Source: Natronospirales bacterium (GTDB lineage Bacteria; Pseudomonadota; Gammaproteobacteria; Natronospirales; REEB76). From it: DNA of 64,000 nucleotides. The DNA is taken from assembly GCA_021816765.1 (NCBI GenBank), contig JAKAXB010000001.1, positions 99,692 to 163,691 of the forward strand. Reading direction: 5' to 3'. The notes below the pieces were generated by a model. That model was not told the origin of the DNA. It did not search any database and saw nothing but the letters and a program-made list of their open reading frames with translations. The position numbers were made by a program, and so were the translations under genes. Below are positions 1 to 64,000 of the stretch, in pieces; within the stretch, counting starts at the first letter, position 1; each line of letters begins with the position of its first letter.

Positions 1-334
1 GCCTTCCACAACGCTTGGAGCTGTTGCTCTTGATCCATGCACTGGCCAGTTTGGTAGCTTGGCTCGCCGGCTTGGTGACAACATCAAAACCCATTGCACC
101 CCGTAGTAAAGCCAAGTGTCCGCGCCACCACTCAATTATCTGGCTAGGCTGGGAAACGCTGCGTCGCAACCCAGCTCGATTATCTCTGCCAGCCGCCACC
201 GCCACACAACAATTACGCGCCCTGCTTGCACAACCCCTATGATCTCAGCAAGATGGGGGGATACCTCAGGGTCTGTCCCCTGTTCCCCTGATTGAATCAT
301 TGCAGGACCGATATCCTGCACCCGGGAGATCAAT

Positions 335-1078
335 ATGATGACGAATACGCGCCATTTGACCGGCAGAGTCGCTCTTGTCACGGGTGGTAGTCGTGGTGTC
401 GGCCGTGCCGTTGCCCTCGCGCTTGCCGAAGCGGGCGCGGACATCGCCGTCAACTACCGCAGCCGCGAGAGTGAAGCCAAGCAGGTGAGTTCCCAGGTGG
501 AAAGTTGCAGTCGCCGTTGCATGATGGTGCACGCCGACGTCTCGGTCGCCGGCGATGTGTCCCGAATGGTCAAGTCCATCGAAGGAGAACTTGGAGCGGT
601 GACCATATTGGTCAACAACGCGGGCATCGCTCATCCCCAGCCCCTGGAGGAAATCACCGAAGAAGATTGGGACAAGATCATGGATGTGAACCTGAAGTCC
701 GTGTTTCTCGTCACGCAGGCCGTGCTGCCTGGCATGCGAGCCGTGGGATGGGGGCGTATCATCAACATGTCCTCGGCCGCGGCGCAACTGGGCGGCATCA
801 TTGGTCCGCATTACACCGCGTCGAAAGCGGGTATTGTAGGCTTGACGCACTCCTATGCCTCTCTGCTGGCCAGGGAAGGCATCACGGTGAATGCCATTGC
901 GCCAGCTTTGATTGAAACGGAGATGATCGCTGGCAATCCGCAAGCGCGACCGGAGCGGATTCCGGTGGGACGCTTCGGCACAACTGGAGAGGTGGCCGAG
1001 GTGGCGGTGATGCTTGCGCATAACGGTTACATCACCGGGCAAACCATTAACGTTAATGGCGGTTTGTATATGAGCTAA
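335..1078 (+). CDS. SDR-family oxidoreductase (FabG-like 3-oxoacyl-ACP reductase type)
   Basis: 247-aa ORF with Rossmann motif TGGSRGVGRA, NNAG, and catalytic YTASK (YxxxK). Confidence 0.9.
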   Translation: MMTNTRHLTGRVALVTGGSRGVGRAVALALAEAGADIAVNYRSRESEAKQVSSQVESCSRRCMMVHADVSVAGDVSRMVKSIEGELGAVTILVNNAGIAHPQPLEEITEEDWDKIMDVNLKSVFLVTQAVLPGMRAVGWGRIINMSSAAAQLGGIIGPHYTASKAGIVGLTHSYASLLAREGITVNAIAPALIETEMIAGNPQARPERIPVGRFGTTGEVAEVAVMLAHNGYITGQTINVNGGLYMS

Positions 1079-1128
1079 CTGACGGTGGCTGCGCGGCCCA
1101 ACCAGGCGCCGCAGTTTGCGTGTGGCTT

Positions 1129-1695
1129 TCAAGTTGCCTGTGAATTATCCGACTGTGAGAAAAACAGCATTTTCACGGCGATAAAAAATGCGCCGGCAGC
1201 GAATAACAGGGACAGAACGGTTAAAACTTTGCGGAAAGTATTGGTGCTCGCAGCATTGTCCGGATTGTTAACCGTTTCGACAGCCTGCCCATTGATCAGC
1301 GACATGACGATCTGCCGGCGGAATATCAACACGTAGAGCGGTTTGCCTATGGCGACATCCGGCAGTACATTGGGGCCGACAATCTGAAACGTCGGATTGT
1401 CCGCAAGCGTCGTGCTGACCGATATAAAGTGTTTTTGTTGTGGCATTGTTGTTGGCCTGTAGTCCGTAACCGTCCTCTTGTCTTCAACGGGCACAAAGGC
1501 AACAGTGCACGCGCCTTGCTGGGCGGCGTCTCCTGCCAGGAGATTGGTCGCACTGCACGAGGGATCAGTATTAAATTGTTGCAGACCAGGCGTTTGAGTC
1601 TGGCCGGTTCCGTGCCAAATGAACCAAGGGACCACAATCACGAACATCAATCCAACTGTCAAATAGTGCCACGGCGAGAATGGGTGACTGGCCAT
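1129..1695 (-). CDS. hypothetical membrane protein
   Basis: 188-aa ORF with hydrophobic helices near both termini (LTVGLMFVIVVPWFIW; VLTVLSLLFAAGAFFIAV). No recognisable domain; region looks lower in GC than its neighbours. Confidence 0.45.
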   Translation of the reverse strand: MASHPFSPWHYLTVGLMFVIVVPWFIWHGTGQTQTPGLQQFNTDPSCSATNLLAGDAAQQGACTVAFVPVEDKRTVTDYRPTTMPQQKHFISVSTTLADNPTFQIVGPNVLPDVAIGKPLYVLIFRRQIVMSLINGQAVETVNNPDNAASTNTFRKVLTVLSLLFAAGAFFIAVKMLFFSQSDNSQAT

Positions 1696-1746
1696 GTTCT
1701 CAGCTGCCTTTAGTGGTATTGACGCTTTGCATGCAGACGAAAACGC

Positions 1747-4338
1747 TCATACAAGTATCCTAGCATGGCGATGGCAGCGCCATCCCAAGGCGGCTGTGAG
1801 CAGCCCGAGGCCCAGTAACCCGAACCCGCCGCCGCCTTTACCGCCCCCAGAGCTTCCTAATCCGCCGGATGCTGTCACGGAAAGGTTCGCGGTGCCCGTG
1901 CTCTTCGCATGACCATTGGTCGCCTGCCAGGTAAAGCTGTCGCTGCCGATGAACCCGGTAGCCGGGGTGTAGGTGAACGCACCCGTGCCGGGATTGATGG
2001 CCGAGAGCATGCCGTGAGTGGGATTGGTGAGGAGACTGTAGGTCAGCGGCAGGCCATAGGCGTCCGTGGCGCTCACAGCGCTGCTCACGATGCCGTTCTC
2101 GACCACGGTCACAGTGAGTGCAGCTGGGGTGGGGGCGGGATTCAGATGCAGCAGCACGGTCACCTTGTTGGTATCCGCATCCGCTGTCACGATATCCGGC
2201 CAGCCGTCCCCATTCACATCCGCGACCGCCACGCCGAACAGTCCTCCCCCTACCGCGTACGCCAATGGTGTTTGGAGTGTGCCATTGCCGTTTCCCAAGA
2301 GCACATCCACGGCGTTGTTGCCGTTGGCCGTCAGCACCACATCCGGGTGACCGTCGCCATTCACGTCCGTCACCACCAAGGCATTCGGGACGGGGTCCGT
2401 CAGATAGACTACCGGCCGTTTCAAGGTGCCGTCGCCGTTGCCCAGCATGACCTGGACGTTATTGCTGCAGACCGAGCCATCACCAATCGTCACACATCCC
2501 GACACCGTCACGACGACATCCGGATGGCCGTTGCCCAGATCCGCCACCGCGATGGCGGTGGGGGTCGTGGAGACCGGAGGGACATTGCTGGTGTGAATCG
2601 GGTAGGCGACCTGCGACGCAAAGCCGCCGGTGCCGTTGCCCAGCAACACTCCGACCGTGTTGTCGCCCGCGTTTGCCACCACGATATCCGGATGACCGTT
2701 GCCCAGATCCGCAATGGCCAGATATTGAGGATTGGATCCTACGGGATAGGCTACTTGGGATTTGAACGTCCCGTTCCCGTTACCCATCAGCACGCTGACG
2801 GTGTTGGCGCCTTCATTCGCCGTCACGATATCTGGAACACCGTTGCCCAAATCCGCGATGGCCACGGCGTATGGACCATTACCGACCGGATAGACCACCG
2901 GGGGCTGAAACGTGCCATCGCCGTTGCCCAGCAGGGTACTGACGGTGCTGTCGCCTTCATTCGCCACCACGATGTCCGGATGGCCGTTCCCCAGATCGGC
3001 GATGGCCACACTCACGGGCTCATTGCCGACCGGGTAGGTGACCTGCGACTTGAAGGTGCCATCGCCGTTGCCGATCAGGACGCTGATGGTATCGCTGACC
3101 AGGCTCGCGGTCACGATGTCTTGTTCGCCATTGCCCAAATCCGCCACCGCCACCGCTTTGGAAAACTGTCCGACGGGATAGGTGTTCTGTGTTGAGGTAA
3201 ACGATCCGTCGCCCTTGCCCAGCAGCACACTGAGATTATCGTCGGTCGCGTTGGCCACCACCACGTCCGGGGGGCCGCTGCCCAGAGCGGCCACGGCTAA
3301 CGCCACCGGATCCAGGCCGACCGGGTAGACCACCTGGGGTTGCAGGGTGCCGTTGCCGTTGCCCAGCAGTACACTCAGGGTGTTGGCATTCGCGTTCGCG
3401 ACCAGCACATCCTGGTGCCCGTTGCCGAGATCAGCGATGCCCACGGCTTTGGGACCTGTACCGGTCGCATAGGTCACTTGTGCATTGAAGGTGCCGTTCC
3501 CGTTGCCGATCAGCACACCCACGTCGTTGTCGCCATAGTTCGAGACTACAACGTCCGGATGACCGTTGCCCAGATTGGCGATGGCCACCTGTGCCGGGCT
3601 TGATCCCACCACCGCAGTCACCTGCGGCGCGAAGGTCCCGCTGCCGTTGCCCATCAGCACGCTGACGGTATCATCGCTGGAATTCGCCACCACGATATCC
3701 GGGTGGCCGTTACCCAGGTCCGCGACAGCGACGCCCGATGGTTGATTGCCTACTGTATAGGTGACCTGTTGTTGAAAGGTGCCGTTACCGTTGCCGATCA
3801 GGACTCCCACGTCGTTGTCGCCATCATTCGTCACCACGATATCCGGATGGCCGTTCCCCAGATCGGCGATGGCCACACTCACGGGCTCATTCCCGACCGG
3901 GTATCTGACCTGCGGCTGAAAGGTGCCGTCGCCGTTGCCGATCAGGACGCTGACGGTGTTATCAATCAGGCTGGCGGTGACGATGTCCGGATGGCCGTTG
4001 CCCAAATCCGCCACTGCGATGGCATACGGACCCTGATCCACCGGATACGTCACTTGCGGCGCAAACGTGCCGTTGCCGTTGCCTGGGATCACGCTTACCG
4101 TGCCATCGTTCTCATTCGCCACCACGATATCCGGATAGCCGTTGCCGAGATCGGCAACGGCGACTCCCGAGGGTCCGTTCCCGACCAGCAGCTCGGCACT
4201 CTCATACAGTGGATAGCTTGGACTCCCGGCCCACGCGGCGTGCAGATACAGAGCCGCCAGCATGCTGATGGCAACGGTCTGGAAGACTTGTTTCAGCGTG
4301 CTCGCCTTGCGGATCATGGTTGCGATTCCCGTTAACAA
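1747..4338 (-). CDS. secreted FG-GAP/VCBS repeat protein (about 14 propeller blades) with cadherin/Ig-like domain and GlyGly-CTERM-like tail
   Basis: 863-aa ORF. Signal peptide (MIRKASTLKQVFQTVAISMLAALYLHAAWA). Fourteen repeats of the ADLGNGHPDIVVAN...VLLGNGNGTF type. Then a TYSLL..HG....G.FTYTP..GF.GSDSFT module, then GGGGFGLLGLGLLTAALGWRCHRHARILV at the C-terminus. Confidence 0.9.
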   Translation of the reverse strand: MLTGIATMIRKASTLKQVFQTVAISMLAALYLHAAWAGSPSYPLYESAELLVGNGPSGVAVADLGNGYPDIVVANENDGTVSVIPGNGNGTFAPQVTYPVDQGPYAIAVADLGNGHPDIVTASLIDNTVSVLIGNGDGTFQPQVRYPVGNEPVSVAIADLGNGHPDIVVTNDGDNDVGVLIGNGNGTFQQQVTYTVGNQPSGVAVADLGNGHPDIVVANSSDDTVSVLMGNGSGTFAPQVTAVVGSSPAQVAIANLGNGHPDVVVSNYGDNDVGVLIGNGNGTFNAQVTYATGTGPKAVGIADLGNGHQDVLVANANANTLSVLLGNGNGTLQPQVVYPVGLDPVALAVAALGSGPPDVVVANATDDNLSVLLGKGDGSFTSTQNTYPVGQFSKAVAVADLGNGEQDIVTASLVSDTISVLIGNGDGTFKSQVTYPVGNEPVSVAIADLGNGHPDIVVANEGDSTVSTLLGNGDGTFQPPVVYPVGNGPYAVAIADLGNGVPDIVTANEGANTVSVLMGNGNGTFKSQVAYPVGSNPQYLAIADLGNGHPDIVVANAGDNTVGVLLGNGTGGFASQVAYPIHTSNVPPVSTTPTAIAVADLGNGHPDVVVTVSGCVTIGDGSVCSNNVQVMLGNGDGTLKRPVVYLTDPVPNALVVTDVNGDGHPDVVLTANGNNAVDVLLGNGNGTLQTPLAYAVGGGLFGVAVADVNGDGWPDIVTADADTNKVTVLLHLNPAPTPAALTVTVVENGIVSSAVSATDAYGLPLTYSLLTNPTHGMLSAINPGTGAFTYTPATGFIGSDSFTWQATNGHAKSTGTANLSVTASGGLGSSGGGKGGGGFGLLGLGLLTAALGWRCHRHARILV
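2961..3120. repeat. internal DNA repeat copy A inside the FG-GAP gene
   Basis: Aligns with 3828-3987 at an in-frame offset of 867 nt. 2975-3024 is identical to 3842-3891 and the rest is mostly identical by eye. Confidence 0.85.
3828..3987. repeat. internal DNA repeat copy B inside the FG-GAP gene
   Basis: Partner of 2961-3120. Both copies encode YPVGNEPVSVAIADLGNGHPDIVV. Confidence 0.85.
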
Positions 4339-4869
4339 AATGTCTCAGAGAGGACGGCCAATCCAAGGAAGAAATAGTGCAACGGCGAGAAGGGTTGATT
4401 TGTCATGTATGCCATACCCGCCATGTATTCTTGTCTTGAGAGAAGGCTCGATATGCTTCAGGAGGATTCCGCATGGCTCCGGGTGGAATCATACAGACCA
4501 GTACATGACAAGGCGGCTCTGCCGTCGCCATACCCTCTGCGCCGGTTCGCGGGTGATTCTCGCAGGTGCTTCTGGCCGTCATTGAGTCATGCGTTCCAAT
4601 CGTTATCCCGGTCGAATCATCGCCATACGACACATGCATCATGCGCCGGTGGGGTGTAGACATACGCCCTCCTGCCGGCAGCCTGAGAGCATTCCGCGAT
4701 CATGATTAGCGTACGACCGGTCGGCTCCTGGTGCAAAGGAATCCTGCTGATAAATATCCTACGCTCCAATTTGCCTGGTACTGAGCGGTCACCGGTTGGA
4801 ATCGGGCCGATGCAAGTTAGTGTCATCGTCGTCTTTGACATAAACAGGAAGAACAGAATCTTCAGGGCT

Positions 4870-4895
4870 CCAGCCAGGTTGCAAAACCTGGCTGG
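4870..4895. other. perfect 11-bp hairpin with GCAA tetraloop in a noncoding region
   Basis: ccagccaggtt (4870-4880), loop gcaa, aacctggctgg (4885-4895). No U-tract on either strand, so it is not a classical terminator. Confidence 0.5.
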
Positions 4896-5353
4896 GCTCT
4901 GCGGTCGGATGATGACCGGGCAATATGCTCATAATAATGGGTGTGGCGAGAGGCAGATGGGCGCAAAAATGCGAAAAGCGAGTAGCGGAAACGGATTGAT
5001 GGACGATTGGTTTTGTCCGTTTATACGGGGCTTTTCGGTCGAATATGCCAATATTTTGCCTATAGCCCAGCTTTTACTATCTTTATCACCCGGGGCGTGG
5101 TACAAAGATACGTTCTTACACAGACTGCGATATTCAGAAGCCATCTCAAAAACCGCTGCGCTTGGCAAAACCTTGTTACGCATCGGCTCGAAATACTCAT
5201 GTACTTCCCCCTGTGCACCCTGCTTCTACGCCACTACCCGTTGCGTTCCGCCGGCTCCCACGTTGTTTTCGAGATGGCTTCTGATGATTTCAATGTCGCC
5301 GGATGCAGTTGAGAACGAACGTTTGAATTATCAATTACTTTAGAGAGATTGCA

Positions 5354-5647
5354 ATGGAACAGAATAAACTTTATGTCGGTAATTTTCCCTATACGATGGA
5401 TGAAGCCCAACTGCGCGGGATGTTTTCCCCGTACGGTGAAATTTCCGAAGTGGCCCTGATCATGGATCGTGACACAGGCCGCCCCAAGGGCTTTGGGTTT
5501 ATCACGTTTGCCACGCAGGCGGCAGCGGAGAAAGCCCAGGAACTGAACGGCAAGGATGTCGGCGGTCGTCCCCTCAAGGTGAACATGGCCACTGACAAGC
5601 CGCGCCCCCGTAGCGATGGTGGCGGTAACAACCGTTCCAGGTGGTGA
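5354..5647 (+). CDS. RRM-type (RNP-1/RNP-2) RNA-binding protein
   Basis: 97-aa ORF. RNP-2 LYVGNF and RNP-1 KGFGFITF motifs, with a basic Gly/Arg-rich tail. Confidence 0.9.
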   Translation: MEQNKLYVGNFPYTMDEAQLRGMFSPYGEISEVALIMDRDTGRPKGFGFITFATQAAAEKAQELNGKDVGGRPLKVNMATDKPRPRSDGGGNNRSRW

Positions 5648-5677
5648 GCCTGGATTGGGTCTGAGTCGGATTGCGGG

Positions 5678-5705
5678 AGCTCTGCCGTTCGCGGCAGAGC
5701 TTTTG
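5678..5705 (+). terminator. rho-independent terminator after the RRM gene
   Basis: agctctgccg / ttcg loop / cggcagagct (10-bp perfect stem) followed by tttt, starting 31 nt after the stop codon. Confidence 0.75.
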
Positions 5706-5844
5706 CATCCCGTTGAATTTTTGAATTCGCATTTCATCCCAGAATTGTGCCTGACGCAATCGGTTCGCGAATAACTGCGACCCGCGGCGGTAACATCTCA
5801 ATCTGACAGTTCCGGTAGCCAGGAATTCGCTTCTGACTGACCGC

Positions 5845-6450
5845 ATGAGCCCTCGATCCCTTAAACGTCTGCACCGAACCGAACTGCCGGTGGCTACGGC
5901 GGCGCTCGCGCGCTATCTCATCGGCAAGACGCTGGTACGGGAACTGCCGCAGGGCCGGATCACCGGACGCATCGTGGAAACGGAAGCCTATCTGCCGGGG
6001 GATGCCGCCTGCCATGCTTTCCGCGGACTGACCAAGCGCAATCGTTCGCTGTTCCTGGAGCACGGCCACGCTTATGTGTATTTCATCTACGGCAGTCACT
6101 TCATGCTCAATGTGAGCAGCGGGAAGGAGGGAGTGGGTGCAGGCGTGTTGTTGCGCGCCGTGGAGCCGCTGGACGGAATCGAGTGGATGCGGAAACGGCG
6201 CAGCACCACGCGCGTGCCGGGGACAATGTGCGGGCCGGGCCGGCTCGCCGCCGTGCTACGCGTGAGCATGAAATTGGACGGCCTGGATCTCTGTGCCAAA
6301 GGGCCGCTGTGGCTGGGAACGGCGGTGCGGCCTGTCGGGCGCATCGGCAGAAGCATACGTATCGGCATCACCAAAGACACGCACCGCCTGCTGCGCTTCT
6401 ACGAGCGCGGCAATCCCTTTGTCAGCGGCGCGAAATCCATGCGCGACTGA
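5845..6450 (+). CDS. mpg: DNA-3-methyladenine glycosylase (MPG/AAG family)
   Basis: 201-aa ORF with ARYLIGKTLV...GRIVETEAYLPGDAACHAFRG..RN..LF...GHAYVYFIYG, as in the MPG family. Confidence 0.85.
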   Translation: MSPRSLKRLHRTELPVATAALARYLIGKTLVRELPQGRITGRIVETEAYLPGDAACHAFRGLTKRNRSLFLEHGHAYVYFIYGSHFMLNVSSGKEGVGAGVLLRAVEPLDGIEWMRKRRSTTRVPGTMCGPGRLAAVLRVSMKLDGLDLCAKGPLWLGTAVRPVGRIGRSIRIGITKDTHRLLRFYERGNPFVSGAKSMRD

Positions 6451-6582
6451 GGCCGGTGATGGATGAGGCGTTTTGCTATGTTGTCCCGGCACGAGAACGC
6501 CATCAAAACTGAACAGGGGTGTGTCATGAGCATGCAGCGCCTGTTTTCACGGTAGACATTTTTCATCAAACGCCTATTCCCC

Positions 6583-6867
6583 GTGATCTGGTTTGGGATA
6601 CTTGCGGTCATTGCCGTGGTTGCCCTGGTCGAGACGGTCGTCACACATGAATACAAGCCTCTGGTTTTTATCCTGATCGGAACGGCGATCATGGGGATTA
6701 TTGGCCATTTCGTGATGGGAAAGCTGGTATTCGATCTCATGGACGAAGTCCGGGACGCCGACAGCGAGTTGCCTGTCAGGAACCGGGATGAAGAGGCGCA
6801 TATCCCGCTTGCCAATATCGTCAACGTCAGCTATGCCGACTATCCCATCCTCCGCGCATTACTCTGA
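6583..6867 (+). CDS. hypothetical small membrane protein
   Basis: 94-aa ORF (GTG start) with two predicted TM helices followed by an acidic tail; no recognisable family. Confidence 0.4.
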   Translation: MIWFGILAVIAVVALVETVVTHEYKPLVFILIGTAIMGIIGHFVMGKLVFDLMDEVRDADSELPVRNRDEEAHIPLANIVNVSYADYPILRALL

Positions 6868-7054
6868 TGCTGCAACAGGCATGCTGCTTCGGGAAAGACG
6901 TGACCTTCTGCCCGAAGGGCATCAGCTTTTCCCTGTTTTCAAGAAATCGCGTTGCAAGGGAATTGGTTGAAAGAATGGACGCATTGCGTACCGGCTGAGG
7001 AAATCGTGCGCCGAACCTGCAAGCAGGTGCCGTAGAAACAGGCGACAGGGATTG

Positions 7055-7435
7055 TCAGTTACGCTTCTGGACCACGCGCAAAGGCGCCGCTTTGGCGAAC
7101 ATCTTTTCATTACATCCGGTTGGCAGGCATGCCTCGGGATGAGCAACGAGCATATCGCGCTCTTCCACACGCCGCAGCTGTTCATTCTGGTTCACGCGCG
7201 CGAGGATATGTGTGGCGCCTTTCTGCTGCGCGCGGCGCACGTGCGCTTTGTCTCTCACGCGTTCTTTCAGGTTGCCCTGACCGATAAACACCGGGATCCA
7301 ACGGCCTTCCTGGGATTGCCGCGCCAGCATGTAATTACCGAATTGATCATCTTTTGGGCTGAAATCCAGCGGAAATACGTAGTACGCATAGGTCGTGCCG
7401 GAGGCACCCTGGAACTTCGAGGAAGGAATAGCCAT
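7055..7435 (-). CDS. hypothetical protein with weak GIY-YIG-like motif spacing
   Basis: 126-aa ORF. GNYML...(11 aa)...VFIGQGNLKERV resembles GIY-(10-11)-YIG-..-R; otherwise unrecognised. Confidence 0.4.
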   Translation of the reverse strand: MAIPSSKFQGASGTTYAYYVFPLDFSPKDDQFGNYMLARQSQEGRWIPVFIGQGNLKERVRDKAHVRRAQQKGATHILARVNQNEQLRRVEERDMLVAHPEACLPTGCNEKMFAKAAPLRVVQKRN

Positions 7436-7634
7436 GGAGAAATCTCTGGACGCATTCGACCAAAACGGCGTGTATTGTACACGAAATGAGCATCCATGTT
7501 AAATCGGCAGCACGCACGCGGTCGCTTGCCGCATTCACCGGTGGAAAATGTGTGCGCGGCAAGGGTGCATATCCCCGATCCAATTCAAGGAGCCGGCAGC
7601 GAATTCACGCCGGACGAATCCGAACAGTTCGGGG

Positions 7635-8003
7635 TCAGATTCTCTCGAGTGCGGCCCGCGTGCGTTCGTTTCTGAAGTTGCCGGTGTTGAGTGTGGTACC
7701 GGGTTCCATGAGGACGATGTGGACCTCATCGCTCAGGGCGGCGGGACAATGTTCCGTCCCTTTCGGGATGATGATGAATTCACCTTCATCCACGATGATA
7801 TTCCGGTCTCGCAGCTGCATCAGCAACCGGCCTTTCACCACCAGAAACAGCTCATCCTCGTGGTCGTGATGATGCCAGGTAAACTCGCCTTTGATTTTAA
7901 CCAGTTTGATTTGCGCATCGTTGACGTCACCCACGATTTTCGGGCTCCAGTAGTCACTGAAGCACCCGAACTTTTCTTCCAGGCTAACCTTGTCAATCGT
8001 CAT
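7635..8003 (-). CDS. cupin domain protein
   Basis: Cupin motifs WHHHDHEDELFLVVKG and IPKGTEHCP. I prefer the ATG at 8003 (MTIDKV...) over the TTG at 8015 used by the ORF track. Confidence 0.8.
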   Translation of the reverse strand: MTIDKVSLEEKFGCFSDYWSPKIVGDVNDAQIKLVKIKGEFTWHHHDHEDELFLVVKGRLLMQLRDRNIIVDEGEFIIIPKGTEHCPAALSDEVHIVLMEPGTTLNTGNFRNERTRAALERI

Positions 8004-8292
8004 GGCGCAGTTCAAATGGAACTTCTGGTTTTAGGCGGGAAAGTTTTTGTTAACCGCACGAAATCAATGCGCGGATGATGTCGAAATGCTGAAGGTTTCT
8101 GTTTTATTGCGGCCAGCACAGTTGATAGTGCCGCGCGCCGACAATCCGAAGCGTGCGGCCCCGGTAACATCGAAATCATAACATAATGGTAGAAGGTGGT
8201 GTCTGTTTTGAGGCAATAGTAACCGTCGGCCTTGAAGTGGATCACGCCACGTTTCCCGGAAAGCGTTCCTGAGGAGGTGGCTACTACACAGT

Positions 8293-9032
8293 TCACGCAT
8301 CTTCACCGGAGGCGAACACGCACGTGGCGAGCCAGGTGAGCACGGTGATGAATCCCGCCAGCACCGCGAGCGACAGCCATACCGGGAAAAAGGTGGCGTC
8401 GAGCACCGCACCGCGCATCAGGTCCACAGCGTAAGCCATGGGATCAAAGTGCGCCAGGATCTTGAGCCAGTGAGGCGCGTCGGCAAGCGGGTAGAGCGCA
8501 CCCGAGAGGAAAAACATTGGCAGCAGGACGGCGTTGGAGATGATGGGAAACACGGTGGTGGACTTGAAACGCGCCGCGGTAGCGACGCCGAGTGCCGAGA
8601 AAGTGACGGCGGCGATGGCCATGGCGCCCAGCAGTCCCAGGAAGCGCAGATAACCGGGATGGATGCCCAGCAGCGGCAGAAAGATCAGCAGCACCACCGC
8701 GGGCACCAGCGCCTGAATGGCGCCGGAGAGTACCTTGCCGACGGCAATGGCCGGGCGCGGCACCGGCGCTACCAGCACTGCCTTGAGGAAGCCGATCTGC
8801 CGGTCAAACACGATGAGCATGGCAGCAAACACCGCGGAGAACAGCAGTGACAATCCCAACACGCCAGGGAAGATAAATTGCTGATACCTGGCCCGGCCGA
8901 GCACCGAACTTGCACCCAAGCCCGAGCCCAGCATGAATAGATAGAGCAGCGGCTGGATGAAGCTCGAGATGAGCCGCACGTAGTCGGTCCGTAGCCGCTT
9001 GAGATCCAGCATGATCACGGCGAACAGGCCCT

Positions 9033-9036
<4 letters not shown>
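8293..9036 (-). CDS. ABC-2 type transporter permease
   Basis: 247-aa polytopic membrane ORF of ABC-2 type. ATGA overlap with the upstream ATPase gene (9033-9036). Confidence 0.85.
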
Positions 9037-10004
<968 letters not shown>

Positions 10005-10071
10005 GGAAATGCTTCCGGTCGGGCAAGATGCAATCATAAGCGCAGTGGAGACCGCTTCCCAGTGACAAACG

Positions 10072-10527
10072 TCACGCGGTTTTGGGCGGCGTAAACTCGG
10101 CATAGTCTTCCGCCCGCGGTCCGTTGCGCATGACATCCCGCAGTTCCGCCGGTGCCGGCGCCACTTTGCGTGCCGCCAGATCCAGCCACGCGCCTTCCAC
10201 GTTCACCACGCAGGCCAATTCGCCGTTGGTACGGAATATCCTGTGACGGATACGCCAATGTTTGCCGTTGGGGGACAGGCCGGTAATCTCGGTCGTGACG
10301 CTGATGTGTTCGTTGGCGCACACTTCACGCAGGTACCGGGTCTCCTCCCGGAATAGTACCGGGCCGATACGCAGATGCTGAAAACGTTCCAGGGTGAAGC
10401 CGCAGTCATTCAGAAAACCCACGCGTGCCTGGGCGGCGTAGTCCATGTAGGCGGTGTGGCGCATATGGCCGTTGGGGTCCAGATCCGCCCAGCGGATATC
10501 GAAGCTCCTGGAGCAGGGTGAGTTCAT
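10072..10527 (-). CDS. acyl-CoA thioesterase, hotdog fold (4HBT/YbgC-like)
   Basis: About 150 aa; RWADLDPNGHMRHTAYMDYA is typical of 4HBT-type thioesterases. Start is either 10527 or 10554. Confidence 0.8.
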   Translation of the reverse strand: MNSPCSRSFDIRWADLDPNGHMRHTAYMDYAAQARVGFLNDCGFTLERFQHLRIGPVLFREETRYLREVCANEHISVTTEITGLSPNGKHWRIRHRIFRTNGELACVVNVEGAWLDLAARKVAPAPAELRDVMRNGPRAEDYAEFTPPKTA

Positions 10528-10740
10528 GTACGTTTCTGCCGGCCGCGCATGCAAGGGTCACAACTATATTAACCCGTGGGTGCGGCAATGCACTGTCGGC
10601 GCTGCATGTAAAAATAAATCATGCGCCGGTTGTGCTAAATGCCTGATTTCCGTGGAGTTGAGTTGCCGCCGCACCGCACGGCGGGTTGCCCCTGTCTCGC
10701 CCATCGGCGAAAATATGCAATCGTTCCCTGTGGAGTTTCC

Positions 10741-12771
10741 ATGCCCTCCCGTCGCGAACTTGCCAACGCCGTCCGGGCGCTCGCCATGGATGCGGTGCAA
10801 CGGGCCAAGGCCGGCCATCCCGGCATGCCCATGGGCATGGCGGACATCGCCGAGGTTCTTTGGAACGATTATCTGAAGCACAATCCGGCCAATCCTCACT
10901 GGCCGGACCGGGACCGTTTCGTGCTGTCCAACGGTCACGGTTCCATGTTGCAGTACGCGCTGCTGCATCTGAGCGGCTACGACCTGCCCATGGAGGAGCT
11001 GAAACGTTTCCGGCAACTGCATTCGAAGACACCCGGCCATCCGGAATACGGTGTGACGCCGGGGATCGAGACCACCACCGGCCCGTTGGGGCAGGGGCTG
11101 GCGAATTCCGTGGGCATGACCATCGCCGAAAAAATACTGGCGGCGCGTTTCAACCGGCCCGGTTTCAAGATTGTGGATCATTACACCTATGTTTTCATGG
11201 GCGACGGCTGCCTCATGGAAGGCATCTCCCATGAAGCCTGTTCGCTGGCGGGAACGCTGGGGCTTGGCAAGCTCATGGGTTTCTATGACGATAACCGCAT
11301 TTCCATTGATTCAACCGAGAACCACATTGCTCTGTGGTTCACCGACGACACGCCCGCGCGCTTCACAGCCTACGGCTGGCACGTGGTGGCGGATGTGGAC
11401 GGCCACGATGCGGCCGCGGTGAAGCGCGCCATCGAGGAGGCGCGCGGAGTAACCGACAAGCCGTCGCTGATCTGCTGCAAAACCATCATCGGTTTCGGCG
11501 CACCCGGGAAACAGAATACCGGCCAGGCACACGGTTCGCCGTTGGGCGAGGAGGAAGTGGCCGCGGCGCGCCGGCAGCTTGGCTGGAATTACGCGCCTTT
11601 CGAAATTCCCGCTGAATATTACGCTGGCTGGGATGCGCGCTCGCGCGGCCGGGCTTTCGAGGATAACTGGAACAGACTGTTTGCGGAGTATAGCAACGCC
11701 TATCCGGAACTGGCCGCGGAATTTGCGCGCCGCATGCGGGGGGAGCTGCCGGAGAATTGGCCGGCCCATGCCACACAGTTCATTGATCAGGTGGCGGCGA
11801 ACGGGTCCGAGATGGCGACGCGCAAGGCCTCGCGCAATGCCCTCAACAGCTACGCCCCGGTTTTGCCGGAGTTGATCGGCGGCTCTGCGGACCTGACGGA
11901 ATCCAACAACACCAATTGGCGGGGTTCGCGGCCCATCACCCGGCAGGATTTCGGCGGGAATTACCTTTTCTTCGGCGTGCGCGAGTTCGGCATGTCGGCC
12001 ATCCTGAACGGCTTGGCGCTGCACGGCGGATTCATTCCCTACGGCGGAACCTTCCTCACCTTCTCCGATTACGCCCGCAATGCGCTGCGCATGGCCGCGC
12101 TCATGGGGGCGGGTAGCATCTATATATATACACACGACTCCATCGGCCTCGGTGAGGACGGCCCTACCCACCAGTCCGTCGAGCACTTGGCGTGCCTGCG
12201 CATCATGCCGGGAATGGAGTTATGGAGACCCTGTGATGACGTGGAAACAGCCGTAGCCTGGACGGCGGCCGTCGAGCGTCGCCACGGGCCCACGAGCCTG
12301 GTACTGTCGCGGCAGAATCTGCCGCATTTCGCCCGTCTGCCGGTGCAGGTGGAATCCATCCGCCGCGGTGCTTATATCCTGGTGGAATGCCCAGGGGAGC
12401 CGGATGCCATCCTCGTCGCCACCGGTTCCGAAGTGGCGCTGGCAGCGGCGGCGGCGAAACAGCTTGCCGGGAAGGGGATCGCGGTGCGTGTGGTGTCCAT
12501 GCCCTGTACCAGCGTGTTTGATGTCCAGGATGTGAGTTACCGTGACCGGATATTGCCACCGGCCGTGAAAACCCGCGTGGCGGTGGAAGCGGGCGTCAGC
12601 GCGTTCTGGCACCGCTACGTGGGTCCGCAGGGCCGCATCGTTGGCATAGACCGCTACGGCGAATCGGCTCCCGCCCAGGATGTTTTTGAATATTTCGGTT
12701 TCACCGTGGACAACGTGGTGCAGACCGTGGAAGCGGTGGTTAGGAAACAGCCGGTGAGGAATGAAGTGTGA
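10741..12771 (+). CDS. tkt: transketolase
   Basis: [41 protein letters not shown]..., [10 protein letters not shown] and a TPP-binding region. The ORF track begins 34 codons too early. Confidence 0.95.
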
Positions 12772-12816
12772 GGCGTGAGGCGTTCAAGGATAATGTTCTT
12801 TCCCCTCACTCCTCAC
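12768..12816 (+). other. imperfect 13-bp inverted repeat overlapping the tkt stop codon
   Basis: gtgaggcgtgagg (12768-12780) pairs with cctcactcctcac (12804-12816), with one mismatch and a 23-nt loop; no U-tract. Confidence 0.4.
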
Positions 12817-12862
12817 CTTGAGCAGAGCATAGTCAGGAGTTTGAGACAGGAGCACAGACAAC

Positions 12863-13873
12863 ATGACGATTAAGGTTGGCATCAATGGTTACGGACGTAT
12901 CGGCCGCAATATTCTGCGTGCGCTGTATGAATCGCAGCGCAGGCACGAAATCAGCATCGTGGCCATCAACGATCTGGGCGATGCCGCCACCAATGCGCAC
13001 CTCACCCGCTACGATACCGCCCACGGCCGGTTTCCGGGCACGGTATCGGTGGCGGGCGATCACATGGTCGTGAACGGCGACAGGATCAGGGTATTTGCCG
13101 AGCGCGATCCCGCCAGGATTGCCTGGAGCAGCGTGGGCGCGGATGTGGTGCTGGAGTGTACCGGGCTGTTCACCAGCAAGGCCAAGGCCTCCGCTCATCT
13201 GCAGGGCGGCGCCAGGAAAGTGGTGATCTCCGCGCCGGGTGGTGAGGATGTGGACGCCACCGTGGTATTCGGCGTGAACCACAAGACGCTCAAGGCGTCG
13301 CACACGGTGATTTCCAATGCCTCCTGCACCACCAACTGCCTCGGTCCGCTCGCCAAGGTGCTGCATGACAGGATCGGTATTGTCGGCGGCATCATGAACA
13401 CGGTGCACGCCTACACCAATGACCAGGTGCTTACGGACGTGTTCCACAAGGACCTGCGCCGTGCCCGTTCGGCGACGCACTCCATGATTCCCACCAAGAC
13501 CGGCGCCGCTGCGGCCATCGGTCTGGTGATCCCGGAACTGGCTGGCAGGCTGGACGGTTTTTCCATCCGCGTGCCCACCATCAACGTGTCCATCGTGGAT
13601 CTCACCTTCATCGCAGCGCGCGATACCAGCAAGGACGAGATCCACGGAATCATGAAAAATGCGAGCCAGGGCGAACTCAGGGGAATCCTCGCCTACAGCG
13701 ATCAGCCGCTGGTATCGGTGGATTTCAATCACGATCCGGCCTCCAGCACCTTCGACGCCACCCTCACCAAGGTCATGGGCCGGCTGGTGAAGGTGTGCTC
13801 CTGGTATGACAACGAGTGGGGCTTCTCGAATCGCATGCTGGATGTCACCGTGGCGCTGTGGAACGCGAAGTGA
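12863..13873 (+). CDS. gap: glyceraldehyde-3-phosphate dehydrogenase
   Basis: [10 protein letters not shown] at the N-terminus and active site [10 protein letters not shown]. Confidence 0.95.
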
Positions 13874-13952
13874 ATTGATTGTGGGAGCGGCCGTCACGGC
13901 CGCGATACCATCGCGACGGGGAGCCTCGCTCCCGCATCGGAGCGCAGTGAAA

Positions 13953-15161
13953 ATGTCTGTCATCAAGATGACTGATCTGGATCTGCACGGTAAACGGGTG
14001 CTGATCCGCGAGGATCTGAACGTACCGCTGGACGATGCCGGCCGCATCACCAGCGATGTGCGCATCCGTGCTTCGCTGCCCACCATCCAGCACGCCATGC
14101 GCGCGGGCGGACATGTCATGGTCCTGTCCCACCTCGGCCGTCCCAAGGAAGGCGAGTACGCCCCCGCGCTTTCCCTGGCGCCGGTGGCGGAGCGTCTCAC
14201 CGAACTGCTGGGTGTGAAAGTACCGCTGGTGAAGGGCTGGATTGCCGGCATGGACGTGCCACCCGGAGGGGTGGTGTTGTGCGAGAACGTGCGCTTTCTC
14301 AAGGGCGAGAAACGGGACGATGAAATTCTCGCCAGGAAGATGGCGGCGCTGTGCGATATCTATGTGATGGATGCCTTTGCTACCGCGCACCGCGCCGAGG
14401 CCTCGACCCATGGTGTCGCCAAATACGCGCCTGTCGCGGCGGCAGGGCCGTTGCTGGTGAGTGAGCTTGAAGCACTGGGCCGCGCCTTGGAACATCCGGC
14501 GCGGCCGCTGGTAGCCATCGTTGCGGGTTCCAAGGTGTCTTCCAAGCTCACGCTGCTGGATGCATTGAGCAGGGTGGTTGATCAGTTGATAGTCGGCGGT
14601 GGTATCGCCAATACCTTCATCGCAGCGGCCGGCCACAAGGTGGGCAAGTCGCTGTATGAACCTGGCCTGGTGGCAGAGGCGAAACGCCTGACCGAGGTCG
14701 CGCACAAGCGCGGTGGCGAAATTCCGCTGCCCGTTGACGTGGTGGTGGCGCATGAACTGTCCGCCAACGCGGAAGCGGATGTACGCAAGGTGGATCAGGT
14801 GGGCGCTGACGAGATGGTGCTCGACATGGGACCCGACACCACGGAAATGTATGCGGGACTGCTGAAGAATGCCGGTACCATCGTGTGGAATGGTCCGGTG
14901 GGCGTGTTTGAATTCGACCAGTTCGGCGAGGGTACGCGCGTGCTGGCCCACGCCATTGCCGAGAGCCCGGCGTTTTCCATCGCCGGCGGCGGGGACACCC
15001 TGGCGGCGCTGGACAAGTACGGCGTCACGGATCGCATTTCCTACGTGTCCACCGGCGGCGGTGCGTTTCTGGAATTTCTTGAAGGCAAGACATTGCCGGC
15101 GGTGGCGATTCTCGAAGAGCGTGCCGCCATTGGCACCCTCCTGCTGCGCAAGACGCTGTAA
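13953..15161 (+). CDS. pgk: phosphoglycerate kinase
   Basis: [26 protein letters not shown]-terminus and full-length PGK similarity. Start trimmed from 13806. Confidence 0.95.
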
Positions 15162-15343
15162 GCTCCTGTGGTGTGTGCAAGCGGCCGTTCGATGTACAGG
15201 TATGTACAGGTCTGTGGGAGGCATGGATGCCGGGAACAGCCCAGCCGCGATAATCACGGCCTGGCACGTCGTTTCCACAAATAGCCAACCTGCCGTACTG
15301 AAAGAGTAAACTGGTTTTAACGCAGCACCCGGTACGGAATCTT

Positions 15344-16771
15344 ATGACCCGCAGAACCAAAATCGTCGCCACTCTCGGTCCGGCCACCGATTCGCCCGAA
15401 ACCATGCAGGCCATCGTGCGCGCGGGTGTGGACGTGGTGCGCGTCAATTTCTCCCATGGCGAAGCGGCCGATCACCAGCGCCGGGTGCAGTTGGTGCGCG
15501 ACGCCGCAGCCAAAGTCGGCAAGGACGTGGGTATTCTCGGTGACCTGCAGGGCCCCAAGATACGCATCGAGAAATTCCGCGATGGCAAGGTCACGCTGCA
15601 GGACGGTCAGCGCTTCATACTGGATGCGGAACTTGCCGACGATGCGGGTACGGTCGAAACAGTCGGTATTACCTACAAAGCGTTGCCGCAGGATGTCAAG
15701 ACCGGCGACGCGTTGGTGCTGGGCGACGGCGAGATCGTGTTGCGCGTCCAGGACGTGCAGGGTGTGCGTATCACCTGTAGCGTGGAAAATGGCGGCGAGC
15801 TATCCAACCACAAGGGCATCAACCGCCAGGGTGGCGGTCTGTCCGCGGAAGCGCTCACCGACAAGGACAGGCGTGATATCCAGTTCGCGGCGCAGTTGGG
15901 TGTGGATTACCTCGCGGTGTCGTTCCCGCGCGACGCCGGCGACATCGAACGTGCCCGCAAGCTCCTGCAGGCGGCGGGCGGCAAGGCGGGCATTATCGCC
16001 AAGATCGAACGCGCCGAAGCCATCCAGACCCTGGACCCGATTATCCGCACCAGCGACGCAGTGATGATCGCGCGTGGCGATCTGGCGGTGGAGATCGGCG
16101 ACGCGGAGCTGCCCGGGATACAGAAACTCATCATCCACCGGGCCCGTGATCTGAGCCGCGTGGTAATCACCGCCACGCAGATGATGGAGTCCATGATCCA
16201 CAGCCCGGTGCCGACGCGCGCCGAAGTGCTGGATGTGGCCAATGCGGTCATGGACGGCACCGATGCGGTGATGCTGTCGGCGGAAACTGCCGCCGGCAAG
16301 TATCCGGTGAAGACCGTCGAGGCCATGTCGCGCGTATGCACGGGCGCCGAAAAACAGCGCGTCATGCTGCGCTCGGGTCATCGCCTGGATCAACGCTTTG
16401 AGCGCGTGGACGAAGCCATCGCCATGGCGGTGATGTATACCGCCAACCACATGGATGTGAAGGCCATCATCGCCCTTACCGAATCCGGCTCCACCGCCCT
16501 GTGGATGTCGCGCATCCGCTCCGGCATTCCCGTCTTTGCCATGACGCGTCACGAAGCCACGCGCAGGCGCGTGACGCTTTACCGCGGCGTGTATCCGGTG
16601 GCTTTCGATGTGATGCACACCAACCCGGACGACGTGTTGCGCAGCGCGGCGGACGAGCTCAAGAAACGCGCCATCGTCAAGGACGGCGATTTCGTCATCT
16701 GCACCAAAGGCGAGTTCAGCGGTATTACCGGCGGCACCAACAGCCTGAAAATACTGCGTGTCGGCGATTAA
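15344..16771 (+). CDS. pyk: pyruvate kinase
   Basis: TKIVATLGPA, RVNFSHG and MIARGDLAVEI motifs; 475 aa. Confidence 0.95.
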   Translation: MTRRTKIVATLGPATDSPETMQAIVRAGVDVVRVNFSHGEAADHQRRVQLVRDAAAKVGKDVGILGDLQGPKIRIEKFRDGKVTLQDGQRFILDAELADDAGTVETVGITYKALPQDVKTGDALVLGDGEIVLRVQDVQGVRITCSVENGGELSNHKGINRQGGGLSAEALTDKDRRDIQFAAQLGVDYLAVSFPRDAGDIERARKLLQAAGGKAGIIAKIERAEAIQTLDPIIRTSDAVMIARGDLAVEIGDAELPGIQKLIIHRARDLSRVVITATQMMESMIHSPVPTRAEVLDVANAVMDGTDAVMLSAETAAGKYPVKTVEAMSRVCTGAEKQRVMLRSGHRLDQRFERVDEAIAMAVMYTANHMDVKAIIALTESGSTALWMSRIRSGIPVFAMTRHEATRRRVTLYRGVYPVAFDVMHTNPDDVLRSAADELKKRAIVKDGDFVICTKGEFSGITGGTNSLKILRVGD

Positions 16772-16940
16772 GAGTGAGGAATGAGAGGTTTAGAAGGAGC
16801 CGGGAGCATGGAAAATGGAGGAACCTTGATGCGCGGGTTCCTGCGGTTACCGCAGTTGTCGGGCGACCGGGGTTTCTTGCCTGACGCTTCACTCTCCCCG
16901 GGCCCGTGTGGGCGGATCACCGAGTGCGGAGATTAAGGTA

Positions 16941-17909
16941 ATGAAAAGTACGGTATTGATACTATTCATATTTGCGGCGACTGTTGCATCTTGTTTTGCC
17001 CAGGCTGCAATGCCAATCAACCCGGGTATGCAGATGCTGGAAACGGAGAATTACGCCGATGCCCGGGCGTATTTTCAGTCCCTTTTGCAGAAGGACCCCC
17101 GGAATACCGAGGCGGTGGCGGATATGGCCAAGCTCTGCCTGGCGCAGGGACAGAACAAGATGGGTGTACGCTGGGCACAAAAAGCCGTTGCGCTCGCACC
17201 CAATCATGCAGCTTATGAATTGTTGCTGGGCGACGCCTATGGCCACTACGTGAATGATGTGGGCATCTTCAGCAAATTCAGCATCGCCCGCAAAATCCGC
17301 GGCGCCTATCAGAAAGCGGTGCAATTGGATCCGAACAATTTCAAGGCCCGCTATCGGCTGGCGACGTATTACCTTGAGGCGCCAGGTATTGCCGGGGGGA
17401 GTACCGCGAAGGCAGACGCGCAGATCCAAATTCTGGACAAAAGCGATCCCGTTGAGGCTGACTGGCTCCGTGCCAAAGCAGCGGTGCAACACAGGGACAA
17501 TAAGAAAGCCGGGGCCTATCTTCATTCCGCCATCAAACTCGACAACACGGCGAAGAGCGAGGCAAGACTGGGAAGTTTTCTTGAGAGACAGAAGCGCTAT
17601 GCCAAAGCCTTCACCGTTTTCGAGGACAGTGTTCACAAAGACCCCACCTACAGCGAGAGTTATTACCAGATCGGTCTGTCCGCGTTGCTGGGGAAAATCC
17701 ATGTTCAGGAAGGTATCCGCGCCATGCAAGAATACCTGACCATGCCGCATGACTGGGAAAGCGGCGCTCCCTACACATGGGCGCATTACCGTCTTGGCAT
17801 GCTGTATGGCCTCGCCGGCGAAAAGACCAGCGAGAAGGTCCAATACGAGGCGGCTCTGAAACTCGATCCGGGATTCAAGCAAGCCAGGAAAGCCCTTGCG
17901 GAAATGTGA
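16941..17909 (+). CDS. secreted TPR-repeat protein
   Basis: Signal peptide MKSTVLILFIFAATVASCFAQA, then repeated TPR-like helical pairs (YADARAYFQSLLQKDPRN..., YQKAVQLDPNN..., YEAALKLDPGF). ATG 16941 preferred over GTG 16908. Confidence 0.75.
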   Translation: MKSTVLILFIFAATVASCFAQAAMPINPGMQMLETENYADARAYFQSLLQKDPRNTEAVADMAKLCLAQGQNKMGVRWAQKAVALAPNHAAYELLLGDAYGHYVNDVGIFSKFSIARKIRGAYQKAVQLDPNNFKARYRLATYYLEAPGIAGGSTAKADAQIQILDKSDPVEADWLRAKAAVQHRDNKKAGAYLHSAIKLDNTAKSEARLGSFLERQKRYAKAFTVFEDSVHKDPTYSESYYQIGLSALLGKIHVQEGIRAMQEYLTMPHDWESGAPYTWAHYRLGMLYGLAGEKTSEKVQYEAALKLDPGFKQARKALAEM

Positions 17910-17973
17910 AGCGATGCGCGCGTTCGCTGACAGCATACTAAGCAAGCCGTTATCCCGATAAACGGAGCATGTC

Positions 17974-18336
17974 ATGAAAAAATATCTGACAATTCCGGGA
18001 TTGCTCGGCCTGCTTTGTGGCTGCACCACGATCACGCGAACACCCGCCGTCAGGGTTGCTCCGCCCTCCGCCAAGGCAGAGTGGTCAGTCAGTGCAAAAG
18101 ATGATTCCAGTCTCTTATCCGACACGATAACGCTGTATGTGAACGGAACCCGGGTGGCTGCCGGCACGGCAAATCCATTTCGGCATTCAGTTCATCTGAC
18201 AGGCAGCCACGAACAGCACGCCATTCTTGGCGACTGCAACATAGTGGGTGCGCCGCGTACGTCGCTTGCTTCCACGGGAGCATATCAATGCACCGTGTAT
18301 ATTGATGGATCAAAAGTCACCCGACTGACCTTCTGA
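17974..18336 (+). CDS. hypothetical lipoprotein
   Basis: 120-aa ORF with the lipobox LLGLLCGC in its signal peptide. Confidence 0.6.
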   Translation: MKKYLTIPGLLGLLCGCTTITRTPAVRVAPPSAKAEWSVSAKDDSSLLSDTITLYVNGTRVAAGTANPFRHSVHLTGSHEQHAILGDCNIVGAPRTSLASTGAYQCTVYIDGSKVTRLTF

Positions 18337-18534
18337 CATGCCCGTTTGGCTTGATACGGAACACCTATTTTGGTCATATTTCGCCCTGATTACCCGCCTT
18401 TATCTCATGGGGGGAATCCCCCGTCCGGGTGTAAACTCTTTTACCGTTCTGGATTCAATATCCGCACGTCCGTGACGGATAGGCTTTGACGCTGGAGTAC
18501 CTGTAAAGTGCGCGCATCCGGTTCGTGGAGTGAC

Positions 18535-18963
18535 ATGGCTTCTAGGTTGCCGGCCGCAACCAGGCCGCTCATCGCATGCGTGGTTCTGCTCTGTACCTTT
18601 TTCATCAGCGGCTGTGCCGGGGCGGCGCGCCCGGACGATGCGCCCTCATCTGCAGCGGCGGCGAAAATCTCGCCGTCGCTGACCGCGGTGGCCGCGCAAC
18701 TCGAGTCCGGCATGAATCCGGGTAACTTCGCCCGCGGTGCGGTGCGCGCCGACTCCAAAGGGCGCCTGCAGGTGTATGTCTATGTGGATCAGTTGACGCC
18801 CGCTGTGCTGGCCAGGCTCGCTGCGCACGGACTGGTGAAGGTCGTTCCCAGTCCGGCATTGCACCTGGTACAAGGTTGGGTGAATCCACACGACCTGGAT
18901 AGACTTACGGGGCTGCCGTTTGTGATTCGCATTACTCCACCACGCTACGCCTTGCCCCGTTAA
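18535..18963 (+). CDS. lipoprotein homologous to the N-terminal pro-region of the adjacent S8-like protease
   Basis: Lipobox FFISGCAG. The C-terminal approx 70 aa align with protease residues approx 80-146 (QVYV / SPALxxVQxW / PRYA). Confidence 0.6.
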   Translation: MASRLPAATRPLIACVVLLCTFFISGCAGAARPDDAPSSAAAAKISPSLTAVAAQLESGMNPGNFARGAVRADSKGRLQVYVYVDQLTPAVLARLAAHGLVKVVPSPALHLVQGWVNPHDLDRLTGLPFVIRITPPRYALPR

Positions 18964-18979
18964 CGGGAGTGACCATGTG

Positions 18980-21253
18980 ATGAACCGCAACAATCGAAGC
19001 CGTCCCGGCCGGCTGGCTGTGCTGCTGCTGGCCGCACTGCCGTTGACGGCCAACGCCGCGCTCTATACCACCGTCGGGCAGAAGCTGGACAGGCGGCTTG
19101 CCGTCATCGCCGCGGCCGCCGGGCAGCACCGTACGCAACCCATGATGGCCGCTGCCCTCACACGGGAGCTCCTGCAGCAGAATTCCCCGCTGGAAGCACG
19201 CTGGAACACCGCCGGACAGGTACAGGTGTACCTGCACTATGACCGGCAGGGCGGTCCGCCCGACAACGCCGAACTGGCGGCACTGGACGCCAGCGGTATC
19301 CTCAACAGCCCGGCTCTCCGGGTGGTGCAGGCGTGGATTCCGGCCAACAGGCTGGAGGCCGCCGCCGCACTGTCTGAGGTGACCCGGGTGAGCGTGCCGC
19401 GCTATGCCGTCGTGCGGCGCTCGCCGCCCATCGCGGCGCTGCCGCGTACCGGTTCGGTGGATACCCAGGGTGATCAGATTCTGGGTGCCGCACAGTTCCG
19501 TGCCGCTACCGGTTACACCGGCCAGGGCATGGTGGTGGGGGTAATCTCCGACGGCGACAGCGCTGTTTCCACGGATCAGAAAACCGGCGACCTGCCGTCC
19601 AATGTCTGGAACGATCCCAACAACACTACCTGGCAAAGTTCCGGCGCCGAAGGCACGGCCATGATGGAAATCGTCTATGACATTGCGCCCGGCGTGAAAC
19701 AACTGGGTTTTGCCGGTCCCGCCACCAGCGCGGACTTTCTCACCGCGCTCAATGATTTCGCCAGCGACATCCATGCCAACGTGATCGTGGATGATCTGGG
19801 ATTCCCCGGCGTAGCCATGTTTACCAACGGCGGCTTTGCCACCGCAGTGCAGCAATTTGCCGCCAACCACCCGGCTATCCATCTGGTGACCGCCGCCGGC
19901 AATGACGGCACCGCGTTCTGGACGGGCACCTGGAATCCGTACACCTTGCCCATTCCCGTTACCATCAACGGTGTGAAATATACCCAGGCCATGAATTTCG
20001 GCACCGCGACCATTCCCGACACGCGACTGGCCATCTCAGACGCCCAGGCGGGGGATTCCATCGCCTATTTGCTGGAGTGGGACGATCCCTGGAATGACAA
20101 CAGCACGACCAACGATCCCAATGATTACGACGTGGTGCTGTTCGACAGCAGCACCAACCAGCCCATTGCCTGCAACCAGGGCATCAACATCGGACCTGCG
20201 CCGGGCCAGACCAGCGGCTGCAACCAGAGCAACACCCAACCGCTGGATACACCCGGCCCGCAACCGGTGCAGGGAAGCGGCGCAACGCTGGGCACCAGTT
20301 CGTCCAATGCGTATTTGGAGGTTTTCTTCGGTACCGGCAATCCGCAGAATAATCCAGGTACCCATCTCAAGGTACTGGTGTTTTCCAACAATGCCAACCA
20401 GATTCAGGTGTCCCCCAACACTCCTGCCGGAAGCATTTATGGCCAGTCGGCCGTAGGGGTTCCAGAGCCTGGTACGGCCACGCCCGGTGAAACCACCGTG
20501 GGCGCCCTGTGTGCGGTTTCCGCCTGTGGCTCCACGAACACCATCGAGTCATACAGCTCCCAGGGTCCGGTGCAATTCGGCATTCCCGGCAGCGGCAGCG
20601 GCACGCAGCCGCCCGAGACGATACAAAAACCGGATTTCGTGGCGCCCGATTGCGTGAATGTAACAGGCGTCGGCGGTTTCAGTTCGCCCTTTTGCGGCAC
20701 CTCCGCGGCCGCGCCGCACATCGCCGGTCTGATCGCCCTGCTGCTGTCCGCCTACCCCGCCGGCGATGATCCCTACACGCTGTTGCAGAATAGCGCCTCG
20801 CAACCGGCCGGCGGTTCCAACCCGAACGGCATCTACGGCTTTGGAATGCCGAACCTGAACACGCTGCTCACATCCGGCACTTATCCCGCCACCGGCGCTG
20901 TCATTGAAAGCCCGGCCAGCGGCGCAAGTGTGGCCAGCGGTCAAGGCGTCAATTTCACCGGCAGCTGTCTGGGTTACGACGGGACCAGCGCTTTCACCTA
21001 TCAGTGGAATTTCGGCACCAGCGCCATCCCGGATTCCAGTTCTCCGACTCCCAGCGTAACCTACAACTCGGCAGGCACTTATACTGTGACCCTGACATGC
21101 ACCAACAAGGTGGGGCCCGGTTCGGCCACCAGCACGATCACCGTAACGGCGCCGCGTTTCGGCGGCGGTGGCGGTTCCGGCGTGTTGGGTCTGGTTACGC
21201 TCATTGCGCTGTGCGCCGTCATGGCGCGCCGGCGGCACCGGCGGTTACATTGA
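18980..21253 (+). CDS. S8 (subtilisin-like) peptidase with PKD domain and GlyGly-CTERM-like tail
   Basis: Signal peptide; VGVISDGD (Asp region), TAAGNDG (oxyanion Asn), GTSAAAPHIAG (Ser). PKD-like FTYQWNFG...YNSAGTYTVTLTCTN. C-terminus FGGGGGSGVLGLVTLIALCAVMARRRHRRLH. Confidence 0.85.
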   Translation: MNRNNRSRPGRLAVLLLAALPLTANAALYTTVGQKLDRRLAVIAAAAGQHRTQPMMAAALTRELLQQNSPLEARWNTAGQVQVYLHYDRQGGPPDNAELAALDASGILNSPALRVVQAWIPANRLEAAAALSEVTRVSVPRYAVVRRSPPIAALPRTGSVDTQGDQILGAAQFRAATGYTGQGMVVGVISDGDSAVSTDQKTGDLPSNVWNDPNNTTWQSSGAEGTAMMEIVYDIAPGVKQLGFAGPATSADFLTALNDFASDIHANVIVDDLGFPGVAMFTNGGFATAVQQFAANHPAIHLVTAAGNDGTAFWTGTWNPYTLPIPVTINGVKYTQAMNFGTATIPDTRLAISDAQAGDSIAYLLEWDDPWNDNSTTNDPNDYDVVLFDSSTNQPIACNQGINIGPAPGQTSGCNQSNTQPLDTPGPQPVQGSGATLGTSSSNAYLEVFFGTGNPQNNPGTHLKVLVFSNNANQIQVSPNTPAGSIYGQSAVGVPEPGTATPGETTVGALCAVSACGSTNTIESYSSQGPVQFGIPGSGSGTQPPETIQKPDFVAPDCVNVTGVGGFSSPFCGTSAAAPHIAGLIALLLSAYPAGDDPYTLLQNSASQPAGGSNPNGIYGFGMPNLNTLLTSGTYPATGAVIESPASGASVASGQGVNFTGSCLGYDGTSAFTYQWNFGTSAIPDSSSPTPSVTYNSAGTYTVTLTCTNKVGPGSATSTITVTAPRFGGGGGSGVLGLVTLIALCAVMARRRHRRLH

Positions 21254-21344
21254 GAGATGAGGGGTTGGCAGCGAGCAGCGGACAGAAAAAAGAATCTTGA
21301 TACGGAAAAAACCGCCCAACACTTCTGAACACCTCACGTTCCAT

Positions 21345-21953
21345 CTACAGCCAGCCCTTCTGCCGGGCGATGCGTGCCGCCTCGACGCGGTTACCGGCAC
21401 CGAGCTTGCCGATGGCCTCGGAAAGATAATTCCTGACCGTGCCTTCGGAAAGGAACAGTTGCCTGGCGATGTCGGCGCTGGTGAGGCCCTCGCCCGCAAG
21501 CCGCAGCACCTGACGCTCGCGGTCACTGAGGGGGTCTTCCGTATCCCAGGCTTCGGCGGCAAGTTCCGGTGCGATGACCTTGCCGCCCCGGTGGACTTTG
21601 CGGATGGCCTCCGCCAGTTGCTCCGCCGGCGCGTCTTTCAGCAGGTAACCTTTCACACCGGCGTTGAGCGCACGCCGCAGATAGCCGGGCCGTGCAAACG
21701 TGGTGACAATGATGATCCGCGCCGGGGTTTCCCTTTGCTTGAGGGCGGCGGCGAATTCGAGGCCCGTCATACCCGGCATTTCTATGTCGCTCACCACCAC
21801 ATCGGGCTGTTCCTCCAGCGTGAGCCGCAGCGCGTCTCCGCCGTTGGTGGCGCGCGCCACCACTTCGAGGTCATCCTCCATGTCCAGCATGGCGGCCAGC
21901 GCGCCCAGTATCATAGTCTGATCTTCGGCGACGAGTACTTTGATCCTGGTCAC
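21345..21953 (-). CDS. LuxR/NarL-family response regulator
   Basis: Receiver domain (VLVAEDQ, VVVSDIEMPGMTG) plus LuxR HTH (LSDRERQVLRLAGEGLTSADIARQLFLSEGTVRNY). GTG start forms a GTGA overlap with the kinase gene. Confidence 0.9.
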   Translation of the reverse strand: MTRIKVLVAEDQTMILGALAAMLDMEDDLEVVARATNGGDALRLTLEEQPDVVVSDIEMPGMTGLEFAAALKQRETPARIIIVTTFARPGYLRRALNAGVKGYLLKDAPAEQLAEAIRKVHRGGKVIAPELAAEAWDTEDPLSDRERQVLRLAGEGLTSADIARQLFLSEGTVRNYLSEAIGKLGAGNRVEAARIARQKGWL

Positions 21954-23128
21954 GCTGGCACCAAGCCGGCCACTCGCTCTGAGGATTGCCGGGCCAGCGG
22001 TACGGTCGCGCACAAGCAAGTGCCCGTGAGGTTGGACTGGATTTCCAGTTCGCCATCGAGTGCGCGCAGGCGCTCGCGCATGCCGCGGATGCCGTTGCCT
22101 TCCTGCGCGCGTCCCCCGCGTCCATCGTCCTCCACGTACAGCCGCACCCGGCCGTCGGCCGCCTCCACGCGGATGACGCACTCGCGCGCGCCGGAGTGGC
22201 GCACCACGTTGGTGATGGCTTCGCGCAGAACCAGCGCCAACAGCGCATCGTGACCGGCGGGCAGCTCGGCGGTCGCGGCGCATTCGCTGAGCGCGATGTT
22301 GGCGGCGCCGAGCGCGATGCGCGCGTTGATGATTTCGCCCGCCAAGCCGCCGTTGCGGTAGCCGCCCACGGCTTCACGTACCTGTTGCAGGGCATCGCGG
22401 GAAATGCGTTCCACTTCGCGGATTTCCCGCGCCGCACCCGGCATGTCGCGTTCCGCCAGTTTTGCCGCCAGTTCCGCTTTTACGGTAATCAGCGTGAGCG
22501 TATGGCCGAGCAGATCGTGCAGGTCGCGGGCGATGCGTTCCCGCTCGGCGGTGGTGGCCAGCCGGCGGATTTCCTCCTGGGATTGCCTGATCACCTTGTT
22601 TTTGCGGCTCATCTCACCGAAATAGGCATTCGCCACACCGATCATGGCGCCGAAGAACAGACCGAACGCCCAGATCCACGGTGTCAGTGCAAACAGCGCG
22701 GCTTCCAGTAATACCGCACCCAATATGATTGCCAGCAGCAGCAGACTCTTGCGCATGGAGCCCGTGAAGCCGCACATGGCAGACGCATAAATGATGAACA
22801 CTTGGCCATTGTCGTTGAACTTCAGGAAAATCAGACCGAGCAGGGCGATGGCGGCGAAAATCCAGTAGCGTTCCCGGGAGCGTTCCCGGGAGTAGACCCA
22901 GTAGAATCGGAAATACAGCACCAGAAAAACCGCAGCGGCCGCTGCAATCGTCGCCCAGTAGAGCGCGCCGTGCCGTACACCGCTCCAGTCGATGAAGAAA
23001 AAGCCGAGATAGGGCAGCCACAGGTAGGGCGCCCAGCCGATCCATTCATCGCGCGGCAGCAGCCGGCGGTGCGCCCATAGAGCGGATGCCTTGACAGACT
23101 GCCATGTTTCTTTCAGGGGATTTTGCAC
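21950..23128 (-). CDS. sensor histidine kinase, HisKA_3 (DesK/LiaS-like), multi-TM sensing domain
   Basis: Five or so N-terminal TM helices, H-box RIARDLHDLLGHTL, and a C-terminal HATPase domain. Confidence 0.9.
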   Translation of the reverse strand: MQNPLKETWQSVKASALWAHRRLLPRDEWIGWAPYLWLPYLGFFFIDWSGVRHGALYWATIAAAAAVFLVLYFRFYWVYSRERSRERYWIFAAIALLGLIFLKFNDNGQVFIIYASAMCGFTGSMRKSLLLLAIILGAVLLEAALFALTPWIWAFGLFFGAMIGVANAYFGEMSRKNKVIRQSQEEIRRLATTAERERIARDLHDLLGHTLTLITVKAELAAKLAERDMPGAAREIREVERISRDALQQVREAVGGYRNGGLAGEIINARIALGAANIALSECAATAELPAGHDALLALVLREAITNVVRHSGARECVIRVEAADGRVRLYVEDDGRGGRAQEGNGIRGMRERLRALDGELEIQSNLTGTCLCATVPLARQSSERVAGLVPA

Positions 23129-23151
23129 CAGCTTAGCCTATCACTCCCGGG

Positions 23152-24672
23152 TCAATACAGGGCTGTATGCAGGAATGCCAGCACTTTGCGCCAGGCATTC
23201 GCGTCCGCATAGGCATAGGCAGTCGGGTTGCCGCCGAAGGCGAAGCTGCCGCCGGGAACGGCCACGATACTGGCGTTGGCGGGGCGGTATGGCGGCAGGA
23301 TGGCATGGCCGGCGCCGGCGTAGCACAGTGATTCGCCGGCATAAGCGTGATGCTGCGCGGCGAGCCGCTGCATGATCTGATTTGCCATCAACGGTGACGG
23401 CCAGATCTGATCATCACTGGCAGATACCAGCAGCACCGGCCCGGCGATGCGTTCCGCGGGAATGACCGCTTTCGCATCTTTCAATCCCGCCCGATAAGCA
23501 CCGAGGAAAACCAGCGGTTTCCCAGGCGCAAACATCGCCGGATCGATCACCGGATTTACCCAGGGCAGCGGCTTGCCGTGCAGCGTCCAGGACGAGCTGA
23601 TGGGTCCGGGGCCGTATTCGATGCCCGACCACACCACCGAACTCGGCATAAAGGCGATTACCGCCTGGAATTCTTTCGGGAAGGTTGCGGCGGTAATCAG
23701 CGCTGCTTCCGCGCCTTTGGACCAGCCCATGATGGCCACGTGCCGCGGGTCCACGCCTCGCTGTTGCTTGAGCCAGCCGGTTGCCTTGACGAAGTATTCC
23801 AGCGGGATATTCATCAGGAGCTTTGGCAGGTGGACGAGCCGCAGATCGTGGTTCTCGAAACCCTGGAAATAAGCGAGACCCAGCGCCGTATAACCGTGGG
23901 AAGCCAGCAGTGCGGCTTCCTGTACCTGCGGATAGAGCCCGCCTTCGGAACCGCCCAGCACAATCACGGCGGGGTGCAGGCCGGGTGTGGCGGGGGTGTA
24001 CAGCTCGCCCACTAGTCCGTCGCTGTTGACCATGGTTCGGGTCACGCCCGGCGCCTGGAGGGTGCGCGTGAGCATGGCTTTCGCCAGTATCCGTTTATCG
24101 GCCCGGGCTTCCAGCTGGATCGTGTAGCCGCTGTCTGCGGATGCGTACAGGATGTCCTGCGGATCTTTGACGTTCTGCGGCAACATGGACCAGATGAGTC
24201 CCATGGGATGTGTGCCGGAATAGCTGCCATAAACCGGCGCCGCTTTTGCCACATCAACATCACCATGACTGTCGGCCAGAAATGTGGCGCTCGCGCTCCA
24301 GTTGCGGCCTTTGTAATCCCGCATGCTCGCATGCAATGTGACCGGTTCACCGGCGTGCAGTCCGTTGACGCGGAGATTCACGGGCTGATCCACAAGCGCG
24401 GCAGCAGGTGTGGCGGTCAGGGTGACGCCAGGCTCATAGGTCCAACCGCGCCACACGCTCGCGGGTGCCGCGCTGGCTTTCACCCGCGGCAGTGAAAAAT
24501 CCCTGGGGACGGCCAGGCAATTTGCCGGCGCCGAATTCGTCTCCGGAGTGGAAACCACCGTCGCCTTGCCTGATTTTGGCGTGGGCAGCAGGAACAGCAC
24601 GGCGATGGCGGCCGCGATGATCAACAGAATGATGAGACCGCTGCGCGCCATGCCTCTTTGCCGTTGGCGCAT
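23152..24672 (-). CDS. membrane-anchored alpha/beta hydrolase of the BAAT/acyl-CoA thioesterase family
   Basis: N-terminal TM anchor, a BAAT-N-like beta domain (VNLRVNGLHAGEPVTLHA), and nucleophile elbow GWSKGAEAAL. Confidence 0.75.
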   Translation of the reverse strand: MRQRQRGMARSGLIILLIIAAAIAVLFLLPTPKSGKATVVSTPETNSAPANCLAVPRDFSLPRVKASAAPASVWRGWTYEPGVTLTATPAAALVDQPVNLRVNGLHAGEPVTLHASMRDYKGRNWSASATFLADSHGDVDVAKAAPVYGSYSGTHPMGLIWSMLPQNVKDPQDILYASADSGYTIQLEARADKRILAKAMLTRTLQAPGVTRTMVNSDGLVGELYTPATPGLHPAVIVLGGSEGGLYPQVQEAALLASHGYTALGLAYFQGFENHDLRLVHLPKLLMNIPLEYFVKATGWLKQQRGVDPRHVAIMGWSKGAEAALITAATFPKEFQAVIAFMPSSVVWSGIEYGPGPISSSWTLHGKPLPWVNPVIDPAMFAPGKPLVFLGAYRAGLKDAKAVIPAERIAGPVLLVSASDDQIWPSPLMANQIMQRLAAQHHAYAGESLCYAGAGHAILPPYRPANASIVAVPGGSFAFGGNPTAYAYADANAWRKVLAFLHTALY

Positions 24673-24690
24673 GATGATCCTCCTTTTGTA

Positions 24691-25470
24691 TTAACGATCC
24701 TGGATGCGGCGCCAGCCGCGCTGCGCAATCCATAGAAACACAATGGTAAACACCACCAGATAAACAAGATGCTGCTGAAATGAACTGTTGTCGCTCATAT
24801 GGATGATGCCGAGGGAAAGCTGCGCCAGATGATAGGCCGGCAAAGCCGTTGCCAATTCCTGCAGCCAGTGGGGAAAGAATCTCAGCGGCACCCACAACCC
24901 CGAGAGGAATGACATGGGCAGGTAGATGAGGTTGCTGATTGCGGCTGACGCCTGTCCGCTGGTGCGCACGCCCACGGCGAGACCCAGCGCGCAGAACGGC
25001 AGCGTGCCGAGGACCAGCGTCGCCGCCAGTCCCAGCCATTCGCGGCGCGGCAGGACCACGCCGCCGAATACCGCGCCCAGCACGAATAGCAATATCACAA
25101 TGACCAACGCGAACAGCATGGCCATGACCACTTTGGCAAACAGGTAGGCCATGGGCGGCAGGGGCACCACACGTTTCAGGGCCAGGATGCCGCGTTCATG
25201 CTCCATGGCCACGCTCACGCCAAAGCCAAATAACGCCGGCGCCATGATGCCGAAGGTGCCATAGGTGCCCAGCATGTATGTCGTGATGCTGCCGGACCCG
25301 CTGTGGCCGAAAATCAGGCCGAAAAATAGGTAGAACATGGTGGGGAAGGCCAGCGTCGGCAGGGAAAATCCAGGCATGCGCACCAGTTCCCAGAACTGGA
25401 AGCCGGCCTCGCGCAGATACACACCGAGCGTATCTTGCCAGGACCAGTGTTTGGCGGTGACGGTGTTCAT
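24691..25470 (-). CDS. ABC-2 type transporter permease
   Basis: 259-aa polytopic ORF. ATGA overlap with the ATPase gene at 25467-25470. Confidence 0.85.
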   Translation of the reverse strand: MNTVTAKHWSWQDTLGVYLREAGFQFWELVRMPGFSLPTLAFPTMFYLFFGLIFGHSGSGSITTYMLGTYGTFGIMAPALFGFGVSVAMEHERGILALKRVVPLPPMAYLFAKVVMAMLFALVIVILLFVLGAVFGGVVLPRREWLGLAATLVLGTLPFCALGLAVGVRTSGQASAAISNLIYLPMSFLSGLWVPLRFFPHWLQELATALPAYHLAQLSLGIIHMSDNSSFQQHLVYLVVFTIVFLWIAQRGWRRIQDR

Positions 25471-26387
25471 GCGGCTTGCGCCTCGCGGTTGTCATCGGTC
25501 AGCGCCAGAAAGGCTTCTTCCAGTTTGGCGCCGGTGACTTCCAAGTCCTGCAAGGCGGGGTCGAGCCTGAGCATCTCGAACAGCACGTGTTCCGGCCGTG
25601 TGGCCACGATATCCAGCCGTTCGCCGTCCGAATTCACGGCGGTGACACCGGGCAGCATTTTTACCTGCACCGCACTCAGGCCGGTGACGCAGCGGATATG
25701 GCGCTGAGCGACGGTATTTTTGATTTCGGCGGGCGTGCCCTGGGCGATCACGCGGCCGCAGTGGATGACCACGATGCGGTCGGCGAGTGCGTCGGCTTCT
25801 TCCAGATAATGAGTGGTGAGCACGATGCTGCGACCCTGTTCCTTGAGCCGGCGGATGGCGGCCCACAGGCCGCGGCGGGATTCCACGTCGAGACCGGCGC
25901 TGGGCTCGTCCAGGAACAGCAGCTCGGGATTGCCGCAGATGGCCAGTGCGAACAGCAGCCGCTGTTTCTGTCCGCCGGAGAGCTTCACCACCGGGCGATT
26001 TTCCAGCCCTTCCAGACCGGCGATGCGCAGGGTTTCCATGCGCGGTAGCGGATCGAGGTAATAACCCGAGTACAGTGCGAGCATCTCATGGACGCGCGCA
26101 TGGCCGCCCAACTGCGCGCCTTGCAGCATGGCGCCGATGCGCCGGCGGGCAGCGACATCCCGGGGCGCGCGGCCAAAGAGCTCAGCTTTACCGTCAGTCG
26201 GCCCCGCCAGGCCCAGCAGCAAATTCACACTGGTGGTTTTGCCGGCGCCGTTGGGGCCGAGCAGAGCCAGAATCTCGCCGCGGCGGATCTCCAGAGTCAG
26301 CCTGTCCACGGCGGTGACGCTGCCGTAGCGTTTGCTGACGCTTTTGAGCGCCGCGATGGTTGTCAGCGTGTCGGCGTTGCCCGGCAT
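25467..26387 (-). CDS. ABC transporter ATP-binding protein
   Basis: Walker [10 protein letters not shown], signature LSGGQKQRLLFA, Walker B LLFLDEP. Confidence 0.9.
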   Translation of the reverse strand: MPGNADTLTTIAALKSVSKRYGSVTAVDRLTLEIRRGEILALLGPNGAGKTTSVNLLLGLAGPTDGKAELFGRAPRDVAARRRIGAMLQGAQLGGHARVHEMLALYSGYYLDPLPRMETLRIAGLEGLENRPVVKLSGGQKQRLLFALAICGNPELLFLDEPSAGLDVESRRGLWAAIRRLKEQGRSIVLTTHYLEEADALADRIVVIHCGRVIAQGTPAEIKNTVAQRHIRCVTGLSAVQVKMLPGVTAVNSDGERLDIVATRPEHVLFEMLRLDPALQDLEVTGAKLEEAFLALTDDNREAQAA

Positions 26388-26551
26388 GACCGCTCTCCGT
26401 CGGGATGGCGGTAACTATGGGATACCGGGTGTGCGCCCGCCAGTTCCGTGCGTCAGGACTTGCGTATGACGGATGTCATGCCGGTTCAATGGATCAGGCG
26501 CAGCGCGAACGGATAGCGGTAGTCCACGCCTTGGGACACTTGCACCGTGGC

Positions 26552-26614
26552 GATGATGAAGATGAAGATGAAGATAAAGATGAAGATGAAGATGAAGATG
26601 AAGATGAAGATGAG
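26552..26614. repeat. hexanucleotide tandem repeat (GATGAA)n, about 10 units
   Basis: GAT + GATGAA x3, GATAAA, GATGAA x5, GATGAG. Sits in the divergent intergenic region, 165 nt from the ABC ATPase start and 81 nt from the acylase ATG. Confidence 0.95.
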
Positions 26615-26694
26615 ATCAACGACGCCGACTATCCAGGCGACAGCGGCGGTACAATTCGGCCGGCTTTGATGCCCGTGCCGGAACAGGGGGAATC

Positions 26695-29082
26695 ATGCAA
26701 CGCATCGTCATCAGTCTGGGAGTCGGACTCGTCGTCCTGGTACTGCTGGCCGCCATCGTGGGCTTCCTGTTCCTGCGCGGCAGCGCGCCCCAGTTGGACG
26801 GTACGGTGAAACTGGCGGGGCTCACGGCGCCGGTCACGGTAACCCGCGACCGCCTCGGTGTGCCCACCATCACGGCGTCTGATCGCCTCGATGTCGCGCG
26901 CGCCCTCGGTTTTCTGCATGCCCAGGACCGGTTCTTCCAGATGGACCTGATGCGCCGCCTGGCGGCGGGGGACCTGTCCGCCCTGGTGGGCCCGGCGGCC
27001 CTGAAGGTGGATGAAGCCCATCGCCTGTTCCGCCTGCGCGTCGTGGCGCGCGAGGTGCTGGCTGAGATTCCCCGCAAACAGCGCGAATTGCTGGATGCCT
27101 ACGCGGCGGGTGTGAATGCCGGCCTGCGCGCCCTCAAGACCCGGCCCTTCGAGTACGGCATCCTCATGCAACGCCCGCGGCCGTGGCGCCCCGAGGACTC
27201 GGTGCTGGTCATCTTCGCCATGTATTTCACTCTGCAGAATGCCAGCGACAGCCGCGAATCGGACCTGGCGCTGATGCGCGCTACGCTGCCGGCGGCACTG
27301 TTCAATTTCCTGAATGCGCCGGGCAGCCGCTGGGATGCGCCGCTCGCCGGCAAGCCATTCAAGACTCCACCCATTCCCGGCGGCAACGTCGTGGATATCC
27401 GCAACTGGCCGGCGGCGGATTTCGCCCGTTCGGACAGTGACCCACCGCTGTCGCAGCCGGTACTCGGCAGCAACGGTTTCGCGGTGGATGCGGGCCACAG
27501 TGCCGACGGTCACGCCCTCCTCGCCAACGACATGCATCTCGGTCTTTCGGTGCCGAACATCTGGTACCGGGCGCAGTTCGTTTATCCCGATCCCGCGCGG
27601 TCAAACCATCATCTTGTGGTTACGGGCGTCACCCTGCCCGGCGTGCCGGTGATGGTGGTGGGCGACAACCGGCACATCGCCTGGGGATTCACCAACAGCT
27701 ACGGCGACTGGGTGGACTTGGTAATGTTGCATGTCAAACCCGATGATCCCGGCTATTACCTCACCGCCGCCGGCTGGCGTGCCTTCACCTACCATAGGGA
27801 AATCATCCGCGTGAAGGGTCACAAGGCTGCGGTGCTGGAGGTGCGCGATACCATCTGGGGTCCGGTGGTGGGTAACGGTTACAACGGTGTATTGCGCGTG
27901 GTGCACTGGATTGCGGCTGACCCGGCGGCCACCAATGCGGAGCTGGACAATCTGGCGACGGCGCAAAACGTGCGCCAGGCCATGGCGGTGGCGAACCGCA
28001 CCGGCATACCGGCGCAGAATTTCGTGGTGGCGGACAGCGCCGGCAACATCGGCTGGACTCTCGCCGGCAGGATTCCGCTCCGCGCGGGCTACAATCCCGA
28101 ATTCCCCGCGTACTGGGATAAGCCGAACACGGGCTGGGTCGGCTGGCTGCCGCCGGACCGATACCCGCGCATCGTCAATCCACCGGACGGACGCATCTGG
28201 ACCGCCAACAACCGCGTGGTGGACGGCGCCATGCTGCGGGAAATCGGCGACGGCGGTTATGACCTCGGCGCCCGCGCGCGGCAGATCCGCGATGATCTGA
28301 TGGCCGAAGATAAATTCACGCCCGCGGACATGCTCGCGGTCGAACTGGATGACCGTGCGGTATTCCTGGGCCGCTGGCGCGCACTGCTGTTGCGTCTGCT
28401 CACGCCGCAGGATGTGGCCGCGCATCCGCGCCGCGCCCGGTTCCGCCATGAGGTGAAAAACTGGGGCGGCAGGGCCTCCATCCATTCCGTGGGCTACCGG
28501 CTGGTGCGGGATTTCCGCCGGCGGGTGGATGCGGTGGTCTTCGGCGCCCTGACGGCGCCGTGCCGGAAAGCGGATCCCGGCTTTCACTACAGCGTGCTCA
28601 CGCAACGCGAGGGGCCGCTGTGGAAAATGGTGACGCAGCAGCCGCCGAACCTGCTGGATCCGGAATACAAGAGCTGGAACGCACTGCTGCTCGCCGCCGT
28701 GGACCGGGTCATCGCCCGGTTGTGGCTGCCGGGGACCGGGCTCGCCACGCGCACCTGGGGCCAGCACAACACGGTGCGCATCCGGCAGCCTTTGAGCCGC
28801 GCCCTGCCGTTCCTGAGCCGCTGGCTCGACATGGCGCCGGTGGAATTGCCGGGCGACAGCAACATGCCGCGCGTGCAGGGTGTGCATTTCGGCGCGTCGG
28901 AGCGCATGGATGTGGAACCCGGCCACGAACAGAATGGAATTTTCGAGATGCCCACGGGTCAAAGCGGCTATCCGTTGTCGCCGTTCTACCGTAACAGCGA
29001 GCCGGCCTGGGAGCAGGGCGCCGCCACGCCCTTCCTGCCCGGGCCGCCGGAATATACGCTCAGGTTTCAACCGGCGGGTTGA
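26695..29082 (+). CDS. penicillin/AHL acylase family protein (Ntn hydrolase, S45)
   Basis: 795 aa; N-terminal TM anchor; Ntn nucleophile context GSNGFAV; LANDMHL; good RBS (ggggga) upstream of the ATG. Confidence 0.9.
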   Translation: MQRIVISLGVGLVVLVLLAAIVGFLFLRGSAPQLDGTVKLAGLTAPVTVTRDRLGVPTITASDRLDVARALGFLHAQDRFFQMDLMRRLAAGDLSALVGPAALKVDEAHRLFRLRVVAREVLAEIPRKQRELLDAYAAGVNAGLRALKTRPFEYGILMQRPRPWRPEDSVLVIFAMYFTLQNASDSRESDLALMRATLPAALFNFLNAPGSRWDAPLAGKPFKTPPIPGGNVVDIRNWPAADFARSDSDPPLSQPVLGSNGFAVDAGHSADGHALLANDMHLGLSVPNIWYRAQFVYPDPARSNHHLVVTGVTLPGVPVMVVGDNRHIAWGFTNSYGDWVDLVMLHVKPDDPGYYLTAAGWRAFTYHREIIRVKGHKAAVLEVRDTIWGPVVGNGYNGVLRVVHWIAADPAATNAELDNLATAQNVRQAMAVANRTGIPAQNFVVADSAGNIGWTLAGRIPLRAGYNPEFPAYWDKPNTGWVGWLPPDRYPRIVNPPDGRIWTANNRVVDGAMLREIGDGGYDLGARARQIRDDLMAEDKFTPADMLAVELDDRAVFLGRWRALLLRLLTPQDVAAHPRRARFRHEVKNWGGRASIHSVGYRLVRDFRRRVDAVVFGALTAPCRKADPGFHYSVLTQREGPLWKMVTQQPPNLLDPEYKSWNALLLAAVDRVIARLWLPGTGLATRTWGQHNTVRIRQPLSRALPFLSRWLDMAPVELPGDSNMPRVQGVHFGASERMDVEPGHEQNGIFEMPTGQSGYPLSPFYRNSEPAWEQGAATPFLPGPPEYTLRFQPAG

Positions 29083-29927
29083 GGCGGCGGTGGCGCCGCG
29101 GAGGAGGGCGCACGCTCCGCAGCAGGGCGCTGTTCCAGCCAGTCAATGAGCGCCTGCCAATCCCGCACGTCGTCACGCGCGGCGCGCGCGTCCAGTTCAT
29201 GAATGCCCATACCGGCGGCGGACGCGCGCACGTAATTCTGGGTGTCGCGCAGACTGGTCACGAAGGGGATGCCCAGGCTGTGCAGGAAGCGCTGCAGTTT
29301 TGCGTAAATCAGCGTGTTTTTCTTCACGCGATTGGCGATGACCGCGACGCGTTCCGTGCGCCGTTCCATGCGGCCCACCAGCAGCAAATCGGCGATGCAG
29401 CGGGAGACGGCGTGGATATCTATCTCCGACGGCAGCACCGGGATAAGGATGGCGTCGGCGTTGCGGGTCAACTCCTGCAGACGCGGCGGATCCAGGGCCG
29501 CGGCCGTATCCACGATGAGCCGTTCGGTATCGGGCGGCACACGCAACTGGAAACTGCGGGTCACGCGGCTGCTGCGCTCGTTGCCGGCGATACCCGCCAC
29601 CGTTGCGCGCTGTGCATTGCGGTGCGCCAGCCAGTGCAGGCTGGAACCCTGCGGATCCGTGTCCAGCAGCGCGGTGTGATAACCGTGACAGGCATAATAG
29701 CCGGCGAGATTGGTGGCGAGGGTGGTCTTGCCGCAGCCGCCCTTGGTGTTGAGCACCACGATGCGCAGCAGCGGGCGCAGGACGGCGGGCAGTTGTGCCC
29801 CCCCCTCCGGCCTTGCGGCTGGATGCGTCGCGGATTTGGGGCGCCACAGGTTCAGGTTTAGCATGGCGTGGTGAATCGAGCGGGCCTGTCCGGCCTGCCC
29901 GCTGGCCCAATCAAGCAATTTCTTCAA
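29067..29927 (-). CDS. ParA/MinD-family ATPase with N-terminal extension
   Basis: Deviant Walker A NTKGGCGKTTLATNLA, LLDTDPQGS, IVDTAA. The start is uncertain (29927 or 29864). Confidence 0.8.
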   Translation of the reverse strand: MKKLLDWASGQAGQARSIHHAMLNLNLWRPKSATHPAARPEGGAQLPAVLRPLLRIVVLNTKGGCGKTTLATNLAGYYACHGYHTALLDTDPQGSSLHWLAHRNAQRATVAGIAGNERSSRVTRSFQLRVPPDTERLIVDTAAALDPPRLQELTRNADAILIPVLPSEIDIHAVSRCIADLLLVGRMERRTERVAVIANRVKKNTLIYAKLQRFLHSLGIPFVTSLRDTQNYVRASAAGMGIHELDARAARDDVRDWQALIDWLEQRPAAERAPSSAAPPPPQPAG

Positions 29928-30024
29928 TACCCAGAGCTACGACCTTGAATATACATGATTTGAGTATTTCATACGCGGCCGTCCAGCGGCGCGGCCGGCA
30001 TGGACGGGAACAGGCCGGTCGCGC

Positions 30025-31215
30025 ATGATGGATCCGCCCGCAGCGCGAGTGAAAGTGGGCCTGGTGCTGCCGGGCGGCGGCGCGCGCGCCGCCTATCAGG
30101 CGGGCGTGCTCAAGGCCATCGCAGAACTGCTGCCCGCTGGGCACCGCAATCCGTTTCCGATCATCTCCGGCACCTCCGCTGGCGCCATCAATGCAGCGTT
30201 CATCGCCGGCAACGCGCTGCAGTTTCATGAGGGGGCCGAGCACCTCGCCGCGGTGTGGGCCAACATCCGCAGCGACCGCGTGTTCCGGTCGGATACGCTC
30301 AGCGTGCTCAAGACCGGCCTGCACTGGCTGCTGACCCTGCTGTCCGCCGGCCTGGACCGCCACAATCCCCTCTCGCTGCTGGACAACAGCCCGCTGCGCC
30401 GGCTGTTGGAACAGCACATCGTGTTCGAGCGCCTGCAGCAGGCCATAGACGCGGGCGCGCTGGATGCGCTCGCCATCACCTGCTCCGGCTATACATCGGC
30501 GCGCGCCATTTGCTTCTACCAGGGCAGGCCCGGACTCAAGCCCTGGCACCGCACGCGCCGTCTCGGCCAGCCGGCGCAGATTCGTCTCGACCACATCATG
30601 GCTTCGACGGCCTTGCCGATGATTTTTCCGGCGACGCGCCTCGGCCGCGAATATTTCGGTGACGGCTCGTTGCGTCAGGCGGCGCCGCTCAGCCCCGTCG
30701 TCCACCTCGGCGCGGAGCGCGCGCTGGTGATCGGCGTGCGCAATGAACAGGCCAACAAACTGCCGGCGCCGGGCGAAGCGGTGCCGTATCCCTCCCTCGG
30801 GCAGATCGCGGGCTACCTGCTCGACGTGGTGTTCAGTGACAGCATCTATGCGGATCTGGAACGCCTGCAACGCATCAACGACACCATCAGCCATTTGTCC
30901 CGGCGCGAGCTGGAGGAACAGCCCCTCAAAACCATTGCAGCCATGGTGATCGTACCGAGCGAGGACATCCGCGAAATCGCCCAGCGTCACAAGCGGGATT
31001 TCCCCCGCAGCGTGCGCGTGCTGCTGCGCGGCGTGGGCGGGCTGCACCAGAGCGGCAGCCAGTTGCTCAGCTATCTTTTATTCGAGAGCGGCTATTGCCG
31101 CGAGCTGCTCGAGCTGGGACGCAAGGACGCGCTGACGCAGGCCGACAAACTGCTGGCATTCCTCGGTGCGGAATCCGCCGCAGGCGGCGATACCCGGTAC
31201 CCGGATCATGTTTGA
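30025..31215 (+). CDS. patatin-like phospholipase
   Basis: GGGARAAYQAG oxyanion motif, GTSAGA (GxSxG) and a DGS catalytic Asp region. Confidence 0.9.
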   Translation: MMDPPAARVKVGLVLPGGGARAAYQAGVLKAIAELLPAGHRNPFPIISGTSAGAINAAFIAGNALQFHEGAEHLAAVWANIRSDRVFRSDTLSVLKTGLHWLLTLLSAGLDRHNPLSLLDNSPLRRLLEQHIVFERLQQAIDAGALDALAITCSGYTSARAICFYQGRPGLKPWHRTRRLGQPAQIRLDHIMASTALPMIFPATRLGREYFGDGSLRQAAPLSPVVHLGAERALVIGVRNEQANKLPAPGEAVPYPSLGQIAGYLLDVVFSDSIYADLERLQRINDTISHLSRRELEEQPLKTIAAMVIVPSEDIREIAQRHKRDFPRSVRVLLRGVGGLHQSGSQLLSYLLFESGYCRELLELGRKDALTQADKLLAFLGAESAAGGDTRYPDHV

Positions 31216-31705
31216 TTCCATTCTCGTCGTCTGCACCGGAAACATCTGCCGCAGCCCCATGGCCGCCGGCCTGTTGCGCCACGCCGTGGGTGCAGGTGAC
31301 GGAGCGCCCCGCGTGGATTCCGCGGGGCTCGCCGCCATGACAGGCGAGCCCGCGGACCCGCTTGCGGTCCGGCTGCTCGCCGGACGCGGCGTGGATATCC
31401 GCGCGCACCGTGCCATGCAGGTGACGGATGCGCTGCTGCGCCGCTCCGCCCTCATCCTGGTGATGGAGCGCGTGCAGCAGGAATCCATCGAGAACCGCTG
31501 GCCGATGCTGCACGGCCGCGTGTATCGCTGGGGGCATTGGCAGGATTTCGATGTGCAGGATCCCTTCGGCCGCGGCGAGCAGGCATTTCACGCCGCGCTC
31601 GCGCTGATTGAGCGCGCATTGCCGGACTGGCGGCAGCGTTTGCAGGCGCGGCGCGCAGGCACGCGCATTGATCCGTCAAGTCAGGGAGTCCGCTCCGGTG
31701 GATGA
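31208..31705 (+). CDS. low-molecular-weight protein-tyrosine phosphatase (Wzb-like)
   Basis: P-loop CTGNICRSPMA and DPFG loop. 8-nt overlap with the patatin gene. The last approx 17 codons look like read-through into the downstream gene remnant. Confidence 0.85.
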   Translation: MFDSILVVCTGNICRSPMAAGLLRHAVGAGDGAPRVDSAGLAAMTGEPADPLAVRLLAGRGVDIRAHRAMQVTDALLRRSALILVMERVQQESIENRWPMLHGRVYRWGHWQDFDVQDPFGRGEQAFHAALALIERALPDWRQRLQARRAGTRIDPSSQGVRSGG

Positions 31706-32485
31706 GGTGTGGATCGCCCTGCCGCTGGAGCAGAGCCGGAAACCGCGGGAGGTGCTCGGGCAGTTGCGGGACGTGCCGGCGAACGTGCGCTATGCGCCGG
31801 ATCTTCGGGACCTGTTCCTGTTGAACCACGGGGTGACGGAGATTCTCGACTTGCCCATGATTGATCTGATGACCAGCCCCATGCAGGGCACGGACAGCTT
31901 GCTGAAAGCCTTCGAAGATCGCATGCTGGCGTCGGTAATTCTTGTGCTCATCAGCCCCCTGATGGTTTTGATCGCCCTTTGCGTGAAACTGAGTTCGCCG
32001 GGACCGGTGTGGTATCGCCAGCGGCGGCACGGCTGGGACGGGCACGAGATCGTCGTTTACAAGTTTCGCACCATGCGGCTGCCTCATGAGAAGCCGGGCC
32101 GGGTAACCCAGGCCTCCCCGCAGGATCAGCGCCTGACTTCCCTGGGTGCGTTTCTGCGGCGCACCAGCCTGGATGAGTTGCCGCAGTTCATCTAATGTGC
32201 TGCAGGGGCGTATGTCCATCGTCGGGCCGCGCCCGCATGCGGTGGAGCACAACGCCGAGTACAGAAAGATCATAGACCGGTATATGCTGCGCCACATCGT
32301 CAAGCCCGGCATCACCGGCTGGGCCCAGGTCAACGGTTTGCGCGGCATGACCGATACCCCGGACAAGATGCGGCATCGCGTGGAGTACGATCTGTACTAT
32401 TATTGACCATTGGTCCCTCTGGTTCGACATCAAGATCATCTTCCTGACTTTGTTCCGGGGATTCGTCAACAAGAATGCGTATTGA
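31665..32485 (+). pseudogene. undecaprenyl-phosphate sugar phosphotransferase (WbaP/WcaJ/EpsB type), N-terminally truncated with two +1 frameshifts
   Basis: Homology runs through three frames: VDEVWIALP...KFRTM...DELPQFI (stop 32193-32195), then NVLQGRMSIVGPRP...YDLYY (stop 32404-32406), then [21 protein letters not shown] to 32485. The N-terminal TM region is absent. Confidence 0.75.
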
Positions 32486-32499
32486 GAGTCGGAGGGGGA

Positions 32500-33930
32500 A
32501 TGTCGTCAGCCGTTGATGCAATTGTGCCGGTGATTCTCTGCGGGGGCTCGGGTACCCGGCTCTGGCCGCTGTCGCGCCGGGAGCATCCCAAGCAATTTCT
32601 GCGGCTGCTCGGCGAACGCTCCCTGTTGCAGGAAACCCTGCTGCGGGCGCAGATGCCGGCGCCCGGGCACGCGCCGCTGATCGTGTGCAACGAAGCCCAC
32701 CGTTTTCTGGTGCGTGCCCAACTGGCGGAACTGGGCCTCGAAGCCGCCACGCTGCTGCTGGAGCCCGCCGGCCGGAATACGGCACCGGCGCTGGCGGCGG
32801 CGGCGCTGTATGCGCGGAGCCGGGAGCCCGCAGCACTTTTGCTTGCATTGCCCGCGGATCATCACCTCAAGGACACGCCGCATTTCACGGCCGCGGTCCG
32901 GCGGGGAGTCGCCGCGGCGCGTGCCGGCGCCATCGTGGTGTTCGGCGTGCGTCCCACGGAACCGCACACGGGATACGGCTATATCCGTACCGACGGCACG
33001 GCCGGCCGCGATGGCGTGTGCGGCGTGGCGGAGTTCCGCGAAAAACCGGACGCGGCGACCGCCGCCCGCTACCTCGAGAGCGGCGCATATTTCTGGAACA
33101 GTGGCATGTTCCTGCTGCGGGCGGAGGTGTATCTGGCGGAACTCGGCCGGCACGCGCCCGATATTCTGGACGCGGCCACGGCGGCGCTGGCCGGGGCGCG
33201 GAGCGATGGATCGTTCCTGCGGCTGGAACCCGCGGCCTTTCGCGCCTGCCGCAGCGAATCCATTGACTACGCGGTGATGGAACACACGCGTTCCGCACGC
33301 ATGGTGGAATTGGATACGCCCTGGAGTGACCTCGGCTCCTTTGCCAGCCTGTTTGCGGCGGGTGCGGGGAGTGATGGCGGCAATGTGGCGGTGGGCGATG
33401 TGCGGCTTATGGATGTGTCGGGGTCGTACGTACATGCGAGTGGACGGTTGGTGGCGGCCATCGGCTTGCGCGACACTGTGGTGGTGGAAACCCCGGATGC
33501 GGTGCTAGTGGCGCCGCGCGAACGCGCGGAAGAAGTCAAAGCCTTGACGGCAATGCTGGAGCAGGAAAAGCGCAGCGAGGCGACCACGCCGGCACGCGTG
33601 CACCGGCCCTGGGGCTGGTATGAGTGTCTTGCCAGGGGCGAGCGCATGCAGGTGAAGCGCATCCGGTTGAACCCGGGGGCCAGCCTGTCGCTGCAACTGC
33701 ATCATCACCGCGCCGAGCATTGGGTGGTGGTGCAGGGCGAGGCGCAGGTGATCCGCGGCGAGGACCATCTGACCCTCAGGGAAAACCAATCTACGTTTAT
33801 TCCCGTCAACACCCGGCACCGGCTCTTCAATCCGGGTCCGCTGCCGCTGGAGATCATCGAAGTGCAGAGCGGTGAGTATCTGGGGGAGGACGACATCGTG
33901 CGCTTCGATGACGAATACGGACGCGTTTGA
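32500..33930 (+). CDS. manC: mannose-1-phosphate guanylyltransferase / mannose-6-phosphate isomerase
   Basis: ILCGGSGTRLWPLSR at the N-terminus; C-terminal cupin LQLHHHRAEHWVVVQGEA. Start trimmed to ATG 32500. Confidence 0.9.
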   Translation: MSSAVDAIVPVILCGGSGTRLWPLSRREHPKQFLRLLGERSLLQETLLRAQMPAPGHAPLIVCNEAHRFLVRAQLAELGLEAATLLLEPAGRNTAPALAAAALYARSREPAALLLALPADHHLKDTPHFTAAVRRGVAAARAGAIVVFGVRPTEPHTGYGYIRTDGTAGRDGVCGVAEFREKPDAATAARYLESGAYFWNSGMFLLRAEVYLAELGRHAPDILDAATAALAGARSDGSFLRLEPAAFRACRSESIDYAVMEHTRSARMVELDTPWSDLGSFASLFAAGAGSDGGNVAVGDVRLMDVSGSYVHASGRLVAAIGLRDTVVVETPDAVLVAPRERAEEVKALTAMLEQEKRSEATTPARVHRPWGWYECLARGERMQVKRIRLNPGASLSLQLHHHRAEHWVVVQGEAQVIRGEDHLTLRENQSTFIPVNTRHRLFNPGPLPLEIIEVQSGEYLGEDDIVRFDDEYGRV

Positions 33931-34482
33931 ATCACCTGGATGGCTGGGAAGCCCTGGTTTATCCCTGCGGTTTCCCCGAAACCGGGAGACGGCGATCGGA
34001 TCCCGGCCTTCACTGGAAACTGCTCCCGCCGTTTGCCGTGATTTCCGGTGGCGTGCATCCGGTCGGGACGATGCACCATCCATGCGGACCAAGAGCGCGG
34101 GTGGCTTGGCAAGCTGCTGACAGGATTGGCGGTGGAGCGCTGCTGGCACGTTCCGGAAGCAATCGCTGCCCGGACCCGATTGTGGACGCGAAAGATGCAA
34201 AGCCCCAGCGTCCTGCGCACAATATGCGGTCACCTCTGCGTGGACCAGCCGGGGGCGCGGGCATCTCTTTATCGGGGACGGCAGAAACCCCCGCCCGCAG
34301 GCGAGACACGCGCGGCGGTGTGCGGGGGGGTCAGCGGGCCTCGCGGCCGGTGGTGCCGGGCCCGGGGGCGTACGAAACCGCTGATATTCCAGATACCATA
34401 ACCGCTGCCAGGCATGTGCTTCAGGGTCAGGCCGGTCACAAGCCGCGCCACACAGCCGTTACGGCAGTCAGCATTTGCGTAA

Positions 34483-35415
34483 ATGAAAAAGGTTCTGGTC
34501 ATACAGTATTCCCAAAGCGGGCAGCTCAGCGAGGTGCTGCGGCATTTCTGCGCGCCGCTGGTTGACTCCGGCCGGATCGAACTGCGCGTGGAAACCCTGC
34601 GTCCCAAGCAGGCGTATCCGTTCCCCTGGCCGTTCTTGCGTTTTTTTGACACTTTTCCGGAAGCGGTCTATCTGGACGCGCCGGAGCTGGAGCCCCTTTC
34701 CCTCCCACTCGGTGAGCGTTTTGACCTGGTGATTCTGGGCTATCAGGTGTGGTTCCTGTCCCCCTCACTGCCCGTCACCGCGTTCCTGAAAAGTGCGGCG
34801 GCGCGCGCGCTGTTGCAGGACACGCCGGTGGTGACCGTCATCGCCTGCCGCGATATGTGGCTCATGGCCCAGGAGCAGGTGAAGCGCCTGCTCGCCGCTT
34901 GCGGCGCGCGGCTGGTGGGCAATGTCGCGCTGGTGGACGAAGCCGGCAGCGTGGGCAGTTTTCTCGCCACGCCCATCTGGATGCTGACCGGCAGGAAAGG
35001 CCCGCTGCTGGGCGGGTGGATTCCCCGCGCCGGCGTCAAGCCGGAGCAGATTTCAGGCTGCCGGCGTTTCGGGGAGCGCATCGAGCGCGTGCTGAACGAG
35101 GCGCACCCGCTCGACACGACCCTGCTGCGCCACCTCGGTGCGGTGAAGGTGAATACGCGCCTGATTGCCACCGAACGCGCGGCCCGGCGCAGCTTCCTTG
35201 TCTGGGGGGCGCTGCTGCGCGCCCTGGGCCGCCAGGGCGCCTGGACCCGCCGCCCCGTGGTCGCCGTCTATTTTGTGTTTCTCGTCGCGCTGCTGGTCAC
35301 GGTGCTGCCCTTGAGCGCCCTGCTCAAGACGCTGACGGCGCCCCTGCTGCGCAAACGCATCGCCGCCCAGACGGCTTATTTCAGCGCACCCTCGGGTGAC
35401 TCAATCGGAATGTGA
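34483..35415 (+). CDS. darA: DarA-like protein (dialkylresorcinol condensing enzyme family)
   Basis: 310 aa. The N-terminus MKKVLVIQYSQSGQLSEVL and the overall size and layout match my recollection of the DarA family. It sits immediately upstream of, and overlaps, a KAS III-like gene as in dar loci. Confidence 0.6.
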   Translation: MKKVLVIQYSQSGQLSEVLRHFCAPLVDSGRIELRVETLRPKQAYPFPWPFLRFFDTFPEAVYLDAPELEPLSLPLGERFDLVILGYQVWFLSPSLPVTAFLKSAAARALLQDTPVVTVIACRDMWLMAQEQVKRLLAACGARLVGNVALVDEAGSVGSFLATPIWMLTGRKGPLLGGWIPRAGVKPEQISGCRRFGERIERVLNEAHPLDTTLLRHLGAVKVNTRLIATERAARRSFLVWGALLRALGRQGAWTRRPVVAVYFVFLVALLVTVLPLSALLKTLTAPLLRKRIAAQTAYFSAPSGDSIGM

Positions 35416-36599
35416 CCGTGACAGGCAAGGCATACATTACCAATCTTTCCGCATTCCTGCCCAATGCTCCCGTCAGCAACGAGGCGATGGAATCGGTGCT
35501 GGGCATGATCAACGGCCGTCCGTCGCGCGCGCGGCGCATCATTCTGCGCTCCAACGGCATCCAGACACGCTACTACGCCATGGATCCCGTCACGGGCAAA
35601 GCCACCCACAGCAACGCGCAACTGACTGCCGCCGCGATACGCGGGCTGGCGCGCGCGGATTTCAGGCTGGAGCAAATTGATCTGCTCGCCTGCGGAACCA
35701 CCTTTGCCGATCAACTGGTGCCCAGCCACACCAGCATGGTGCATGGTGAACTCGGCATTCCGCCCTGCGAAACCGTGGCCACTTCGGGTGTGTGCATCAG
35801 CAGTACCACGGCGCTCAAATATGCCATGCTCGGCGTGGCCGGCGGGGAGTTCCGGCATGCGGTGAGTGCCGGCTCGGAGATGCCTTCGGCGGTGATGCAT
35901 GCCAGGAATTTCCGGGCCGAGAGCGATGCGCAGATCGAGGCGCTGGAAAAACAGGCGGTGACGGCGTTTCAGAAGGACTTCATACGCTGGATGCTGTCCG
36001 ACGGTGCGGGTGCCGCGCTGATTGAACCGCAGCCCGCCGCCGCGGGTTTGTCGCTGCGCATTGACTGGATCGTGGAGCGCTCCTATGCCAACGAACAACC
36101 GGCCTGCATGTATGGTGGCGCGGAAAAACTGGAGGACGGAAGACTGAAAGGCTGGCCGGAGTACGACCCCTCGGAATGGGCGGAGCGTTCCATATTCACG
36201 CTCAAGCAGGATGTGAAGCAGCTCAACGAGCACATCATGGCCTACACCGTCGAGCGGCCGCTGCGGGAAATACCGCAACTGCGGAGCCTGCGGCCCGGCG
36301 ACGTTGATTTCTTCCTGCCGCATTATTCTTCGCATTATTTTCGCGAGAAAGTCCACGCGCACATGTGCAAAGCCGGTTTCGATGTTCCGTTCGAACGCTG
36401 GTTCACCAACCTGTATTCCAAGGGCAATATCGGCGCGGCTTCCATTTATGTCCTGCTTGAGGAGCTGTTCCATTCCGGCCGCTTGCAACCGGGTCACCGC
36501 CTGTTGTGCTACATCCCGGAGAGCGGCCGTTTCAGCACGGCCTGGATGTACCTCCGCGTCTGCGGTGCGGATGGAAAGACCCCGTCTTCACGCCGATGA
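35412..36599 (+). CDS. darB: KAS III-like ketosynthase (DarB-like)
   Basis: 395 aa. Cys/His/Asn triad candidates in SGVCISS, LPHYSSH and KGNIGAASI. GTGA overlap with the upstream gene. Confidence 0.7.
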   Translation: MTVTGKAYITNLSAFLPNAPVSNEAMESVLGMINGRPSRARRIILRSNGIQTRYYAMDPVTGKATHSNAQLTAAAIRGLARADFRLEQIDLLACGTTFADQLVPSHTSMVHGELGIPPCETVATSGVCISSTTALKYAMLGVAGGEFRHAVSAGSEMPSAVMHARNFRAESDAQIEALEKQAVTAFQKDFIRWMLSDGAGAALIEPQPAAAGLSLRIDWIVERSYANEQPACMYGGAEKLEDGRLKGWPEYDPSEWAERSIFTLKQDVKQLNEHIMAYTVERPLREIPQLRSLRPGDVDFFLPHYSSHYFREKVHAHMCKAGFDVPFERWFTNLYSKGNIGAASIYVLLEELFHSGRLQPGHRLLCYIPESGRFSTAWMYLRVCGADGKTPSSRR

Positions 36600-37000
36600 A
36601 GCAAGACGAGGTTCCGCAACAGCATGCCAGGGCATTCATGGGCCACAGCAAGGTACTGTACGCGCTGGATGAGCAAGGCCACTATGCGGCAACACCCTGC
36701 AGCGGCTGGGAAGCCGAGGAGATTGTCCTCGATCAGGCCATAGCGGAATTCGAGCGCCGCGCCGCCGACGCCTGGCAACGCGCCCGGCAGGGCCGTGGTT
36801 CGGCGCTCGAATATCACATGTATCACCGGCGCATGGATCTTGTGCTGCTGGCGCAAAGCACCGGTTTCTGCAAATGGCGGGTGCGCCGGCATCTCAGACC
36901 CGGTGCGTTCCCAAAGCTGTCCGACCGGTGCAGACAGCGCTATGCCGAAGCCCTGGGTTTGACGCCAATGCAACTGGACACGCTCCCGGAGCAACCGTGA
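36596..37000 (+). CDS. hypothetical protein, possible C-terminal helix-turn-helix
   Basis: 134 aa. ATGA overlap upstream and GTGA overlap downstream. The segment MDLVLLAQSTGFCKWRVRRHLRPGAFPKLSDRCRQRYAEALGLTPMQL resembles XRE-like HTH proteins. Confidence 0.55.
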   Translation: MKQDEVPQQHARAFMGHSKVLYALDEQGHYAATPCSGWEAEEIVLDQAIAEFERRAADAWQRARQGRGSALEYHMYHRRMDLVLLAQSTGFCKWRVRRHLRPGAFPKLSDRCRQRYAEALGLTPMQLDTLPEQP

Positions 37001-38016
37001 ATGCCGCCCCAGCACCGCTCGATATCGGGATTCCCTTCGATCACCGGCAAAGCGCGCATTGCGAAAGCGGCGTGATCGCATCCCTGCTGCGCCATCAAAA
37101 CGTAGCGATCTCCGAACCGATGGCTTTCGGCATCGCCGCCGGATTGGGCTTCGCCTACCTGCCATTCGTCAAATTCGGCGGCTTGCCGCTGTTCGCTTAC
37201 CGCATGCCGCCTGGCAGCATCATCCGTGGCCTGACCCGGCGTCTCGGCATCGAGATGCACTTTGAAACCTTCCGGCAACCGGCAGCCGGCATGCAGGCAC
37301 TCGATCAGTATCTGTCCCGGGGACGGGCGGTCGGCATACAAACGTCGGCGTTCTGGTTGTCCTATTTCCCACCGGATATGCGCTTTCATTTCAACGCCCA
37401 CAATCTGGTGGTGTACGGAAAACGCGGCGACCACTACCTGATCAGCGACCCGGTGATTGATATCCGGGTCGAATGCGATGCGGATTCCCTGCGCAAAGCC
37501 CGCTTCACGCGCGGTGTGTTGGCGCCCAGGGGTTTGCTCTACTATCCGCGATATATTCCGTCGAAGTTGGATCTGCCGCGCGCCATCCGCAAGGCGATTC
37601 TCTACACCACCGGCATGATGCTCTACGTACCCGTGCCGATACTGGGTGTGCGCGGCATCCGCCTGGTATCACGAAAAATACGCAATTTGAACCCGCGCGA
37701 GGAGCATCGCAACAAGTTGCTGCTGGGTCACATGGTGCGCATGCAGGAAGAAATCGGCACCGGCGGCGCCGGTTTCCGTTTCCTGTATGCGTCCTTCCTC
37801 CAGGAAGCCGCCGGCGTGCTGGGCAAGCCCGGCCTCGCGGTCATTGCGGATGAACTGACCGCGGTGGGCGACGCATGGCGGCGCTTCGCGCTGCACGCCG
37901 CGAAAATGTGCAAGGGCCGGATGCCGATGGATTACGGCTTGCTGGCCGATGAATTGCTGCATTGCGCGCAGCGGGAACGCGGCATCTATAAACAGCTACG
38001 CGCCGAGATAAAATAG
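36997..38016 (+). CDS. BtrH-like (papain-fold, DUF4872-type) putative ACP-dependent acyltransferase
   Basis: 339 aa from a GTG start. The N-terminal FDHRQSAHCESGVIASLL matches my recollection of the BtrH N-terminal domain, with a candidate catalytic Cys. Confidence 0.55.
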   Translation: MNAAPAPLDIGIPFDHRQSAHCESGVIASLLRHQNVAISEPMAFGIAAGLGFAYLPFVKFGGLPLFAYRMPPGSIIRGLTRRLGIEMHFETFRQPAAGMQALDQYLSRGRAVGIQTSAFWLSYFPPDMRFHFNAHNLVVYGKRGDHYLISDPVIDIRVECDADSLRKARFTRGVLAPRGLLYYPRYIPSKLDLPRAIRKAILYTTGMMLYVPVPILGVRGIRLVSRKIRNLNPREEHRNKLLLGHMVRMQEEIGTGGAGFRFLYASFLQEAAGVLGKPGLAVIADELTAVGDAWRRFALHAAKMCKGRMPMDYGLLADELLHCAQRERGIYKQLRAEIK

Positions 38017-38856
38017 GGACCAGCCGCGTTCCGGATGCCCGTCCACGAGAAACAGAGTCCCCGGCTCACGGCTGACGGCAAATGCCGCAAGCCACGCCGC
38101 TTCCAGACTGTCGTGAAATGCACTGGTCGGGCCAGACAGCGCGCCGGCATCGAACCCCCGCTGCATCGTCTTGGCCGCGTGCGTTTCCATACTGCGGGCG
38201 CAACACAACCGGTCGCCCGTGCGCCAGACCGATTTCAGAAAATCCTCCAGCGTCGCAAACTCCGCGAAACGTTTCAGGTCCAGGGATCGGGAGTCACCTG
38301 TACCCGGCTGCAACACGAACCAATGGCTGCCTTCGGCCAGCGTCCGATCTTCGGGCAGGTGCTGGCGCAGACGATGCTCGCCGAGCGGGAGCGTGACTTC
38401 CTCCACCACGCCCACCAATGCCTGACCGACGACGCCGTGTGTCAGGTCCGCCATGGCTGCGCCCAGCACCGCTTGCAGGCTGGCACCGCGCCGGGAAATG
38501 AAAAAATTCTGGCCTCGCAAACCCAGATTTCTGGCGACGTGGAATCCAGCGCTGCTGCCCAGCGTGTTGACGAAATTGACCGGCTTGGGGATTTCCGCAT
38601 CGCGTATCAGTTGTTGCTGGGTCAGGATATTGTTGCCAATGGGCCCGAGACCGGAGCCGAGATAAATTCCGCAGTCCGGTTGCAGGGTGCGGCCGGCCAC
38701 GCAGCGCGCTGAGCCGAGCAGTGCCAGCTGGATGAACCGGTCAATGCGCCGGAATCGTTCCCGGCACAAATTTTTCAAGGCCGCTTCCAGTGGAGGCAGC
38801 GCGGCGCCGTCATGCACCGGTTGCAGGTAATCGCTGGCTGATATCGCCTGGATCAT
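37996..38856 (-). CDS. beta-ketoacyl synthase paralogue lacking the active-site Cys (chain-length-factor-like)
   Basis: 286 aa. KS-like fold with NTLGSSAGFHV where the KS Cys motif is expected. ATGA overlap with the KS gene. Confidence 0.7.
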   Translation of the reverse strand: MIQAISASDYLQPVHDGAALPPLEAALKNLCRERFRRIDRFIQLALLGSARCVAGRTLQPDCGIYLGSGLGPIGNNILTQQQLIRDAEIPKPVNFVNTLGSSAGFHVARNLGLRGQNFFISRRGASLQAVLGAAMADLTHGVVGQALVGVVEEVTLPLGEHRLRQHLPEDRTLAEGSHWFVLQPGTGDSRSLDLKRFAEFATLEDFLKSVWRTGDRLCCARSMETHAAKTMQRGFDAGALSGPTSAFHDSLEAAWLAAFAVSREPGTLFLVDGHPERGWSLFYLGA

Positions 38857-40004
38857 GGCGCGGTTTTTTCCAGTACCAGCACGGTATTGTTGCCGCCGAA
38901 ACCGAAATGGTTGAGCAGATAGTGGCCGTCCGGCGCCGCCTCCGGCGTGATGATCGGCTGCACGCCGAGCGCGGGATCGGGTGTTTCAAATCCGGGCGTG
39001 GCGGGCAGGAAGCTGCGTTGTAACGCGCCGGCGAACAGGATCAGTTCGTTGATCCCGCATGCGCCCAGCGTGTGTCCGAGATAGGGTTTGAGCACCGACA
39101 ACGGCGGCAGACCGGCAAACACCTGCCGTATCCCCAGGGCTTCGGCGGTGTCGCCCGCGGGCGTGGCGGTGCCATGCGCCTTGATGCCGCGCACCTGTCG
39201 CGGCCGCAAATGCGTCTGCTCCAGGGCCTGATTCAATACCGCCGCCACGGACTTGCCGTTGGTGTTGGCAGTGGTGACGCTCCAGGTGTCACAATTGCTG
39301 GCGCCGCCGATCACCCGCAGGCGGTTTGCGGAATCCGTTTCCGCTGACAGCACCACCGCACCGATGCCTTCGCCCAGCACGATGCCTTTGCGTGCTGCAT
39401 CGAAAGGGCGCAGTGCGTCTGCCACGATCTGCAAACCCGAGAAACCCGCCAGCGTGGTGCGATTGGCCCATTCCGCGCCCACCACCAGGGCGTGCCGGTA
39501 CCAGCCCAATTCGATCATGCGCAGCGCGCCCAGCAGCGCATTGGCCGATGCCGTGCAGGCGGTGTTGTAGGTGTACGTGTCGCCCCTGCAAGCGAGCGCG
39601 CGTTGCAGGATCGCGGCAATATCCTGATAACCGCACAAGGGCATGGGTATCGCGGTTTCCGATTGATGCGCCAATGCCGCCGCGTAACGCGATTCAGACA
39701 GGCCGATGGAAAAACAGGAAGAACCGATGAACAGCGGCAGCCGGTGGATTTCCTCGGGTGTCAGTCCGGCCTGTGCCACCGCGGCGCGCGCCACCGGTGG
39801 CAGCAGACGTTCCAAGCGTCCGGCATCAAACAACTCCGCGCGATCCGGGATGCGGTAATACGGCATCTGTAGGGGCTCATCGAATTCATCCAGCCGCAAC
39901 ACCACCGGGCGCACCTGCCTGCGCTGCATGGCGGACACGCCGCTTTCCGCATCCTCGCCCAGCGCGCAACTCAATCCCACACCTCGAATGTACGCGCCTG
40001 CCAT
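38853..40004 (-). CDS. beta-ketoacyl-ACP synthase (KAS I/II-type KS)
   Basis: 383 aa. Active-site motifs YNTACTASANAL, KAHGTATPAGD and GHTLGACG. Confidence 0.9.
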   Translation of the reverse strand: MAGAYIRGVGLSCALGEDAESGVSAMQRRQVRPVVLRLDEFDEPLQMPYYRIPDRAELFDAGRLERLLPPVARAAVAQAGLTPEEIHRLPLFIGSSCFSIGLSESRYAAALAHQSETAIPMPLCGYQDIAAILQRALACRGDTYTYNTACTASANALLGALRMIELGWYRHALVVGAEWANRTTLAGFSGLQIVADALRPFDAARKGIVLGEGIGAVVLSAETDSANRLRVIGGASNCDTWSVTTANTNGKSVAAVLNQALEQTHLRPRQVRGIKAHGTATPAGDTAEALGIRQVFAGLPPLSVLKPYLGHTLGACGINELILFAGALQRSFLPATPGFETPDPALGVQPIITPEAAPDGHYLLNHFGFGGNNTVLVLEKTAP

Positions 40005-40013
40005 GAATGATTG

Positions 40014-40283
40014 TCAGGGTACGCTGTCTGACAGGATAAAGTTGGCGAGAGTATTGATGGAAGTCAGCGCGACGCGTGTCTGATTGTTGCCATCAATGCG
40101 TTTTCCATACTGCTGTTTGACCGCCAGCGCGATCTGCAGAGCGTCCAGTGAATCCAGAGCCAGACCGCTCTCGCTGCCGATGAGTATGGCGTCATCCGGG
40201 ATCTGCTCCGGACGCAAATCCTTTTCGCATTCCCGGATAATCATTTGCTTGAGTTCGAGTTTGAGTTGTTCCCTGTCCATCAT
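40014..40283 (-). CDS. acyl carrier protein
   Basis: 89 aa with the phosphopantetheine attachment context GLALDSLDALQIA. ATGA overlap with the permease gene. Confidence 0.85.
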   Translation of the reverse strand: MMDREQLKLELKQMIIRECEKDLRPEQIPDDAILIGSESGLALDSLDALQIALAVKQQYGKRIDGNNQTRVALTSINTLANFILSDSVP

Positions 40284-41488
40284 CCCTTTCCTTCCCGCCT
40301 GCCGGGCCGCAGGCCCGCCAGCGCCAGGCAGGCAAGACCGAACGCAAGCAGGCGCAAGGCATCCGGCGCCACCGTCTGGAGTCCGCCGTGCCGCAGGAAT
40401 ACATCGAGAAAGCCGTCCAGCCCCCAGGCCATGGGTGAATACGCACTCAATGCCTGCATGAGCGGCGGCATCAGGAAGCGTGGCACCATGATTCCGCCCA
40501 GTGCCGCCATCAGCAAATTGGCCACGCCGGTGAAAATAGTCGCCTGTTCGCCGGTGGAGACGAGATTCGCCACCAGCAGGGCATAGGCCACGGAGGCGAA
40601 ACTCAGCGTCAAAGCCATGACAACAAGGGCCGGCGGCGAGTGTCCCAGGGTGAGCCGGTCGCCTCCGAACCAGGGCAGCACGATGAGTCCCACGAGCAGC
40701 ATCACGATCACCTGCAGGAGATTGATGCCGAGATAAGGCAGCAATTTGCCCAGCAGCAGCGCGCGAGTGTTCAACCCCATGCTGCGCAGCCGCGCGTAGG
40801 TGCCCTGCTGCCGCTCCTGCATCCAGGTGGTGGAGAGCGGAATGGCGATGAAAAACATGGCGAAAACCAGCCACGCCGGGACATTCTGCTGCACCGAGGA
40901 GGGGAATTCCATCTGCCCATGCGTCTGATACAGCGATCCGGCATGCAGCAACTTGTCTGCGGCGTCGAAATCAAAGCCCGGGACAGCGGTGGAAACCGGG
41001 GCAGGCATCATGTTTTTCAGACGCGCCAGCGCGTGTTCCGCATAGACCTGGCCCAGCGCGTTGTGCAACGCAGCCTCAAACAGTTTGTACACCGCCGGTT
41101 CGACTCCGGGCCCGGCCAGCATGCGCAGCGGCAACGGATGGGCGTGCAGCAGAGCCTTGCCGAAACCGCGCGGGATAATCACCAGGAACTGCACCTGGTC
41201 GCGGCGCACCCGAGTTGCCAGCGCTGTGGTCGGAACGTGCGCGGGCAAAGCGCTGAACCCCGGCACCGCGAGCAGCCGTTGCGTCAGCGCCGCGCTGACC
41301 GGTCCTGAATCTTCATTGACCAGGTAGTAGCTGATATGCACGGCCTGCTGTGAGGCAAAACTGTTTTGCAAGGCGAGCGACATGACCAGAATGAACACCG
41401 CCGGCATGACGAACAGCAGCAGCAGGGCATGCCAGTCGCGCAGCAGCATGATCCATTCCTTTTTGACGAGGGAATACAGCGTGCGCAT
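40280..41488 (-). CDS. ABC-2 type transporter permease
   Basis: 402 aa: N-terminal TM helix, a large periplasmic loop, then C-terminal ABC-2 membrane helices. Confidence 0.85.
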   Translation of the reverse strand: MRTLYSLVKKEWIMLLRDWHALLLLFVMPAVFILVMSLALQNSFASQQAVHISYYLVNEDSGPVSAALTQRLLAVPGFSALPAHVPTTALATRVRRDQVQFLVIIPRGFGKALLHAHPLPLRMLAGPGVEPAVYKLFEAALHNALGQVYAEHALARLKNMMPAPVSTAVPGFDFDAADKLLHAGSLYQTHGQMEFPSSVQQNVPAWLVFAMFFIAIPLSTTWMQERQQGTYARLRSMGLNTRALLLGKLLPYLGINLLQVIVMLLVGLIVLPWFGGDRLTLGHSPPALVVMALTLSFASVAYALLVANLVSTGEQATIFTGVANLLMAALGGIMVPRFLMPPLMQALSAYSPMAWGLDGFLDVFLRHGGLQTVAPDALRLLAFGLACLALAGLRPGRREGKG

Positions 41489-41489
41489 G

Positions 41490-42413
41490 TCAGTCCCTCA
41501 GCCGGTGTCCGGTCAGGTGCAGAAACAATTGCTCCAGATTCCCATAGCCGTATTTCACCCGGCTGGGCTTGAGCCCATGGGTTGCCAACAGTGCCATGAG
41601 GTGTTGGAAATCGGCCGCGGAGCATTGTGCAACGCGCAGCTCTGAACCCGCGACTTCCAGCCCGGGCCACGCAGCCAGTGCTTTGCACTGTTCGGCGGTA
41701 AGTGTGGATGCGAGCCCCACCACCAGCTGCTTGCTTTCACTGCCTCCCAACAGCTGCTCCAGGGTTCCCTGTACCAGCAGCCGCCCGTTGTCCAGCACGC
41801 CTATTTCATCGCACAACGATTCCACTTCCTCCATATTGTGCGAGGTATACACCACCGTGGTGCCCTGGCTGTTGATGCGGCGGATGGCTTTTAGAATGAA
41901 GTGACGTGACTGCGGATCAATGCCAACCGTGGGCTCGTCCAGAAACAGCAGACGTGGGCGGTTCAACAGGCCGATAGCCAGATTCAGCCGGCGTTTGAGA
42001 CCTCCGGAGAGTCTCTCCGCGCGCGTGCCATGGTGAGGTTCCAGGCCCGACACCGAGAGGGCTTCTTGAATGCGGACGCCGGTTTCTGCGGCCGGAATGG
42101 CGAGGACACCGGCGAAAAACGCCAGATTCTCCGCTATGCTCAAACGCGGATAAAAGGCATAGTCCTGCGGCACCAGCGCACTGAATGACCGGGTTTCCGG
42201 CCGCCGTGCCTGCAGCGATATACCTTCAATCTGCACCCGCCCGGGCGGAGAGGGCAGCAGACCGATCAAAATGGAAATCAACGTGGTCTTCCCCGAGCCA
42301 TTCGGTCCCAGCAGGCCGAACAGGCTCCCGTGCCGGACGCGGAGGGAGAGGTTGCTGATGGCGTCGTTATTTCCCCGTGGATAGCGGAAGCTCAAGCCGT
42401 CAATCTGAATCAC
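41490..42413 (-). CDS. ABC transporter ATP-binding protein
   Basis: Walker A GPNGSGKTT, signature LSGGLKRRLNLA, Walker B LLFLDEP. GTG 42413 is preferred (RBS gggaggga 7 nt upstream); the ORF track starts at 42482. Confidence 0.9.
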   Translation of the reverse strand: MIQIDGLSFRYPRGNNDAISNLSLRVRHGSLFGLLGPNGSGKTTLISILIGLLPSPPGRVQIEGISLQARRPETRSFSALVPQDYAFYPRLSIAENLAFFAGVLAIPAAETGVRIQEALSVSGLEPHHGTRAERLSGGLKRRLNLAIGLLNRPRLLFLDEPTVGIDPQSRHFILKAIRRINSQGTTVVYTSHNMEEVESLCDEIGVLDNGRLLVQGTLEQLLGGSESKQLVVGLASTLTAEQCKALAAWPGLEVAGSELRVAQCSAADFQHLMALLATHGLKPSRVKYGYGNLEQLFLHLTGHRLRD

Positions 42414-42741
42414 GCATCGCTCCCTCCCGTATCGCGCCTGACCCGTGATTTCTTTCACGTGTATGGGTGTGCAATTTAGCATGCCCGCCCGCGCTTTTGC
42501 AGCAGGCGTTCCCTGCGCCGCGCGTATATCCGCGCAGAATGCAACGATGGTCCATGCAGGTTGAATGGCAACGGAGGCGGTGCAAGGGACTCGATGGAAC
42601 CGACTTGATTGGGAAAAGAAATGAAAGCATCGGACAGAATGCCCGTGAGTCGGAGCGACCCGCTTGGCAGGAGCGCGATCGTGGCGCGATGTTGCAGAGT
42701 ATCGCGGCGGAGATCGCCATTCCCGCAGCCGGGGAGGCCGC

Positions 42742-43716
42742 TCAGTGCTGCGTTGGAGAATTGCCCAATGAACCGTTGCCGCACACCGGTATGGAAAAGT
42801 TCCGGTGCTGTTTTGCGAGCGATGCCGTCGGCGGCGGGAATTGTGCCTGCGCTACGACTCGCAGCGCGGCGTCATCCAGGCCGGTGTTGCCACTGGATTT
42901 TACCACGTGGACATCGGCCACTTTCTTATGCAGATATTGAAAGCCGATTTCTGCACAAGACGAATTGGTTGCGGGAACCGTTTTTCCGCCGGCAACATGG
43001 CGCATTTCCGGCGTGATTAGCGGACATGGGACATTTGCAAGAGAGAAACAGATGCCGAATTGAAATTTCAATAACGCATCACGCAACACGGGGGGTGGAG
43101 CAGGAAGTTTTATCGTCGAGAGCTCATCAATCACGGCCTGGTCAAGAACGCCGGATCCGCTGGATTTTACGATTTCCGGATTGATCACCTGACCGTTCCG
43201 ATATTCGAAGCGTGCCACCACTACTCCATAATTCCCCCTCGCCAGGGCCGTTCTCGGATAAGACACATGCTCTTGTATCACGCGGTGAATGGATTCTAAA
43301 AAACCATGGTTGATCGGGCCGATAAACAATTGCAGTTGAAAGCGATGGGGGGTATCGGCGCCGGGCCCCCTGGCGCGCGGCAACTGCATGGTCGGTATCT
43401 GGTCCGCGATGGCCGCATCCAGTAACGGTGAACCGGTGGACTGGATTATGCGGACTTCGCCCAGCCTTCCCTGGTGGTAGGTGAACCGTACCAGCGCAGT
43501 TCCTGATGCAAGGGGTTTGCGGACGGTGCTCTCATACGGGTATTGGATATCCGCTTGCACGGTCTTCCCCAACCTGTCTATCCAATGGGGATTATCCCAG
43601 TACGGCACTGGCGGGGAGCTTGCACAGGCGGTGAGCAGTGCCAATGCAGCGAGCACCGTTCCCGGGTGAATGCGCGGTTTAGTCAGCGGCACCGCCATTT
43701 TCCTGTCATGAATCAC
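42742..43716 (-). CDS. lipoprotein with three tandem TonB C-terminal-like domains
   Basis: Lipobox LALLTACAS. Three modules contain ...G.ALVRFTY..GRL.EVRIIQSTGSPLLDAA, ...GVVVARFEYRNGQV..PEIVKSSGSGVLDQA and ...VADVHVVKSSGNTGLDDAAL. Confidence 0.65.
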   Translation of the reverse strand: MIHDRKMAVPLTKPRIHPGTVLAALALLTACASSPPVPYWDNPHWIDRLGKTVQADIQYPYESTVRKPLASGTALVRFTYHQGRLGEVRIIQSTGSPLLDAAIADQIPTMQLPRARGPGADTPHRFQLQLFIGPINHGFLESIHRVIQEHVSYPRTALARGNYGVVVARFEYRNGQVINPEIVKSSGSGVLDQAVIDELSTIKLPAPPPVLRDALLKFQFGICFSLANVPCPLITPEMRHVAGGKTVPATNSSCAEIGFQYLHKKVADVHVVKSSGNTGLDDAALRVVAQAQFPPPTASLAKQHRNFSIPVCGNGSLGNSPTQH

Positions 43717-43978
43717 GGTTCAGTTGACAATGGCCAACTTGCACGATTCAGGGTAATTCAGAATGGCAGTGAAAACCAGCATGTCGCGTGTTGGAACGGC
43801 GGTACTTACTCCTTGCACCCGGAATCAGTTACCATGCATCAGCCGATTGAAAACCACATTCAGCCGTTTCCGTGGATACCAGGCGCAGATTCTGTAATAC
43901 CGATTCTGCTGCCGCCGAAGACCATCGAAGTCCGGAGCGGAGTGTATCCCGGATGAGTCACCTGAACACGGGTAACCG

Positions 43979-45355
43979 ATGAGCGACGCGCAGGTCCAAT
44001 GTTTCAAGGCTTACGATATCCGCGGGCGGGTGCCCGGCGAGCTGGATGCGGATCTCGCGGTGCGTATCGGCCGGGCGTTCGCCGAGTATCTTGATGCGCG
44101 CAGCGTGGTGGTGGGACGGGACGTGCGGTTGTCCGGTCCGTCTTTCGTACAGGCGGTGTCAGCGGGCCTCGCGGCTGGCGGTGCCGAGGTACTGGACCTG
44201 GGGATGTGCGGCACCGAGGAGATCTATCACGCCGTCAACCATCTGGGGTGCGACGGTGGTGTCATGGTCACGGCGAGTCACAACCCACCCGATTACAACG
44301 GCTTCAAGTTGGTGCGTGCCGGCGCGCGCCCCTTGAGTGAAGACACGGGATTGAGGGAAATCGCCCGACGTGCACTCAGCGACCGTCGCGGGATTCCGTC
44401 CGGTGCGGTCGCAGTGCAGCCGGTGAGCACCCGCGCTGCGTATGTGGCACAGCTGCTCGGTTGCATGACGGGCCCCCTGCGTCCGTTGAAACTGGTGGCG
44501 AATCCGGGTAACGGCGCCGCCGGTCCGGTGCTGGAGCAACTTTTCGCGCGCCTGCCCGTGCAGGTCACCTGGTTGTACCGGGAACCGGACGGCCGTTTCC
44601 CGAACGGCGTGCCCAATCCTCTGTTGCCGGAACACCGGGAGGCAACGGCCCGGGTTGTGCAAGAGACCGGGGCCGATCTCGGCCTCGCCTGGGACGGGGA
44701 TTTTGACCGTTGCTTCTTTTTCGACGAACAGGGCCAGTTCATCGAGGGCTATTACCTTGTGGGGTTGTTCGCCGGGATTTTCCTGCGCAAGTATCCCGGA
44801 TCGAAGATCATCCATGACCCGCGACTTGTCTGGAACACCATCGAGATGGTGGAACGCCTGGGCGGCATCCCCATCGAGTCCAAATGCGGTCATGCCTTCA
44901 TCAAGGAGCGCATGCGCACGGAGGATGCGGTCTATGGGGGCGAGATGAGCGCACACCATTATTTCCGGGAGTTCGCTTACTGCGACAGCGGCATGATTCC
45001 CTGGCTGCTGCTGCTTGAACTCCTGTCATCCACCGATGTACCGCTGTCGGAGCGGGTGCGGGCGCGTCAGGATAAATTTCCGGTGAGCGGCGAGATCAAC
45101 CGCAGTGTCGCGGATGCGGATGCCGCCTTGCAGCGGGTCCAGGAACGGTACGCGGGCGAGGCGGAATGCATCTCGTCCGTGGACGGTATCAGCATGGAGT
45201 TTACGGATTGGCGTTTCAATTTGCGCCGGTCCAACACCGAGCCGCTGCTGCGGCTGAACGTAGAGAGCCGCGGAGATGCACCACTGGTGAAGCGCAGGAC
45301 GCAGGAGATTCTGGCGCTGATGGATGCGCATGCGGCGCGCGGCAGTCGGGCATAA
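43979..45355 (+). CDS. phosphomannomutase/phosphoglucomutase (AlgC/ManB type)
   Basis: Active site TASHNPPDYNGFK and metal site DGDFDR; 458 aa. Confidence 0.9.
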   Translation: MSDAQVQCFKAYDIRGRVPGELDADLAVRIGRAFAEYLDARSVVVGRDVRLSGPSFVQAVSAGLAAGGAEVLDLGMCGTEEIYHAVNHLGCDGGVMVTASHNPPDYNGFKLVRAGARPLSEDTGLREIARRALSDRRGIPSGAVAVQPVSTRAAYVAQLLGCMTGPLRPLKLVANPGNGAAGPVLEQLFARLPVQVTWLYREPDGRFPNGVPNPLLPEHREATARVVQETGADLGLAWDGDFDRCFFFDEQGQFIEGYYLVGLFAGIFLRKYPGSKIIHDPRLVWNTIEMVERLGGIPIESKCGHAFIKERMRTEDAVYGGEMSAHHYFREFAYCDSGMIPWLLLLELLSSTDVPLSERVRARQDKFPVSGEINRSVADADAALQRVQERYAGEAECISSVDGISMEFTDWRFNLRRSNTEPLLRLNVESRGDAPLVKRRTQEILALMDAHAARGSRA

Positions 45356-45571
45356 ATGAACACGCCGGTCACGCGGGTGTCGGCTGCTCGTGGCGGGTGC
45401 GGCGTGCGTCCCTGTCCCGCGCATCGGCCGGATTTCCAACTGACACCCACGCTGCACTGACTCGGCGCACACATCGGGGCGTTTGAGGTTGTGGCGCATG
45501 TCTTCGGGAGACTGCCGCCGCACGGCACACCTCCTGTTTGGGAGGCAGGGGTAGGCAAGCGATGCGCGTCA

Positions 45572-46438
45572 TCATTTCAATTCGTTATGCCGCACCAACA
45601 CTTCCCGCCCCGCGGCGCGGAAGTGCGCGGCCAGTTTCTCCACCACGAACACAGAGCGGTGATAACCGCCGGTGCAGCCCACCGACACGGTGAGGTAGCG
45701 GCGGTTCGAGGATTCGAATTGCGGGATCCAATATTGCAGGAACGTGCTCAGGTCCCCGACGAACCGCTGCGCCGCCTCGCTGTTTTCCAGGAAACGCGCC
45801 ACCGCCGCATCCTTGCCGGTCAGCGCGCGCAGGTCCGCTTCCCAATACGGATTTGGCAGGCCGCGGGCGTCGAAGACAAAATCCGAATCCCCCGGCAGCC
45901 CGTGGCGGAAACCAAAGGATTGGAACAGCAGCGACAACTCCTGGCGCGCACCGCGGTGGATGCGTGCGCGTACCTGCTCCCGCAACTCATGCACCGAAGT
46001 ACGTGTGGTGTCCAGCACCATATCGGCCTCGTCGGCGATGGCACCCAGGAGATCGCGTTCCGCGCGGATGGCATCCCGCAGCGATCGGCCCTCGTTGGCC
46101 AGCGGGTGCGGGCGATGGGTCTCGTTATAGCGTTTCACCAGCACGCCGTCTTCGGCATGCAGGAACACAATGTCGCATTCGATACCCTGGTTGCGCAGAT
46201 GGCGCACGGTTTCCGGCACGGACTTGATGTCCTCGATGCGGTTGCGCGCATCAATACCCACCGCCATGTTGTGGTAGGCCGGATCGCTGCTCAGCAGGGT
46301 TTCGCGCGCCAGGTTCTGCAGCAGGCCGGCGGGGATATTGTCCACGCAGTAGTAGCCCAAGTCCTCCAGCATGTGGAGAGCCACCGATTTGCCGGAGCCG
46401 GACAGGCCGCTGAGGATAACCAGGCGCATGCGCGTCAA
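45572..46438 (-). CDS. rapZ: RNase adapter protein RapZ
   Basis: MRLVILSGLSGSGKSVALHMLEDLGYYCVDNIP with full-length YhbJ/RapZ similarity. Confidence 0.9.
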   Translation of the reverse strand: MTRMRLVILSGLSGSGKSVALHMLEDLGYYCVDNIPAGLLQNLARETLLSSDPAYHNMAVGIDARNRIEDIKSVPETVRHLRNQGIECDIVFLHAEDGVLVKRYNETHRPHPLANEGRSLRDAIRAERDLLGAIADEADMVLDTTRTSVHELREQVRARIHRGARQELSLLFQSFGFRHGLPGDSDFVFDARGLPNPYWEADLRALTGKDAAVARFLENSEAAQRFVGDLSTFLQYWIPQFESSNRRYLTVSVGCTGGYHRSVFVVEKLAAHFRAAGREVLVRHNELK

Positions 46439-46493
46439 ACCTGCAGTGGAAGATCGCTCATGGTCCTAGCATACCTGTTGGCGGCGCGAATGC

Positions 46494-46525
46494 AAAAAAC
46501 GGCGCGTCCGTGTGACGCGCCGTTT
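46494..46525 (-). terminator. rho-independent terminator downstream of hpf
   Basis: On the minus strand: aaacggcgcgtc / acacg / gacgcgccgtt followed by tttttt. Lies 29 nt after the hpf stop. Confidence 0.75.
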
Positions 46526-46553
46526 CCACGCTTTGGCCGCTGATTAACCCGGA

Positions 46554-46877
46554 CTAGGGCGCGGGGATGGTGCGTACACTGGCACGGTCGCCGTGGTCGG
46601 TGAGTTTCTCCTTGTGTTTCTTGATCTGTCGGTCGAGCTTGTCGGTGAGGGCGTCAATGGCGGCGTACATGTCAGTGTCCGTGGCGTCGGCAAAAATCTT
46701 GCCGCGATCCACATGCAGGGTCGCTTCGGCTCTGTGCTCCAGTTTTTCCACCGTCAGTACCACGTGAATGCTGATGACATGGTCGAAATGCCGTTCCAGT
46801 CGCTCGAATTTGTTCTCCACATAGCTCTTGAGCGTCGGGGTGATGTTCACATGGTGACCGGTAATATCAATTTGCAT
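46554..46877 (-). CDS. hpf: ribosome hibernation promoting factor
   Basis: MQIDITGHHVNITPTLKSYVENKFERLERHF, 107 aa, immediately downstream of rpoN. Confidence 0.9.
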   Translation of the reverse strand: MQIDITGHHVNITPTLKSYVENKFERLERHFDHVISIHVVLTVEKLEHRAEATLHVDRGKIFADATDTDMYAAIDALTDKLDRQIKKHKEKLTDHGDRASVRTIPAP

Positions 46878-46905
46878 GATGCCACTCCTGGTTATCGTCG
46901 TGTTG

Positions 46906-48336
46906 TCACCTCGTTGCGAGGCGTTTGCGTTCGTGAGCCGGGGGAATGGTCATGGACTCACGGTACTTGGCGACCGTGCGTCGTGCCACGCGGATGCCGC
47001 GGCTTACGAGCTCCCTGGTGATGCGATCGTCGCTCAGGGGACTGTGCGGATCCTCCTGGGCGATCAGTTTGCGTATCAGGGCGCGTATGGCGGTGGCTGA
47101 ATGCGCGCCGCCATCATCTGATGACAGTTCGTTGGAGAAAAAGTGCCGGAAAGCGAGCGTGCCGCGCGGCGCGGCGAGATATTTGTTCGCCACTACGCGC
47201 GAGATGGTGGATTCGTGCAGCCCCAGCTCCGCTGCCACGTTCTTGAGCATCAACGGGCGCATGGCTTCCTCGCCCTCGCTGAGGAAATGCGCCTGATGAC
47301 GCACGATGCACTGCGCCACGCGCAACAGGGTTTCGTTGCGCATCTTCAGGCTGCGTACCAGCCAGCGCGCTTCCTGCAACTGGCGCCCCAGGTCGCCGTG
47401 CTGCTCGCGGTGGCGCCGGCCGAGGGCGGCGGCGTACATGGTGTTCACGCGCAGGCGTGGCGCGGTTTCGGGATTGAGCTCCACCACCCAGCGGCCGTCG
47501 CGGCGCGACGCCAGCACGTCCGGCATGACGAAATCCACGGCGCTGGCAGCAAGCGCTGTGCCGGGACGCGGATTCAACGACTGGATCAGGGCGATGGCGG
47601 CTTCCAGTTCCGCGGCGGTCACGTCAAGCGTGCGGCAGAGTTGCGCATGGGCATGGGCGGCCAGCTCCTGCAGATGCCCATTGACCAGCGTGAGTGCCAG
47701 TTCCCGGCCGGGCGTGGCCGGCAGCAGCGGGTGCAGTTGCAGGTCAAGGCACTCGCGCAGGTCGCGCGCACCCACTCCCGTTGGGTCGAAGGTCTGGAGA
47801 CGGTGCAGCACCGCCTCCATTTCCTCCGGCTCCGGGCCGCTGCCATTGTCGCCGAAGGCCTGCCGCAATTCGTCCAGGCTCTCCGTGAGATAGCCGTCGT
47901 CATTCAGGCTGTCAATGAGCAGGGTGCCGATGGCCGTGTCACGGGCGCTCAGGTGAGCCAGATTCAGCTGCAACAGCAGATGCTCTCTGAGGCTCGCCCC
48001 CGGCTGGGCTGCCGGTTCGGGAACCTCCGCCTCGCCACCATCGCTCCAGGTCAGCGTGATTTCGGCGCTGTCCCATTCCGCCACCGGCAATTCCTCCGGC
48101 TCCGCCGGTGCCTTCTCCTCAGGGTTATCGGCATCCGGCGGCGGCCCGCCCTCCTCGGGGGTGGCGGGTGCGTCGTTGCTGTCTTCAGTTTTTTCCAGCA
48201 GCAGGTTGTGCTCCAGCGCCTCGCGCACCATATCGCGCAGCTCCAGGGCGGACATCTGCAGCAGCCCCAGCGCCTGGCGCAGCTCCGGCGTCATGCTGAG
48301 GCGTTGGGTCTGGCGCAGGCTGAGAGACGCTTTCAA
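46906..48336 (-). CDS. rpoN: RNA polymerase sigma-54 factor
   Basis: Region I LSLRQTQRLSMTPELRQALGLLQMS, an acidic region, and RpoN box ARRTVAKYR. Probable TTG start at 48336 with aagga upstream. Confidence 0.92.
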   Translation of the reverse strand: MKASLSLRQTQRLSMTPELRQALGLLQMSALELRDMVREALEHNLLLEKTEDSNDAPATPEEGGPPPDADNPEEKAPAEPEELPVAEWDSAEITLTWSDGGEAEVPEPAAQPGASLREHLLLQLNLAHLSARDTAIGTLLIDSLNDDGYLTESLDELRQAFGDNGSGPEPEEMEAVLHRLQTFDPTGVGARDLRECLDLQLHPLLPATPGRELALTLVNGHLQELAAHAHAQLCRTLDVTAAELEAAIALIQSLNPRPGTALAASAVDFVMPDVLASRRDGRWVVELNPETAPRLRVNTMYAAALGRRHREQHGDLGRQLQEARWLVRSLKMRNETLLRVAQCIVRHQAHFLSEGEEAMRPLMLKNVAAELGLHESTISRVVANKYLAAPRGTLAFRHFFSNELSSDDGGAHSATAIRALIRKLIAQEDPHSPLSDDRITRELVSRGIRVARRTVAKYRESMTIPPAHERKRLATR

Positions 48337-48456
48337 AACCCTGAATCCTTTATACAAACAAGGCGTTGCCCGTGCCCTCGGCCCCTTGTGAGTGGAGTCG
48401 TGGCCGTGTCCCTCCCCTGTACGGGCAGAGGGGGGATTCACGGGCCCCATGGGAAG

Positions 48457-49182
48457 TTATAGCCGAAAATTCTCCCCCAGGTACACCTCGCGCACCTTTT
48501 GGTTGGTGAGGATGGCTTCCGGCGGGCCGGCGGCGATCACCTCGCCGTTGCTGATGATGTAGGCGCGCGAGCAGATTCCCAGGGCTTCGCGCACGTTGTG
48601 ATCGGTGACGAGCACGCCGATATTGCGGTTTTTCAGGTGCTCAATGATGCGCTGGATGTCGATGACGGAGATGGGGTCCACGCCGGCGAAGGGTTCGTCC
48701 AGCAGCATGAAGGCAGGATCGGCCGCGAGTGCGCGGGCGATTTCAACGCGCCGGCGTTCGCCGCCGGACAGGGACAGGCCCAGGGAGTCGCGGATGTGGC
48801 TGATGTGCAACTCCTCCAGCAATTCTTCCAGGCGCTTTTGCCGCTGTGCGCGCGTGAGTCCCACACGGGTCTCCAGGATGGCCAGGATATTTTCAGCGGC
48901 AGTCAGCTTGCGGAATATGGAGGCTTCCTGCGGCAGGTAGCCCAGGCCAAGACGCGCGCGCGCATGCACCGGCAGGTCCGTTACTTCCGTGCCGTTGAGG
49001 AAGATACGTCCGCCATCGGCGGGCAGCAGTCCCACGATCATGTAGAAGGATGTGGTTTTGCCGGCGCCATTCGGACCGAGGAGCCCCACCACCTCTCCGC
49101 AGGCAAGTTCCATGGAGACGTTGTGCACCACTTCACGGCGGCGGTAACGCTTGAGGAGATTTTCTGCGCGCAGCATGTTCAC
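48457..49182 (-). CDS. lptB: LPS export ABC transporter ATP-binding protein
   Basis: GPNGAGKTT and [15 protein letters not shown]; 241 aa; conserved position between lptA and rpoN. Confidence 0.92.
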
Positions 49183-49709
49183 GGCGGGCTGCTCTTGCTG
49201 CTGCTCTGCGAGGGCGGAATGGTGATGTGCACGCGCCCGCCGTTCTTGCCTCCGCTGGCGACCACGTGCTCGCTGCTGGTGTTGTAGCGGATGACATCGG
49301 CGGTGAACAGGCGTTGGCCCTGCTGCAGGTGCGCGTGACCAAGCAGATTCACTTCGTTCCTGGTTTCGTCGTAGATGATTTCGTTGGCCGCGCCATGCAT
49401 CAATGCGCCGTGGTCGGGCTGCTGCTGGAAGGTGGCCGGGCTCCCGGTCATGTCCGCGGTCTGCACCTCGCCGTTCACCATGTTCAGGATCGCTTTATCG
49501 GCGGTGATTTTGATGCTGCCCTGGGTGATGACGACGTGACCGGTGTATACGCCGGTGCCGTTGTTGCTGTTGGAGTTGCCTTGAAAGTCGCCGTGATCCG
49601 CCTGGATGTTGATGGGCTGGCTCTTGTCGGTCTTGAGCGCCCAGGCGGAAACGGCGGCGCAGAGTGCGCCCAGTACCAGCAGCAGGCGCAGTTTATGGCT
49701 TGTGGACAT
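49179..49709 (-). CDS. lptA: LPS transport periplasmic protein LptA
   Basis: Signal peptide [24 protein letters not shown] plus OstA-like beta-jellyroll (PINIQAD...). Start trimmed to ATG 49709. Confidence 0.8.
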
Positions 49710-50259
49710 AAAAGCCTCGTACGTTTGATTCCAGCACCAGATGGTTGTCCTTGAGGTTGGCCTGCATGCCCACCGTCGTGGTACGGCTGTTGCCTTGCAG
49801 AATCTCCGCCGGGTCAGTGGTGGTGGCAATGTTGGTATTGAGATTAACGCTGATCTTGTCGGTATGGATGATAAGCGGCGGCCCGCCCGTGGCACTCGCA
49901 TGGGTCATTTCCACGTGGCCGTCCAGATAGATCAGTTTACCGCCGGAGGGCAGCAGGCCGTGGTCCGCCTGCACATGCCAGGGCCGGCTGCCTGCCTGGA
50001 AATATTCAATACGCGGCGAGAACACTTCCACGCTGTCGTCATCCGGATGATGTACCATGCGTGGTGCGGTCATGATGGCTTCGGGTTTTCCCTGGGCGTT
50101 CAGGGTGGTCACCGTGGCGTCGGTGAAATAGTAATCCGGGGTATGGGTGGGTGGCGCCGGTTTCTGCACCGCGGGAGGCGCCACATGCTGCAACAGCCAC
50201 CAGGTGCCCGCCGCCGCGAGTGCCAGGGCGAATATCAGCAGCCACAGTCTGAAGCTCAC
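49693..50259 (-). CDS. lptC: LPS export system protein LptC
   Basis: N-terminal TM anchor plus an LptC-like periplasmic domain. GTG start forms a GTGA overlap with kdsC; position conserved. Confidence 0.7.
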   Translation of the reverse strand: MSFRLWLLIFALALAAAGTWWLLQHVAPPAVQKPAPPTHTPDYYFTDATVTTLNAQGKPEAIMTAPRMVHHPDDDSVEVFSPRIEYFQAGSRPWHVQADHGLLPSGGKLIYLDGHVEMTHASATGGPPLIIHTDKISVNLNTNIATTTDPAEILQGNSRTTTVGMQANLKDNHLVLESNVRGFYVHKP

Positions 50260-50756
50260 GCGGCCGGTTTCCGTGCCGCGAGAATCAGGTCGCAGACCTC
50301 GCGCACCGCACCCTCGCCACCGCTCGCCTGGGTGCACCAATGCGCTTTCGCGCGCACCAGCGGGTGGGCGTCGTGCATGCCGATGGCAAGACCTGCTGTT
50401 TCCATCAGCGGCACATCCGGCAGGTCATCGCCCACGCAGGCCACCTGTTGCGGCGCGAGCGCGAGCTGCTGCAGCAACTGCTGATACACGGGCTGCTTGT
50501 CGTCGCAACCCTGGAATATATATTTGACGCCGAGCTCGTGCATGCGCCAGGTCACCATGGCCGAGGAGCGTCCCGAAATCACCGCCACCTGGATGCCGTG
50601 CTTCAACAGTTGCTTGATACCGTAGCCGTCGCGCACATGGAAGGTCTTGAATTCCTCGCCGTCGGCGCCGTAATACAGGCGGCCGTCGGTGAACACGCCG
50701 TCCACGTCGAAGACCACCAGGCGCACACCCGCCGCAAGTTCGTGGATGTCCGCCAT
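50256..50756 (-). CDS. kdsC: 3-deoxy-D-manno-octulosonate 8-phosphate phosphatase
   Basis: HAD motif VVFDVDGVFTDGRLYY, with YGIKQL and VACVGDDLPD. Confidence 0.88.
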   Translation of the reverse strand: MADIHELAAGVRLVVFDVDGVFTDGRLYYGADGEEFKTFHVRDGYGIKQLLKHGIQVAVISGRSSAMVTWRMHELGVKYIFQGCDDKQPVYQQLLQQLALAPQQVACVGDDLPDVPLMETAGLAIGMHDAHPLVRAKAHWCTQASGGEGAVREVCDLILAARKPAA

Positions 50757-50757
50757 G

Positions 50758-51783
50758 TCACACCACGCCGGCGCGCAGCAAATCGTGCATATTGAGCGCG
50801 CCGATGAGCTTGCGGCCGCCATCCACCACCAGCAGGGCGTTGAATTTGCGGCTTTCCATGAGATGCAGCGCCTCGCCGGCGAGCGTTTCCGGCGACACGG
50901 TGGTGCAGCGGCGCGTCATCACGTCGTCAATCCGGGTGCGGTGCACGTTGATTTCCTTGTCCAGGGTACGGCGCAGATCGCCATCGGTGAAAATACCGGC
51001 CACCTGCTGCTGCGGGTCCACGATGGCGGTCATGCCGAGACCCTTGCGGGTCATTTCCATCAATGCCTGGCTCAGCAGCGTGCCTTGCGGTACCGCCGGG
51101 ATGGCATCGCCGCTGTGCATGAGGTCTTCGACCCGCAGCAACAGGCGCCGACCGAGACTGCCGCCCGGATGGGAGCGGGCAAAGTCTTCTTCGGTGAAGC
51201 CGCGCGTGGACAGCAATGCCACCGCGAGGGCGTCGCCCATGGCCAGCGCCGCAGTGGTGCTGGCGGTGGGTGCGAGATTCAACGGACAGGCTTCCTGGGC
51301 GACGGACACGTCCAGATTGACGTTGGCGGCTTTGGCGAGCGTGGACCGCGGCTGGCCGGTGAGGGTGACCAGTTGCACACCGAGGCGTTTGATGAGCGGC
51401 AGGATGGTGACGAGTTCGCGGGTCTCGCCGGAATTGGACAGGGCCAGCACCACGTCCTCGCCGGTGATCATGCCGAGATCGCCGTGGCTGGCTTCACCGG
51501 GATGCACATAAAATGCCGGTGTACCGGTGCTGGCGAGTGTCGCGGCGATTTTATTGGCCACATGACCCGACTTGCCCATGCCGGTCACCACCACGCGGCC
51601 GCGGCAGGCGAGCAGGATACGGCAGGCCGCGGCAAAGCGCTCATCCAGACGCGGGGCGAGGGCGGTGACGGCGGCTGCCTCGGTTTGCAGCACCTCGCGG
51701 GCGAGTTTGAGCAGATTGGTGGTATCGGTCCTGTTCATCGGCGGGTCGCTTGCCGTGGCGGGGGAAGCGGTTCGGGGCGTCAT
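50758..51783 (-). CDS. kdsD: arabinose-5-phosphate isomerase
   Basis: SIS domain (GMGKSGHVANKIAATLASTGTPA) plus a C-terminal CBS pair. The start could instead be at 51738. Confidence 0.9.
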   Translation of the reverse strand: MTPRTASPATASDPPMNRTDTTNLLKLAREVLQTEAAAVTALAPRLDERFAAACRILLACRGRVVVTGMGKSGHVANKIAATLASTGTPAFYVHPGEASHGDLGMITGEDVVLALSNSGETRELVTILPLIKRLGVQLVTLTGQPRSTLAKAANVNLDVSVAQEACPLNLAPTASTTAALAMGDALAVALLSTRGFTEEDFARSHPGGSLGRRLLLRVEDLMHSGDAIPAVPQGTLLSQALMEMTRKGLGMTAIVDPQQQVAGIFTDGDLRRTLDKEINVHRTRIDDVMTRRCTTVSPETLAGEALHLMESRKFNALLVVDGGRKLIGALNMHDLLRAGVV

Positions 51784-51894
51784 GATACACGCTTTGCACC
51801 GGCTCCCGGCGCGTCCATTCCGGCGGGCGCGGTCAATCGGGTATCATGCTTGAATATAGATTGCCCAGGCGTTCAATGCCAACCCCTCCGGAGC

Positions 51895-53435
<1,541 letters not shown>

Positions 53436-53451
53436 ATGCCCGATCTTTGCC

Positions 53452-54573
53452 TTAACTGTTCTGCTGCAGCGGCCGTTCCGCCACTCTCACTTTGACACGG
53501 AACGATTTACCGCGGCGCACGCCGCCCAGTACTACCAGGGTACCGGGTGGTTTACCGGCGATGCGATTGAGCGCGTCGCGGCTGTTGTCCACCGGCGTAC
53601 CGTCTATGGTTTCGATCACGTCACCGGGCACCAGCCCCGCCTTGTCTGCGGGACCGCCGCGCGCCACGCTGGTGATGATGAAACCGTCAGTGCTTTTTAA
53701 TTGAAATGCCTGCGCCAATTGCGGCGTGATGTCCTGGGGTTCCACGCCCAGGTAGCCGCGCCGCACCCGCCCGTAGGTGATGAGCTGTTTCATGACGCCA
53801 CGGGCGAGGTTCACCGGAATGGCAAAGCCGATGCCGTTGGAACCGCCGCTGGGCGAGAACAGGGCAGTGTTGATGCCCACCAACTGGCCGCGCGTATTCA
53901 CCAGCGCACCGCCGGAATTGCCGGGATTGATGGCTGCGTCCGTCTGGATGAAGTTCTCGAAGGTGCTCAAACCCAGCTGGCTGCGGCCAAGCGCACTGAC
54001 GATGCCTTGGGTTACCGTCTGACCCACGCCGTAAGGATCGCCGATGGCGAGCACCACGTCACCCACGCGCAAATCATTGGAGCGGCCCATGTGAATGGGC
54101 TTGAGGTGGGCCAGGGCGATTTTCAGCAGCGCCAAATCCGTGTCCGGGTCCACGCCCACCACGCGCGCCGCCGCCGTACGCCCGTCCACGAGGTCCACCT
54201 GAATGGCATCCGCGTCGCGGATGACGTGATAGTTGGTGAGGATGTAGCCGGCGCTGCTGACAATCACGCCCGAGCCCAGACTGGTTTCCAGGCGGTCCCG
54301 CGGCGGGCCGTACTGATTGCCGAAGTAACGTTGCCAGAAAGGGTCGTCCATGAGCGGGCCCGGCACCTGCGTGCGGCGCGCGCTATGCACGTTCACCACC
54401 GACGGCGAGGACAGGACCACGGCCGCGGCGTAGGAATCCACGGCACTGCGAGCTGGGGCACCGCGTGTGCCGGTGAGCAGGCTGGGGCGGAAGTACACCA
54501 CCATGAAGGCGATGGCGAGACCCACCACCACCGCCTGCAACAGGAACAGCAATGTTCGGCTGAGGAGTTTCAT
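53452..54573 (-). CDS. DegS/AlgW-type membrane-anchored serine endoprotease (S1C) with one PDZ domain
   Basis: N-terminal TM anchor; catalytic contexts TNYHVI, DLALLK and GNSGGAL; single C-terminal PDZ. Confidence 0.88.
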   Translation of the reverse strand: MKLLSRTLLFLLQAVVVGLAIAFMVVYFRPSLLTGTRGAPARSAVDSYAAAVVLSSPSVVNVHSARRTQVPGPLMDDPFWQRYFGNQYGPPRDRLETSLGSGVIVSSAGYILTNYHVIRDADAIQVDLVDGRTAAARVVGVDPDTDLALLKIALAHLKPIHMGRSNDLRVGDVVLAIGDPYGVGQTVTQGIVSALGRSQLGLSTFENFIQTDAAINPGNSGGALVNTRGQLVGINTALFSPSGGSNGIGFAIPVNLARGVMKQLITYGRVRRGYLGVEPQDITPQLAQAFQLKSTDGFIITSVARGGPADKAGLVPGDVIETIDGTPVDNSRDALNRIAGKPPGTLVVLGGVRRGKSFRVKVRVAERPLQQNS

Positions 54574-54671
54574 CCAGTTGCGCGGGAAACCCCGGCCTTC
54601 AGGTCGGGGAAGGATAGCGCCAGTCCCGCTTCTCCTTTGTGTGAATTGCTACCTTTATAGTGGAATAGCAT

Positions 54672-55128
54672 ATGTTGTGTATGGTGCCCAAGGTATTTCG
54701 CCAGCAGGAAAAACGGCTGGCCCTCCTCCAAAGGCGCTTATCCAAGAAGCAGAAAGGCTCGGCTAATCGGGCAAAGACCCGGTTTAAGGTCGCACGCCTC
54801 CATGCCCGGATCACCGATGCCCGCAAGGATTTCCTCCATAAGCTTTCCAGCCGGATCGTTGACGAGAACCAAGTCATCGCCGTGGAGAGTCTCGCTGTCT
54901 GCCACATGAAGAAGAACTGTAGCTTGGCTAAGTCCATATCCGATGCCGGTTGGGGCGAGTTTCTGCGCCAACTGGAGTATAGGCCGCGTGGTATGGGCGG
55001 ACCTCGATCGGGCTTGTCCTGAATGTGGGACAATCCACGACAGAGACATCAATGCAGCGTGTACTATTCTAACCGCCGGACTGGCGGGGCTAGCCTGTGG
55101 AGAGACCGTAAGTCCTGTGTTGCTGTAA
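54672..55128 (+). pseudogene. tnpB: TnpB (IS200/IS605 family, OrfB/IS1341-type) remnant
   Basis: KKQKGSANRAKTRFKVARLHARITDARKDFLHKLSSRIVDENQVIAVESL...SISDAGWGEFLRQLEY, then AAWYGR in a second frame, then CPECGTIHDRDINAA in a third. The N-terminal approx half and part of the zinc-finger region are missing. Confidence 0.7.
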
Positions 55129-55215
55129 GGCATCGTAGGCAAGTCTCCGTGAAGCAGGAACCGAAGCCGTGAGGCTAGGAATCCCCTTCCTTTAGGGAGG
55201 GGAGGATGTCGACAT
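55129..55215 (+). ncRNA. possible omega-RNA / right-end scaffold of the TnpB element
   Basis: Directly after the tnpB stop; terminal hairpin ccccttcc-ttta-gggagggg (55183-55202) followed by aggatgtcgac. This resembles IS605-family right ends as I recall them; the boundaries are uncertain. Confidence 0.3.
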
Positions 55216-55386
55216 ACTACGTTAGCACGGAGCCAAGGCCCCGTCAGCCGCGCCTTTCCGTACTGGCGGGCCTCAAGCGGCGCTGTGTATAATGCGCCGT
55301 TCCTTGTTATCTTCCGCCCGGTTTCTCCCGTCACACGCACCCATGGGTCCGTGGGCACCGGCTCTGAATTGTCAGGAGAGGGGTGA

Positions 55387-56007
55387 ATGAGCGAAGAGAT
55401 TGACAATAGCAAGCGTCACTTCCTCACCGTGGCGACCGTCGTCGTGGGTGCCGTGGGCGTGGGCATGACGGCGGTACCGTTCCTGTCTTCCATGCAGCCC
55501 AGTGCCCGCGCCAAGGCGCTCGGCGGTCCGGTGGATATAGACGTCAGCAAAATCGAACCCGGCGGGCTGGTGAAGGCGAAGTGGCGCCTGAAGCCGGTGT
55601 GGGTGGTGCAGCGCTCCCAGGCAGCGATAGCGGAGCTTCCGAAGAATGCCGGGCTGCTGCGCGATCCGGATTCCGCCGAGCCCCAGCAGCCGAGCTACTG
55701 CAAGAACGAATCACGCGCCATCAAACCGGAACTGTTTGTGGTGGTTCCGATTTGCACGCATCTGGGCTGCATTCCGCTCTACCGGCCTGAACCCGGTGAC
55801 CCCGGTATCGGTCCTACATGGCCGGGAGGGTTCCATTGCCCGTGTCATGGATCGCTTTACGATTTGGCGGGACGTGTTTTCAAGAACGTTCCGGCACCGC
55901 TCAACCTTCCGGTACCGCTTTACTTCTATGTCAATGACAAGGTCATCCGAATCGGAGAGAACCCAAAAGGGTCCCATTCCACCTACCTGACGCCTTTAAT
56001 ATGGTAA
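55387..56007 (+). CDS. petA: ubiquinol-cytochrome c reductase iron-sulfur subunit
   Basis: Tat-like N-terminus (KRHFLT) and Rieske boxes CTHLGC and CPCHGS. Confidence 0.92.
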   Translation: MSEEIDNSKRHFLTVATVVVGAVGVGMTAVPFLSSMQPSARAKALGGPVDIDVSKIEPGGLVKAKWRLKPVWVVQRSQAAIAELPKNAGLLRDPDSAEPQQPSYCKNESRAIKPELFVVVPICTHLGCIPLYRPEPGDPGIGPTWPGGFHCPCHGSLYDLAGRVFKNVPAPLNLPVPLYFYVNDKVIRIGENPKGSHSTYLTPLIW

Positions 56008-56068
56008 GCATGCAGGCATCAAGTATCGTGAGAAAAAATCTTCCCGAGAATCGTGGGGGGTCCACCTG

Positions 56069-57505
56069 ATGAGCAACGAGACGCAAAAACGTGATTTTCT
56101 CGACATCACGGGCGGGTGGCTGCACCAGTTGCGCGGCTGGATTGACGCGCGCTTCCCCATGAGCAAGCTCTGGAACGAGCAGGTGGCCCAGTACTACGCC
56201 CCCAAGAACTTCAACTTCTGGTATTTCTTCGGTTCCATCGCGTTGCTGATCCTGGTCAATCAGGTGGTCACGGGCATCTTCCTCGCCATGAACTATCAGC
56301 CCTCCGCGAGCCAGGCATTCGCCTCGGTGCAGTACATCATGCGCGATGTGAACTGGGGGTGGCTGATCCGCTACATGCACTCGGTGGGGGCTTCCTTGTT
56401 CTTCGTGGTGGTGTACCTGCACATGTTCCGTGGCGTGATCTACGGCTCCTATAAGAAGCCGCGCGAACTGCTGTGGATATTCGGCATGCTGATCTATGTG
56501 GCGCTGATGGCCGAAGCCTTCATGGGGTACTTGCTCCCCTGGGGGCAGATGTCGTACTGGGGGGCGCAGGTCATCACGTCGCTGTTCGGCGTCATTCCCG
56601 GCATCGGTAACTCGCTCATGCAGTGGCTGCGGGGCGACTATGCGGTCTCGGGCATCACCCTCAACCGTTTCTTCGCACTGCACATCGTGGCGGTGCCGCT
56701 GGTACTGATCGGACTGGTGCTGTTCCACCTGATTGCGCTGCATGAAGTGGGTTCCAACAATCCGGATGGGGTGGAGATCAAGAAACACAAGGGACCGGAC
56801 GGCATTCCGCTGGACGGCATCCCGTTCCATCCGTACTACACCATCAAGGACATCGTCGGGGTGACCGTGTTTCTGGCGATCTTTGCGGCTATCATCTTTT
56901 TCTCGCCCGGTCTGCATGGCCTGTTCCTGGAGCCCGCGAACTTTGAGCCCGCCAATCCACTGAAGACCCCGCAGGACATCCACCCGCTGTGGTACTTCGG
57001 GCCGTTCTACGCCATCCTGCGCTCCATCCCGAACAAGGCGCTCGGCATCGGCGCCATGGGGCTGGCTATCGTCCTGCTGTTTTTGTTGCCCTGGATTGAC
57101 CGCAATCCGGTCAAATCCATCCGCTACCGCGGTCCTCTCTACCGCGTGCTGGTGGGCGCGTTTGCTCTTACCTTCATCGTGCTCGGTTACATCGGCCTGC
57201 AGAAAGCCACCCTGTTCTGGGCGGAAATCGGCCAGCGGGTCCAGGAACTGTATTTCCTTTTCTTCGTGCTGTCCTGGGTTTACACCAGGCCGCGTACACG
57301 GGGGTTCCTCGTGGGCACGTTCCTGGCCGTGATGGTCATCATCACGCTATTCGACTGGCTCGCCTGGGATCCGGGCATTGCCCGCCTCAAGCTGGTGAGC
57401 TGGCTGATTCCCGGTGTTTACTGCGCGATTTTCCTGCTGTTGCCGGCATACTTCGGCAAACTTCTTGAGCCGAAGCCGGTTCCGGAGAGGGTGAGGTTCA
57501 AATGA
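56069..57505 (+). CDS. petB: cytochrome b
   Basis: 478-aa polytopic protein with typical cytochrome b N-terminal helices (FGSIALLILVNQVVTGIFLAMNY, RYMHSVGASLFFVVVYLHMFRG). Confidence 0.93.
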   Translation: MSNETQKRDFLDITGGWLHQLRGWIDARFPMSKLWNEQVAQYYAPKNFNFWYFFGSIALLILVNQVVTGIFLAMNYQPSASQAFASVQYIMRDVNWGWLIRYMHSVGASLFFVVVYLHMFRGVIYGSYKKPRELLWIFGMLIYVALMAEAFMGYLLPWGQMSYWGAQVITSLFGVIPGIGNSLMQWLRGDYAVSGITLNRFFALHIVAVPLVLIGLVLFHLIALHEVGSNNPDGVEIKKHKGPDGIPLDGIPFHPYYTIKDIVGVTVFLAIFAAIIFFSPGLHGLFLEPANFEPANPLKTPQDIHPLWYFGPFYAILRSIPNKALGIGAMGLAIVLLFLLPWIDRNPVKSIRYRGPLYRVLVGAFALTFIVLGYIGLQKATLFWAEIGQRVQELYFLFFVLSWVYTRPRTRGFLVGTFLAVMVIITLFDWLAWDPGIARLKLVSWLIPGVYCAIFLLLPAYFGKLLEPKPVPERVRFK

Positions 57506-58242
57506 GAAAATTCCTCTGCGTGCTCGCTCTGGCGCTTATCTCCCTGCCGGCCCTCGCGCAGGACGAGGGCATGACCCTGCAGCATGCCAACATTAACCTC
57601 AGCAACACCGCTTCGCTGCAGCGCGGCGCCAAGTTCTTCGTGAATTACTGCATGGGCTGCCATTCGGCCCGCTACGTGCGCTACAACCGCGTGGGCAAGG
57701 ACCTGGGTCTTACCGATGTGCAACTCGAAAGCTATCTGATGCTTGCGGGCGGCAAGGCCTCCGACACCATGGTGAGCGCCATGCCGCAGGCGGATGCCAA
57801 GAAGTGGTTCGGCATACCGCCGCCGGACCTTTCCCTGGAGGCGGAGAGCCGCGGCACGGACTGGATTTATACTTACCTGCAATCCTTCTATCTCGATCCG
57901 AAATCGGCAACCGGCGTGAACAATGTGGTGTTCCCGCACACGGCCATGCCGCAGGTGCTGTGGGAACTGCAGGGTACACAGAAGGCGATATTCACGACCG
58001 TAAAGAACCCCGACGGTTCCACCTATGAGGTATTCAACCGTTTCGAGCAGGTGACGCCGGGCAAGCTCACGCCTGAGCAATTCGACAAGGCGGACCGGGA
58101 CATCACCAATTTTCTCGCCTACATGGGCGACCCCATAGCGATCAAGAGCCGTGATCTTGGCCTCAAGGTTATCGGTTTCCTGATTGTATTCTTCCTGTTT
58201 GCCTATCTTTTAAAGAGAGAGATTTGGAAAAAAATACATTAA
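57502..58242 (+). CDS. petC: cytochrome c1
   Basis: Signal peptide, heme-binding CMGCHS, and a C-terminal TM anchor. ATGA overlap with petB. Confidence 0.9.
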   Translation: MRKFLCVLALALISLPALAQDEGMTLQHANINLSNTASLQRGAKFFVNYCMGCHSARYVRYNRVGKDLGLTDVQLESYLMLAGGKASDTMVSAMPQADAKKWFGIPPPDLSLEAESRGTDWIYTYLQSFYLDPKSATGVNNVVFPHTAMPQVLWELQGTQKAIFTTVKNPDGSTYEVFNRFEQVTPGKLTPEQFDKADRDITNFLAYMGDPIAIKSRDLGLKVIGFLIVFFLFAYLLKREIWKKIH

Positions 58243-58257
58243 TGCATGGTTTATACA

Positions 58258-58277
58258 GGCGCGTCACGTGACGCGCC
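58258..58277. other. perfect 20-bp palindrome between petC and sspA
   Basis: ggcgcgtcac|gtgacgcgcc; no convincing U-tract follows it. Confidence 0.5.
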
Positions 58278-58324
58278 CGTCTTCCCATTCGCAAGCGCCG
58301 TTTCCTGCCCACAGGCCGAACGCC

Positions 58325-58927
58325 ATGACGCTATATTCCAGACCCACCTGCCCTCACTGTCACCGCGTGCGCTTCGTGCTCGCGGAGAAGGGCATTGCCA
58401 TGGAGATCATCAACATTGAAGGCAGCAAGCTGCCGGAAGATCTGGTGGAGCTCAATCCCTACAACAATGTGCCGACACTGGTGGACCGGGAGCTGGCGCT
58501 CTACGACCCGCGCATCATCATGGAATATCTGGAGGAGCGCTTCCCGCATCCGCCGCTGATGCCCGTGGACCCGGTGGCGCGTGCGCGTTCCCGCCTGGCG
58601 CTGTATCGTATCGAGCGCGACTGGTACAGCCTGGTGGATGAAATCGAGCAATCGCCCGGCAAGCCGCATGTGCGTGCCAAGAAATTTCTGCGTGAGGGCC
58701 TGCTGGCGGCATCCGATGCCTTCGCCGTCAAACCCTATTTCCTGAGCGACGAGTTCTCACTGGTGGACTGCAGCATCGCCCCCATCCTGTGGCGGCTGCC
58801 GCGCTACGAGATCGATCTGCCGGCCCAGGCCAAGGCTCTCGGCAAGTACGCCGAGCGCATTTTCAACCGCCCGGCCTTCAAGTCCAGCCTCACGGAATTG
58901 GAGCGCGAGATGCGCGACGCCGCCTGA
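58325..58927 (+). CDS. sspA: stringent starvation protein A
   Basis: GST-like; MTLYSRPTCPHCHRVRFVLAEKGI...NPYNNVPTLVDR. Followed by sspB. Confidence 0.9.
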   Translation: MTLYSRPTCPHCHRVRFVLAEKGIAMEIINIEGSKLPEDLVELNPYNNVPTLVDRELALYDPRIIMEYLEERFPHPPLMPVDPVARARSRLALYRIERDWYSLVDEIEQSPGKPHVRAKKFLREGLLAASDAFAVKPYFLSDEFSLVDCSIAPILWRLPRYEIDLPAQAKALGKYAERIFNRPAFKSSLTELEREMRDAA

Positions 58928-58957
58928 GTTAGGTCTATCCCGGCGCATTTTCTGCCC

Positions 58958-59359
58958 ATGCTTTCCAGAAGGCCCTATCTGCTCCGCGCCATGCACCAGT
59001 GGATCATGGACAGCGGCCATACCCCGCACATCGTGGTGGATGTAAACGTGACCGGCGTAAATGTGCCACCGGGCTATGCCAAGGACGGCAAACTGGTGCT
59101 GAATGTCAGTTACGACGCCACCCAGGGACTGAATCTCGCCAGTGAACATGTGGAATTTTCCGCGCGCTTCGGCGGCGTGTCGCGGCACGTGCATGTTCCC
59201 ATGTCAGCGATCCTCGCCATCTACGCCCATGAAACCGGTCAGGGCATGGTCTTTGGCCCGGAGGACGAACCGGCGCCCGCCGGCTCAGCGACAAAGGATC
59301 CCGTCAAATCCGGCAAGCCGGGTACCGCGAAGAAACCGAGTCTCAAAGTCGTTAAGTAA
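58958..59359 (+). CDS. sspB: ClpXP specificity-enhancing factor SspB
   Basis: RRPYLLRAMHQWIMDSGHTPHIVVD N-terminal domain and a basic C-terminal tail ending LKVVK. Confidence 0.88.
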   Translation: MLSRRPYLLRAMHQWIMDSGHTPHIVVDVNVTGVNVPPGYAKDGKLVLNVSYDATQGLNLASEHVEFSARFGGVSRHVHVPMSAILAIYAHETGQGMVFGPEDEPAPAGSATKDPVKSGKPGTAKKPSLKVVK

Positions 59360-59478
59360 ACCCGCTTCCCGGCGATATCTTCCCCTTGCGGGAGAGAAAC
59401 CAGTGGAGTATCGCTGCACTGCGGCATAATCCCGCAAAAGCGGGCAGCCGTCAGCGGGGGATTTCCAGGAACGTGACC

Positions 59479-59973
59479 ATGGAAACCGGAAGCCGTCTGT
59501 ACAGAATCGTGAAAAAATTAGACAACCTGCCGCCATGGGCGCGCTGGCGGCTGCTGACGTGGGCATTCGGCCGCACGGTGCGGTTTGTGAGAACGGCAGG
59601 TGTGCAATTTGAAGATTTGACGGAAGAGCGTGCGCTGTTGCATATCCCGAACCGCAAGCGGGTGCAGAACCATATCGGCGGTGTGCATGCCGCCGCCATG
59701 GCGCTGCTGGCGGAAACCGCCAGCGGCGCGGTGCTGGGCATGAACGTGCCGGATGATCGCGTACCGCTGCTGAAGAGCATGCAAGTGGATTACATGAAGC
59801 GCGCCAAGGGCGATCTGTGGGCCGAAGCCACCCTTGACGCAGCGGCACGCACCCGCATCCGGGAGGAAGAAAAAGGCGAGATCGTGGTGCCGGTGAGGGT
59901 TACGGATGAAACCGGCGAGGAACCGGTGCAATGCCGTATGCTGTGGGCCTGGGTTCCAAAACACCGGAGATGA
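59479..59973 (+). CDS. hotdog-fold protein (DUF4442/PaaI-like thioesterase type)
   Basis: 164 aa from METGS. HIGGVHAAAMALLAETASG is typical of PaaI/YiiD-type hotdog domains. Confidence 0.65.
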   Translation: METGSRLYRIVKKLDNLPPWARWRLLTWAFGRTVRFVRTAGVQFEDLTEERALLHIPNRKRVQNHIGGVHAAAMALLAETASGAVLGMNVPDDRVPLLKSMQVDYMKRAKGDLWAEATLDAAARTRIREEEKGEIVVPVRVTDETGEEPVQCRMLWAWVPKHRR

Positions 59974-60486
59974 ATGCCTGTGATCAAGGTCATCCAATAC
60001 GACATCACCGATCTGGACGTGGACATCATCGTCAACGCGGCGAATACCACGCTCCTGGGCGGCGGCGGCGTGGATGGCGCCATCCACCGGGCCGCGGGGC
60101 CGGAGCTGCTGGAGGCTTGCCGGAAGCTGGGCGGCTGCCCGACGGGCGAGGCGCGCATCACACCCGGCTTCCGGCTCAAGGCTAAATGGGTGATTCATGC
60201 GGTGGGACCGGTATGGAGCGGCGGCGGCCGCGGCGAACCGCAGTTATTGGAAAGCTGCTATCAGAGCGCTTTCCGGCTGGCAAAAGACGCCAAAGCCCGC
60301 AGCATCGCGTTTCCCTGTATCAGCACCGGCGTGTACCACTATCCGAAAGAAGATGCCGCACACACCGCGCTAAAAGTCATGTACACACACGACAAGGAAT
60401 TCCGCAGCATTGTGGCCTGCTGCTTTGATGCCGAAAACGCTGGTATTTACCGGCGCTTGCTCGGACCGGCGGCGAGCCAAGATTAG
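59974..60486 (+). CDS. macro domain protein (O-acetyl-ADP-ribose deacetylase type)
   Basis: [26 protein letters not shown] and [12 protein letters not shown] motifs. Confidence 0.88.
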
Positions 60487-60569
60487 GACTAACGGGTTTC
60501 TTGTCCTTGGTAAAACGGCAGTCTTGTGCCGCCATACTTGTGTGGGCAAGGGATTGCCGATACAAAGCT

Positions 60570-61970
60570 CTATTCCGGCAGTAATTTGCCGGGGTTGAGG
60601 ATTCCCTTCGGGTCGAACTGGCGTTTAATGCGCCGCATCAGTTCGAGTTGCACCGCATCGAATTCCAGGGACATAAACCGGCGTTTCTCCAATCCCACGC
60701 CGTGCTCGCCGGAAAGCGTGCCGTCCAGCGACAGCACCAGTTTGAAAACTTCCTGCAGACAGGGTTTGACCTGTTTCATTTGCTCCACATCGTCCGGATC
60801 AATCAACAGATTCACGTGGATGTTGCCATTGCCGGCATGACCGAAGTTGACATTGGTGATGCCATAACGGCGTGATATCTGCTGCAAGCCGGAGATCAAT
60901 TCCGCCATACGCGATACCGGCACGGCCACGTCCTCGTTGATCTTCTTGGGGGCGATCTTGCGCAGCGCGGGCGAGAGCGCCTTGCGTGCGGCCCAGAGCG
61001 CTTCGGTTTCCTGGTTATCGTGCGCCGCACGTAATTCCACCAGTCCTTCACCGCGAGCGGCCGCTTCGACGGCTGCAACGCTGCTCTCAATCTGGGAAGC
61101 GAGGCCGTCCACCTCGATCAACAGCATGGCGCCCGCGTTGCGGGGCAGATCGGTCCGGGCATAATTACGGATCATTTCGATAGAGGCGTGATCCATGAAT
61201 TCCAGCGCGCAGGGGGTGACCGGCTGCGCCATGATGCGGGATACGGCGGCGGCGGCGGTGATCATGTCGGCATAGACCGCGCGCAGCGTCCGCACTGTTT
61301 CAGGTTTGGGTGTGAGCTGGAGCGTGGCCTCGGTAATGACGGCGAGCGTGCCTTCGGATCCGATAATGAGGCGCGTCAGGTCATAACCCATGACTCCCTT
61401 GCTGGTAAATACTCCGGTACGCAGTTCTTCGCCAGCCCCGGTTACGATGCGCAATCCCAGCACGTTATCCCGCGGCGTGCCGTATTTGACGCTGCTGGGT
61501 CCGCCGGCATTGCAGGCCAGGTTGCCGCCCACGGTGGAATAGGCGGCGGAAGTCGGTGCCGGTCCCCAGAAGAAGCCGGCGGCGCCCGCAGCTTCCTGGG
61601 CCGCGCTGTTGGTGATGCCGGTTTCCACCACCATGAGACGGTCTTCGGGACTGAAACGCAGCACGCGGTGCATGCGTTCAAGGGCCAGTACCAAACCGCC
61701 GGCGACAGGTACCGCCGAACCGGTGGTGCTGCTGCCGAGACCGCGGGCCAGTAGCGGCACGCTGAACTCGTTGCACAAGCGCACGCAATCGCGCACCTCG
61801 TCATGGCGGACGGGAAAGGCCACCGCCCCCGGCTGCACCTGACGGCGGCTATTGTCGTAACTGTATGGCCAACGGTCGGCCGGGTCGGTGAGCAGGTCTT
61901 CTGCGCCGACGATGCGCGCAAGGTGTACCAGGAATTCCGGCGTGACGTGATCGGTGATGGAGGTATTCAC
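60570..61970 (-). CDS. FAD-linked oxidase (GlcD/D-lactate dehydrogenase family)
   Basis: FAD_binding_4-like PLLARGLGSSTTGSAVP...LALERM and a C-terminal GEHGVG motif. GTG 61970 avoids overlap with diaA; the ORF track extends to 62003. Confidence 0.85.
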   Translation of the reverse strand: MNTSITDHVTPEFLVHLARIVGAEDLLTDPADRWPYSYDNSRRQVQPGAVAFPVRHDEVRDCVRLCNEFSVPLLARGLGSSTTGSAVPVAGGLVLALERMHRVLRFSPEDRLMVVETGITNSAAQEAAGAAGFFWGPAPTSAAYSTVGGNLACNAGGPSSVKYGTPRDNVLGLRIVTGAGEELRTGVFTSKGVMGYDLTRLIIGSEGTLAVITEATLQLTPKPETVRTLRAVYADMITAAAAVSRIMAQPVTPCALEFMDHASIEMIRNYARTDLPRNAGAMLLIEVDGLASQIESSVAAVEAAARGEGLVELRAAHDNQETEALWAARKALSPALRKIAPKKINEDVAVPVSRMAELISGLQQISRRYGITNVNFGHAGNGNIHVNLLIDPDDVEQMKQVKPCLQEVFKLVLSLDGTLSGEHGVGLEKRRFMSLEFDAVQLELMRRIKRQFDPKGILNPGKLLPE

Positions 61971-61971
61971 G

Positions 61972-62959
<988 letters not shown>

Positions 62960-62963
<4 letters not shown>

Positions 62964-64000
62964 GGCGGCGAACTGGGTGCCGCCACCACGGATGGAACGG
63001 GCATCAGCGACATGGGTGCCAGCAGTTCGGGTACACCGCCATTGAAGGTGGCCCAATCCAACTGGCGGTGAATACGTCCGGCACTGTCCATGCTGAGCAG
63101 TCCCGTCATGCCCTGCACCGGCGTGGTGAAATTCCGGCCCTTGTACAACAGTGGTACCAGCCGCCAGGCATCAAAACCCAGCGCATACAGACGGCCGTTG
63201 GCGTGGAAATTATTCGGCCACAGCGCCGCCACCTTTTTGCTGGTGTCGGCCGCCGCACCGCTGCTTTCCAGTGTCCACGGCATGTCATCGAAGGTGATGC
63301 CGTCCAGATCGGTATCCGCCGGTTCGCCGGGCTGGTACACCTGCGAGATGGAATACACCGGCACATGGATGGCATGGTAGAACCTGAGTTGCGGCCGGAT
63401 CAGTTTGGCGTCGCTGGGGCGTGCTGCAAGGAAAATGAACTGGATATCCTGGCGGCGGCGCGGTTCGAACTGCAGGCGTGTGCCGAGGAAAGCGGCGAGT
63501 TGTTCCTCGCGATACTGGCTCTGGTCCAGGTTGAGCAGGCGCGTTATGGGCACGGAGTAATCGCTCGCCGCGGCCTGATAAGTCTGGGTTCCGAGCAAGG
63601 TACCGCCGAGTTGCGTAAAGCGCGCCGAGAAGGCATTGAGTACGCGTGTGCCCCAGTTGCTCTGCGGTACCAGCGCCACCCCGCGGGTAAGTCCTTGCGC
63701 CATCAGGCGGTCCGCTACCTGGGCCGCTTCGTCCGTGGGAGGCAGGCCGAACTGGTAGAGGTTGGATGGCGCAGGCTGGTTGGTTTCCAGCGTGTTGAGT
63801 GCCAGTACCGGGACAGGCAGGGAGCCAAGCGCCGCGATACCGCCCACCGCGTCCTTGAGCAGCGGTCCTACCACCATGTCAGCACCTGCTGCTACCGCCT
63901 TCTGGTAGGCCGCTTGCGCACTTTGTGCGGTACCGCCGGAATCGTACAGGGTGATGGCCGGCGCGTTGCTGTTCCTTGCCAGTTGGAAATAGGCCGTCAA
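62960..64000 (-). CDS. lpoA: penicillin-binding protein activator LpoA (LppC family), partial - 5' end outside the window
   Basis: ORF open to the window edge; periplasmic-binding-like domain typical of LppC/LpoA; conserved synteny. Confidence 0.8.

Follow-up and report, generated by a model that had tools for sequence, protein, structure and literature searches.

Genes of the two convergent operons

The nine genes lie between positions 34483 and 42413 of the 64-kb stretch of DNA analysed here (the window), four on the plus strand and five on the minus strand. The open reading frames, the motifs and the five 4-nt start/stop overlaps listed in the original prediction were all found in place. 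The overlaps are GTGA 35412–35415, ATGA 36596–36599 and GTGA 36997–37000 on the plus strand, and ATGA 40280–40283 and 38853–38856 on the minus strand. The motifs GVCISS, LPHYSSH, KGNIGAAS, SAHCESG, LDSLD, ACTAS, KAHGT and GHTLGACG are present in the translations. At their 3' ends, the two operons share 21 nt (37996–38016). The gene-by-gene assignments proposed earlier proved essentially right.

The gene darA (34483–35415, plus strand) encodes a DarA-family putative aromatase/oxidoreductase of 310 aa. The DarA-like protein matched no Pfam or NCBIfam model. Its assignment draws on homologues, on the synteny with darABC and on a fold of the flavodoxin/WrbA type. Homologues with 70–78% identity carry the NCBI name 'dialkylresorcinol condensing enzyme', and the protein is 46.6% identical to the product of the gene preceding KAS III-acpP on the Burkholderia pseudomallei plasmid NZ_CP009155. 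The predicted structure (AF2 pLDDT 84) consists of an N-terminal flavodoxin/WrbA-like domain and long C-terminal hydrophobic helices. The best Foldseek matches of this model are flavodoxin, WrbA and PnpB, and the profile search of the PDB gave a weak WrbA-like match alone.

The gene darB (35412–36599, plus strand, 395 aa) encodes a ketosynthase of the StlD/DarB family, a head-to-head condensing cyclase. The protein passes the StlD/DarB model NF005293 (569 bits, cutoff 450) and scores 482 bits against the exception model resorcinol_DarB, under its cutoff of 550. The alignment with the StlD structure 5gk0 covers the full length (E 4.8e-135) with the catalytic motifs aligned. The Cys, His and Asn lie in GVCISS, LPHYSS and KGNIGAAS, respectively.

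The 134-aa product of darG (36596–37000, plus strand; darD in the Azoarcus naming) passes the DarG-family model NF053536 (153 bits, cutoff 70). The flexirubin-specific DarG equivalog was missed (117 against 170 bits), and only the broader family model was passed. The best AF2 model has a mean pLDDT of 80, with values above 90 at residues 50–130, and the other four models have 49–56. The Foldseek matches are 3kxa, HicB antitoxin, Cro/CI, C.AhdI, SinR and the HppE N-domain (probability 0.9–1.0, E at least 2.5e-3). A C-terminal helix-turn-helix (HTH) domain of the XRE/Cro type is thus predicted from one AF2 model and weak Foldseek E-values. No shared operator was found in the upstream regions of the window and its relatives.

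The gene darH (36997–38016, plus strand, 339 aa; darE in the Azoarcus naming) encodes a BtrH-related acyltransferase. The protein passes Pfam BtrH_N (162 bits) and DUF4872 (172 bits), and also NF053550, "BtrH-related acyltransferase DarH" (460 bits, cutoff 300). The residues Q18, H21, C22, H131, H135 and D151 are invariant among 22 homologues, and the papain-like Cys sits in SAHCESG. The PDB sequence search with DarH gave no match.

On the minus strand, the ABC transporter ATP-binding subunit (41490–42413; darI in Chitinophaga, darF in Azoarcus) passes ABC_tran (101 bits) and scores 201 bits against the DrrA subfamily model, below its cutoff. The ABC-2 type permease (40280–41488, 402 aa; darJ in Chitinophaga, darI in Azoarcus) passes both ABC2_membrane_3 (121 bits) and ABC2_membrane (76 bits). 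For the ATPase, the start GTG 42413, which gives 307 aa, is preferable to ATG 42482, because the Shine-Dalgarno sequence GGGAGGGAG precedes GTG 42413. The longer reading frame would cross a block that is conserved among the relatives yet contains indels, which disfavours ATG 42482. This non-coding block (CATGCTAAATT ... AATCACG; 42414–42490, minus strand) was delineated by the alignment of the upstream regions of the window and eight relatives. It is likely to be the promoter or operator of the minus-strand operon, and a simple scan found no sigma-70 consensus site. The homology with the related locus L003 stops at 42417, near GTG 42413.

The ketosynthase, its partner and the carrier protein

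The gene darD/darJ (38853–40004, minus strand) encodes a FabF-type elongating ketosynthase (KS) of 383 aa. The KS passes the N- and C-terminal ketoacyl-synt models of Pfam (69 and 79 bits), and its Cys-His-His set is intact (ACTAS, KAHGT and GHTLGACG). In the PDB, the KS matches FabF enzymes as well as the aryl-polyene KS 6qsp_A (E 7.7e-33).

The 286-aa product of darK (37996–38856, minus strand) is a Cys-less KS-like partner. It only just passes Pfam ketoacyl-synt (23.0 bits, cutoff 20.8), and its PDB match is FabF 1j3n (E 0.004). In the profile–profile comparison by hhalign, DarK aligns with the KS profile (E 8.4e-5), and a Gly lies opposite the catalytic Cys of KS. The homology to the KS fold is detectable in the N-terminal half alone. 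Judging from these comparisons, DarK is not a type II CLF. The identity of DarK is 34–86% across the loci where it was detected, and no similarity was seen between DarK and the 239-aa protein whose gene lies upstream of that for the aryl-polyene (APE) KS in L003.

The dedicated acyl carrier protein (ACP) DarC (40014–40283, minus strand, 89 aa) is under both curated cutoffs (PP-binding, 19.0 against 20.8 bits; PRK09184, 48 against 70 bits). All 15 PDB matches are acyl carrier proteins, the best being 9ls6_A (E 2.3e-6) with the DSxD motif aligned. The Ser is located in LDSLD, and the identity is 41–91% across the loci.

In the reading of the original prediction, KS, CLF and ACP would build a new polyketide or polyene chain that the Dar-like pair would cyclise, and the product would belong to a lipid class that is neither a dialkylresorcinol (DAR) nor an aryl polyene. 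The translational coupling of a KS whose catalytic triad is intact with a Cys-less partner and its dedicated ACP fits this idea, as does the KS being about equally similar to the aryl-polyene KS 6qsp and to FabF. However, the KS misses the cutoff of the aryl-polyene KS model PRK09185 (199 against 407 bits), and its partner has no detectable similarity to the C-terminal half of the KS fold. The module contains no KR, DH or ER, and thus iterative polyene or reduced-chain synthesis is impossible within it. Furthermore, the enzymes to which DarB is orthologous over its full length connect two thioesters derived from fatty acids in a head-to-head manner (PMC6836626), and the product tied to this gene set in Azoarcus is an ordinary DAR (PMC3949708). 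We therefore regard this reading as very improbable.

Conservation and comparison with known dar clusters

At least 591 stretches of species-representative genomes matched in the scan for the DarH-like gene. The two convergent operons are co-conserved, which the original prediction had set as a test. Among the 48 loci with enough flank, all nine genes are present in 41, and the layout is convergent in 40. In betaproteobacterial loci, the second gene set is co-directional instead of convergent in four of the five recovered. The homology with L003 begins and ends exactly at the module borders (34486–42417), and in L003 genes of the aryl-polyene type run co-directionally into darA.

Both an APE-type KS (PRK09185, 500–512 bits) and a FabG2 ketoreductase adjoin the module in 22 of the 80 related loci. 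In one relative with adjoining aryl-polyene genes, the module shows 80% nucleotide identity to that of the window. MMPL, LolA2-like, halogenase-like and deacetylase genes also recur in these flanks. Flanking KR, DH, ER, ammonia-lyase, adenylating enzyme, LolA and MMPL genes had been reported missing at the present locus, and this holds for about 34 kb upstream and 4 kb downstream by Pfam. Representatives of KS, KR, DH, FAD-oxidoreductase, MMPL and LolA from the flanks of related modules gave no further tblastn match in the 64-kb window except one generic SDR (335–1078).

DAR lipids form the resorcinol half of flexirubin- and arcuflavin-type pigments. The dar cluster of Azoarcus sp. BH72 (azo0283–azo0293) has the order darK-J-C-I-[H-G]-F-E-D-B-A (Schoener et al. 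2014, PMC3949708). The counterparts darA, darB, darD, darE, darF, darI, darC, darJ and darK are tied to the dialkylresorcinol moiety of arcuflavin. The DAR biosynthesis proteins of this strain gave a DAR in Escherichia coli, and the native product is the DAR–polyene hybrid arcuflavin (PMC3949708). The same nine protein types are found here: DarA, DarB, a small conserved hypothetical protein, a BtrH-like protein, the ABC ATPase, the ABC permease, ACP, KS and a hypothetical protein after KS. The sole interruption of the gene set in Azoarcus is a PilT/Phd toxin–antitoxin pair, which separates the two ABC genes. Two xanthomonadin-like arc loci lie unlinked elsewhere in Azoarcus, and no such locus is seen in the present window.

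The flexirubin loci of Chitinophaga pinensis and Flavobacterium johnsoniae contain a dar sub-cluster of darA, B, G, H, I, J, C and D (PMC12968099, PMC3992019). Heterologous expression of C. pinensis darB and darA gave DAR, and the F. johnsoniae darB mutant lacks flexirubin (PMC3992019, PMC12968099). The DarA/DarB/DarG/DarH/ABC/ACP/KS series is shared with the present locus, and the NCBIfam DarG-family and DarH models are named after that nomenclature. The hosts are Bacteroidota, whereas the window is from a gammaproteobacterium, placed in the order Natronospirales by its nearest relative, and the Chitinophaga set closes with an M14 peptidase instead of the KS-like DarK.

Other systems share parts of the module. 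In plain darABC loci (the Pseudomonas HPR type and the plasmid NZ_CP009155), a DarA homologue lies directly upstream of a KAS III-type DarB and an ACP is present, whereas DarG, DarH, the ABC pair and the KS/KS-like pair are all missing. As the B. pseudomallei plasmid locus lacks every one of them, these genes come as one block. DarB aligns at full length with StlD of the Photorhabdus StlC/StlD/StlE stilbene system (5gk0–5gk2) and keeps its catalytic motifs, whereas the stilbene pathway depends on bkd genes and a substrate derived from cinnamoyl and has no BtrH-like, DarG or ABC-2 genes. APE/xanthomonadin clusters (PDB 6qsp) likewise encode a dedicated ACP together with adjacent genes for a KS and a catalytically dead KS-like protein. 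Unlike them, the present module lacks KR, DH, LolA and MMPL genes as well as starter-unit enzymes, and its KS is under the PRK09185 cutoff. BtrH of butirosin biosynthesis, an ACP:aminoglycoside acyltransferase, shares the BtrH_N and DUF4872 architecture and the conserved Cys with DarH. Aminoglycoside genes are absent here, and the acceptor is presumably a resorcinol hydroxyl, giving an ester instead of an amide.

The locus had been described as an uncharacterised pathway of no known type. This description is incorrect, as the gene set is published for Azoarcus sp. BH72, C. pinensis and F. johnsoniae and its architecture is thus tied to characterised products. We consider it probable that the nine genes together represent the extended dar module in intact form, that is, the DAR gene set of flexirubin- and arcuflavin-type pigments.

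Candidate pathway and final product

On the dedicated ACP, malonate and a fatty acyl starter would be condensed by the FabF-type KS, which probably works as a pair with the Cys-less KS-like protein. As the module has no KR, DH or ER, the product would stay a beta-ketoacyl-ACP. The absence of these enzymes is expected, because one unreduced elongation yields the beta-ketoacyl thioester for DarB. DarB would join it head to head with an alpha,beta-unsaturated (enoyl) acyl thioester from fatty-acid metabolism. By family membership, the Michael addition and Claisen condensation established for such enzymes would give a carboxy-cyclohexanedione. DarA, whose published family role is that of an aromatase (PMC6836626), may act as a membrane-associated flavodoxin/WrbA-like protein that aromatises and decarboxylates the ring to the 2,5-dialkylresorcinol. 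DarH, as a BtrH-type Cys-dependent acyltransferase, may transfer an ACP-bound acyl group, most likely an aryl-polyene chain from a separate cluster, to the resorcinol hydroxyl. Schoener et al. assigned the ester bond to another enzyme, the ligase-like FlxW, as a proposal (PMC3992019). The ABC-2 exporter would carry the lipid out of the cytoplasmic membrane, and DarG, as a small XRE-type HTH protein, might be a pathway-specific regulator or adaptor. The rough flow of the original prediction, from an ACP-bound substrate through the Dar pair and the BtrH-like transferase to the exporter, is essentially right. In the literature covered, no published biochemical test of KS, the KS-like protein, ACP, DarG, DarH or the ABC pair was found.

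Alternatively, the module alone may make free dialkylresorcinols or cyclohexanediones. The ABC-2 pump would then export them as diffusible signals, antioxidants or antimicrobials, comparable to Pseudomonas HPR or the Photorhabdus asymbiotica DAR/PauR signal, and DarH would have a role other than polyene esterification, for example loading or off-loading acyl groups on DarC. Aryl-polyene genes are found neither in the 64-kb window nor in the 21 kb covered of the syntenic closest relative L001, and about two thirds of the related loci have no adjoining polyene genes within the sequence covered. However, polyene clusters often lie away from dar in the genome (Azoarcus has its arc genes at two separate loci, and Cpin_1853–1877 stand apart from Cpin_6850–6851), and thus their absence from 64 kb says little. 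In E. coli, darA and darB alone are enough for DAR formation (PMC3992019), and DARs signal through PauR (PMC4414361), but around the module no receptor gene of the PauR type was seen. Moreover, the plain darABC locus examined does without DarG, DarH, ABC and KS genes, the studied carriers of the extended block (Azoarcus, Chitinophaga and Flavobacterium) make a polyene-esterified DAR pigment, and free DAR was not detected in Azoarcus (PMC3949708). We thus judge export of free DAR as the sole function to be rather unlikely.

For the extended dar module at the present locus, the final product may be either the free dialkylresorcinol or the polyene ester, because aryl-polyene genes are absent from the window. 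The extended dar module is a cluster type already described and widespread, and the present locus is an ordinary further case of it.

Gene layout and protein families

The original prediction placed four plus-strand genes converging on a five-gene minus-strand operon, and in the ORF check all nine ORFs were located at the predicted positions within 34483–42413. The plus-strand genes are darA (34483–35415), darB (35412–36599), darG (36596–37000) and darH (36997–38016). The minus strand encodes an ABC ATPase (41490–42413), an ABC-2 permease (40280–41488), the ACP DarC (40014–40283), a KS (38853–40004) and a KS-like protein (37996–38856). Five 4-nt start/stop overlaps were read in the sequence (GTGA at 35412–35415 and 36997–37000, ATGA at 36596–36599, and minus-strand ATGA at 40280–40283 and 38853–38856), and every peptide motif quoted in the prediction was found in the translations. 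The two operons are convergent, and their tails overlap by 21 nt (37996–38016). The observation stands, with sound gene calls. In GC content and third-position GC bias, the module does not differ from the neighbouring genes. A scan of 33800–43000 gave no sigma-70 promoter sites, and terminator-like sites in the same region were at the background level (10 against 7.8 expected). A conserved non-coding block (42414–42490, CATGCTAAATT ... AATCACG) is located upstream of the ABC ATPase gene, and is kept in relatives with only 56–72% protein identity in the ATPase-side operon. As this block covers the alternative ATG at 42482, the GTG at 42413 is favoured as the start of the ATPase gene.

Most of the predicted gene assignments were borne out by HMM searches against Pfam and NCBIfam. 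The KAS III-like protein DarB passed the StlD/DarB family model NF005293 (569 bits, cutoff 450), and its full-length alignment with the StlD structure 5gk0 (E = 4.8e-135) shows that the Cys, His and Asn motifs are kept. According to the literature, DarB-type enzymes join two fatty-acid-derived thioesters head to head (review PMC6836626). Its score against the resorcinol_DarB model NF053539 was 482 bits, below the cutoff of 550. The 134-aa protein encoded between darB and darH, for which no family had been predicted, passed the DarG family model NF053536 (153 bits, cutoff 70), and scored 117 against the flexirubin-specific DarG equivalog NF053545 (cutoff 170). DarH passed the equivalog NF053550, named "BtrH-related acyltransferase DarH" (460 bits, cutoff 300), and both Pfam BtrH_N (162 bits) and DUF4872 (172 bits) above the gathering score. 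Cys22 of DarH is invariant across 22 homologues, and the invariant Gln, Cys, His and Asp set is typical of papain-like acyl-enzyme catalysts. DarH is a member of the BtrH family and is predicted from its sequence to be an acyltransferase; a PDB sequence search with DarH gave no match. The KS is FabF-like, contains both ketoacyl-synt domains and keeps the Cys-His-His residues. The permease and the ATPase are ordinary ABC-2 and ABC_tran proteins. An ABC ATPase, an ABC-2 permease, a dedicated ACP and a FabF-type KS are present together in one module.

The assignments of the ACP, the Cys-less KS paralogue and the DarA-like protein are weaker. The ACP fell just short of the two curated cutoffs. Its 15 PDB sequence matches are without exception ACPs, and in the best match (E = 2.3e-6) the serine of the DSxD motif is aligned. 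The Cys-less paralogue passed Pfam ketoacyl-synt by two bits. In a profile–profile comparison, its orthologues were aligned with those of the KS over 124 columns around the active site (E = 8.4e-5). A KS-alpha/CLF pair of a type II PKS was considered and rejected: the partner has 286 residues, its recognizable similarity to the KS fold is limited to the N-terminal half of that fold, Gly and not Gln occupies the position of the KS Cys, and neither cyclase nor KR genes are present.

DarA matched no Pfam or NCBIfam model, even at E = 10. Its assignment to the DarA family is based on four results. Homologues with 70–78% identity carry the NCBI name dialkylresorcinol condensing enzyme; DarA is 46.6% identical to the product of the gene preceding KAS III and acpP in the plain darABC locus of a B. 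pseudomallei plasmid; darA is constantly adjacent to darB, in every related locus reaching that far; and the predicted fold is consistent. In the AF2 model (pLDDT 84), the N-terminal part forms a flavodoxin/WrbA/PnpB-like domain and the C-terminal part long hydrophobic helices, and these features fit a membrane-associated redox aromatase. The sole match in a profile search of the PDB was a WrbA-like protein (E = 0.1).

The best AF2 model of DarG has a mean pLDDT of 80, with values above 90 at residues 50–130, and the other four models are at 49–56. In the best model the C-terminal region forms an XRE/Cro-type HTH, for which the Foldseek matches have high probability and weak E-values. No operator common to the two promoter regions was detected as a candidate DarG site: the region upstream of darA has only two weak inverted repeats, and that of the ATPase gene has none. 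No k-mers were common to the two sets of upstream regions across the loci. As no shared operator was detected, DarG can only be suggested as a regulator.

Published counterparts and distribution

According to the literature, this set of nine proteins is already published. The dar cluster of Azoarcus sp. BH72 (azo0283–0293) consists of darK (hypothetical), darJ (KS), darC (ACP), darI (ABC permease), darH and darG (an inserted PilT/Phd toxin–antitoxin pair), darF (ABC ATPase), darE (BtrH-like) and darD (conserved hypothetical), followed by darB and darA (Schoener et al., 2014, PMC3949708). It contains the same nine-protein set as the module in the window. Chitinophaga pinensis and Flavobacterium johnsoniae have flexirubin clusters with darA, B, G, H, I, J, C and D, in which darH encodes a protein with a BtrH N-terminal domain, I and J the ABC proteins, C the ACP and D the KS (PMC12968099, PMC3992019); this gene series is also the same as in the window. 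The NCBIfam names DarG and DarH follow the Chitinophaga/Flavobacterium naming and clash with the Azoarcus nomenclature, in which darG and darH are the toxin–antitoxin pair. Further dar clusters are described in Dechloromonas, Variovorax and Sideroxydans (PMC3949708). Dialkylresorcinol (DAR) was obtained in E. coli from the Azoarcus DAR proteins; in Azoarcus itself, free DAR was undetectable and the pigment found was the polyene–DAR hybrid arcuflavin (PMC3949708). The architecture is therefore tied to characterized products in the Azoarcus dar and flexirubin clusters, a finding that the original prediction had itself named as a refutation. The original prediction of an uncharacterised lipid/polyketide pathway holds in part, for its gene assignments, and its claim of novelty fails. 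The locus is a copy of a published, curated and very widespread extended dar module, here in an uncultured Natronospirales-like gammaproteobacterium.

A plain darABC locus of the Pseudomonas HPR type was rejected as a description of the module: DarB is below the NF053539 cutoff, and six extra genes are conserved with the module. The DarG/DarH/ABC/KS block is absent from the one plain darABC locus examined. In that locus (L081, B. pseudomallei plasmid NZ_CP009155, 19650–22047), a minimal trio of darA-like, KAS III and acpP genes is flanked by integrase and transposase genes on a conjugative plasmid, and the gene at the darA position is annotated merely as a hypothetical protein.

Among 8000 candidates scored, 7969 were relatives of the DarH-like protein at E ≤ 1e-10. 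A DarH scan with two DarH peptide patterns, using one genome per GTDB species, confirmed at least 591 stretches, and the best 80 of these were compared with the nine window proteins by tblastn. Where enough sequence was available on both sides (48 loci), all nine genes were present in 41 and the convergent layout of the window in 40, so that the two operons do co-occur across genomes. Most of the remaining loci are without only a detectable KS-like gene. In four of the five betaproteobacterial loci the second gene set is co-directional. The hosts among the best 80 loci are Gamma-, Beta- and Alphaproteobacteria, Gemmatimonadota, Planctomycetota and Campylobacterota (one Sulfurimonadaceae MAG). 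The nearest relative among the matches listed is L001, a gammaproteobacterial MAG labelled Natronospirales bacterium DX4.bin23, which is syntenic with the window over 31694–48635 with proteins 86–98% identical. The homology of another related locus, L003, is confined to 34486–42417 at 80% nucleotide identity, which is exactly the module. This result indicates that the module is a discrete unit placed in different genomic contexts.

Aryl-polyene genes and the window neighbourhood

The flanking ORFs of the best 80 loci were clustered into families. The following families recur: a KS above the cutoff of the aryl-polyene (APE) model PRK09185 (500 bits), a ketoreductase of the FabG2 type (TIGR01831) that also resembles flexirubin FlxB, small families with no family-model match that are taken purely by analogy to be putative dehydratases, a halogenase-like flavoprotein, an MMPL/HAE3 exporter, a polysaccharide deacetylase and a PPTase. 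The APE-type KS and KR both adjoin the module in 22 of the 80 loci. In L003, an operon co-directional into darA encodes a LolA2-like protein, an MMPL exporter, an unknown protein, a PRK09185 KS, a putative dehydratase with no family match, FabG2 and a PRK09116 KS. A complete aryl-polyene/xanthomonadin-type set of these genes and the dar module beside it form one supercluster in L003 (295–7429) and in L018–L021, L033, L038, L046–L048 and L057–L064, and some superclusters add the halogenase-like flavoprotein, the deacetylase and the PPTase.

In the 64-kb window, none of the APE-associated flank families was found except a generic SDR (335–1078), and no APE-type genes were found in 21 kb of the syntenic L001. 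The module itself was rejected as an APE biosynthetic cluster: its KS scored 199 bits against the PRK09185 cutoff of 407, and no KR, DH, LolA or MMPL gene is in or beside it. The KS-like protein was also considered as an ApeC-type partner and rejected, as it has no similarity to the 239-aa protein preceding the APE KS in L003, which itself has no family match. The polyene loci of Azoarcus and Chitinophaga are unlinked to dar (PMC3949708 for Azoarcus); thus, even with no polyene genes in the window, the final product may be either a free DAR or a polyene ester.

The flanks annotated by Pfam, some 34 kb on the upstream side and 4 kb on the downstream side, consist of housekeeping and envelope genes. 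Upstream are genes for a penicillin amidase, a ParA/BY-kinase-like ATPase, a patatin, an LMW phosphatase, a sugar-transferase remnant and ManC. Downstream are genes for a TonB_C lipoprotein, a phosphomannomutase and RapZ, and the ORFs after RapZ look by reading like Hpf and RpoN. The lipoprotein-like gene (42742–43716) adjoins the module and encodes two TonB_C domains; about 480 bp within it (43127–43603) are absent from L001, which is otherwise syntenic, and a difference in repeat number is a possible cause. The Bac_transf sugar-transferase gene (31608–32406) is truncated at its 5' side, and a 1-nt insertion near 32193 (CAGTTCATC-T-AATGTG) splits the domain over two frames. The L001 ORF is intact (523 aa), the L001 homology starts at 31694, and further upstream the synteny is lost. 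The gene is a pseudogene or an assembly error. Two more ABC ATPase/ABC-2 permease pairs are present (8293–10136 and 23152–26387), the second adjoined by a BAAT/acyl-CoA thioesterase-family gene (23152–24672). The penicillin-amidase family protein (26695–29082, 795 aa, 517 bits) is encoded 5 kb upstream of the module. This family includes AHL acylases; the gene showed no link to the dar genes and is not kept beside the module in other loci. A PauR-type receptor near the module was considered and rejected, as the sole nearby LuxR-family gene (21345–22283) encodes an ordinary GerE-domain response regulator paired with a histidine kinase.

Proposed function and meaning

The KS, the KS-like protein and the ACP may form a substrate-supply unit. 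The module has no KR, DH or ER, so that one round of elongation on the dedicated ACP would yield a beta-ketoacyl-ACP, and since this is the substrate of DarB, the trio is read as the supply unit. A parallel is the KS encoded by the Photorhabdus bkd genes, which acts in stilbene synthesis. In the DarB family, a beta-ketoacyl thioester is condensed with an alpha,beta-unsaturated acyl thioester to a carboxy-cyclohexanedione, and aromatization with decarboxylation follows, by DarA-type proteins (review PMC6836626). DarH may then transfer an ACP-bound acyl group to a resorcinol hydroxyl, and the ABC-2 pair may export the product. These roles are supported by the presence of the DarG/DarH/ABC/KS block where the product is an esterified DAR, and by its absence from one plain darABC locus. 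Against esterification by DarH, the ligase-like FlxW was proposed for the ester bond by Schoener et al. (PMC3992019). Among the papers searched, no biochemical study of DarH or DarG was found. We also considered an extended dar module acting here without an APE partner: besides the beta-ketoacyl substrate of DarB, the trio would provide a plain acyl chain, which DarH would attach to the resorcinol as an ester. The result would be an envelope lipid, a colourless acyl-dialkylresorcinol, for export through the ABC-2 pair, and DarG would be a dedicated XRE-type regulator. We regard this polyene-free reading as rather unlikely. If it is true, both the product class and this role of DarH would be new to the literature.

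The result is of value mainly for annotation: the locus is to be filed as an extended dar (dialkylresorcinol) module, and not as an orphan pathway. Three modest points go beyond the published accounts found. The module is very widely spread, in at least 591 stretches, and its nine genes form a discrete unit whose borders are sharp. The missing KR, DH and ER are explained, if the trio makes the beta-ketoacyl substrate for DarB. The predicted flavodoxin/WrbA-like fold of DarA and the XRE-type HTH of DarG give hypotheses for two proteins without Pfam families. The proposed roles of DarH, DarG, the KS and KS-like proteins and the ABC pair, and the choice between free and esterified DAR in a module with no visible polyene genes, concern the dar family as a whole and are not particular to the window. 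For work on DarH, DarG, the KS-like protein and the exporter, the compact, polyene-free context would be a clean starting point.
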